41,768 nt of DNA from a virus (Duplodnaviria; Caudoviricetes). The stretch covers positions 1 to 41,768 of IMG/VR virus record IMGVR_UViG_3300034152_000303. One strand, given 5' to 3'. The notes beneath the pieces are model-generated. The model was not told where the DNA came from. It saw only the letters and a program-made list of their open reading frames with translations, and did no database searches. Below, one piece after another: positions 1 to 41,768 of this stretch; position 1 is the first letter of the stretch, and each line of letters begins with the position of its first letter. Both the position numbers and the translations under genes were made by a program.

Positions 1-78
<78 letters not shown>

Positions 79-261
79 GTGAAAGAAAAACAAGCTGGAC
101 TGGCAAGCCAGTAGGAAGGGCAAGGACAGTAAAGAGTACAATGAAAATTGTACCATGCGCCCAATTTGTTACACCCTACAGTCTACAGTCTACATTTGTA
201 CATGGTACACAGCGCGAGTTCTCAGCTGGTGGCATCTCAGCGGCACATTCGGAGGTGCAAC

Positions 262-513
262 ATGAGAATAAGAGAGATTAGAGAACTGCTATTCAACAAG
301 GCGAAAGAACTGTCAGTCTTGGCTGAGAACCTGGCGGAAGATGGCAGCAGAAAGCTGTCAGACAGGGAGAACAAGATGGTCAGGCAAGTGCAGGCAGAAA
401 TCATGATTGACCAACTGGAAGACCTCGTAACTGCCTGGGAGAAATCTGGAGATGAAAGACACTTGGAAGAGTGCCTGACAGTCTTTGACAGAAACATCAA
501 CCTGGAGGTATGA
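262..513 (+). CDS. Hypothetical early protein (83 aa)
   Basis: SD GGAGGT at 251-256 before ATG 262; start trimmed from track ORF 148..513. Confidence 0.8.
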   Translation: MRIREIRELLFNKAKELSVLAENLAEDGSRKLSDRENKMVRQVQAEIMIDQLEDLVTAWEKSGDERHLEECLTVFDRNINLEV

Positions 514-514
514 A

Positions 515-775
515 ATGATACACACCTTCAAGGTCAAGCCAATGAAGTCCAGGTTGTTTCCTCCCGTCTTCCCCGTTGACATGCTGAGATACGATGCCTG
601 TTGGCCTGCCACTACCGAAGCTGCAGTTGACATCGCAGTGAGCCTGAATACAGGAGATTTCTCTGACATTGAAGGCAACACTGTGATTGAACTGAAAGCA
701 GATTGGCCTAAACACTGGCATCCCACCTATGAAAGGTGGAGATCATTCGGCTGGGTTGTAGTCAAGGGAGCGTAG
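515..775 (+). CDS. Phage hypothetical protein with FPxDMLRYD...PTxxRWxSFGW motif
   Basis: SD GGAGGT upstream, ATG 515; motif recalled from other phage early proteins, not searched. Confidence 0.8.
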   Translation: MIHTFKVKPMKSRLFPPVFPVDMLRYDACWPATTEAAVDIAVSLNTGDFSDIEGNTVIELKADWPKHWHPTYERWRSFGWVVVKGA

Positions 776-778
776 CTT

Positions 779-811
779 CCAGTAAATTGTCAAAATTTAA
801 CAAAATGCTGG
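779..811. promoter_or_regulatory. 33-bp palindrome, copy 1
   Basis: CCAGTAAATTGTCAA-AAT-TTAACAAAATGCTGG. Confidence 0.75.
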
Positions 812-862
812 GATGCTCCCAGCTGAGTGCTTGCGCAGAGTAAATAGAAGGGAGGTGATAAA

Positions 863-970
863 ATGAGCAGCTTTCAGTATTACCACACTTCAAGCAGGTT
901 GACTGTCTATGCCCTTGCAGGCTTCATACTCGGAGTCCTGATTGGACTCGGACTGGACGCTATATTTTAG
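863..970 (+). CDS. Small membrane peptide, 35 aa (MSSFQYYHTSSRLTVYALAGFILGVLIGLGLDAIF)
   Basis: Strong SD GGGAGGTG; one hydrophobic helix; below the ORF-track size cutoff. Confidence 0.7.
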   Translation: MSSFQYYHTSSRLTVYALAGFILGVLIGLGLDAIF

Positions 971-993
971 GCAGCTTGCCTGCACCTCCGACT

Positions 994-1035
994 GCCCAGC
1001 TGGGAGAAGTATTCCTGGCTGGGCTTTCGTACTTT
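994..1035 (+). terminator. Probable intrinsic terminator
   Basis: 13-bp hairpin GCCCAGCTGGGAG-AAGTA-TTCCTGGCTGGGC followed by TTTCGTACTTT. Confidence 0.6.
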
Positions 1036-1091
1036 GGAGCTTGCTCCAGTTTATCCACAAATAACTTACATTTTGTTGTTGTAATCTGGGA

Positions 1092-1120
1092 TTGTACATG
1101 ATACAATGTACACATACAAT
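1092..1120 (+). promoter_or_regulatory. Sigma70-like promoter
   Basis: TTGTAC-17 nt-TACAAT in an AT-rich intergenic region upstream of ATG 1165. Confidence 0.6.
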
Positions 1121-1164
1121 GGAGCTGCGGCCAAAACCAACTGCAGAGAAAGGAAGGTGAAAGA

Positions 1165-1344
1165 ATGAAGAAACCCTATCACTTCACTGTACCGTCGGGC
1201 TACAGATGCCACGTTTGCGACAGGCACATTAAAGCAAACCTGGTGGCAAGGAAACAAGAAATCCCTAAACTCTGCTACAAGCATTGGATGCAGAAAGAGT
1301 ACAAGAGGAGGAACAATGTCAAAAGAGGTAAGAGCCTGCACTAA
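1165..1344 (+). CDS. Small putative Zn-binding protein (59 aa, CHVC...CYKH)
   Basis: SD AAGGAAGGTG; translated by hand: MKKPYHFTVPSGYRCHVCDRHIKANLVARK...; not in track. Confidence 0.7.
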   Translation: MKKPYHFTVPSGYRCHVCDRHIKANLVARKQEIPKLCYKHWMQKEYKRRNNVKRGKSLH

Positions 1345-1522
1345 ATGTCCCCTTTACTCCTTTCCTCTCAGAAGATGCAAGCGAGGTCAGGTAAACCCAA
1401 GAACCAAGAAGGCGGCTCTCGACGCTGCAAAAGTCATGGGATCTGCATATGTTTGTGACTATTGCAAATGGAAGGATGCTGTCACAGCGCAATATGGAAG
1501 GGACTATTATGGAATCCTTTAA
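1316..1522 (+). CDS. Small Cys-rich protein (CTKC...CDYC)
   Basis: SD GAGGAGG; two CxxC pairs. Confidence 0.7.
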   Translation: MSKEVRACTKCPLYSFPLRRCKRGQVNPRTKKAALDAAKVMGSAYVCDYCKWKDAVTAQYGRDYYGIL

Positions 1523-1835
1523 CATTAAAGTGGTGGTAAGACACTGCAAGGGAGAGCCAGAAGTCAACCTTTCAATAGAGTATTATCCTGGTGAACCTGG
1601 TTCTTATGACTGCCCGCCCACCAACCCTGACTATGCCATCGTAGATGGTTATGGCCCAGAGGGTCAAATCGAAGAGAAAATCCTCCACTACATAGACGAA
1701 ATCTACGCAGATCAAATCTGGGACAAAATCCAAGAAGCCCTCCAGCTTATAGAAGATGAAAATGAACTGAAGAAGATGGAAGCTGAGAGCATAGCTGAAG
1801 AGATGCATCTTGAACGCTTAAGAGAAGGGAGGTGA
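1509..1835 (+). CDS. Acidic hypothetical protein
   Basis: ATG 1509 overlapping the previous ORF; PGxxDCPP motif. Confidence 0.7.
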   Translation: MESFNIKVVVRHCKGEPEVNLSIEYYPGEPGSYDCPPTNPDYAIVDGYGPEGQIEEKILHYIDEIYADQIWDKIQEALQLIEDENELKKMEAESIAEEMHLERLREGR

Positions 1836-1839
1836 TTTA

Positions 1840-2073
1840 ATGCAAAAGAAGGCGTGCCAGTTTAAGTTGGAAGCACTCGACACTCTTGAACAGAAGAAGG
1901 CAGATATTAAGATAGCCCTCTTGAACGAAGATGATCCCTATGCCAGGATCAAGATGAACAATCGCCTCGCTGGAATTCAAGACGCTATTGAGATAATTCA
2001 AGAGCTCGCTTCCACAGAAGTAGATGTTAAGTATGTGCATATGAGTAAGTCCCCATCCAATTCCAGTAAATAG
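1840..2073 (+). CDS. Hypothetical protein
   Basis: SD GGGAGGT; in operon. Confidence 0.75.
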   Translation: MQKKACQFKLEALDTLEQKKADIKIALLNEDDPYARIKMNNRLAGIQDAIEIIQELASTEVDVKYVHMSKSPSNSSK

Positions 2074-2095
2074 TCAAATTTTGACAAACTTCTGA
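2063..2095. promoter_or_regulatory. 33-bp palindrome, copy 2
   Basis: CCAGTAAATAGTCAA-ATT-TTGACAAACTTCTGA; spans a stop codon and abuts the next RBS. Confidence 0.75.
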
Positions 2096-2109
2096 AAGGA
2101 TTCAAGATT

Positions 2110-2508
2110 ATGCCAGAAGAACCAGAATTTAAGGAAATTGATCTTGAAGCTAAGTACGAAGCTATTGACAAGCGCTTGTTCGATCCTGAAGGCCTTTCAA
2201 GTAAAGGCTTAGAAATGGTAGATCAAGTGCTGAAAGCTTACGGCTTCGACACTTACTTCATCATTGCTACGAACAGCCAGTCGTATGATGACAGCCAAGA
2301 GAAGGGAGGTGGAGAGAACACCCTGCTAATGCAAGCCATTGGCAACGCAAAGGCCATTGCCTTCGGCCTTGTTCACTTCGCCACCAGGCATGATGAACTC
2401 GTTGGCTGTGAGATTGCCAATAGAGTCCTGAGCAAAGCCCTGCACCATTACGCTATGGGCGCACAACTGGTCAAGAAGATCTTTGGAAAGGAAGGAGGTG
2501 AGAACTAA
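2110..2508 (+). CDS. Hypothetical protein
   Basis: SD AAGGA; in operon. Confidence 0.75.
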   Translation: MPEEPEFKEIDLEAKYEAIDKRLFDPEGLSSKGLEMVDQVLKAYGFDTYFIIATNSQSYDDSQEKGGGENTLLMQAIGNAKAIAFGLVHFATRHDELVGCEIANRVLSKALHHYAMGAQLVKKIFGKEGGEN

Positions 2509-2681
2509 TGCCAAAGCTGGAAGGTGTCAAACAGGAGATTGATGTTTACTTCGACAAGGACACAGCCAAGAAGCATCGCTTCACTGGCGGAGCCGGAGAT
2601 GTTGACATTGCAATCTACATTCGCAAAGGTGTCGAGTATCCAGAGAAATTGGAAGTTAACCTGAAACTGCAGGGAGAATAG
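2508..2681 (+). CDS. Small hypothetical protein (57 aa, MPKLEGVKQEIDVYFDKDT...)
   Basis: TAATG coupling and SD AAGGAGGT; fills a gap; not in track. Confidence 0.75.
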   Translation: MPKLEGVKQEIDVYFDKDTAKKHRFTGGAGDVDIAIYIRKGVEYPEKLEVNLKLQGE

Positions 2682-2685
2682 ACCC

Positions 2686-3108
2686 ATGAGCGCAGCGAAA
2701 CTAATCTTCGCTAAGGCCATCTGTCAGCCAGAAGGCAAATCGCTCATAATCCACTGCAAGAATTTCAACGAAGCTGAGAGATTAAGGATTGGCCTTTACA
2801 GGGAGAGAACAAAACTGGAAAACGCCAATCCTACTCTCGCAGCTCGCCTTGTAATCTCCAGACGACAGGCTGATAACAGTGAAGAATGGCTCATAGAAAT
2901 TGGAGCACAAGAGCCTTCCTTCACTGTTACAACTGAAGATGGAGAGCCAGTGGATATTTATGAAGGCGTTTGCGCACAGGCTGATCTTGACGACATAGAG
3001 CGGAGACTCAAGCTGATGAAAGAGGATGGCTACAGTGATGAACAACTGGAAAAGGAGCGCCAAGCAATGCTTGAGGATCTTAAAGGTAACGATACTGCTG
3101 CCGATTAG
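2686..3108 (+). CDS. Hypothetical protein, likely paralog of 3587..4024
   Basis: Shared C-terminal RRLxLMxxDxxSxExxE motif. Confidence 0.75.
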   Translation: MSAAKLIFAKAICQPEGKSLIIHCKNFNEAERLRIGLYRERTKLENANPTLAARLVISRRQADNSEEWLIEIGAQEPSFTVTTEDGEPVDIYEGVCAQADLDDIERRLKLMKEDGYSDEQLEKERQAMLEDLKGNDTAAD

Positions 3109-3155
3109 CGTACTTTATTATTGCATACTTATCATAGCAGAGGAGGTATTCAAGT

Positions 3156-3590
3156 ATGGCAGCAAAAACAACAAAGCCAAGGATAAGTCAAGAGGATTGG
3201 GACAATCTAAATGAAGTTCAACAGGCAGTCCTTTCAAAGCTGGGAATCAGCCCGAAGGAAACTGCAGAACAAAGAAGAAAGAGGGAATTCCTGAATGAGG
3301 CTCAAAGTTATATCCTTGGTGTCTACAATAAATGCGGCTTGTGCAAGAGAGAGTGGAGCCAGAAGTGGAAAATGGTTCCATCCTGGGATAGCAAAGATGG
3401 TGAGCCATATTATCAGGGATTCTGCATACCTAACGGACATTTAATACTGGAAGACAAGCGAGATGATAGGCTTCAGGCAACATGCGAATGCTGCATTAAA
3501 AGACTGATGAAGCTGCCTAAAGTGGAGATAGTCAGAATGCTTGTCGTCTACGCGAGGTATGCAGCTACCTGGGGAGGCAGAAACAAATGA
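3156..3590 (+). CDS. Hypothetical protein, putative Zn-binding (CGLC...CECC)
   Basis: SD GAGGAGGT. Confidence 0.75.
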   Translation: MAAKTTKPRISQEDWDNLNEVQQAVLSKLGISPKETAEQRRKREFLNEAQSYILGVYNKCGLCKREWSQKWKMVPSWDSKDGEPYYQGFCIPNGHLILEDKRDDRLQATCECCIKRLMKLPKVEIVRMLVVYARYAATWGGRNK

Positions 3591-4024
3591 GAGATACCTC
3601 TTTAGAAGCACAAAGGCAAGTGATTATCAAGTGGTTAAACAAAACCCTGGAGCTGGAGACAGGTGAAGAATACTACCTTCAGATTCATGCTAAGGATGAG
3701 CAAAAGCGCCTTCTTAAAATGATCAGAGATGAGATCAAGATCATGGAGAAGGTAGACCCCATTGGAGCCAGTCAAATCTATGCCAAGGGTGTCTTCAAAG
3801 ACAAGCGCTTCTGGGTAGTCCTGAGAAAGGTAGCTGTCTCCTTTACTTCTGTCGGCTTCAAGAAAGACCTTTCCGGAGAGGTGAAGAAGGTGGAGCTTGA
3901 GCATAACTCAGAGGAAATAAGACGCCTTTCCCTTATGAGGCAGGACAGAATGAGCTGGGAAGAAATCGAAGAGATGGAAGGAGCAATCTCCCACACTCTC
4001 AAGGAGATCATCGATGGCAGCTAA
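3587..4024 (+). CDS. Hypothetical protein, likely paralog of 2686..3108
   Basis: ATGA coupling; EIRRLSLMRQDRMSWEEIE. Confidence 0.75.
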   Translation: MRDTSLEAQRQVIIKWLNKTLELETGEEYYLQIHAKDEQKRLLKMIRDEIKIMEKVDPIGASQIYAKGVFKDKRFWVVLRKVAVSFTSVGFKKDLSGEVKKVELEHNSEEIRRLSLMRQDRMSWEEIEEMEGAISHTLKEIIDGS

Positions 4025-4415
4025 CATTAAGATCACAAGTTGGGACATGGAAGGACTCTTCACCTTTGACATAGATGGAATCCCATATGCCTACAGGATT
4101 GATCCTGCTGATGGACATACAGCAAGAAGTCTTATGTCTATATCAGTCAAAAAGTGCTTCAATTATTGTAAGAAGAGAGGCGCCAGGCTGATGCATGTGG
4201 AAGATGACATCTGGAACAGCAATCCTAACAAGCCCTATGAAAGATGGAGAATAGGGCAGAAGGTGATAGCTTACATTGGCATTAACCCTGATACTAAAGG
4301 CAAGGCAGTAATCTTCGAAGCACTCGGGGATAAGAAAGGTCTTGTTGTTAGGATCAAGCTGAACTTGGGTGAGGAAATTGAGAAGCTCAAGTGGATCGTA
4401 AAGACCAGGTTATAA
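4014..4415 (+). CDS. Hypothetical protein
   Basis: SD AAGGAG; in operon. Confidence 0.7.
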   Translation: MAANIKITSWDMEGLFTFDIDGIPYAYRIDPADGHTARSLMSISVKKCFNYCKKRGARLMHVEDDIWNSNPNKPYERWRIGQKVIAYIGINPDTKGKAVIFEALGDKKGLVVRIKLNLGEEIEKLKWIVKTRL

Positions 4416-4416
4416 A

Positions 4417-4524
4417 ATGATAGAAGCAATAACAGATCTCTTCGCAGGAGCCTTCTGGCTTGGACTTATAGTCGCCGCCTATGTACTTGTGAAGAGAGCA
4501 ATCTGCAAATGGAGAAGAAGATGA
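4417..4524 (+). CDS. Small membrane peptide, 35 aa (MIEAITDLFAGAFWLGLIVAAYVLVKRAICKWRRR)
   Basis: Fills a gap; TM helix plus basic tail; ATGA-coupled to the next gene. Confidence 0.6.
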   Translation: MIEAITDLFAGAFWLGLIVAAYVLVKRAICKWRRR

Positions 4525-4784
4525 TCCGTACACCCTTGCAAGAGTGGGCAACTAAGCGGTGGCAATTAGCCGGTAATCTCGAAGCCGCTAAGTCCATGAT
4601 CTTGTGGCACGTTACTCACACGACTCTTACAGCTAAAGAGTTTCATGCACTTAACCGAATCCTAAAGGAGATTAAAAGCATCCAGAATTTAATGAAGCGC
4701 TCCAATAGGATTACAAGAGATATTGTCTTAAAGGAAGTGAGAGATGCCAAGAAAAATCACAATTCCTCCATACGAAAGCTATAG
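4521..4784 (+). CDS. Hypothetical protein
   Basis: ATGA overlap at 4521 (alternative start 4509). Confidence 0.65.
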   Translation: MIRTPLQEWATKRWQLAGNLEAAKSMILWHVTHTTLTAKEFHALNRILKEIKSIQNLMKRSNRITRDIVLKEVRDAKKNHNSSIRKL

Positions 4785-5010
4785 GTATTTGGAACTGTGG
4801 AAGATTACAGCTTGGAAGGACGAGAGCATTTGGAGTGCCAGACCCTTCGGCAACATCAAGGCAGAGCATGAACCCTTGCTTGACAAGCAGGAATTCACAA
4901 CATCTTCCCTTTCTACCAGCATCACTTTCACAGACCAGGACATTCAGCTGGAAGTGTGGACAGAAGAGGAGTTAAAGGAATGGCAGAAAGACCAGAACGA
5001 AAAGACATAA
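4744..5010 (+). CDS. Hypothetical protein
   Basis: SD AAGGA; in operon. Confidence 0.65.
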   Translation: MPRKITIPPYESYRYLELWKITAWKDESIWSARPFGNIKAEHEPLLDKQEFTTSSLSTSITFTDQDIQLEVWTEEELKEWQKDQNEKT

Positions 5011-5834
5011 TGCTGGCATACCCAGCAGATGAGGGCAGGGTTTATCGCTTGAATCACAAAGGTGTGATCCTCTCTCAGCCAAAGTACAACGGAGAAAGGT
5101 GCAGGATAGAGTGGTTTCACGGCGAACCTGTACTTATCTCCAGTTATGGGAATGAATTTCTCTTTCTTGACCATATCAAGGCGAAGCTGTTAGAACTTCC
5201 TCCATACCTACAGTATCCCTTCGATGGAGAGCTTTATCATCATGGCTGGAGCAGACAGAAGATACATTCAATTGTCAGCAGGAAGACCAACAAGCATCCA
5301 GATGTCGAAGGTATTGAATTTCATCTCTTCGATACACAAGATGAAGAGAAGTTCCAGCTCCTACGCATCGCTGACTGCGAAGCAGCCAAATCCTTCTGGT
5401 CTAACTGCGACTTCATGCAGCTTGTGCCAACGGTAGGTATAAAGTATGAAGACTGGCCAAAGATGGCAGGTGAGTACATTGAGCAGGGCTACGAAGGAGC
5501 AATCTTTAGAAATGTCTTCGCTAAGTATGTCAGGAAGAGAAATGTTTCCTTAATCAAGTTCAAGCCAACTGAAACAGATGAATACACAATCCTTGAAGTC
5601 CTTGAAGCTATCTCTAAAGAAGGAGAGCCAAAGGGCATGGCTGGTGCTTTCATGGTAGCTGATCCAGAAGGTAGAGTGTTCAGGGTTGGCGCTGGCAAAA
5701 TGAAGCATCCTGAAAGGATTGATATCTGGAACAAACGAAAGGAGGTGATAGGGCACATTCTTGTAGTAAAGCACGAGCTTATTGCAAATGAAAGTGGAAT
5801 CCCCGTATCAGCAGTAGCAATTAAAATCAAGTGA
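4980..5834 (+). CDS. ATP-dependent DNA ligase (minimal adenylation plus OB domains)
   Basis: Motif I QPKYNGER, III FDGELY, IIIa FHLFD, IV GYEGAIFR, V LIKFKP. Confidence 0.92.
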   Translation: MAERPERKDIMLAYPADEGRVYRLNHKGVILSQPKYNGERCRIEWFHGEPVLISSYGNEFLFLDHIKAKLLELPPYLQYPFDGELYHHGWSRQKIHSIVSRKTNKHPDVEGIEFHLFDTQDEEKFQLLRIADCEAAKSFWSNCDFMQLVPTVGIKYEDWPKMAGEYIEQGYEGAIFRNVFAKYVRKRNVSLIKFKPTETDEYTILEVLEAISKEGEPKGMAGAFMVADPEGRVFRVGAGKMKHPERIDIWNKRKEVIGHILVVKHELIANESGIPVSAVAIKIK

Positions 5835-5845
5835 AAGGAGGACTG

Positions 5846-6160
5846 ATGGACAGAATCTGCGTCAAATGTGGTAGAGTTATGGAGCCAATAAAGAATGGCT
5901 TCGATTTCTTCTTTGACCAAAAGGTCAGGACTTCTGATCTCTGGGGATGCAGGAACTGCAGAAGGTTTCAGATCCACGGCTCTCCCAAAGTCTTTGTAGA
6001 AGCAGCAAACCTAATCCACGGAGAGATAATTACTGATCCTGGGAACCAAAACATGCTGGCAGTGCTGGAGCCAAACCTAATATTGCCTGACTATTTCGAG
6101 AAGTACATGAACCAGTACTACCCGCATTGGACTTGTTGGAAGGAGGACTCTTCAGAATGA
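5846..6160 (+). CDS. Zn-ribbon protein (CVKC...CRNC)
   Basis: SD AGGAGG before ATG 5846. Confidence 0.7.
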   Translation: MDRICVKCGRVMEPIKNGFDFFFDQKVRTSDLWGCRNCRRFQIHGSPKVFVEAANLIHGEIITDPGNQNMLAVLEPNLILPDYFEKYMNQYYPHWTCWKEDSSE

Positions 6161-6351
6161 ACAAGAAAACCCTAAAGAAAGTGTTGTCAATTTACAAAGA
6201 GGGAGTTACCCTCAAGACCTGCGTTGACGTCATCTCCGAAATGTGTAAGGCACAACAGCTTGGAGAGAAAGAAACCGGTGCTGCAGTTCACAAATTCTTC
6301 GAGATGCACCAGGAGTTCCACCACCAGACAGGCTTGAAAACCTGGGGTTGA
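6157..6351 (+). CDS. Hypothetical protein
   Basis: ATGA coupling and SD AAGGAGG. Confidence 0.65.
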   Translation: MNKKTLKKVLSIYKEGVTLKTCVDVISEMCKAQQLGEKETGAAVHKFFEMHQEFHHQTGLKTWG

Positions 6352-6368
6352 TCCCTTGTAAATTTTTG

Positions 6369-6397
6369 TTGACATCTGAAACGATTCATGCGATAAC
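6369..6397 (+). promoter_or_regulatory. Sigma70-like promoter with extended -10
   Basis: TTGACA-17 nt-GATAAC with TG at 6389-6390; leader hairpin GTCTG...CAGAC follows. Confidence 0.55.
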
Positions 6398-6458
6398 CGT
6401 CTGACGTTGGAAAATTGATCCCAAGGACAGACCAGCTGAAAGAAGGGAGGTGATATTC

Positions 6459-6623
6459 TTGGAGACCGTGGGCGTTGCCTTTGTTATACCTAAAGAGAAC
6501 CACCGGTTTCTGAAGATCAAAGCCTACGATATGAGTCTCCATCTGCAAGAACTGTTAGCGAAGATTGTGAATGACTGGTGTGAACAGCAACTAACAAAAG
6601 AAAAGGAGATTCAAAATGGCTGA
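6459..6623 (+). CDS. Ribbon-helix-helix (Arc/ParG/CopG-like) DNA-binding protein, 54 aa
   Basis: SD GGGAGGTG, TTG start; METVGVAFVIPKENHRFLKIKAYDMSLHLQELLAKIVNDW fits beta-strand plus two helices; not in track. Confidence 0.7.
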   Translation: METVGVAFVIPKENHRFLKIKAYDMSLHLQELLAKIVNDWCEQQLTKEKEIQNG

Positions 6624-7035
6624 AGAAACCACGCAGCAAGAAGCACCGAAGAAGAAACCCAAGCGCCTCGAAAAAGACCTGGTGAAGCACCCAGGCAAAG
6701 TGGCCATCAGCGTCATTGGTGGGGAGAAGGGTGAGATGATCTTCGATCCCAAGACCCTACCGAAAAGCATCCAGGATCAGCTTCCCGCCTTCGCCTTGAA
6801 CCACAAGCTCGGCGACGCAGCGGCCGGTCGCTCAGGCAAAGAAGCCGAAGAAGCCATCACGAAAGTCTGGGACGGTATGATGGCTGGAGACTGGACAGTT
6901 CGTGCCCCGGCGCAGCCGAAAGTGGCAGTCAACGAAGTTGCCCAGAATTTCGACAAGCTCTCAGAGAAAGAGAAGAAAGCTGCGGCTCCGCTTCTCAAGT
7001 CTTTGGGTCTTTCGATTCCTGGCATCACCGATTGA
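6616..7035 (+). CDS. Hypothetical protein, Lys/Ala-rich, possibly abundant or DNA-binding
   Basis: SD AAGGAG; visibly more C/G-ending codons than neighbours. Confidence 0.8.
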   Translation: MAEETTQQEAPKKKPKRLEKDLVKHPGKVAISVIGGEKGEMIFDPKTLPKSIQDQLPAFALNHKLGDAAAGRSGKEAEEAITKVWDGMMAGDWTVRAPAQPKVAVNEVAQNFDKLSEKEKKAAAPLLKSLGLSIPGITD

Positions 7036-7062
7036 TAGGTACAACCATCTTGTACCTTTCAT

Positions 7063-7140
7063 ATGGGAGCCCTTTAGAGCCAAGTTCCCCACCCCTTACA
7101 ACCGTGGGCCTCATACGATGAGCACCTACTGGGCTCCCAT
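7063..7140 (+). other. Structured intergenic RNA element (10-bp closing stem, two inner hairpins)
   Basis: ATGGGAGCCC/GGGCTCCCAT enclosing CCCAC..GTGGG and CTCAT-ACG-ATGAG. Confidence 0.55.
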
Positions 7141-7142
7141 TC

Positions 7143-7175
7143 CCAGCAAACTGTCACCATTTGACGATATACTGG
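7143..7175. promoter_or_regulatory. 33-bp palindrome, copy 3
   Basis: CCAGCAAACTGTCAC-CAT-TTGACGATATACTGG. Confidence 0.7.
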
Positions 7176-7210
7176 GACAAGCCCAGGCATATCTCATAAG
7201 GAGATGTCAA

Positions 7211-8164
7211 ATGCAACAACCTGCCGAAGACGCACTTGCTCTGCACTGGACAACAAGAGAAGTTGCAGTCAAGTGTCTCCGCAAATACTTTTTCAATTTC
7301 GTCTTAGGACTCAAACCAAACTGGGGTTCCACACCTTTACGCTATGGCAGTACATGGCACGCAGGAATGGAAGCCTTCTATCGAAACATCCAGAAGAATG
7401 GATGGGCCAAAGATGGTGGCGCCCTGACTGATGCTGTCAATGCTATAGAAAAGAAGTGGGAAGAAGAAACTGTCCTATTTCCTCTCTGGAACAGCGATTA
7501 CAGGACAAAGGAAAACTGCCTGCAATCACTTCTCGCTTACATCAATCACTTTGCTGCTGACGAAGGTCACCTTAAAGTCATTGAGGTTGAGCGCTTCTTC
7601 AGAATCCCCATCACACCCACTGAGCAAGAGCAAGAGAGGTTCCCTCACCTGGAGCCATTCTGGTTTGAAGGAAGGATAGATTTGGAAGTCTTTCTGGATG
7701 GCCGTTACTGGCAGATGGATCACAAAACCACTGGACAGAATCTTACCCTACAAGCATCACGACTCCAGCGAAGCGGCCAGGCTATTGGCTACACTTTCGC
7801 TGGTGAACTGGAGCTGGATCAAGAAAGCGATGGTCATTTGATTGTGCTTCACCACCTCTCTGCTTACAAAAGCAAAGTCACTGGGGAATACGGGAAGCCA
7901 AAGATTGACTTCAGCAGAATACCCATGCTCTATGATGAATTCGATGTTGCTGACTGGATGGAAGGTTCAATGGAGATAGCTCAGCGTCTGCAGATAGCAA
8001 GAAGGTCAGGCGTTTGGCCAATGGAGCATGGTTCCTGTTACACTTACGGAAGGTGTGCTTATTGTGATCTCTGTGAGAGCAAGCTAACGCTTTGTGAAAT
8101 CATCGAGAAGGGCGACAGCTTCGAGAACTATCATCTTGCAGACCCACATTTCAAAAACGCTTAA
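7211..8164 (+). CDS. PD-(D/E)xK Cas4/RecB-like exonuclease with putative Fe-S Cys ligands
   Basis: CLRKY, GSTWH, E..GRIDL, MDHKT, QAIGY, C-terminal CYTYGRCAYCDLC; SD AAGGAG before ATG 7211. Confidence 0.85.
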   Translation: MQQPAEDALALHWTTREVAVKCLRKYFFNFVLGLKPNWGSTPLRYGSTWHAGMEAFYRNIQKNGWAKDGGALTDAVNAIEKKWEEETVLFPLWNSDYRTKENCLQSLLAYINHFAADEGHLKVIEVERFFRIPITPTEQEQERFPHLEPFWFEGRIDLEVFLDGRYWQMDHKTTGQNLTLQASRLQRSGQAIGYTFAGELELDQESDGHLIVLHHLSAYKSKVTGEYGKPKIDFSRIPMLYDEFDVADWMEGSMEIAQRLQIARRSGVWPMEHGSCYTYGRCAYCDLCESKLTLCEIIEKGDSFENYHLADPHFKNA

Positions 8165-8182
8165 ATAGAAAGGAGGTATCTA

Positions 8183-8944
8183 TTGCCCGAGAAAGCGGAC
8201 GAGGTCGCCTTTGACGCCATCAACTTAAAGATCATGCTTCTCGGCGATTACGGTTCTGGTAAATCTCATTTCGCTTCTACCTTCCCAGGCCCCATCTACG
8301 TATTTGACTTTGATGGACACATCCTTGGCTACCGCCACAGAGATGATGTTTGGTTTGATCAGTTTGAACTGTCCTATCTTGGATGGGTCAAATTTGAGAA
8401 GACCTTAAAGCAAGTGCAGAAGATGGTGGAGGAGAAAGAGATCAGTACTGTAGTCGTCGACAGCATGACGTCAATGGCTGACATTGCCATGGAGCGGGCA
8501 CTCCAGTTAGACCCGAAAAGAGGAAGTGATGAAGGCCCTCTCTGGAATGTCCATTATCAGATCGTGAAGAACCTGATGGAAGCCAAGCTTCATAAGATTC
8601 TCACCTTCAATGCAAACGTCATCTTCAATGGACACTGGAAACTTCAGATGGATAGTAAGACAGGAGCAATTATAGGAGCTGATCCCATGCTCACAGGACA
8701 ATTGTCCGTCAAGATTCCTGGCTATTTTGACGAAGTGTACTGGTGTCAGGCAAAAACCATAGGGTCGAAGACGGAACACTGGATGCACCTTATCACAAGG
8801 GGCCATTACAAAGCCAGGAGCCTGCTTTCAGGGTCACAACGTCTTCTCCCTGAAAAGCTGCCCAATGACTATCCAAGCTTAAGGAAGGCCATTGACAAGC
8901 TGATAGAAAACGGACAGCTTAAGGTCACGAAGAAAGGAAAGTAG
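8183..8944 (+). CDS. AAA_24/Sak4-like P-loop ATPase (putative recombinase)
   Basis: Walker A GDYGSGKS, Walker B VVVDS, IPGYFDEV, KARS; lies between exonuclease and SSB-like gene. Confidence 0.8.
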   Translation: MPEKADEVAFDAINLKIMLLGDYGSGKSHFASTFPGPIYVFDFDGHILGYRHRDDVWFDQFELSYLGWVKFEKTLKQVQKMVEEKEISTVVVDSMTSMADIAMERALQLDPKRGSDEGPLWNVHYQIVKNLMEAKLHKILTFNANVIFNGHWKLQMDSKTGAIIGADPMLTGQLSVKIPGYFDEVYWCQAKTIGSKTEHWMHLITRGHYKARSLLSGSQRLLPEKLPNDYPSLRKAIDKLIENGQLKVTKKGK

Positions 8945-8945
8945 T

Positions 8946-9476
8946 ATGGCTAAAAAATCAACAAAGAAAAAGGAGAAAGAGAAAATGCCGGAAGAAAACT
9001 TTGACGAAAGCGTACAGGCTGACATCGACACTGACTTCAACCTGGACGACGACTACAAACCGGAACCGCTCATCAAGAACGGCAAGTACAAAGGGAACAT
9101 CACAGGCGTAGCCCTGGATCTGGAGAAGGGATCAGTCGATTGGACGGTCGTTCTGGATGGCAACGGCGGCTTCATGTCGGACGGAGAAACGGAGATCGAT
9201 GGAAGCGAACACAAGTTCTCCAACTGGTTGCCCAAGGCCAGTGACAAGGACGAGAAGACCAAGTCTGGCAGGAACAAATGGCAGGTGAAGGTCAATATGC
9301 TGAAGCGCTTCGCTGACAACATGCAGATCGACATGAACAGCATGGATCAGATTCAGTTTGCCATCGAAGACCAGGAATGGGTCGGCCTCCCTGTCACCTG
9401 TGACATGAAGATCGAAACCTATCAAGGGGTGCACCGTTCCAGAATCAACGACATGACACTTCGAAGCGAAGGATAG
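8946..9476 (+). CDS. Putative ssDNA-binding protein (DUF669-like); start may be 8985
   Basis: Acidic N-terminus, EPLIKNGKY, ETYQG..SRI; position after Sak4-like ATPase. Confidence 0.6.
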   Translation: MAKKSTKKKEKEKMPEENFDESVQADIDTDFNLDDDYKPEPLIKNGKYKGNITGVALDLEKGSVDWTVVLDGNGGFMSDGETEIDGSEHKFSNWLPKASDKDEKTKSGRNKWQVKVNMLKRFADNMQIDMNSMDQIQFAIEDQEWVGLPVTCDMKIETYQGVHRSRINDMTLRSEG

Positions 9477-9531
9477 CGGGCCCGGCCAGCCATTAGCAAC
9501 TGCATCCTCTGTAGAGGTGGCTGGTTCTCAT

Positions 9532-9597
9532 GGGAGGAAAGAGAAAACGCTGGCGGAACGTTGGAGTCCCAAGAGCAGTAATCTTTCCTCCCTTTTT
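9532..9597 (+). terminator. Long-stem terminator-like or processing structure
   Basis: GGGAGGAAAGA/TCTTTCCTCCC 11-bp stem, 39-nt interior, then TTTTT. Confidence 0.55.
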
Positions 9598-9611
9598 CAG
9601 GAGAAAATATC

Positions 9612-9845
9612 ATGGAAGTTTTTAAAAGTATAACTGTAACTGGTAAACTGCCGGGCAATCGCGAGCTGACAGTCCATAGAACCAAAACTACTTCAGGCTT
9701 TGATGGTATCTCTATAAAGAGAAGCAAGACTGGTCTCGGCGATGGAGCTGGCATCATACACACTTCCTTCGACCTAACTGTAGAAGAGGCAGCAGATATA
9801 ACTAAACTTCTACAAGAAATAGTCGATTATGAAATGAGGTTTTGA
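9612..9845 (+). CDS. Hypothetical protein
   Basis: SD AGGAG. Confidence 0.7.
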   Translation: MEVFKSITVTGKLPGNRELTVHRTKTTSGFDGISIKRSKTGLGDGAGIIHTSFDLTVEEAADITKLLQEIVDYEMRF

Positions 9846-9846
9846 C

Positions 9847-10068
9847 ATGAAACTGCAACAGCTCAAGTATGATATCCTCACCTTAAATGAGTCAGAACAA
9901 AGAGCTGTCTTCTATGAGTATTACGAAGCGAGAGAGAAAGATCTTGCCAAACCTCCCGCCTCTGTCAGGAAGAAGGCAGCGTCTACCAAAAAGAGAGAGA
10001 AGAAAGGCCCAACCTTAAAGGTAAACCCAGAACAACTGGAACTGCTGCGTAAACTCAAACTGATATAG
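9847..10068 (+). CDS. Hypothetical basic protein
   Basis: SD GAGGT; in operon. Confidence 0.7.
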   Translation: MKLQQLKYDILTLNESEQRAVFYEYYEAREKDLAKPPASVRKKAASTKKREKKGPTLKVNPEQLELLRKLKLI

Positions 10069-10075
10069 GTGCATC

Positions 10076-10546
10076 ATGCTATATATTGCTCAACCTTATT
10101 CACATGCCTACCCTCCTATCAGAGAAGAGCGTTATCAGAATGCTCTCTTTGCCTTGAACGAATTCCAGAAGCAAGGCATCATTGCCTACAGCCCGATTAC
10201 CCACTGGCACCCGGCAGATGTAAAATTTAATAGAGGGATCCCAAGAGAATATCTTATGGCTCATGCCAAGATTATGGTCGGCTTGTGCTGGGGATTGGTG
10301 GTACTGGATTTAGAAGGCTGGATGCTATCTGATGGAGTGTATGAGGAATTCAGATGGGCTAAGAAAGATAAAAAACCCACAGGACTGGTAGACTGGAGGA
10401 GGCTATTAAATGGAGAAATTATTGCTAAACCCCTCGGAGATTACCGTAAGGGAAGGACTGGAGCGTTATCGACAAGATCTTGGGGACCTGAAGAGCTTAA
10501 AGAAAAGCATAGAGAGGCACGGGCAAATACTTCCAATCGTCATTAA
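10076..10546 (+). CDS. DUF1937-like / nucleoside deoxyribosyltransferase-like protein
   Basis: LYIAQPYSH, YSPITHWHP, LEGWMLSDGVYEEF pattern. Confidence 0.7.
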   Translation: MLYIAQPYSHAYPPIREERYQNALFALNEFQKQGIIAYSPITHWHPADVKFNRGIPREYLMAHAKIMVGLCWGLVVLDLEGWMLSDGVYEEFRWAKKDKKPTGLVDWRRLLNGEIIAKPLGDYRKGRTGALSTRSWGPEELKEKHREARANTSNRH

Positions 10547-11708
10547 CAGGAAGAGGGAGCTTATAGATGGTGGCAGGCGACTTGCTGTCCTCATGGAGTT
10601 GGGCAAAGAGGTTCAGGCGGTATACCACGATGCTGTGGATGAGCTGGAGATGCGCCAATTGGAACTCGAAGCCAACTTCCACAGGAAGGATTTTACCCCA
10701 GCTGAACAAGCTTTCGCTGTCCGTGATCTTCACAGACTTATGGAGTCACAGCATGGTAAATCTCACCCTGGGGCTTCGGGAGGCTGGACTCTCGATGACA
10801 CTGCAAAGAAGCTCAAGGTCTCAAGAGGATCAGTCATTGAGAAATTCAAGCTGGCTGAAATTGTGGATGCCTTTCCCGAGCTTAAGAATGCAAAGAAGGC
10901 AACTGACATTAAGAAGGCAGCAAAAGCTCTAACCAAGTTGAACATGACAGTGCAGGGATTCAAGAAACATGAAGAATACCTGAAAGAAAAGGAGGTGCCG
11001 TTTGAGTTACACTGTAAAGATGCCCTTGATTTCATGGCAACTGTCGAAGACGGATCAGTTGATATTGTCCTTACTGACCCTCTCTATGGCATTGAACACC
11101 ACAGAGTCGGCATTGGAGGTGGCGGCGAAACAGGCGGAAGAAGTGGAACAGGATACAAATTCGACGATTCTGTCGAGCCAGCTCTTAGAGGTTATGACTT
11201 CCTTGCACAGGAAAGTTTCAGATTTACAACAAACACTGCTCAAGCATACGTCTTCCTCGCTATGGAACACTTCAATGGTATTAAAGATCTTTTCCGAAAG
11301 GCAGGTTGGCGAGTCTATGTCAAGCCTATCATCTGGGTTAAGCGTGAGACTGGGCAATGCAACCTGCCAACTCACTGGCCTGCTGACTGTTACGAAGCTA
11401 TTCTGTTTGCAAGAAAAGACGAAAGCAGACTCTTAAAAGAGGGTATGCCTAACTGGATAGAATGTCTGCCTCTCAACCCATCTGAGAAGATTCACCAGTA
11501 TGAGAAGCCGGTGGCCCTTCTGGATAACCTCTTAAAGAGGAGTGCTCTTCCAGGCAGCAAGCTCATTGACCCTTTCATGGGGTCTGCAAGTGCAATAGAA
11601 GCAGGTATTAAACGCAACCTCTACTGCATTGGCGTTGACAACTCACAAGAGGCATACGCTTTTGCAGTTGAAAGGATGGCAAGGGTCAGTAAAGAGATCA
11701 AAAATTGA
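10410..11708 (+). CDS. ParB/Srx-HTH fused to beta-class N6A/N4C DNA methyltransferase
   Basis: GQILPIVI..LIDGGRRL, EANFHRKD, HTH WTLDDTAKKLKVSRGSV; MTase motifs TDPLY, HQYEKP, IDPFMGSAS. Confidence 0.88.
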   Translation: MEKLLLNPSEITVREGLERYRQDLGDLKSLKKSIERHGQILPIVINRKRELIDGGRRLAVLMELGKEVQAVYHDAVDELEMRQLELEANFHRKDFTPAEQAFAVRDLHRLMESQHGKSHPGASGGWTLDDTAKKLKVSRGSVIEKFKLAEIVDAFPELKNAKKATDIKKAAKALTKLNMTVQGFKKHEEYLKEKEVPFELHCKDALDFMATVEDGSVDIVLTDPLYGIEHHRVGIGGGGETGGRSGTGYKFDDSVEPALRGYDFLAQESFRFTTNTAQAYVFLAMEHFNGIKDLFRKAGWRVYVKPIIWVKRETGQCNLPTHWPADCYEAILFARKDESRLLKEGMPNWIECLPLNPSEKIHQYEKPVALLDNLLKRSALPGSKLIDPFMGSASAIEAGIKRNLYCIGVDNSQEAYAFAVERMARVSKEIKN

Positions 11709-11719
11709 CAATTTACTTA
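11686..11719. promoter_or_regulatory. 33-bp palindrome, copy 4 (1-nt insertion)
   Basis: TCAGTAAAGAGATCAA-AAA-TTGACAATTTACTTA over the ParB-MTase stop codon. Confidence 0.65.
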
Positions 11720-11732
11720 GAAGGAGGCAGCT

Positions 11733-12176
11733 TTGAAAAAGAAAGGTAATCGTCCATTCCGGGATAGAGGTCAGCAACCGATCATGCCTGGCCAAAACAT
11801 CATGACTAACATCAACCCAGCAAATTGTCCTGCATTTGTCTGCGGCCAATGCGGAGGCAACATCTTCGTAGATGCAAAGAGGCTTCACTTTGTGTCTGCC
11901 CTTCAGAGCCCAATTGGAAGGGAAGGCATTGGCTTTACACCTGCTGGCTATCTCTGCGCAGGATGCGGTAGCCTGAACACTATGGTTAAAGAAGGAGAAG
12001 AACGTGGCCCAGAAATCCCAGACCATTTTAAGGATAACCAACCTCAAGACGGGGGAAGAGGTGGCCTTGGACTTGGAGTATCAGGCTCAGGAACTCAGGA
12101 GAATAAACAAGAGTCTGATGGAGATCAACCAGAATCTGAAAAGACTGCTGACGATCCTGGAGACCCCTACCCTTAA
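11733..12176 (+). CDS. Zn-ribbon protein with disordered C-terminal tail
   Basis: SD AAGGAGG, TTG start; CGQC...VSALQSP...CAGC. Confidence 0.75.
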   Translation: MKKKGNRPFRDRGQQPIMPGQNIMTNINPANCPAFVCGQCGGNIFVDAKRLHFVSALQSPIGREGIGFTPAGYLCAGCGSLNTMVKEGEERGPEIPDHFKDNQPQDGGRGGLGLGVSGSGTQENKQESDGDQPESEKTADDPGDPYP

Positions 12177-12222
12177 GCAGGCTAAAGATATGCACATGCT
12201 TTCAATCTTAAACAGGGAGTAG
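12004..12222 (+). CDS. Small coiled-coil protein overlapping the previous ORF
   Basis: SD AAGGAG before GTG; ends just before the polymerase start. Confidence 0.6.
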   Translation: MAQKSQTILRITNLKTGEEVALDLEYQAQELRRINKSLMEINQNLKRLLTILETPTLKQAKDMHMLSILNRE

Positions 12223-12225
12223 AAC

Positions 12226-14691
12226 ATGAAAGTTGACACCATTGGCCCAGTAAACGCACAAATCATGCTTGTAGGAGAGGCCCCTGGAGCAGACGAAGAT
12301 AGAGTCGGCAAGCCTTTTGTGGGCTACGCAGGCAGGACACTCGACAAGCTGTTGCGCGCCGCTGGTATCAACCGCCACGAGTGCTTGATTACAAACATAG
12401 CAAGAGAGCGTCCTCCTGGGAACAAAATATCCTTCTTCTTTGAGGACTCCAAATGCACGAAACCAAAGCCGATTATGCAAGGTTGGCTTGAGGAATTAAA
12501 GCAAGACATTAGGACACTGAAGCCCAATATAGTGGTAGCCTTAGGAGCCCATGCTAATTGGGCACTTCTTGGAGAGAATGCTATTGCTAATTACAGAGGA
12601 TACATTCAAGAGAGTACCCTCGTCCCTGGGCAGAAGGTGATCTCTACTTACCACCCACAAGCTGTCAATTATGACTGGACTCTCCACTTCTCTGTCATAA
12701 TGGACTTAAAGAAGGCTTTACTAAACAGCTATATTCCTGACCTTCCTCAAGACAACAGACGGCTTGTTGCAAACCCATCTAAGAGGGAGTTCACAGACTT
12801 TCTCTATTACCTCTTGCATGACCACAAAGATCCTGTGTGCGTAGATATTGAGACGTTATCTCCTGGCTGTCACATAGATATTATAGGCCTTGCTGATAAC
12901 CCAATGCACGCTTTAAGCTTTCGCTTCTTGAGGGATAGAAAGGCGAGGTTTAAACCAGAAGACGAACTCGAATTATGGCTGCTTCTGGCTCAGGTTCTTA
13001 CAAGCAAACCTGTTGTTGGTCACAACCTTGCATTTGACTTGGCGGTTCTCTACTGGCACAACGGTATCTATGTACCTGATCCTTACTTCGATACCATGAT
13101 AGCAACGCATGTCTGCTGGCCGGAAGTTCCAAGGAGTCTTGGCTTCCTTTCAAGCATCTGTTTAAATGTACCTATGTGGAAGCAGACAGCGGCGGAGAGT
13201 CCTACCTTATATAATGCCGCCGATGCTGCCAATACATACGGCTGTATGCAATTCATGGAGAGGGAATTAGATAAAGGCTTTAGGGATACATTCTCTTTCG
13301 AGATGTCCCAGATTGAGCCTGCTACTTTCCTCCAATTACAGGGCACAATCATTGATAAGGAGAAGCAACAGGAAACTCTAACCTCCATTGAGGAGAAGTT
13401 TGAAGTCCTCAGGGCTGAGCTATCTGAAGCTCTTGGTCAGAATGTTATCTTCCATTCTTCTGAAGGAGCAGGACTGAACATTAATAGTCCTCAGCAGCTT
13501 CAAAAGCTACTCTATATTGACATGGGTCTGCCAGCTCAACACAAGAGAAGACAAAGCAGGTTTGATCCAAAGAAACTGACAGCTGACGAAGAGGCATTGG
13601 AAAAGCTTGGAAGGATTACTGACAATCCAATCCTTCAAAAGATTATCGAAGCCAAGAAGCTGGCAAAGCTAAAAACATTCATCAGCATTGACATTTCACC
13701 TGCCAACAAAGTCCATACTTCCTACAACATCACAGGCGCTACCATGTCCAGGGAGAAGAAGGGGCTGATAATTGACGACGAGAGTCAATATCGTTCCTTT
13801 GGAAGATGGAGTTCCTCCAAGAGTATCATCTTGCCTTATGGCAGCGGCAATCACCAAAACATTCCTTACGAAGCCAGGAAGATGTACGTCCCACCTCCTG
13901 GTTATGAGATCATTCAAGCGGATTACGTTCAAGCTGAGGCAGTCGTTGTTGCCTATGAGATCAGAGATATCAAGCTGACAAGAATGTTCAAAGATTCCTT
14001 TGGCCTTTCCCCAAGAGAGAGGAAGAAAAAGGGCTTTGATGTTCACAGGCTCACTGCTTCCAGCATGTTTGGCATTCCTCTTGAAGAGGTCACTGACGAG
14101 CAGAGAAAGGTTGGAAAGACGCTAAGGCATGCTACCAACTACTCCGCTGGCCCGGCTGTCCTCATGCGCAAGCTTGGCGTCTCAATGAAGGAAGCAAAGT
14201 ACCTCCTCCAGATGTTCTTCCAGGGAACTCCCCAACTCCCTCTCTGGCACAGGGTTATTCAACAGCAGCTCAGGGATAATGGAAGGGTATTGACAAACCT
14301 ACTGGGAAGGGCGCACAAATTTCTGGATAGGTGGCCAGCCCCAGGACAGGATGGTACCCTCTTTAGAAGTGCCTATTCTTTCAAACCCCAGAGCACAGTA
14401 GGAGATCTGCTAAACACCGCACTTGTGTGTTTTTACAGTCAGTACGGTGAAGGCAGATCTCTTGCCCTTCAACTCCATGACGCTATCTATGTATATAGTC
14501 CTCTTGGAATGGATAACAGACTTCTTACCCTCTCCATGCTTTGGAACTGTATGAAGATAGAGCTTTGCTCAAGTTATGGGGACAAGTACTTCATTGACGT
14601 TGACTTCTCCGCCGGCCCAAGTTGGGGCGAGACCAAAGAGATCGACATTGGCACTAAACAAATTGAGGAGATGCAATCATGCCTGTTGTAA
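12226..14691 (+). CDS. polA: Family A DNA polymerase with N-terminal family-4 UDG domain and 3'-5' exonuclease
   Basis: UDG VGEAPG, GKPFVG, RPPGN, YHP; Exo DIET, HNLAFD, YNAAD; motif A DYVQAE, motif [14 protein letters not shown], motif C LHDA. Confidence 0.93.
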
Positions 14692-15137
14692 AGATATACA
14701 CTGATGGGTCTTGTAGGGGAAACCCTGGCCCTGGTGGATGGGCAGCGATCCTCTGTTACAAGCACCCAAATACTGGAGTTGAACACACAAAAGAGTTATT
14801 TGGTGGAGTCAAGAACACAACAAATAACAGGATGGAACTAACCGCTGTAATTGAGGGGCTTCTTGCTCTTAATAAGGAATGTCAGGTAGAAATACTTACT
14901 GATAGTCAGTATGTCAGAGACGGCTTAATGTGGAGTGAAAGGTGGAAGGCAAACGGCTGGAAGACCGCAAGCAAAAGACCTGTCAAGAATAAAGACTTGT
15001 GGCTCCAGTTAATTGCAGCTTGTAAGCAACACTCCGTTAGGTTCAACTGGCTACCGGCGCACGCTGGCATACCTATGAACGAAAGAGCTGATACCCTCGC
15101 CCAGCGAGAAAGCGGAAGAGTTGCAAATGGCGATTAA
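14679..15137 (+). CDS. rnhA: Ribonuclease HI
   Basis: [45 protein letters not shown]. Confidence 0.96.
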
Positions 15138-15345
15138 AAGAAACCACCACTCAATCTGGAAGACTGATGTAGGGGGACAACCTCTTAAGGTGTGTACTAA
15201 CTGTCCCTTTCATACACCAGTTGGTCTCTACTTTTGCTGTATGGATTTCGACTCAAGGTATAGCCCAGCAGCAAAAGCGTTTGTCTCACCAAACTGTAAA
15301 CTGATAGAGGTTACCTGGAGCGTAGAGTATGAGCAGGAAGCTTGA
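15127..15345 (+). CDS. Small Cys-rich protein
   Basis: CTNCPF..CC..C; in operon. Confidence 0.65.
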
Positions 15346-16543
15346 AAACTGGATAGACGGCTACCTGCAATATACTCAACATACTGAAAGCGCAAGCATC
15401 TTTCACAAGTGGGTAGCCTTTTCTACAATCGCAGGTGCACTACAAAAGAAAGTGTGGTTCAATTTTGGAAGGATACGTTTACACCCTAACTTATTCGTGG
15501 TATTTGTTGCTGAGCCCGGGATTGCTCGCAAGACTCAGGCGATTTCGTTTGGGGAAGAGATTACAGCAGAGGTACCTGCTATTATCCGTTCAGCGGATGC
15601 CATCACACCTCAAGCGTTGTTGGAAGATCTTGAGCTTGCCAGGATGGAAGAGCAGCTACAAGACGGAAGTGTGTTCGAACATAACAGCTTGTCAATTATA
15701 TCTGGTGAGTTCGAATCTTTTCTTGGTCAAAGAGGTGACAATCAGAAGATGATAGTCTTGCTTACTGACCTATTTGACTGTAAGCATAGACCATATAGAT
15801 ATAGAACCAAAGCTTCTGGTACAAATGTCATCTCCTCCGTCTTCCTGAACCTTCTTGCAGCCACCACGCCTGATAGCTTGGCATCAGCCTTGCCTGCTAA
15901 AGCAATAGGCGGTGGTCTTACAAGCAGGATTATGTTCGTCTGGGCTGACGACAAAGCACAGAAGGTGGATGTTCCTGAATTAAACCAAGCTATCATGGAC
16001 ATGAAACAGCTGCTGATCATGGATCTTGATTCCATCAACAGGCTTGCGGGCGGGTATAACTTCACGACTACCAGTAGGAAGTGGTGGAAGAAATGGTACG
16101 ACAGCTTTGATGAAAGAGGTTCTAAGCGTCTATGCAAAGATCCCGCATTCCGTGGCTGGTACAGCAGAAAGCCAATGTTCGTCCTCAAGCTTGGGATGGT
16201 TCTTGCAGCAGCTAAACGAAATACTCTTACCGTCACAGAAGAAGAGTTCGAAGAGGCACTTGTTCATATTCAAGAGGTTGAAGCTGAAATGGCTAACGCC
16301 TTCATTGCAGTGGGTAAGAGCGAGGTAGCTGCAGAAGTGGCGGTAGTTGCTAAGATCATAGAGCAGGAAAAGGTTATAGAGGAAAAGCACTTACTTCAAC
16401 GGGTGTGGAGAGATATTGACTCCAACAAGTTTGATAACGTAATCCAGACCCTTCTGAAATCTGGTGTAGTCAAGAGGCTTTATGCCAGAAAGATAGAGGG
16501 CAAAACAGTGAAAGGAGTATGGTACAGATGGATTGGAAAATGA
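15329..16543 (+). CDS. DUF3987/YfjI-like P-loop NTPase (putative replicative helicase)
   Basis: PNLFVVFVAEPGIARKT, ITPQAL, GEFESF, LTDLFD, LAATTP, GGGLTSR. Confidence 0.75.
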   Translation: MSRKLENWIDGYLQYTQHTESASIFHKWVAFSTIAGALQKKVWFNFGRIRLHPNLFVVFVAEPGIARKTQAISFGEEITAEVPAIIRSADAITPQALLEDLELARMEEQLQDGSVFEHNSLSIISGEFESFLGQRGDNQKMIVLLTDLFDCKHRPYRYRTKASGTNVISSVFLNLLAATTPDSLASALPAKAIGGGLTSRIMFVWADDKAQKVDVPELNQAIMDMKQLLIMDLDSINRLAGGYNFTTTSRKWWKKWYDSFDERGSKRLCKDPAFRGWYSRKPMFVLKLGMVLAAAKRNTLTVTEEEFEEALVHIQEVEAEMANAFIAVGKSEVAAEVAVVAKIIEQEKVIEEKHLLQRVWRDIDSNKFDNVIQTLLKSGVVKRLYARKIEGKTVKGVWYRWIGK

Positions 16544-16893
16544 TTCTTGAAAAGATGTTTGCTGTATTGGTAATCTTGGCAGTGCTCTTCGTGGTAGTTG
16601 GGAAGTGTATTGCTGCTCCCTTCCTTATCTGCGATCCACAAGCTGGAGTTACCCATTATAAGCTACAATGGCAAGGCTTTAGTGAACAAATTCTGCCGGC
16701 GCAAGCTGATGGGAGTCTAAAGTATGATCTTGTAAATTATTCTGGAGATAGTCCAGCACAAGTGTGGGCAGGTAGCGAAGCCATTCTGGATGGAGTACCC
16801 CAGGGAGTGTACAACTGGAGTACCCCTGTCCCTTTCGTATTGCAGTTTATGAAACCGTCAGCTCCTTCTGGCGTGGCTTTATCAGGAGAGTAA
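16540..16893 (+). CDS. Exported small beta-sandwich (FN3-like) protein
   Basis: ATGA coupling; signal peptide ending CIA-A; APFLICDPQ...WSTP..KPSAP. Confidence 0.7.
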   Translation: MILEKMFAVLVILAVLFVVVGKCIAAPFLICDPQAGVTHYKLQWQGFSEQILPAQADGSLKYDLVNYSGDSPAQVWAGSEAILDGVPQGVYNWSTPVPFVLQFMKPSAPSGVALSGE

Positions 16894-17289
16894 CTATTTA
16901 CCGTCTTTACCAGTAAGCTTCTGAACTCCATAATAGCCGAAGTAGAAGACAGTGACCGTGATTGCAAGCCAGCCGATTTGAAAAGCGTTAATCACTTCAA
17001 CGGCTGCTTGCAATCTCTCCTTTAACTCAAACACAGCAAGGATGAGGCAGAGCATGAAAGCGAGTGTGAAGTTTGCAAAGATGATAACAGCAATCACCCT
17101 CCGACTAATAGCTCTTGGCATGAAGTTGTCATAGAGTTGTTGTAACATCCCCTTAATAAACTCTGCCTTCTCCTCTTGTGTGAAGAACGCGGCGTCAATC
17201 CCTGACATAATCCCATTTACTACCTTCGGAGCAGTTTCTACAATCGCATCTCCAGCTTTCTTGGCAGACAAAAATGAAAATAGTCCCAT
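16894..17289 (-). CDS. Holin (GTA 3TM-like)
   Basis: FTQEEK, SRRVIA, two or three TM segments, FYFG. Confidence 0.7.
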   Translation of the reverse strand: MGLFSFLSAKKAGDAIVETAPKVVNGIMSGIDAAFFTQEEKAEFIKGMLQQLYDNFMPRAISRRVIAVIIFANFTLAFMLCLILAVFELKERLQAAVEVINAFQIGWLAITVTVFYFGYYGVQKLTGKDGK

Positions 17290-17681
17290 CACCTATCTCC
17301 TTTCCGATTCATAGATATTTTAACAGCGGTTTCAATACTTCCCCTTAGTTCCCCCACTGCTGTACATAGTTGTTGTACTGCCATGTTTATACTTCTTACT
17401 TCCTCTCGCAGAAGTCCTTCAATAGTTGAAAATTTATTTCTCCCTTCTGCAAGCGATTCGTCAATACTCTTGTGTTTGGCAGAGCAACCTTCGTGAAAGC
17501 CTGATAAATCCCTTTTAACTTTATCAAGGCAATCATCAAGACTCTGCACCCTTGCCTCTTGTTTGTCCACTGCAGTTTTCACTTCTTTAACTCCCGAGTC
17601 TATCTTCTTAAGAAAGAGAGTTAGTAACCCGCAAGCTATGATGAAAATTGCTCCGGCCAACCAGTACCATACATCAGCCAT
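17289..17681 (-). CDS. N-terminal TM plus coiled-coil protein (holin-associated)
   Basis: WYWLAGAIFIIACGLLTLF followed by a coiled coil. Confidence 0.7.
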   Translation of the reverse strand: MADVWYWLAGAIFIIACGLLTLFLKKIDSGVKEVKTAVDKQEARVQSLDDCLDKVKRDLSGFHEGCSAKHKSIDESLAEGRNKFSTIEGLLREEVRSINMAVQQLCTAVGELRGSIETAVKISMNRKGDR

Positions 17682-17689
17682 TTTACCCC

Positions 17690-17722
17690 CCAGTAAAGTG
17701 TCAATTATTAATGACCTGCTGG
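17690..17722. promoter_or_regulatory. 33-bp palindrome, copy 5
   Basis: CCAGTAAAGTGTCAA-TTA-TTAATGACCTGCTGG; overlaps the stop of the 1646-aa gene and the next RBS. Confidence 0.65.
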
Positions 17723-20700
17723 AACTGAGAACAAGTACTTTAGCTTGCTATCTTTATATATATCAGGTATGTCATCTTCCGAGATCCTGAGCAGTTTGTA
17801 GGCTGTTTGAGGAATGGCCTGCTTCTTACCAAGCCAATCTTGCATAAACTCGCTGACCCAACCAACCTCTTGGCCTGCCCTATCTGAAGGATGCATGACT
17901 CCCATTAATACCTTATATCCAGCAGCTGTAAATGGACTAACTGCAAGTTGCGGTTTATCACCTCCGAATGTAGAGATGAAGGGAAGATGGAAAGTGTGCG
18001 GCATAAAATCTGCGTCCATGATACCACCCAGTCCCCACACTACCATACCTCCATACATGAACTCTCTAAAGAATTGCTTGGTAAATGGAGTTCCAAAGAA
18101 GTCCCTGCTCTGTGTCAATGCATCAGCGATTAGGTTCTGCTTTAGCAGACTCTCACCTTTAAAGATATAGTTCTTCAGGTCTCCCAGTTGTCTTAGAGTT
18201 TCTGGAATATCCTGTGCTTTAATAACACCAGCCGCTGTCTTCACATCTCTAAAGGCCTTAGATGCATTTACCAGCCGTCTCTCCAGAATCTTGAAAGGTG
18301 TATTCTGGAACAGAAGGACTGCTCTAATGACAGGGCTTCTCATCCAGGTAGGATTCAATCCCTGGCCAAGGAAGTTATTCTTTAGAATAGTGTCAAAGAT
18401 TCCATAGGTTGCCTGCTTAGCTGTCATACCTCTCTTACCAAGTGACATTCTTGCAGCCATGTCAAGAGCAGCTGTCATTGAATGTGCCCTGTCAAAGGCT
18501 TCAACAGCGCGGATCATAACAGATCCTTTTTCATTCAGTCTATAAAGACCTCTATCAAACATATCCCAGAAGCCAAATCCCCTTGGTGCTTCAAGCTCAA
18601 GGTCTGCAACAGTATTCAAGATTCGCCACTGGTGAGTATAGCTTCTTACATACTCATCCATGAACTTAGATCTTGTCTTTGTTCCAAGACCAAGCTTTCT
18701 CAAGCCTGACATGACCAGTCCATTCTGTACCTCTGGACTGTTCAAGTGGTTTCTTGCCGCCGTACTGAATGCTTCAGGTGCATGAGAGATAGCATTTCTG
18801 AATCCAAGCTGGCCCCATGTACCTATATTCTTGAATACGTGCTTGAAGGCGGTGGCTGGAGCAAAGCCGATAAGCAAGAAGGTTTCCAGTGCCGCATACC
18901 TATTAGCCCAGACGTTCCAGCCTGTCCTCTCATATGGAGTATATGCTTTATGCAGTCTTCTCCAAAAAGCAGATAGGGCTTCACTTCCCTGGACAATTGC
19001 ACTTTTACTGTGGTGGTACCAAGAATCTGGCCCTTTCTTTCCATCTGGGCCGAACCAGAATCTGGTCATTTGAATCCTGCGCTCTGCATCAGGTATGTAT
19101 CTATTCATAGTGTAGCCAATATCAGGAACCATCATCCTACTATACTTGGCTCTCTTGAATAGCTTTGTGAATGGAATGGCTGAGGTCATATCAAGTCCTA
19201 CTCTATCCATAACCTCTCCGGCCATCTTTTGTCTGTATTTTGGGTGGAAGGCATGATGAATAAAGGGCCTGTCTTCAATCACCTTATGACCAAGCTCAAG
19301 ATGTCTGATGGCATAGTCTTCCATCAAGTTCTTGATATGCCCAACAGCCATCTTTTCCTCGTAGGTTAACATCCCTTTCAGCCAGGGATACCACTTATAA
19401 TCTGCAGTGTCCTCAGCCGCCAAGGCCATTCTTGCAGAGGGATATTGCTTAGCCATAACCTTAGCTGTTGCTTCCCAGTCCCTATTGAAGGCTTCTACCT
19501 CTGGCTCAAGGGTCTTCAATTCATTCCTTAGCACCTGAATCTGAGATTCCGCATCAGCAATGGCTCTGTCCTCAGCCTCTAATACTTTAGGCCCAACCTT
19601 CTTACCAGATATATTTCTGTAGGATTCTTCGATATTATTCTTTAATTGATTAATCCTGACTTCAATTGTTCTGGCCGCCTGCACAGAACCGTATCTTTCT
19701 ACAAGCGGTTCAAAGGCTGCAGATATTTCCTTGCCTGCTGGCCTATAACCAGGGACTCCCTTCAAGATATTGCTTACAAGAGTTAATCCATTCTTGCTGT
19801 TGTTGCCCCAGGCTGTTTGTGCAGTGGCAAGTTGTACTGCTGGGCCGTATCCAGTTGTATAGAACATATTACTGAAGGTCGCCGGGTCAGTCCATCGATC
19901 AACAGAAAGCGGTAAGCGTTCCTTCCTGGCAACAACTTTCCCTATACTTCCTATATCTTCGATGATCATCTCGTCGACTCCCAGCTGTCTTTGCCATCTT
20001 CCTGGAACCTTCTGTCCCTGCTTTACGGTTTCCGCAGTCAGTTCAAGATCATCCATCTGCTTCAAGATATTCTTGATCTCTCCCTTTACTTCTGACCTCG
20101 AAGCTCTCTTGGCAAACACCCCCAGTACTCTTGGGACAGTCTTACCAACAGTATCCAGACCCGCAGCTTCAGCTTCTTGTGGAGAAAGTAGGGAGAGCAG
20201 GGGAACTGACATGACACCAGCAAGGATAAGCTTAGGCAAGTTCCCACCAGAGAAGAACTCCTTCAACTTAATGATACCCTCTGACTCTGTCTGAATTCCA
20301 GCATAACCTTCTGCCTTGGCCCAGTTCAGCATGAGCTCTCTGTCTTCAGGTGTTGCTTTTGCAAAGGTACCGAATCTTTTCTGAAGAGTATTCCATTCCT
20401 TGTCAAGGATATTCCTGACTTTCTCCGGAATAGCTTCCTTAGGTGCAGCACCGCCCTTCCAAAGTAGAAAGGCCTCAAGATCTGACTGCCTAAAGGATTC
20501 TCCAGCAGCTCTAACAGCTTTCTTAACCGCCTTACTTTCAAGCTGCTCAGCTATAAAGTCAAGGGTAAATAGCTCCTCTTCTGGAGCATTAACAAATTCT
20601 CTGATGCTTCTATCAGTAACTCCCTGCCCTCTTGCAATCGGTACTTCCGCAGGGAATCTTGTTTCTGGAACCAGCTCTTCACCAATACCAGCAATCTTCT

Positions 20701-22648
20701 TTGCCAGCTCATCATTGGGAGCGCCGGTATGCATAGCTTCGACCTGCTTGGCAGCTCTCCCCATTAGCATATTACCATGGACAACCTTTAATCTTTCCAG
20801 GTTTGTGAGCGTTCTGCCAAGGCGTTCTTCCTCTCCTGCAACCGCTTCTTCAGCCGTCTGTGCAAACGAAGTTTTAGTGCGAGCAGGCCGAGTTGTCGCT
20901 CCAGCTCGTGTAGCTTCTTCTCCAAAGGCTGTGAGGAGCTCTGGCTCTGGCTCAGGAGTTGCGAGAGCTTCTTTCTTGACTGTTTCAGCAATAGCAGTTC
21001 TTTCTGCGGCCCGCTCAGTGCGGACTTTCTGTGCCAGTCTAACAACCTTTTTACTATCGAATTCTGCAATTTGCTCAGGGGTGTATCCGGCACGCTGGAG
21101 AACCACTCTTGCCTTATCTGTTTTAGCAACTCTCTTTCCAGCTTTTTTCTTTCCAACCAGGACTTTACCATAGTCAATCTCCTCTTTGACTTTGACTGTG
21201 TCCTCGACAACTTCATCCCTATAGGTTTTGACAATTGCTTCATCCAGGTTGCCAGTCTTTGCACCTTCATCAAGTGCCTTTGCCGCGCCTTCGTCAGATA
21301 GCTTTGAGAAAGCCCGCTTTGGAGGAATATCAACCTTGATCTTTGGCAGTCCTCTTCTAATCTTCTGCATCCTGATCAAGTCATTGGCTTCTGGAGTGGG
21401 AATCATTCCTTTCCCTGATGTCTGAAGAACTCGTTTGGTAGCCTCAGCAGCTTTGACCGGAGATACTCCCTGCCTTGCAAGTTCCTCTTGTTGTGCAAGT
21501 GCTTCACCAACTCGCTTGCTTCTGATCTGGGACACAATATCAGCAAAGCCTTGCCTCGCTTCTTTCAGCCCAGGAGGAGCTGTTGCAGCATCAAGAGCAG
21601 ATACTGTAGCATCATAAGCGTCGCCCCTTTTCAGATTGTTAAGCGCCTTCTCCAGTGCTTCCTCAGCCAGTCTTTCCTCTCTTAAGGATTGACCAACCTT
21701 CACTGCATCCATCGCCCTACCAGTGATATGGAACCTTTCCAGACTCTCTGAGGTAACTCTTCCAGCTTCAGCGGCTCTCCTCAAGCCTGTACGAATCATT
21801 CTACTTGCGGCAGTACCAGATGCGAAAGCGGCAGCAACGTCAGCACCAAGCTCACCTACAAAGGCCTTGGCTTTCTCATAGCCAGAGTCAGAATATATCT
21901 TACTTCTATACCATTCTGATCCTCTAACAGCCCTTCTAACAGGATGAGCTACTGTTTCCAAGAGAACATTTATACCTGCACCAATTGCACCTGCAACAGG
22001 AGCAGCAGCACCGCCAGTTGTAAAGACGCTAATTCCTGCACCAACCCCAGCCCCAAAGAGTGCTGCAATCTTGTAGTCATCCATGTCAGCGAACCAGGCA
22101 TCTCCAGCAATCTCTTCGTCCTCGGCTCTCATGACAGATTCATGCCACAAGTCGTATCCAGGTAGCTTCCTATACGCCTCATCTTCACCAAACTCAAAGA
22201 GCTCAGCATCTCTTAGGCGTTTGTATTTAAAGGCCTCCGCAACCCTTGGAGATCCTGTCTCTCCAGGTTGAAGCAGAAGTTGCTGACTTGCTCTCTGTAA
22301 GATTTCGCCTGCCGTGACTCCCCTAAATTGAGGATCTGTCAAGGCCTGACTGTAGACAGTCTTCAGCTGGTGTGAATACCCTTTAAGAGGATGGTCATCT
22401 GGAATCGCAGCGTCAACTGCGTCAGCTTTGGATGTGTATTTAGTGAAGTCCTTCACCTGCTTTGTCATAGGTGAGAACTCCGCAGCAGCCATGGCGACCA
22501 CTTCATCCAGCTTCTTGGGATTACCAAGCAAGTCCTTCTTGTCCTGCTCGATCTTCCTTCTTGCTGCAATCTCTTGCGCTATAAGTGACCTTGCCAGACT
22601 GCTTTGTCCCAGCGCGCTCCGAATTACAGATTCAGATATAGAAGCCAT
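17708..22648 (-). CDS. Giant internal virion/ejection-type protein (1646 aa)
   Basis: Size, end of structural operon, helical composition, Gly/Ala-rich hydrophobic segments. Confidence 0.7.
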   Translation of the reverse strand: MASISESVIRSALGQSSLARSLIAQEIAARRKIEQDKKDLLGNPKKLDEVVAMAAAEFSPMTKQVKDFTKYTSKADAVDAAIPDDHPLKGYSHQLKTVYSQALTDPQFRGVTAGEILQRASQQLLLQPGETGSPRVAEAFKYKRLRDAELFEFGEDEAYRKLPGYDLWHESVMRAEDEEIAGDAWFADMDDYKIAALFGAGVGAGISVFTTGGAAAPVAGAIGAGINVLLETVAHPVRRAVRGSEWYRSKIYSDSGYEKAKAFVGELGADVAAAFASGTAASRMIRTGLRRAAEAGRVTSESLERFHITGRAMDAVKVGQSLREERLAEEALEKALNNLKRGDAYDATVSALDAATAPPGLKEARQGFADIVSQIRSKRVGEALAQQEELARQGVSPVKAAEATKRVLQTSGKGMIPTPEANDLIRMQKIRRGLPKIKVDIPPKRAFSKLSDEGAAKALDEGAKTGNLDEAIVKTYRDEVVEDTVKVKEEIDYGKVLVGKKKAGKRVAKTDKARVVLQRAGYTPEQIAEFDSKKVVRLAQKVRTERAAERTAIAETVKKEALATPEPEPELLTAFGEEATRAGATTRPARTKTSFAQTAEEAVAGEEERLGRTLTNLERLKVVHGNMLMGRAAKQVEAMHTGAPNDELAKKIAGIGEELVPETRFPAEVPIARGQGVTDRSIREFVNAPEEELFTLDFIAEQLESKAVKKAVRAAGESFRQSDLEAFLLWKGGAAPKEAIPEKVRNILDKEWNTLQKRFGTFAKATPEDRELMLNWAKAEGYAGIQTESEGIIKLKEFFSGGNLPKLILAGVMSVPLLSLLSPQEAEAAGLDTVGKTVPRVLGVFAKRASRSEVKGEIKNILKQMDDLELTAETVKQGQKVPGRWQRQLGVDEMIIEDIGSIGKVVARKERLPLSVDRWTDPATFSNMFYTTGYGPAVQLATAQTAWGNNSKNGLTLVSNILKGVPGYRPAGKEISAAFEPLVERYGSVQAARTIEVRINQLKNNIEESYRNISGKKVGPKVLEAEDRAIADAESQIQVLRNELKTLEPEVEAFNRDWEATAKVMAKQYPSARMALAAEDTADYKWYPWLKGMLTYEEKMAVGHIKNLMEDYAIRHLELGHKVIEDRPFIHHAFHPKYRQKMAGEVMDRVGLDMTSAIPFTKLFKRAKYSRMMVPDIGYTMNRYIPDAERRIQMTRFWFGPDGKKGPDSWYHHSKSAIVQGSEALSAFWRRLHKAYTPYERTGWNVWANRYAALETFLLIGFAPATAFKHVFKNIGTWGQLGFRNAISHAPEAFSTAARNHLNSPEVQNGLVMSGLRKLGLGTKTRSKFMDEYVRSYTHQWRILNTVADLELEAPRGFGFWDMFDRGLYRLNEKGSVMIRAVEAFDRAHSMTAALDMAARMSLGKRGMTAKQATYGIFDTILKNNFLGQGLNPTWMRSPVIRAVLLFQNTPFKILERRLVNASKAFRDVKTAAGVIKAQDIPETLRQLGDLKNYIFKGESLLKQNLIADALTQSRDFFGTPFTKQFFREFMYGGMVVWGLGGIMDADFMPHTFHLPFISTFGGDKPQLAVSPFTAAGYKVLMGVMHPSDRAGQEVGWVSEFMQDWLGKKQAIPQTAYKLLRISEDDIPDIYKDSKLKYLFSVPAGH

Positions 22649-23262
22649 TATGGGCCTACCTCCATCATTTCAAGAAGTTCAGTTGCTCGAGGAATTCTTC
22701 TCTTCTTTTCTGTTCCAAGGAAAGGGCCAGGAAAATGTGGCCTCATAATCATGGACAGCTCTCTTGGATCAATCCTTGGACTCTCTCCATAGAGTGGAAC
22801 CCTTCCATAGATGGTCTGCCTTGTTCCCACTGGGGTTCTTCCTGTAATTGGGGAAGTCGGAACCTGTCCTCTTGTAGCACCACCAGCAAGCGGGCCGGTA
22901 GCAAGATAGTCTCTTAAATAATCTGTCTCAAGAGCTCCCTGCTGAACCCTCTGCCGAAGAAGGGAAGGAACAAACCTTTGACCCATGCTCAAGTCAAAGC
23001 GTTGTTGTCTTAGACCCTGTTCACCTGTCAGGATTCTAAGTCCTTGCTCCGGTCTGTCATAAGCTTGCCTTGATCTTTCCAGATCCATGACTCCCTTATT
23101 TCTGAGGTTCTGCAGAGCAAGGTTTACTTCTTTCTCCAGGCCTGCCTCAACTCCAAGCTTCTCCAGCTCCTCTTCGAATTGTCTTGAGTGGAAAGCCTGT
23201 GCTCTTTCAGAAAAATCTCTGATCATAGAGCGCCTTCCACGCTCAAACTTTGTAGTTGCCAT
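22648..23262 (-). CDS. Putative internal virion protein
   Basis: SD AGGAG; Arg/Gly/Pro-rich; precedes the giant protein. Confidence 0.6.
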   Translation of the reverse strand: MATTKFERGRRSMIRDFSERAQAFHSRQFEEELEKLGVEAGLEKEVNLALQNLRNKGVMDLERSRQAYDRPEQGLRILTGEQGLRQQRFDLSMGQRFVPSLLRQRVQQGALETDYLRDYLATGPLAGGATRGQVPTSPITGRTPVGTRQTIYGRVPLYGESPRIDPRELSMIMRPHFPGPFLGTEKKRRIPRATELLEMMEVGP

Positions 23263-23273
23263 GTGCTTTCTCC

Positions 23274-24467
23274 TTATTCGTATGAATGCAGAAACTCGCT
23301 CGTTGATAGACTTTCACCGTATGATTCTGTGTCATTGTAGTTGACACCTGCACTCATCTGCCCATTGTAGCTGAAGCTCACGCCCGCATTGACTGCGCTC
23401 ATGGCACCAGCCGCAACCTGTGCTGAGACTCTTGCTGCCGCCTCAGCAACACTTGCTTCAAGCTGAGCAACGCCGAGGAACGCTTGTATTTCAGCATTGA
23501 CCTCTGCAATCTTGACGTCAGCTTCAGCTCTGACAACGTCCGCCTGGGCAGTAAAGATCGCTCCCTTTGCTTGTGCCTCCGCTCTATAAGCATCAGCCTG
23601 TGCCTGGAAAGCCTGCGCTTGACCAACATAAGCTTCCACCTGTCCCCTGATTAGGCCGATCATTGCCTGAATGTCAGCCACATAGATGTCGATTTCAGCC
23701 CTGGCACCTTCTACCTTAGCGCTGAATTCCCTGACCAGATTCTCAGCAGTAGTCGTCGCGATCTGCAGGTTCTTCAGCTCATTCCTCTGGTAGAACTCTC
23801 TTATCTGAGCGTCCAATACAATGGCTTGCTGAACAGTAAACTGTTGATTCTCATTAGCAAGCCTTGCCATCTCGATCATGACTTCAGCAGAGACGTAATC
23901 ATTTGCTCGACTGATTTCCTTGCTGATCTCAAGGAGTCTTCCAGAGAGCATACCAGGTGGCATGACCCAGTTTCTTGAAGCGAAATAATTCTCAGTTTCG
24001 TTGTAAAGGCGTACGTCCTCGGCTTCACGTCGAGAGATAGCTCTGTCGTAGATGGCTTGTTCCACGTCCGCAGAGAGTCCTGTTCCGCCTTCCGCCAGCA
24101 TATCTCTGACTTTTGCTTTGACTTCGTCTGATAATAGTTCTGCATAATCAACTCCTGTAAATGAAAAGATTCCCTCCGGGGGATTCAGTATGACAGTAGG
24201 TCGAGTCGGAGTGGTGTACGAGAGGGTGAACTCCCCCGGAGGTATAGCTTCAAACTCTCCAATTTCAATGTCATCTGGTAGCTCTCGCTCCAGGATGATT
24301 TCAGGTGGTGTCCAGTTGCTGGTGGTATTTAGCTGATTTAAGAAGGCAATGGTTTCATTCAGCATGGTTTGCGCCCAGTTCTGAGTAAACCTAAACTGAT
24401 CATCAACCATGTCCTCAGCTTCAGCAGCTGTACCTTCAATGTCATCTATGATAGAAGTTCTACTCAT
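23274..24467 (-). CDS. Virion structural protein with Ala/Gln-rich coiled coil
   Basis: GGTGL..VEQAIYDR, FASRNW.MPPG. Confidence 0.7.
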   Translation of the reverse strand: MSRTSIIDDIEGTAAEAEDMVDDQFRFTQNWAQTMLNETIAFLNQLNTTSNWTPPEIILERELPDDIEIGEFEAIPPGEFTLSYTTPTRPTVILNPPEGIFSFTGVDYAELLSDEVKAKVRDMLAEGGTGLSADVEQAIYDRAISRREAEDVRLYNETENYFASRNWVMPPGMLSGRLLEISKEISRANDYVSAEVMIEMARLANENQQFTVQQAIVLDAQIREFYQRNELKNLQIATTTAENLVREFSAKVEGARAEIDIYVADIQAMIGLIRGQVEAYVGQAQAFQAQADAYRAEAQAKGAIFTAQADVVRAEADVKIAEVNAEIQAFLGVAQLEASVAEAAARVSAQVAAGAMSAVNAGVSFSYNGQMSAGVNYNDTESYGESLSTSEFLHSYE

Positions 24468-24476
24468 TGCTTTCTC

Positions 24477-25685
24477 CTATGTTTGTATTGGAGGCAAGTA
24501 TCCTTGCCCCTGTGGACAGTGTGCGTAAGCATATGAGATGCCCAGAGGGAACGGCAAAGCTGCTGGTAGCCACTTCTGTACCAGTAGTGCCGTCGCGAAC
24601 TGGGCATTAATGTATTGCGGCTGAGCTGATGCAATAGCTCCATGCCATAAGCCATCACAAGCAAACAGCATGATGTTATCATAGTAAGCTGTAAGCCAAG
24701 CCTCCGGCATTCCATAGCTTGGGTCCCATAGCGCCTGTAGTTCATCAACCTCAGCCTGTGTCCAGTCAACATCAGGATCGTGCTCGTCTTCCCAATACTC
24801 CGGCTTTGCCCACTGATCCTGATAAGGACTGGAACAATACCAAGGCCAGCCTACCCAAATTCTGGCATAGAGTCCAACTGGCCCAGACGCCAGAACTGGA
24901 ATATCTTCTGGATCAGCCATATACAGTATACTATTCTCCCCTGTTAAGGTTGAGTCAGCAACGCCCACAGAATCATTAATACCCCGAGAGAGAAAACTCC
25001 CAACAAGATTATTAAATCTCCAGAGGCTTGTTGCCCCAGAATAAGTAACCGAAAGATCTTCCCACGGCTTAGTCCCTGGATTATACCAGTCATAATTCCT
25101 CTCAAGGTTCTTATACATCTGCTGCAATCTTAAAGGTGACTGAAGCTGTTCCAGTATCGTGTTAATATTTGACACTATACTGGCATTACCATAAGCATTT
25201 TGTATGACAACCTTAGAACCAACAACCTTTTCCTTCCACAGCAGAATGTCATCTACCTCCCTGGTAGTAAGTGCTCTTTGTGGACAGTGAATGTAAAGCA
25301 ACCTTCTATTAAACAGTTCATTCGTTGGCAGTACTGAAGCAGGAATAACTGTGCTTGCCCACCAGTTAGATAGGTTCGTAAACCAGATAGGCGGGTATGC
25401 CACTTGATCCGCAAGGCCAGTCCAGATTAGCGCATTCTCTGGAACCACCATTTCCTCAGCTTCTGGCCTCTTTTCTATTGCTCTTCCTACACCTGTAATC
25501 TCAACAGTGTCAAAGTTCCCGTGAGACCTAATCTTTAGAGTACTCCCGTCTTTCAGAGTAACAGAGTTTCTAAGAGATTCTAATTCCCCAGCCTTCATTA
25601 ACTCCCTGTGCCTAAACAAGAAGTATTTAGCCAGCGGAATCAGCTCCTGTGCTCTGTCAATATTTCCTCTTCTTACAAGTCTCAT
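24477..25685 (-). CDS. Putative tail protein
   Basis: ATGA coupling; tail-region context. Confidence 0.6.
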   Translation of the reverse strand: MRLVRRGNIDRAQELIPLAKYFLFRHRELMKAGELESLRNSVTLKDGSTLKIRSHGNFDTVEITGVGRAIEKRPEAEEMVVPENALIWTGLADQVAYPPIWFTNLSNWWASTVIPASVLPTNELFNRRLLYIHCPQRALTTREVDDILLWKEKVVGSKVVIQNAYGNASIVSNINTILEQLQSPLRLQQMYKNLERNYDWYNPGTKPWEDLSVTYSGATSLWRFNNLVGSFLSRGINDSVGVADSTLTGENSILYMADPEDIPVLASGPVGLYARIWVGWPWYCSSPYQDQWAKPEYWEDEHDPDVDWTQAEVDELQALWDPSYGMPEAWLTAYYDNIMLFACDGLWHGAIASAQPQYINAQFATALLVQKWLPAALPFPLGISYAYAHCPQGQGYLPPIQT

Positions 25686-26764
25686 ATGCCAGGTTCAAAA
25701 AATGAATCTCTAATATAACAGCTTACAAGACCATCTGCGGTACTGGCGAAGTAAATGCCATTATATAGAAATGGAGCAACTTCAATTATATCATGCTCTA
25801 TATGATGAACAAGAGCTCCTGTTGATACAAGATATATATCCAGTATATTTTGCGTGTTAGTTCTCTCCCAGACGAAAAGATATTCTACATTATAGAGTAG
25901 CGAGTATTCTGCTGAGTTGCTTTGGCTGTGTCCGACTATATACTCTGCTACTCTAACAACTGGAACCCCACCACTCTCATAAATATCCAAGAACGGTTGA
26001 TCACCTGCATCACTGTAGACATACAAACCAAGTCCTGCGTCATCTGCAGCTTTCTGTATATTTATAATAAAACGCCAGGTAAAATCATTAAAGGATTCTG
26101 CATGTGTATAGGCATAATCCCAGTAACTGTCGGTAGAATCAAAGTCAATACAATCCACACTCCACATAGAGATAGTGACACTATCTGCTGGCATAAAGAG
26201 GTCGTCCCAATCTCTAAAGTCCTGTAATGGAAGATCTCCTGCCAGGGCATACAGCTTCGGCAGTTTCTGAGCTAAGTATGGACTAAAGAAAGCGCTCCTT
26301 CCAGCTCGCTTCTGTCTAAGTGTTAGCTTAGCATCTATTGCATCAATAGAGAAGTCGCTTCCAGCTACGTTCTCCCACCTGATTCCGAAGTGTCTTCCTG
26401 ACAGCGCTCTACCAACTGGTACAACCATTCCTTCTGACTTCTGGCTGTCAGCAAATGGCTCAAGACTTCTGGCAATCCAGTTGCCTTCATCATCCCTGAC
26501 TTCTATAGATTGATTCCCACTTGCTTCAAATGATACAATGAGCTTGTCAATTCTCTTTTGCTGGCTAAAGCCGAAGTCAGTTCTTGGAAACTCGCACCAA
26601 GCAAAGATGTCTTCCCCATCATCTGTTTCCTGTGAGTCAAGGGTATAGATGCCAATACTATTAGCGCCCAGAATTGTGCCATCATCCAGCTTGCACAGGC
26701 TGTTGAAGTCAAGACCTACCTGGGTAGTTCCAACCCTGAAAGTATGTACCAGTCCTAATCCCAT
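25682..26764 (-). CDS. Putative tail protein (stabilisation-like N-terminus, beta-rich C-terminus)
   Basis: RTDFG..KR, VGRALSGRH, DFSIDAID. Confidence 0.6.
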   Translation of the reverse strand: MGLGLVHTFRVGTTQVGLDFNSLCKLDDGTILGANSIGIYTLDSQETDDGEDIFAWCEFPRTDFGFSQQKRIDKLIVSFEASGNQSIEVRDDEGNWIARSLEPFADSQKSEGMVVPVGRALSGRHFGIRWENVAGSDFSIDAIDAKLTLRQKRAGRSAFFSPYLAQKLPKLYALAGDLPLQDFRDWDDLFMPADSVTISMWSVDCIDFDSTDSYWDYAYTHAESFNDFTWRFIINIQKAADDAGLGLYVYSDAGDQPFLDIYESGGVPVVRVAEYIVGHSQSNSAEYSLLYNVEYLFVWERTNTQNILDIYLVSTGALVHHIEHDIIEVAPFLYNGIYFASTADGLVSCYIRDSFFEPGI

Positions 26765-26765
26765 A

Positions 26766-27593
26766 TTACCACCTGCTGTGTCTTAAGATGTAGTCGTCGA
26801 ATCTGTCGTCTGCAGTTCCATATCCATCAGCAATGAGAAATGGTAAGCTGCCAATAGCTGATCCCTCAGGGATAATATACCCTTCGGATTCACCTTGAAG
26901 CTCGACCCATATGAAATCAGCATCTCCCAACACTCCTGTAAGACCATGCGCAGATATTCTGATTTTAGGCCACGCCACCGCAAGAGTTGCGATCTTTCCA
27001 ACCCTCCCGTTTGCGCTTGCAGATAGTCGTGACAAAGTTGCTTGCCCAAAATAGTTACCATACGCAAGACACTGAAGGGATGGAAACGTGCCTTGTCCTG
27101 TCCAGGCATGTGCTCCTCGAGCATCGCATTCAAGTGTAGGAAAGTCGACAACAGCTTCGCTGATCCCAAGTGTTGCCAAGTATTGGCCTGCCGGGATGAG
27201 GACATATGCTGTACTTGTGAGATAAGCCCAAGCGTTGTCATAAACTCCATTTTCTTTTGCCAGTGGTAGGGCGTCAACATCTTCAATTACTCCCGCTGTT
27301 GCATCTAAGATTACCCACTCATTATCAAGCTCTCTTCTGTAAGCAACCCATGCATGACCTATACTATTATAATAGCCAAAATATGTTCTAAGTCTGTCAC
27401 CAGGAACTCCACCAGCTTGCAGTAAGGAATGCAGCAGCATGGCCATGTCTTCGCAGTCGCCTTGACCAGAATAAATTGTACCTACTGCGTCATACCAGTA
27501 ATCAACAACACCCCATCTTACACTATCTGAGGTGTAAATGATATTAGCTGTAATCCACGTAGTTGCTGCTGTAACCTTGTCTTTATCAGCCAT
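26766..27593 (-). CDS. Virion protein with transglutaminase-like cysteine proteinase domain and beta repeats
   Basis: DYW..GDCEDMA, GHAWV, WVILD (Cys-His-Asp triad). Confidence 0.8.
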   Translation of the reverse strand: MADKDKVTAATTWITANIIYTSDSVRWGVVDYWYDAVGTIYSGQGDCEDMAMLLHSLLQAGGVPGDRLRTYFGYYNSIGHAWVAYRRELDNEWVILDATAGVIEDVDALPLAKENGVYDNAWAYLTSTAYVLIPAGQYLATLGISEAVVDFPTLECDARGAHAWTGQGTFPSLQCLAYGNYFGQATLSRLSASANGRVGKIATLAVAWPKIRISAHGLTGVLGDADFIWVELQGESEGYIIPEGSAIGSLPFLIADGYGTADDRFDDYILRHSRW

Positions 27594-27594
27594 T

Positions 27595-29355
27595 TTACAT
27601 TCCTATAAACAGTTCATTAGCAAGATCGACCAAGTTGGGATTCTCTTCCAGAATGAAGTAAGGCTTAAAGCTATCTGCAATATCCTGCGGTTCTCCTTGT
27701 AAGAAGGAATGCGCTTGACCTGACAACCTCACCCTAATAGCTGTGAAGATCTGGAATCCTGTTCCAGAACACTCAAGCTGCAGTTCCATATTCATTCCAG
27801 AATTGATCTCTCCCTCAGTTCCATAACAGTCAATTACTGGAATGTTTATATCAGTTAGAATCCATCTACCACTTGCAGAGACGGAGAGCTTTGGCCAGTT
27901 CAAGTCTGCTCTTTCATTATCAGATTGATACCCACCGCAGACGAGTCCTGGTAGCGGTTTATTTAACCAGTTGTTGTAGTTCTGCTGCCATCCTGACGCA
28001 GCGATTTCAATGACCGGCCAGTCTTGGATTAAAGCATTTCCTCCAATTGCATCAGTGTATCCAGCAGTGCCGCAACCTGTAACATCTCCATCTATATTTA
28101 AGTAGTCAAGATCGCATTCTCCTGTGGTGCTCTCAAGTGTTGAGCCTCTTCCAATCTCGACAAACATTCCAAGATCTTGCCACAGGGTGTAATTATCCAG
28201 GTTAAGATTTGACTGATAAGGTGTCCAGGCTGCGCCCTCACTCAGTTTATAGAGCAGGTCAAAGTCGTTCCACCCCTTTCTCTTCAGCCTAATATAAAGC
28301 TCTGTTGTCGAAGTGTAAGTGGTAGTCAAGCCACCGTCGCCACCAGTGGGTGCGGCATAGTCTTGTGTGACAGCTCTTGTCCATTTTGTGTAGGTGCCGC
28401 TTCCGCCCCTACCAAATGCTACCCTCCACATGGCATGGCCAGTAGCACCAAACGGCAGATTTCCAGGCACCAGTCTCAGTTCAAAGCCGTATTCGTCCAA
28501 CTCTGTTGGATAGACTATATTCTTAATTGCCAGGTCTACATTACAGTCTTCTCCAACATAGATGTTGTCAAATGTACTGACCCCTCTCTCAGTTCCATCT
28601 GGTCCTGGGATATAGATAGCATTGTCATAAACCTGAAAGTCCCCTCTTGGAGGGTTGCTATTCGGCCTGGAGAGAGTCCAGTTGTCAAAGGCGGAGAGAA
28701 ATGTTCCATCTGGTGCAATGAAGCCTTCACTGCATATCAGCGGAATGAAGTAACTTGGAGGAGCCCAGGGCTCATGTGTATCTCCACAGACAATATTGGA
28801 GCATACTAAATTGTTTTCATAGTAGCACCCATTTGGCAGTTCGAAGAGCAAGTCTCCAATACTGTCATCTTCATTTACCACATACCCTTGCATTGTGTCA
28901 TACCAGGGAGGCATAAACCAGTTGAACCAACCCTCAACTTCCATTGATACATAGATTGGCTCACCGCCACCTACTGCTGTGGTGTAAGAAATCGGATCGC
29001 TCCATACTGTATTGGCCTGTGAGTTGGTGCTTCCAAGACCATTGAACGTAGCTGGAGCACTCGGCGTACCTGTCTTTCCCCTTCTAATCCTGGCATTGGT
29101 AACAGTATAAAAATAGTCACCAGCATTAGACGGATCAAAGGAAGACTGCTGCGCTGGACTCATACCAGGAATGTCAATTCTTTCCCCTGACGGCATAATC
29201 CCTATATACCATATTTCCAGCACGTCTTCCTGCTGAGCACCATCTCCAGGTCTTGTACCGCCAGGATACTGGTATTCAGGAGGATCATATTTAATTGCTA
29301 TATGTGTAGGCTCTGGAAAGTAAATAGCCTGTGAACCGCCGCAATATAGTGACAT
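27595..29355 (-). CDS. Putative tail fibre/receptor-binding protein
   Basis: Beta-rich Gly/Tyr/Trp composition; C-terminal PxLxxxxxG repeats. Confidence 0.6.
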   Translation of the reverse strand: MSLYCGGSQAIYFPEPTHIAIKYDPPEYQYPGGTRPGDGAQQEDVLEIWYIGIMPSGERIDIPGMSPAQQSSFDPSNAGDYFYTVTNARIRRGKTGTPSAPATFNGLGSTNSQANTVWSDPISYTTAVGGGEPIYVSMEVEGWFNWFMPPWYDTMQGYVVNEDDSIGDLLFELPNGCYYENNLVCSNIVCGDTHEPWAPPSYFIPLICSEGFIAPDGTFLSAFDNWTLSRPNSNPPRGDFQVYDNAIYIPGPDGTERGVSTFDNIYVGEDCNVDLAIKNIVYPTELDEYGFELRLVPGNLPFGATGHAMWRVAFGRGGSGTYTKWTRAVTQDYAAPTGGDGGLTTTYTSTTELYIRLKRKGWNDFDLLYKLSEGAAWTPYQSNLNLDNYTLWQDLGMFVEIGRGSTLESTTGECDLDYLNIDGDVTGCGTAGYTDAIGGNALIQDWPVIEIAASGWQQNYNNWLNKPLPGLVCGGYQSDNERADLNWPKLSVSASGRWILTDINIPVIDCYGTEGEINSGMNMELQLECSGTGFQIFTAIRVRLSGQAHSFLQGEPQDIADSFKPYFILEENPNLVDLANELFIGM

Positions 29356-29356
29356 A

Positions 29357-29383
29357 TTTTAAAAGGGGGCCGAAGCCCCCTCT
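29357..29383 (-). terminator. Intrinsic terminator
   Basis: Minus strand AGGGGGC-TTCG-GCCCCCT-TTT directly after 29387..29860. Confidence 0.8.
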
Positions 29384-29386
29384 CCC

Positions 29387-29860
29387 TTATGACGCAGGCA
29401 TCGAGATCGTAAAAGCGTCGATTGTCGTGGTTGCTGACTGGACAATGGTTGTGCTGGAAAGGTTCAGCTCGGCTCCGGCGGTAGCCACAGCACCGTCAAA
29501 TCTGATCTTGTCAGTACCTGACCCCGTATCGTAGTCGTTGTCGTAGAACCTGAACCAGCCAGCCGTCCCGCCAGTGATTCCGTCACCTTGCCAGGTTTCG
29601 CCGCTTGCCTTTGCAATGCTACCACCACTGGAATCACCAAACTCAAGGCCATTCGTGGCAGAGCCTGGCGTAAAGGCTCCACCACTTTCAGTAATTCTCA
29701 AGAGCTTGGTACCAGCTTCAGCAGCATCCGCATTGGCAGGCTGACTGCCGGAGTAGATTTCAAGAACACCATCTGCCATGATATCCTTGAAGCTTCCATT
29801 ATCTCCGGTGCCCGCACCCAGCAAGGCATTCCGCAGTGCTGTAGAGACACGCAAAGCCAT
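29387..29860 (-). CDS. Virion structural protein
   Basis: STALRNALL, IYSGSQPANAD, GTAGWFR, RFDG; C/G-ending codons and own terminator. Confidence 0.8.
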   Translation of the reverse strand: MALRVSTALRNALLGAGTGDNGSFKDIMADGVLEIYSGSQPANADAAEAGTKLLRITESGGAFTPGSATNGLEFGDSSGGSIAKASGETWQGDGITGGTAGWFRFYDNDYDTGSGTDKIRFDGAVATAGAELNLSSTTIVQSATTTIDAFTISMPAS

Positions 29861-29871
29861 GTTGTTTCTCC

Positions 29872-30792
29872 TTAATCTTCAAAGATGAAGAGAACATTTT
29901 CGTTCCTGACAACAGCAGAACCTCTACTGACATCAGGGTACTCAATCTTCTCTTCAGTTAGGTTAATAAATTCTCCTCTTGGCCCACCTACACATAAACC
30001 CTTAGTAGTACCAAAGACCAGGTATTGGGAATTATCCCTTAGACCTAACCTCAAACCTGTGACTCTGTCAGCTGCAACAGCGTAAAGCACAGCCGGATAG
30101 TCTGCGACAGTGATCAACTGCATAGCGCTCGGGTCAGTACCTTGGGCAAAGTATATTCTTGCCGAATCGCTTATATACATTCCATCCTGTACGGCCCGCA
30201 TCAGTCTAATCTTTGAGTGAAAAGGGATTATACATCTTGCAGGGTCAAACCAGTTATAAGCGTATGGCTCAGAATGATAAATATCATTGCCTTTAGCAAT
30301 CCACATCCTGCCAAAGGCAATCTCCAATAAGTGTCCAGGAACAGGATCAATGACTGTCTTAGTGGAGTCTCTGCCTGTGTAACTGCCGGCTACCCAAGCG
30401 TTGTCGACCATTTCTTCTACATAACCAGTTTCAAAGCCATTGCCGTAATACAGTCTCTTACCATCTCTGACATATCCCATTCTGTTTGGGTAAACTAAAC
30501 TTCTGAGAGTGTCAGTACTGCCGAGCTTATCTACTGCTACAAGCTCAGCATCAGAGCCTATAATTTCTACACTAACAGCGTAGCTTCCCATCGAAACCAG
30601 GCTATGGAAGTTGCCCGCTTGGAGCTGCCCAAAACCTTTCCGTCTGCCGATTCTGCCTGTTGCATCCAGAATGACATTCCACGTTGCTTGCAGGTCAACC
30701 AGTCCGTCGTCCGGAGAGTACCTTATCCTCGCCGGGTCTACGAATACGTTCAGTCCCTGGCTTGCCCTGTACAGTGGTAGCACCTTTGCCAT
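29872..30792 (-). CDS. Tail tubular/stabilisation-like beta-propeller protein
   Basis: GLN..DP, NV.LD.TG.I.RRKG, GRMWIA, HSEP; position after adaptor. Confidence 0.65.
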   Translation of the reverse strand: MAKVLPLYRASQGLNVFVDPARIRYSPDDGLVDLQATWNVILDATGRIGRRKGFGQLQAGNFHSLVSMGSYAVSVEIIGSDAELVAVDKLGSTDTLRSLVYPNRMGYVRDGKRLYYGNGFETGYVEEMVDNAWVAGSYTGRDSTKTVIDPVPGHLLEIAFGRMWIAKGNDIYHSEPYAYNWFDPARCIIPFHSKIRLMRAVQDGMYISDSARIYFAQGTDPSAMQLITVADYPAVLYAVAADRVTGLRLGLRDNSQYLVFGTTKGLCVGGPRGEFINLTEEKIEYPDVSRGSAVVRNENVLFIFED

Positions 30793-30970
30793 CTTGCAGT
30801 CCTTGGAGGTTAAGCCTTAATGAGTTAGTAACAGTGCAGTCAACAACGTCGCCATTTACTGCATCCAGCTTGATAGTAATTGTGCCAGATTGCTTAGCCA
30901 GTTGTAGGTAGTTGTGTAAGACTGCTGTGATGTTGGTAATTAAGAAAGAAAACTTCTCCTTTTCCATCAT
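30695..30970 (-). CDS. Small hypothetical protein
   Basis: SD GGAGG before ATG 30970; overlaps the next gene by 98 nt. Confidence 0.55.
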   Translation of the reverse strand: MMEKEKFSFLITNITAVLHNYLQLAKQSGTITIKLDAVNGDVVDCTVTNSLRLNLQGLQDGKGATTVQGKPGTERIRRPGEDKVLSGRRTG

Positions 30971-30975
30971 GCCTC

Positions 30976-31641
30976 CTATGCATCCCAACAGCTTGAGACG
31001 TGCGGAACTCTGTTCCTGCTGACCCAGGCTCTGGTTGCATTGATTCCAGAATGTTTACTATTCCAGTTAAAGGATGCGTCGAAGTGTATTCTTGTATTCA
31101 CTTTTCCATCATCCTCACCGTCTTCCTTCTGGTTGTATATCAAGAAGGCTGCACCATTCACCAGACAGCGATAGTGCACCTCTTCCGGAAGCCAGTCGGG
31201 TTCGTCGTTGTCACTGGATAATACTGGGGGATTCTGATAGTAGATGAGGGCCAGACTGACGGAAATCTCAGGTATATACTGATACCAGAGATTGCGGCCT
31301 TCCAGCGCTACAGCCTCAAGCTCACCGGCACTATCCATGCTTTCATTGCCGGTTTTGCTGGCGTATGCATCAGCAAGAAGATCGAGAGATGGGTACACTT
31401 CCAGATCGTAATTCAACACCCTTGATAGCCTTCCGCTGAAGCCACCACTTACATTTGTCAGGGGAGCATATGCTTGTCCTGCAATCGTGGACACTGATCC
31501 AAGGCGCTTCAAATCCGGGAGTTTCACTTCTCCCGCTGTGCGAAGTGCAGCCTGATGGATGAAGTCGTCCAGTTGTGCTGAGCTATAGCTTTCATCCTGA
31601 ATCTCGTTCGCCAGGGCGGCTCTTAGCTGTGCTTTATTCAT
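30976..31641 (-). CDS. Head-tail adaptor-like protein
   Basis: Start MNKAQLRAAL; YYQNP..L..D.DEP..LPE..H; position after capsid genes. Confidence 0.7.
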   Translation of the reverse strand: MNKAQLRAALANEIQDESYSSAQLDDFIHQAALRTAGEVKLPDLKRLGSVSTIAGQAYAPLTNVSGGFSGRLSRVLNYDLEVYPSLDLLADAYASKTGNESMDSAGELEAVALEGRNLWYQYIPEISVSLALIYYQNPPVLSSDNDEPDWLPEEVHYRCLVNGAAFLIYNQKEDGEDDGKVNTRIHFDASFNWNSKHSGINATRAWVSRNRVPHVSSCWDA

Positions 31642-31653
31642 CTTCAGAATCCC

Positions 31654-31686
31654 CCAGTAAAACGTCAAACATTGACAAACTACTTA
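31654..31686. promoter_or_regulatory. 33-bp palindrome, copy 6
   Basis: CCAGTAAAACGTCAA-ACA-TTGACAAACTACTTA; fills the intergenic gap. Confidence 0.75.
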
Positions 31687-32178
31687 GGCATCATAAAGCT
31701 GGGATGCCAGAAGCAGCAGTCGGCCACGCCCAGTTGTCGGAGCCGTGGCTGTGTAGGTTGCGTAGATGACCGGAACAGTTGCATCAGCGTGAGTGATAAT
31801 CACACCAGGTGTACCGGCCGCCAGAGCTGTGAGCATATCACCGCCAGACAGGTAGCTGTATCCAGCGCTGCCCAGGGTAATATCTCCAGTTTGAAAAATC
31901 TCATCGGCGTCAACCACTGACACAGTGCCACCATCTGTAACATCGTCAGTGGCGATTGTGCCCAGGCCAATGAGCATGTCAGGTGTCCCATCGAAGACTT
32001 GCACACACTGGAAGACCGCTTCGTAAAGCAAGGTGATGCTTCCCCGTGCAGCCGGGAAAGAGAAGAACACTGCTTCATCACCGTTTGCCTTGTAGTCAAT
32101 CCAGCCAGAAGTCATCCAGAACGGGTTCATCCAGACGTGATCACGTTCGTCCGTCCTGCGAAGGTCTTTCATAGCCAT
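31684..32178 (-). CDS. Capsid decoration/cement-like protein
   Basis: VFDG, IG, PTTGRGR pattern; follows capsid gene. Confidence 0.65.
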   Translation of the reverse strand: MAMKDLRRTDERDHVWMNPFWMTSGWIDYKANGDEAVFFSFPAARGSITLLYEAVFQCVQVFDGTPDMLIGLGTIATDDVTDGGTVSVVDADEIFQTGDITLGSAGYSYLSGGDMLTALAAGTPGVIITHADATVPVIYATYTATAPTTGRGRLLLLASQLYDA

Positions 32179-32210
32179 GGGTTAATTCTCCTTTACATCG
32201 GTAAAGTGGG

Positions 32211-32627
32211 TTAGTGGATGATAGAGTACGCCGCGAAGACGACGAACTCACCTGAGGTTTGAGCAGTGCCGACCGTCACAGTTACCATCCCAGAGGCTTC
32301 ATTAAGCCAAAGCCCATTGAATGGAATCCAGACATTGTCTGTGATGACTACAATATCCCCAGCCCGCTTCATGCCGACAGCTGTTGCTTCCGCGTAGGTA
32401 GTGTCCAGGAAGTAATCTGCATCATGGGAGATGCCATTACCCACAAAGCCAACCTGCACGGTATCGCTGCTGCCACCATCCTTGACAAAGAACCAGACAT
32501 CATAGATGAAGGCGAAGCGAGGAACTGGAATCAGGTCATACTGCTCATCCGCAGGAGACTCCAACACTTTGCTTTTGGCCAGACGAAAGTTGTCTGCCGA
32601 AGCTCTGGAGTACATCGGAATACTCAT
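32211..32627 (-). CDS. Capsid decoration/cement-like protein
   Basis: IPVPRFAFIYDV, VG, TSGEF; follows capsid gene. Confidence 0.65.
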   Translation of the reverse strand: MSIPMYSRASADNFRLAKSKVLESPADEQYDLIPVPRFAFIYDVWFFVKDGGSSDTVQVGFVGNGISHDADYFLDTTYAEATAVGMKRAGDIVVITDNVWIPFNGLWLNEASGMVTVTVGTAQTSGEFVVFAAYSIIH

Positions 32628-32662
32628 GTGGAAACCCTCCTAAAAGTTAAAGGATGAACAGT

Positions 32663-33748
32663 TTACTGCAGACGAGCGCCCCAGGTGGAACCGACGATGA
32701 TGCCATAGTCTTTGCCTTCGAAGCGGGTCTTCTTGCAGCCGAAGATACCACCACCTCTGACCATGACATATCTCTTGGCATCCTTCTCATAGGGAACGAA
32801 GGACATCACTGAGGACTTGCTCTCCCCTGCGCCACCCCAAGCCCAGACAGCGCCCTGTGCGCCGATCAAGGCGGTTCTGTAAACGCCTTCATAGGCAGTG
32901 CTGCCTTGGATGATCTGGGGCATACGCTCCACTTTGGTGATCAGCATACCGTTGTAGGAGATCTCGACTTCCGGCATCTGAAGTTTGTTCGCCGCCCTGA
33001 GCAGGTCACCCCACTCGCCGATGTTGGTGTTCTGGCGCAGTGCATCAAAGACATAATTGTGCATCAGCACCCGGTAGTAGTTTCTGCCGCTCAGACGCAG
33101 CGGACGAACCTTGTACCTTCCATCCACTCTGGGGTCTGCGACTTCCGCCCTTTGCTTCATTGCATCCAGGAAGGTAAGATCAATGGTATCTGCGTTGGTC
33201 AGAGCAGCTTCGTTGGCCTTCTCGTTCATGATCAGGTGATGATCACTGTCAGGTTCTTCGATCACATTCCCGAAGGCCGTATCTGCGGAGTCCATTGCCT
33301 GACCACAGAAGACGAAGGAGCTGTTGCCAATAACAGTGTTGACAACCAAATCTGACAGTTTGTCAACCCACCAGTCTGACAGGCCATCCTTGCCTTCCAT
33401 CATCAGGTCGTAGGGAACCCGTTGCTGTTCCATCTTGCCACCAGTGTCGACGGCGTGGTTCAGCTCCTCGATGGAAGCCTTGAAGTTGCGGAAGCGCAGT
33501 TTCTCTTCCGTTCCTTCGACCGTACGGTCGCCCACTGTACCCTGACCGATCAGGGGCAAGCGGATACCGAAGGTGATTTCGTCACCCTCTCCCTTGCCAA
33601 GCTCTGTCCTAATTTGGACAGGTGCATCAGTTCCTTTTCCTGTCATCCAGTTGAACTCAACTGCCGGCAGGATCATTCGGAACAGATCACGTGCCCACCG
33701 TTTTCTGGTCAGAGCGTCGTTCTTGAGAAAACGAGTTTTCGGAATCAT
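32663..33748 (-). CDS. Major capsid protein, N4 gp56-like (DUF4043-like)
   Basis: KRWA..LF, ELGKGEGDEITF, VEGTEEKL, GAQGAVWAWG, FGCKKTRF..KDYG. Confidence 0.88.
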   Translation of the reverse strand: MIPKTRFLKNDALTRKRWARDLFRMILPAVEFNWMTGKGTDAPVQIRTELGKGEGDEITFGIRLPLIGQGTVGDRTVEGTEEKLRFRNFKASIEELNHAVDTGGKMEQQRVPYDLMMEGKDGLSDWWVDKLSDLVVNTVIGNSSFVFCGQAMDSADTAFGNVIEEPDSDHHLIMNEKANEAALTNADTIDLTFLDAMKQRAEVADPRVDGRYKVRPLRLSGRNYYRVLMHNYVFDALRQNTNIGEWGDLLRAANKLQMPEVEISYNGMLITKVERMPQIIQGSTAYEGVYRTALIGAQGAVWAWGGAGESKSSVMSFVPYEKDAKRYVMVRGGGIFGCKKTRFEGKDYGIIVGSTWGARLQ

Positions 33749-33760
33749 TTAAAGTTCCTC

Positions 33761-34732
33761 CTAATCAAGTTCTCCCGCCAAGTACTTGTCGTAAATTTCA
33801 GGCGGGACTTTTCCAAGTTCATCTTCCGGTAGATTGTCGATCCGCTCAGCAGTCCAGCCAGTCTTCTGTGCATCTTGGGAACCTGTAAAGGGGGCAATCG
33901 ACCCAGGTGCCGCCGGAGGCTTACCTTTAGTCTTGTCTTTGGGTTTCCCAGTTTTGCCCTCTTCACCAGTTTTTCCAGCCTCACCTGTCTCGGGACTGGC
34001 TTCCTTGGTGTAAGAAGGGTGATACTCTTTGATCAGGCCGTACAGGTATTTATAGGGATTGGGTTGTGTCCAGATGTGCTGTTCGACCCTGAGCGCCGCG
34101 AGGCCGAAATCAATCCCCTGATCCTTGACAAGCTGATCAGCAACGGCAGCTACAATGTCCTGGGTGTTGCTTTCTGAACAGACGTCTGCAACGTCTTTGT
34201 ACTGCTCCATTCCAAGCATCTGTTCCAACATCAGGTCATACATGCCACCCCTCTCAGCTGAAATCTGTTTCAATTCAGCCTCGATTTGCTCCGCCTCTCC
34301 AGGACCTTCAAGCTCCACTTTCGTAGGCTTGTCACCCTCGCCACCACCTTTGTCTTCCAAGTCCTCATCATCGTCGTCAGAGACCCTTGAAGTTGCCGTC
34401 GCTACCAGCTTCCCTTGATTCCTCTCCAGCCTTTTGACTGCAGTATCCAGGTTGGCCAGTTGCCGTTTCTGTGAAAGGGACAATGATCTGTACTCCGAAA
34501 CCTGCCGCTGCAGGCCATCGTACTCGGACTTCTTCAGTGTGACGGTTTCTTCTTCTTCTTCAGCAGGAGTGTCAGTAGGCTTATTACCTTCATCTTCCCC
34601 GCCCTCGTCAGTATCTGTTTCGGTGTCCTGAGTACCAGCCTTCGAGCTCTCAAGCGCAGCAGTCAACTCATCCTCATAGGAATCGTCAGTATCAGTGTCC
34701 TGCGTGTCGTCCTTGATTACTTGCTCTCCCAT
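33761..34732 (-). CDS. Scaffolding protein
   Basis: Acidic, coiled coil; between portal and capsid. Confidence 0.75.
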   Translation of the reverse strand: MGEQVIKDDTQDTDTDDSYEDELTAALESSKAGTQDTETDTDEGGEDEGNKPTDTPAEEEEETVTLKKSEYDGLQRQVSEYRSLSLSQKRQLANLDTAVKRLERNQGKLVATATSRVSDDDDEDLEDKGGGEGDKPTKVELEGPGEAEQIEAELKQISAERGGMYDLMLEQMLGMEQYKDVADVCSESNTQDIVAAVADQLVKDQGIDFGLAALRVEQHIWTQPNPYKYLYGLIKEYHPSYTKEASPETGEAGKTGEEGKTGKPKDKTKGKPPAAPGSIAPFTGSQDAQKTGWTAERIDNLPEDELGKVPPEIYDKYLAGELD

Positions 34733-34735
34733 TGG

Positions 34736-36604
34736 TTACTCTCCTTTGCTTCGATTTGCAGTTGCTTTGACTTTCATTTCTTCGATTTCTAATTCCCTCT
34801 CTTTCAATCTAAGTTCTTGTGCTCTCACCTCCTCCCAATAAGCAGTCACTCTCTGCTTCACAGAGAATGGAACGTTGAGGTAATCTAACAAAATGTCTGG
34901 TGGAATCGTGCCAGGATTATTATGTGCAAACTCTCCAAGCACGTTCGCTATATAAATCCTCATACTTGCAGTCTCAGCAACCTCATCCACTTCTACGTCA
35001 AATTCAAGAGCTGAAATATCATTAAACCCTTGAACTTGCGGATTCAGTTGGCTGTTGATCTGCAAAAGCTGCAAGCCAGTTTGACCAGTAATTCTAATAA
35101 CTTCTGGCTCTCTGACAAATTGCTGAATTAAAGACAGCAGGAGCCGCGCTGCCTGAAATCTCGACTCTCTGAAATTATCGAACAAGATGTACAGCACAGC
35201 GTAGCCGGTCTGCTGTCTGGCATGGATTGTAGATGTTGCTTCCCTGCTGGAAGTCTCGACGCCCATTAAGTCGTCATGAATACCACCTGTATTCTTCATA
35301 CTTTGGTGGAACACCTGATCCAGCATCTGATACACAGGGCTTATCGTCGGCTGCTGCTCAAACTTCACCTTGTCAATACCACCGCGCTGTACTTCAAGGT
35401 GAAAGTTCGGTTCTGACGAGCTTTGTTCATAACGCTCTATGTCAAGGATAACTCCCTGCTCATGAATCAAGATCCCCTTAGGCAGCGTTTGTAATAAGTG
35501 GATCAACTGCCGTCTGATCGTGTTCAACGCCCTTTGAGGGTCTTTCATCATAGTAACAGCGCTGAACCAGGTGTTGTTGTCGTCATCCTTGTACGCACCG
35601 AAGAGGACGCCTGGGATGCCAGCCCAGTTCAAAGTACTGCGTCCTTCCTCTATAACGTACTGGTCGCTGAAAATCCTATAGAAAGGCGCCTTCCTATAAG
35701 ATCTCGTAACGGCCTCAGCCTCCCACTCTTTTATCTGCTGAGCCGACATAGCAAATACCTCATTGCCATCTGAGTCGAGTGGGATACCTTGGGAGACGAC
35801 CTCTTTAAATTGCTTATACTCCTCTGCTGTCAGTCCTTCAAGGACTCCAGAAATTGGGTTCACAAACCAGAAGACTTCCTCATACTTGTAATACCAACAC
35901 TCTATAACTCTATAAAGATCCTTTGCTTCATTCCAGAAATATGGGCCATCAGGTTTCGCAGGCGCATTTTTTAACACTTCAGTAGGGAAGTTCGGTGCCA
36001 GTATTTTCAGCTCTTCTTCGGTTAGCCACTGCTCCAGAAAGATGAACCTGTGATCTCCATCAGGCCCAAGGTCAAGACTGCTTGCATTTGGATCAAGGTA
36101 AAACTGATCACTTCTCCACCTTTTAGATTTAATCTTTGGCTGGAATGGATTGCTTTTGTCTATCCAGAACCACATTAAGCTTCTGCCGCCTTTGCAGGTA
36201 TGCTCGAAGCACTTGGTCTGCTTTCTCTGTATCTTCAACTTCTTCTGATAATGCTTTAGTGTGCCATTCATCAGCTCTGTCAGAACTTCGTCCTCTTGAG
36301 TGACAGGCACCACCATTGCAGTATTCGGACTCTGCGCTGCAAGACCAACCAGCATATCAATCTTCGGCTTAACCTCATTAAATACTGGATTTGGTCTATC
36401 CTCTGCAGCCAGTTTATCCAGCACCGATTGTGTATCCTGATCGCCGGCATAAAACTGGTAATCTTCCAGACTTTGATCTCTATAAAGAGTTTCTGGAATA
36501 CTATTAACAGAGTCAGAAAACCATGTCAAAATCTTCTGGTGTTCTTTACTGACATCCGCATCAGGATATATCTCAATTTGCTGAGCTCTTTCTGCTTGAG
36601 CCAT
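34736..36604 (-). CDS. Portal protein (P22-like)
   Basis: FYAGDQ, RP..FNEVKPKIDMLVG, MKDPQRALN; follows TerL. Confidence 0.88.
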   Translation of the reverse strand: MAQAERAQQIEIYPDADVSKEHQKILTWFSDSVNSIPETLYRDQSLEDYQFYAGDQDTQSVLDKLAAEDRPNPVFNEVKPKIDMLVGLAAQSPNTAMVVPVTQEDEVLTELMNGTLKHYQKKLKIQRKQTKCFEHTCKGGRSLMWFWIDKSNPFQPKIKSKRWRSDQFYLDPNASSLDLGPDGDHRFIFLEQWLTEEELKILAPNFPTEVLKNAPAKPDGPYFWNEAKDLYRVIECWYYKYEEVFWFVNPISGVLEGLTAEEYKQFKEVVSQGIPLDSDGNEVFAMSAQQIKEWEAEAVTRSYRKAPFYRIFSDQYVIEEGRSTLNWAGIPGVLFGAYKDDDNNTWFSAVTMMKDPQRALNTIRRQLIHLLQTLPKGILIHEQGVILDIERYEQSSSEPNFHLEVQRGGIDKVKFEQQPTISPVYQMLDQVFHQSMKNTGGIHDDLMGVETSSREATSTIHARQQTGYAVLYILFDNFRESRFQAARLLLSLIQQFVREPEVIRITGQTGLQLLQINSQLNPQVQGFNDISALEFDVEVDEVAETASMRIYIANVLGEFAHNNPGTIPPDILLDYLNVPFSVKQRVTAYWEEVRAQELRLKERELEIEEMKVKATANRSKGE

Positions 36605-36606
36605 GT

Positions 36607-38112
36607 TTACACTCCCATCCAGCTGTGACTACCTCTTGGCTTTTTACCGTAGTTACTGGGACCCGGCTGAGTAACTTTCTTTCTTCCCTTGTCTTTGTTC
36701 TTACTCCATGCTTGGTGAGCGCTTCCGTAAAAGTACTCGGAGATAGCCAGAGCATCGGCGATGTTGGGAGAAGCAAAACCTCTCTTCTTCATATCATCCT
36801 TGCTTTCAAGCTGAATCGCTCCGTTTCGAAACTTATATGTAGGACAAGATAGCTCATTCGCCAGCTCGTGCCCAAGGTGAATGTCAACTCCACCTATCTT
36901 TACACTTTCATCTGGGAAGCTATACCTTCTATGAAGGCAATTCTCTCTGATTTCTCCCCAGAGTTGATCTCTAAGTCTATGAAACTTTTCAGGTTCCCAC
37001 GCCTTCCAGGCAGTATTTACCCCATGAACCTTCTTATTGCCCAGTCCTCTTGGGTCAGTATGGTGCCAGTCAATAACTCCACCACCTACACCAATTTCAT
37101 CTATACCAACTCCAGAGGCTTCAAGATCATTAAACTTTGTCAGGATATGCCAGGCAAGCTCAATAGTATTGACGCCTTTGTAAGTATCCCAACCAAATAT
37201 CTTCATCCCTCGCCTGGGAAGAATAATGCTATCATCTTCCCCATAACGAGCAACATCGACACCCAGATAAAGTGGCCAACCTTCATCAACATCAATAGGA
37301 TTGCCAATACAGTCAACAGCCCAAGACAGAGGAATGTAAGTATTCTCATCATCCAAGGGCGGTTCACCCGCAACCCTGATTCGCCATATGTTAGAATCTT
37401 CGCCATACTTGTACCTAAAGTAGTCAACCATCTCCTTGGTGACATTCTCACTATCACGAGAGTCCCAGTGATGCTTTCGCCATTTCTTACCAATCTTTGG
37501 ATCAAACTGTGTTTCGTGAAAGTACCCTGTATTTTTAGTTGGGTTTCCAATAAGTAAAACCCTATTGTCCTCTTGCGTCATAGCACCTTCAAGTGGAATA
37601 AAGACTGGGTCTGGCACACCACTTGCTTCGTCCACAACTATCAGAAGATGTTCACTATGAAGGCCAGCTAATGTTTCAGCTTGTTCCTCTTTACTGGCTT
37701 TAACAGATGGCGAAATTGCCCTGCACCACCATTCTTTAGGCGCCTGCTTGTGGAACATCTTATCTTTCTGCAGTACAAATTCGTCGGCAAGAACTGAGAT
37801 TCTAAGCCACTTTGAAAGTTCTGACCAGAGAATGTCAGCGAGCTGGCGCGCAGTTGGAGCAGTACAAGCAACCTTTGGATAAGCTCTTGTCGACATAAAC
37901 CAGAGGATAATCCAGGCTGCGAAAGCGTCTTTTCCAGTACCATGACCACTCCTTATACTTGTTCTCTTCGATTTACCGAAGTCCGCAAGTGCTTGAGCTT
38001 GCTGTCTGGAGGGCCCTGGTTTTGGAACCCTGCTCCAGTCAAACGCTTCCTTGACAAACAGTAATGGACTTGCAGCCCATTCAGCAAGCTTTTCTTTTAC
38101 ATAGTGAGCCAT
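36607..38112 (-). CDS. terL: Terminase large subunit
   Basis: RSGHGTGKD, VVDEASG, IGNP, LGVDVARYGEDDS, SPNIADAL. Confidence 0.93.
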   Translation of the reverse strand: MAHYVKEKLAEWAASPLLFVKEAFDWSRVPKPGPSRQQAQALADFGKSKRTSIRSGHGTGKDAFAAWIILWFMSTRAYPKVACTAPTARQLADILWSELSKWLRISVLADEFVLQKDKMFHKQAPKEWWCRAISPSVKASKEEQAETLAGLHSEHLLIVVDEASGVPDPVFIPLEGAMTQEDNRVLLIGNPTKNTGYFHETQFDPKIGKKWRKHHWDSRDSENVTKEMVDYFRYKYGEDSNIWRIRVAGEPPLDDENTYIPLSWAVDCIGNPIDVDEGWPLYLGVDVARYGEDDSIILPRRGMKIFGWDTYKGVNTIELAWHILTKFNDLEASGVGIDEIGVGGGVIDWHHTDPRGLGNKKVHGVNTAWKAWEPEKFHRLRDQLWGEIRENCLHRRYSFPDESVKIGGVDIHLGHELANELSCPTYKFRNGAIQLESKDDMKKRGFASPNIADALAISEYFYGSAHQAWSKNKDKGRKKVTQPGPSNYGKKPRGSHSWMGV

Positions 38113-38113
38113 A

Positions 38114-39550
38114 CTAATCTTCGTATCCGATCATTCTTCTTATGAACTTCTCAGCATCTTCCAAACTTGAAAATTCATTAAGCGTGTCCCACTTTCCTGA
38201 CTTCTTTTTACCTTCAACCCAGTAAGGCGGATGTGTAACAGTGTGTCTTTCCTTCCTATGAATGATTCTACCAGGGCCAGCGATATCACCAGGCTTTAGC
38301 CCACCAGATATTTCGCCTTCTACTATCTTTCTTGGCTTCTTTAAAATTTCTGTAACTGGTGTTTCATAGGAACTGGTTCTTACATATCCAGGCTCTATAC
38401 CTCTAAGCCTAACCATTTTTACAGCTTCTTCGGTGAAAGGATCAACAGCTCTTTCTGACATTGTAACATACTCTTCGTCCAAACGAACTTTTGGCTTAAG
38501 AGATGTTGGAGTAGAAGCTTTCGTTCCCTTAAGGATATTTTCTTTCCTTCCTTGTGAAAGCATCTTCTTAATCATGGCGTCAGTTAGTTTAATAACCTTC
38601 TTCTCGCCAATAGAGGATTCACCTGAAGCACGCTTCTTTCCTCTTCCACCAACATCAAGTGCAGCAACCTCTTGAGGAACTCCAGTTCTCTTTGAATAAA
38701 GACTTAAACGGTTTTCAGCTATTCTTCTATGAAGGCCTCCACCTTCTTTAACAGATTTTGCAATTTTTGCTGCTTCTGTTAATACTTCCGGCAGTGCTTC
38801 CTTTCCTTCTATCATAGCTTGAGCTTGTGTTCTTCTGAAGAGATTCCCAAAATCTACAGCTTCACCAGCCTTTTCTATCTGCTCACCGACCATTCTGGCA
38901 TGTTGTTCATGAGGAGCAACCCAATATCCTGAAGACATATAATCTGGCTCCTGTCTAAGATTCTTTGCGACAGATCTCATAGTTGCACTTCTGACTAATT
39001 CCACGTCATCTGGATCAGGAGCCCACTGTCTTCCGTGTGTAAATTCATGCCCAAGTATATTCTTTACCCCTCTTCTTTTAGAATAATGAGCATACGGAGT
39101 AAGCAATATTTCCTGTGTACTGGGTATGTATTTTGCGGCAAAATGACCCATTCCACCACTAACAAATTTAATGTCAGATATTCTATCAAGTTCTTTCTGT
39201 GGTATAGTCTTGAGAAGCTCAACGCCCTTTTGTATAATTTCTTCTGGAACCTTTGTAGCTCTGCCTGTTCCGGTAAATCTTGCGATAGCAATCCTTCTTC
39301 CAATATTAGCAGGGCCAGTTCCGGCACCAGGGCTTCCAGCTAACATGGCATCGAACACTGCTCTTGTCACTTCTGTAGAAGAAACATCTCCTTTTCCTCT
39401 AAGAGCAGCACCAACCTTTGCCATATTCTCAAGAGGTTCTTTAAAGAAAGTCTGATATATGTGCCTGCCCAGTTTACCCCACTTTCGCAGATTCTCCACG
39501 TTCTGCTCGGTAGAACCAAGCTGCACAGCTGCTCTTGGCTTATTAGCCAT
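38114..39550 (-). CDS. Protein with zincin-like metallopeptidase motif
   Basis: ILGHEFTHGRQ plus downstream Y...PHEQHAR. Confidence 0.65.
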   Translation of the reverse strand: MANKPRAAVQLGSTEQNVENLRKWGKLGRHIYQTFFKEPLENMAKVGAALRGKGDVSSTEVTRAVFDAMLAGSPGAGTGPANIGRRIAIARFTGTGRATKVPEEIIQKGVELLKTIPQKELDRISDIKFVSGGMGHFAAKYIPSTQEILLTPYAHYSKRRGVKNILGHEFTHGRQWAPDPDDVELVRSATMRSVAKNLRQEPDYMSSGYWVAPHEQHARMVGEQIEKAGEAVDFGNLFRRTQAQAMIEGKEALPEVLTEAAKIAKSVKEGGGLHRRIAENRLSLYSKRTGVPQEVAALDVGGRGKKRASGESSIGEKKVIKLTDAMIKKMLSQGRKENILKGTKASTPTSLKPKVRLDEEYVTMSERAVDPFTEEAVKMVRLRGIEPGYVRTSSYETPVTEILKKPRKIVEGEISGGLKPGDIAGPGRIIHRKERHTVTHPPYWVEGKKKSGKWDTLNEFSSLEDAEKFIRRMIGYED

Positions 39551-39855
39551 TAGTCCTTCAACCTTTCAAGGAGCTGAATGATTTCATCATTCCTGTCAGT
39601 GATACTCTTTCTCTTCTTCTTTGCAGCTGGTAGAGGTGCAGGAGCTGTTTCAACTTGCGGATAACCACTTCTCTTGAACCTCTCAAAGAGAGGAGATAAA
39701 TGACTGACATATCCAGGTTCTTTCCCAAGAGCTTTGCTAATGCCAGTGTTAGCTTCAATAGCTTGCATCAGCTGAGGATTCTTTGTCCTCTCAGCCTCTA
39801 TGAGAATATCCTGGATGAAGTCGCCCTTCCTTCCATACCCATAGCCAATAGGCAT
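39550..39855 (-). CDS. Hypothetical protein
   Basis: SD GAGGTG; TAATG coupling to the next gene. Confidence 0.65.
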   Translation of the reverse strand: MPIGYGYGRKGDFIQDILIEAERTKNPQLMQAIEANTGISKALGKEPGYVSHLSPLFERFKRSGYPQVETAPAPLPAAKKKRKSITDRNDEIIQLLERLKD

Positions 39856-39856
39856 C

Positions 39857-39889
39857 TCAGCACCTCATCACGTTTTGACAATTTACTGC
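39857..39889. promoter_or_regulatory. 33-bp palindrome, copy 7 (one arm degenerate)
   Basis: TCAGCACCTCATCAC-GTT-TTGACAATTTACTGC; covers a stop codon and the next RBS. Confidence 0.6.
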
Positions 39890-40284
39890 AAATTTGCAAG
39901 AGTAAAAATCAACTCAGGATCAATACTCTTAAACTCAAAATGAATATGAGGAAGCATTGGTTTCCCATACTTCTTTGAGATATCTTGAGCAAACCCAATA
40001 GCACTTCCTTCTTCCAGGTGACGATTCAAAAAGTCTGGGTCGGGCGCCAGGTAGAACATATAAATCCTGGCTTTAGGACAGATAATCTCACATCCAGTAT
40101 AAGTGGTATCTCCTGCGTAGGGATAAACCACTCTGGATAGTTCGCCAGTAACTGGCATGATAACCACCTGTCCAGGGTCACACAGGAAGTCCAAACCCGC
40201 ATGTTTTCTGGAACCCCTCGAAGCACCATAATGCCCATCTCCAGCGCCATCACTCCTGATTCCTTTTCCTGTTGGGCTACGCAA
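39883..40284 (-). CDS. M23 family peptidase, probable endolysin
   Basis: HAGLD (HxxxD) and PHIHF (HxH). Confidence 0.85.
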   Translation of the reverse strand: MRSPTGKGIRSDGAGDGHYGASRGSRKHAGLDFLCDPGQVVIMPVTGELSRVVYPYAGDTTYTGCEIICPKARIYMFYLAPDPDFLNRHLEEGSAIGFAQDISKKYGKPMLPHIHFEFKSIDPELIFTLANLQ

Positions 40285-40534
40285 TTTTAACTGTCTCCTG
40301 TTTAAGTTCGTTAATGGTTTTGTCCCAGCCCTCTTCTACAGCCGCCTCAATCTGGCTGATGGTGAACTTTCTCTGGAATGTGGCCTTGTCCCTGACAAGA
40401 GAAAGTCTGATGTAGCCCTTCATCTTCTCAAAGATTTTCTCCTGGTCGTATTCCAGCATCACCTCTTCTGTCCTTTGAGGGCTTTTAGTACCAACCCAGA
40501 CTTCCCTTAAAATTGCGAATCTCAGGCCCATCAT
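40277..40534 (-). CDS. Hypothetical protein
   Basis: ATGA coupling. Confidence 0.65.
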   Translation of the reverse strand: MMGLRFAILREVWVGTKSPQRTEEVMLEYDQEKIFEKMKGYIRLSLVRDKATFQRKFTISQIEAAVEEGWDKTINELKQETVKIA

Positions 40535-41157
40535 GCCACCTCATTAAAGATTGCTTTTGCTTTTTTGACTATTTCATCGATTACAGCAGACAGACTGCCA
40601 GCATCTGTATGCTCAGATATAAGCTCATCTAAGACAGCATCTGCTATTTGACTGGGACTGGCGCCAGCAGAAATGTTTCCAAGTGCCTCTCCAGCGCTTC
40701 CGGTGTCAGTGTGCTGTGCCAGCATCTCGTCCCAGACTTGATCTGCAATGTCAAGCTTATCTTGTTCTGTCACTCCAGAACCTTGTGTTACAATCTGAAG
40801 ACCGGCGCTGTTAGTTGGAATTACCTGCACCTGATTCTGTACCAGTATTCCATTCTGAATGTCCCAGATATTATTGTTACTTCCGTCCAGTCTTACTGAG
40901 TACTGCCCATCTTCAAATTCAACACTATATGGAGCCAGAATTTCAACAGTTCTGGCATATGTGATTCCAGCAATTGTAACCTCAGTATTGTGCTTATGTG
41001 TATCTGGTTGGGTTATTCCAACTTCACTATCTTCCCAGCTCTTTAATTCAAGCCTAAAAGCATCAGTATCAAGGCTGTAAAGAGTACCAGATACAAGAGT
41101 CAAATCTGTCTTTGGAATAGAGATGACATATGTATTTAAGTCAATACTAATTGCCAT
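40531..41157 (-). CDS. Putative virion structural protein
   Basis: HNT..IAGITYAR, FEDGQY; two IAD.V.DE...H...GS repeats. Confidence 0.7.
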   Translation of the reverse strand: MAISIDLNTYVISIPKTDLTLVSGTLYSLDTDAFRLELKSWEDSEVGITQPDTHKHNTEVTIAGITYARTVEILAPYSVEFEDGQYSVRLDGSNNNIWDIQNGILVQNQVQVIPTNSAGLQIVTQGSGVTEQDKLDIADQVWDEMLAQHTDTGSAGEALGNISAGASPSQIADAVLDELISEHTDAGSLSAVIDEIVKKAKAIFNEVA

Positions 41158-41401
41158 TCTTAAGTTTCCTCAGCTGGCCGCGCAGCCGTTCATTCTCTTC
41201 CAGAATCTCATTATGCTCTTTGTTCTTGTTATCCAGCATCAGTTGGAAGATTTGCTGTTGTTTTACTTTCTCTGCTTCCCACTGCTTCTTTTGCATCTCC
41301 ATTAATACTATCCTATCCTGGAGATCAGCATTTATTACCTCAAGTTTCTGGCAATGCTCTTGCAGTGAGGCAACTTTCTTTTCAAGGTATTCTTCATTCA
41401 T
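41147..41401 (-). CDS. Coiled-coil hypothetical protein
   Basis: Overlaps both neighbours; heptad pattern. Confidence 0.65.
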   Translation of the reverse strand: MNEEYLEKKVASLQEHCQKLEVINADLQDRIVLMEMQKKQWEAEKVKQQQIFQLMLDNKNKEHNEILEENERLRGQLRKLKNGN

Positions 41402-41768
41402 CTTTTATCATTACCACTGTTGCGTTATAGCCAGTTATTTCTGAGACAGTTCCACTTAAAACTGCTGTCTTGAACTTTCCGGTTCCAGTTCCTTTTCTTA
41501 CCCTACCTTCCTGTATCGGCTGGTCAGCCGTCAGCTGCTGCGCCTTATTCAGTAGGCCACCGGCGGTAGTAACATCGTTCACCATTACTGTTCCCTGTGA
41601 TAGTGGGCCGCCCGATCCAGCTTCGTAATATACTCTTGCTCCCACAATAGCATCACCGTTCTGATCTTTAACAGTAAACTTCTGCCATACTCTACTCTGG
41701 GTGCTGTCTATCAGCGTTCCAGTAAATTCTGCTGTTCCATTCAGCGTCCATGTCTTGCCAGTGGCGAT
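41394..41768 (-). CDS. Partial virion/tail protein, 5' end beyond the window
   Basis: Frame open to the window end: IATGKTWTLNG...VKDQNGDAIVGARV... Confidence 0.7.
   Translation of the reverse strand: MATGKTWTLNGTAEFTGTLIDSTQSRVWQKFTVKDQNGDAIVGARVYYEAGSGGPLSQGTVMVNDVTTAGGLLNKAQQLTADQPIQEGRVRKGTGTGKFKTAVLSGTVSEITGYNATVVMIKDE

What the first reader, a model, noticed from the sequence alone, without database searches (positions are those of the whole stretch)
212..836. 31-nt long-range RNA duplex that loops out the first two genes
Seen: 212-242 and 806-836 pair at 29 of 31 positions. Five pairs are G-U on the + strand; on the other strand they would be A-C mismatches. That pattern suggests selection on a + strand RNA rather than a DNA inverted repeat. 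The stem encloses 563 nt holding ORFs 262..513 and 515..775. The 3' arm can alternatively fold locally (GCTGGGA-TGC-TCCCAGC, 807-823) and overlaps palindrome copy 1. Inference: an RNase III-type processing stalk like those flanking rRNA, a stabilised or excised two-gene RNA, or a conformational switch.
Basis: partly seen in the sequence, partly recalled or inferred. Interest (0 to 1): 0.8.

Follow-up and report, generated by a model that had tools for sequence, protein, structure and literature searches.

The report
rRNA-style stem clamping two phage genes
In an uncultured tailed phage, the untranslated stretches on either side of two small early genes are complementary over 31 bases and are predicted to zip together in the messenger RNA, as similar gene-enclosing stems do in related phages, likely so that a host enzyme that cuts double-stranded RNA can release the two-gene message with paired ends, much as ribosomal RNAs are cut from their precursor.

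Summary
Positions 212-242 and 806-836 pair at 29 of 31 (24 Watson-Crick, 5 G-U). This is the strongest long-range pairing in the contig (score 64; best of 1,119 shuffles 45). It encloses ORF1 and ORF2 and leaves ORF1's ribosome site free.

No relative holds this DNA, so its own covariation is untested. The design is a family trait, though. 21 of 30 homologues of one early gene sit in such stems, against 0 of 37 paralogues. An 11-sequence alignment shows two-sided changes at 22 of 27 pairs. Non-Watson-Crick positions are 42 G-U to 3 A-C. A homologue of ORF1 has its own stem in L073. Of 29 family leaders, 13 carry an rRNA-type boxA-like word; the window's truncated leader does not.

Best reading (0.55): a leader-trailer-type helix, likely cut by host RNase III to give an end-paired two-gene mRNA. 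Cleavage is untested and my RNase III motif test was inconclusive. A switch is poorly supported. My searches found no paper on this in phages, but this scan has noted the same class in several other phages.

The parts
212..242 (+). 5' arm of the long-range helix (extends weakly to 206)
806..836 (+). 3' arm of the long-range helix (extends weakly to 842)
250..256 (+). Shine-Dalgarno GGAGGTG of ORF1, inside the loop; predicted 71% unpaired with the helix and 1% unpaired if the 5' arm is removed
   Evidence: sequence; partition function
262..513 (+). ORF1, 83 aa, predicted three-helix protein of unknown function; same family as the second stem-enclosed gene of L073 (668-997)
   Evidence: pairwise alone not significant
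515..775 (+). ORF2, 86 aa, phrog_11674 (unknown function); fold matches uncharacterised proteins of Caulobacter Ccr phages and Acidovorax phage ACP17
779..811 (.). Imperfect palindrome (YGTCA-n5-TRACR core); related copies at 2063, 7143, about 25174 and 31654 and in relatives; overlaps the first bases of the 3' arm; role unknown
807..823 (+). Local alternative hairpin in the 3' arm (-10.7 kcal/mol; probability 0 when the 5' arm is present)
220..221 (+). Best-scoring RNase III dyad (predicted cuts after 221 and after 828, leaving 222-828 with a 21-column terminal stem); prediction only
   Evidence: score not discriminating
863..970 (+). ORF3, 35 aa, hydrophobic, outside the helix; its Shine-Dalgarno is at 847-856
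981..991 (+). 11-base perfect complement of 249-259 (covers the ORF1 Shine-Dalgarno); pseudoknotted to the main helix; may be chance
   Evidence: score 38, p about 0.05 per 1.5 kb
994..1035 (+). 13-bp hairpin (-21.9 kcal/mol) followed by UUUCGUACUUU, a possible end of the ORF1-3 transcript; judged by eye, not called by the terminator scan
   Evidence: not listed
166..200 (+). Heptamer repeats (ctacagt), like one arm of the family's tandem-repeat inverted repeat; contains a weak promoter-like GTTACA-17-TACATT (by eye, not called by the scan)
   Evidence: sequence; not listed

Best explanation
The two untranslated flanks of ORF1-ORF2 are complementary and are predicted to pair in the early mRNA as a 31-bp helix of the leader-trailer type, which host RNase III likely cuts across both strands, and this would release a roughly 600-base two-gene message with paired ends and an open ribosome site. 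Shown: complementarity far above chance; G-U bias toward the coding strand; arms placed outside the reading frames; the same layout, with covariation, in related phages. Inferred: that one transcript spans both arms, that the helix forms in the cell, that RNase III cuts it (best register: after 221 and after 828), and that the retained stem protects the 5' and 3' ends and uncouples ORF1-2 from ORF3. In many relatives an rRNA-type boxA-like word lies just before the first such stem, which would let host Nus factors deliver the 5' arm to the 3' arm as in rRNA synthesis; no such word is in the window's available leader.
For: Window: score 64 against a shuffle maximum of 45; pair probabilities near 1; 19 nt from stem to start codon and 30 nt from stop to stem, within the family's usual ranges. 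Family, gene-anchored: 21 of 30 geneA-type homologues have an enclosing stem scoring 52 or more (9 of the 18 not used in the profile), against 0 of 37 replication-module paralogues (maximum 38). With Watson-Crick-only boundaries, 16 stems have 414 WC, 42 G-U, 3 A-C and 18 other positions; 18 DNA-type inverted repeats have 741, 42, 21 and 112. Real 16S leader-trailer helices, bounded by the G-U-permissive scan, give 388, 45, 2 and 26. Structure-blind alignment of 11 orthologous loci: 91.8% of cells paired, 22 of 27 pairs with two-sided change, slid controls 42-52%. The two invariant U-A pairs there lie 7 apart, the spacing of the two proximal-box position-2 pairs (geometry inferred from PMC3867540 section 7 and PMC1540722). 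ORF1's homologue in L073 has its own 28-bp stem in tandem with the geneA stem. boxA-like word at 11 or more of 12 positions in 13 of 29 geneA leaders, against 29 of 2,196 ORF leaders and 0 of 77 paralogue leaders. The exact word GYTCTTTGACAA lies in the 16S-23S spacer of 8 of 15 rRNA loci examined. B. subtilis RNase III cuts 10-36-bp duplexes whose cut sites lie up to 505 nt apart in mRNAs (PMC11780869 section 24).
Against: No nucleotide homologue of this stem was found, so covariation of the window's own arms is untested. The proximal-box score for this stem is 6, joint lowest of 14 (p=0.19). Its best register is off-centre, and the central register 230|231 has G-C pairs at both position-4 sites, which suppress cleavage by the E. 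coli enzyme. The family-level enrichment (p=0.017) is weak, because real rRNA stems did not beat the same null (p=0.47). No boxA-like word in 76-261 (best 9 of 12). ORF2 homologues in L068/L167/L175 and L001-L003 showed no enclosing stem. Nine of 30 geneA homologues score below 52. The host and its RNase III are unknown. A frame is open across 78-281, over the 5' arm; it is probably not a gene, but this was not excluded.
Confidence: 0.55

Rival explanations
1. The helix forms but is not cut. It acts as a clamp that shields the 5' end, isolates the folding of the two-gene domain and keeps the ORF1 ribosome site away from the complement at 981-991.
For: The 5' arm starts a few bases after a weak promoter-like site (by eye). 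The central register has G-C catalytic antideterminants. The Shine-Dalgarno is 71% unpaired with the helix and 1% without the 5' arm. In E. coli 16S the leader-trailer helix is itself essential for active subunits (PMC10250234, abstract only).
Against: A regular 31-bp helix exceeds the 22 bp of an idealised RNase III substrate (PMC3867540). Tandem, abutting stems in L073 and G019 suit a cut-apart precursor. The 981-991 match is only borderline above chance.
Confidence: 0.22
2. A conformational switch. The 3' arm first folds locally (777-813 or 807-823), and the choice between local and long-range folds, perhaps set by a protein on the palindrome or by translation, turns ORF1 or read-through on or off.
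For: Two local hairpins and one alternative long-range pairing exist.
Against: The local folds are -9.5 and -10.7 kcal/mol against -53.9; their equilibrium probability is 0. Both arms lie outside the ribosome sites. In several relatives the palindrome lies outside the stem.
Confidence: 0.1
3. A DNA-level element: an inverted repeat or single-stranded DNA hairpin that marks a gene cassette for recombination or exchange.
For: The phage encodes a Sak4-like annealing protein. With DNA parameters the + strand is also slightly favoured (-28.7 against -24.5). Different genes are enclosed in different relatives.
Against: A 42:3 G-U to A-C bias toward the coding strand, unlike the family's DNA-type inverted repeats. 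Arms stop short of the ribosome site and start after the stop codon. The arms of different cassettes are unrelated in sequence. No site-specific recombinase among the 33 proteins scanned.
Confidence: 0.06
4. The helix brings the cut ends together for ligation into a circular two-gene mRNA.
For: The geometry allows it; archaeal pre-rRNA is a recalled precedent.
Against: No bulge-helix-bulge motif (only 1x1 mismatches). No RNA ligase among the 33 proteins scanned. Relatives have bacterial sigma70-type promoters (by eye).
Confidence: 0.04
5. A chance or relic complementarity with no present function.
For: No homologue of these arms is available to show conservation.
Against: About 2e-4 expected per window, with the family's exact layout and an enclosed-gene homologue.
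Confidence: 0.03

Closest known systems
Leader-trailer (RNase III processing) helices and boxA/Nus complex of bacterial rRNA operons (PMC10250234 abstract; PMC8632103 passages)
   Same: A helix of about 30 bp formed by the two flanks of an enclosed RNA. Same size, score and G-U bias as 14 real 16S helices measured here (27-48 columns, scores 53-66). Tandem stems in relatives, and a boxA-like word before the first stem in 13 of 29 relatives' leaders.
   Different: Encloses protein-coding genes of a phage, not rRNA. No boxA-like word in the window's own available leader. Cleavage and Nus binding are untested.
Long-range intramolecular RNase III sites in Bacillus subtilis mRNAs (PMC11780869, section 24 read)
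   Same: mRNA duplexes of 10-36 bp between distant segments, cut with a 2-bp stagger.
   Different: The span here (about 600 nt between predicted cuts) exceeds the 505-nt maximum reported there. Both arms are intergenic and bracket whole genes, so cutting would release an intact message rather than interrupt one.
RNase III sites of phage T7 early mRNA (R1.1 as model substrate: PMC1540722 sections read; PMC3867540 passage; the rest recalled)
   Same: A phage early transcript likely matured by host RNase III.
   Different: T7 sites are local hairpins between genes (recalled); here the helix is long-range and closes around the genes.
Type I toxin mRNAs with ribosome-site sequestration relieved by processing or refolding (PMC13000454, passages)
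   Same: Long-range pairing within an mRNA that can alter access to the ribosome site.
   Different: The main helix leaves the ribosome site open. No antitoxin RNA was seen, and ORF1 and ORF2 are not small membrane toxins.

Membership tests
Bacterial RNase III double-cut substrate | Helix of at least about 22 bp (11 bp for one half-site) | tested here: met
   31 columns, 29 paired; requirement from PMC3867540 and PMC1540722
Bacterial RNase III double-cut substrate | Proximal box: A-U/U-A at position 2 and no G-C at position 4 | tested here: inconclusive
   Register 220|221 meets both; score 6, p=0.19. Family p=0.017, but the rRNA positive control gave p=0.47.
Bacterial RNase III double-cut substrate | RNase III-dependent cuts with a 2-nt 3' overhang | not testable with these tools
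   Needs RNA end mapping or enzyme assay
rRNA-type leader-trailer helix with boxA/Nus delivery | Complementary flanks enclosing the product RNA on the transcribed strand | tested here: met
rRNA-type leader-trailer helix with boxA/Nus delivery | Compensatory base changes among homologues | tested here: inconclusive
   Met for the family's geneA stem; no homologue of the window's own arms
rRNA-type leader-trailer helix with boxA/Nus delivery | boxA upstream of or at the 5' arm | tested here: inconclusive
   Absent from window 76-261 (best 9 of 12), but the contig is cut at 76 and in L073 the word precedes only the first of two stems; present in 13 of 29 geneA leaders
rRNA-type leader-trailer helix with boxA/Nus delivery | Encloses an rRNA | tested here: not met
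   Two ORFs inside; no Rfam hit. It works like such a helix but is not one.
rRNA-type leader-trailer helix with boxA/Nus delivery | NusB/NusE/SuhB binding | not testable with these tools
   Needs binding or ChIP assay
Archaeal bulge-helix-bulge processing/circularisation site | Two 3-nt bulges on opposite strands around a 4-bp helix (recalled) | tested here: not met
   Only two 1x1 mismatches
Type I toxin-like 5'-3' fold-back mRNA | Long-range pairing hides the ribosome site in the primary transcript | tested here: not met
   Shine-Dalgarno 71% unpaired in nested models; the pseudoknotted 981-991 pairing cannot be modelled together with the helix

The most novel reading that the evidence does not exclude
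This phage family expresses its earliest proteins from a counterfeit rRNA operon. A host-type boxA recruits the Nus/SuhB chaperone, each gene or gene pair gets its own leader-trailer helix, and RNase III cuts the precursor into end-paired messages. New helices are built around newly recruited genes, and the window's stem is one such unit whose boxA-bearing first unit lies beyond the broken contig end.
Probability: 0.33. Interest if true: 0.72.

Novelty: new variant of a known kind. Interest (0 to 1): 0.5.

Why it matters
If true, phages reuse the rRNA-precursor design (long-range flank pairing, possibly Nus-assisted, then RNase III) to package protein-coding messages, which the papers I found describe only for rRNA or for sites inside cellular mRNAs. 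It gives a simple portable cassette (two 30-base arms) for testing whether end-pairing stabilises a bacterial mRNA and whether boxA helps distant arms meet outside rRNA. It also marks which unknown early genes the phage treats specially. Interest is moderate because the enzymatic step is untested, the enclosed proteins have no known function, and this scan has already noted the same class in other phages.

Tried and rejected
No own genome is held. The nearest record G001 matches only window 34686-41768 at 99.5%. No DNA match in GenBank phages. No non-coding nucleotide match to 76-6500 in the loci fetched by then. No sequencing run was listed and no RNA holder was listed; this is not evidence either way. 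Rfam: none.

ORF1: no Pfam hit above cut-off, no PHROG, no tblastn match in phages, and no clear structural match (best Z 6.7). ORF2: no PDB match by Foldseek, nothing at 0.9 or above in the Atlas. Pairwise ORF1 versus L073 gene B was not significant; only profiles link them. The ORF1-family profile hit 1 of 47 records, G015 (= L073). A viral scan with close ORF1 homologues found none. L240 holds a third ORF1-family gene, but its contig ends 45 nt after the stop in a local hairpin, no enclosing stem is visible, and it shares no tblastx match with the window: inconclusive.

The second duplex 9496-9525/11943-11972 has no equivalent in 72 relatives. The 19-base extension of the boxA-like word was found in 7 of 81 genomes, none beside an rRNA gene by Rfam in the 9 loci scanned; the rRNA link came only from anchoring on 16S. 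The word contains TTGACA; by eye I saw no -10 box 17 nt downstream in five leaders checked, so a promoter reading was set aside but not formally tested.

The proximal-box score was rejected as proof after its positive control failed. Literature searches that returned no paper describing gene-enclosing stems in phage mRNA: (listings and abstract starts only; the library lacks most subscription papers). No supplementary files were read.

Full report
Setting. The window is a contig of a tailed phage. Early and replication genes lie on the + strand (ligase, exonuclease, Sak4-like protein, ParB-methylase, DNA polymerase, primase) and head genes on the - strand. It begins with 75 A's and ends inside a gene. 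The near-identical record G001 runs 121 bases past the right end, so the contig is incomplete. The host is unknown; family contigs sit in bins titled Bacillota, Desulfobacterales, Micrarchaeota, archaeon and uncultured bacterium.

The observation. It is exact: 24 Watson-Crick pairs, 5 G-U pairs and 2 mismatches, at -53.9 kcal/mol on + and -42.9 on -. It is the best ungapped duplex among pairs up to 6 kb apart on either strand (score 64, next 53). None of 1,119 regional shuffles exceeded 45 and none of 29 whole-window shuffles exceeded 51. In five transcript models the core pairs have probability near 1 and the local hairpin 0. The 5' arm ends 19 nt before the ORF1 start, leaving GGAGGTG in the loop. 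The 3' arm begins 30 nt after the ORF2 stop. A strong hairpin at 994-1024 may end the unit after ORF3 (not called by the scan).

No direct homologue. No DNA relative of this region was found, so covariation of these arms could not be tested. I turned to the phage family, collected through the Sak4-like gene and extended by fetching 40 stretches.

The layout is a family trait. Scanning 64 regions on both strands gave 128 stems scoring 46 or more, and 28 rows passed the filters. I kept 16 and dropped 12: 2 duplicates, 4 opposite-strand mirrors, 5 rows in or next to the tandem-repeat inverted repeat, and 1 operator-like pair. One kept stem (L132 904-936) encloses a doubtful ORF. Most kept stems are 26-33 columns, intergenic, and tightly enclose a coding-strand gene. 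Re-bounded with Watson-Crick pairs only, they hold 42 G-U, 3 A-C and 18 other non-canonical positions. The family's 18 DNA-type inverted repeats hold 42, 21 and 112. Because stems were first found with a G-U-permissive score, I also anchored on the gene. Twelve stems enclose one protein family ('geneA', a distant paralogue of window 6616-7035). Of 30 geneA-type homologues, 21 have an enclosing stem scoring 52 or more (9 of the 18 not in the profile); 0 of 37 replication-module paralogues do. A protein-only scan returned 19 loci. All 14 close ones (10 distinct) have the stem, one is truncated, and four distant ones score 28-53. In a structure-blind MAFFT alignment of 11 loci, all 11 put their arms in the same register. 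There, 91.8% of cells pair, 22 of 27 pairs change on both sides, and slid controls give 42-52%. The structure was taken from these same sequences and they are related, so the shuffle figures are not probabilities.

Link to the window's own stem. L073 has two abutting stems, one around geneA and one around a 109-aa gene. That gene and ORF1 are not significantly similar pairwise. A two-sequence profile retrieved 18 further proteins. A profile of those 18 alone ranks the L073 gene (E 1e-23) and ORF1 (1e-16) first among 6,545 ORFs, and seeded profiles find each other at 4e-9 and 4e-7. Some circularity remains because the 18 were found with the joint profile. So an ORF1-family gene is stem-enclosed in two phages with different arms. 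ORF2 homologues elsewhere showed no enclosing stem, and the third ORF1 homologue is inconclusive.

rRNA resemblance. Many geneA leaders carry GYTCWTTGACAA. A 12-position motif, tuned after I saw it, matches at 11 or more positions in 13 of 29 leaders; 12 of the 13 lie 1-102 nt before the 5' arm. The comparison figures are 1 of 29 on the antisense strand, 0 of 77 paralogue leaders and 29 of 2,196 ORF leaders. The published gammaproteobacterial boxA consensus is GYTCTTTAANA (PMC5725501, passages). I then examined 15 16S loci from the order of G028, chosen because that bin holds a family contig and not because the host is known. Fourteen leaders and 12 spacers match at 11 or more, 8 spacers carry GYTCTTTGACAA exactly, and 14 have a leader-trailer helix of 27-48 columns scoring 53-66. 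In those 16S leaders the word lies inside the 5' arm itself, so it could be a processing-stalk motif as well as a Nus site. The window has no such word in 76-261 (best 9 of 12), nor does the second stem of L073 (7 of 12). Delivery of the leader arm by the Nus/SuhB/S4 complex is discussed in PMC8632103 (passages). In E. coli the helix is essential and boxA gives 2- to 3-fold (PMC10250234, abstract).

RNase III. The length fits (PMC3867540 section 7 and passages; PMC1540722 abstract, first parts of sections 9 and 22, and passages). Long-range mRNA substrates are known (PMC11780869 section 24). RNase III cuts can stabilise or destabilise a message (PMC5371410, passages). In the geneA alignment the invariant U-A pairs lie 7 apart, as the two proximal-box position-2 pairs should. 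A proximal-box score over 14 independent stems gave 97, against 88 for flipped polarity and a null of 90.7 (p=0.017); the window scored 6 (p=0.19). But 14 real, related 16S helices scored 98 against a null of 97.3 (p=0.47), so the test is inconclusive. A double cut at the best register would leave 222-828 with a terminal stem and an open ribosome site.

Switch. The local folds are weak. The one asymmetric result is that removing the 5' arm lets 981-991 pair with the ORF1 ribosome site (1% unpaired against 71%). That match is borderline by chance (p about 0.05) and I treat it as a lead only.

Verdict. The feature is real and very likely an RNA helix of a family-wide design. Cleavage by RNase III is the most likely use (0.55), an uncut clamp is next (0.22), and a switch, DNA cassette, circle or chance share the rest. 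It works like an rRNA leader-trailer helix but is not one. My eight topic searches found no paper on gene-enclosing stems in phage mRNA. This scan's own notes report the same class, with and without boxA, in other phages; these are unchecked and are not counted as support. Novelty: new variant of a known kind. Interest 0.5.

Noticed in passing
window 9496-9525 with 11943-11972: A second long-range duplex (score 53, 8 G-U, 0 A-C) spanning 2.4 kb. The 3' arm is inside ORF 11733-12176. About 0.02 expected per window; no equivalent in 72 relatives.
   Followed up: partly
window 31222-31249 with 31632-31659: An inverted repeat (16 perfect pairs plus extension) around a late gene, abutting a palindrome copy; similar energy on both strands.
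   Followed up: no
window 779, 2063, 7143, about 25174, 31654; L015, L016, L057, L059: A family-wide palindrome with a GTCA-n5-TGAC core and CCAG/CTGG or CTTA/TAAG flanks, mostly intergenic; looks like a protein-binding site.
   Followed up: partly
L024 1056-1318, L068 522-922, L073 1121-1385, L081 656-1094, L087 1307-1637; window 166-200: An inverted repeat built of 5-9-base tandem units around an AT-rich spacer, present in many relatives near the start of the early region; possibly the origin or the genome ends. The window seems to hold only one arm.
   Followed up: partly
window 136-153, 1094-1111, 7039-7055, 17362-17378: GTACA-n-TGTAC palindromes, two of them ahead of early transcription units.
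   Followed up: no
window 1051-1059: TTATCCACA, a perfect DnaA box (motif recalled), between the first unit and the promoter-like sites at 1079-1120.
   Followed up: no
window 104-131 with 901-925: A weaker outer pairing (-30 kcal/mol) that would nest around the main helix; 76-112 could instead be the end of a truncated upstream gene.
   Followed up: partly
L209 7645-8115, L073 142-582 and window 6616-7035: 'geneA', an unannotated 140-190 aa family found stem-enclosed in many relatives, with a distant paralogue in the replication module that is never enclosed; no Pfam or PHROG match for the members scanned.
   Followed up: partly
L248-L250 (G028:C124 15320-16461): Three copies of an identical stretch of about 44 bases ending in the boxA-like word within 1.2 kb of a bacterial bin, not beside an rRNA gene.
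   Followed up: no
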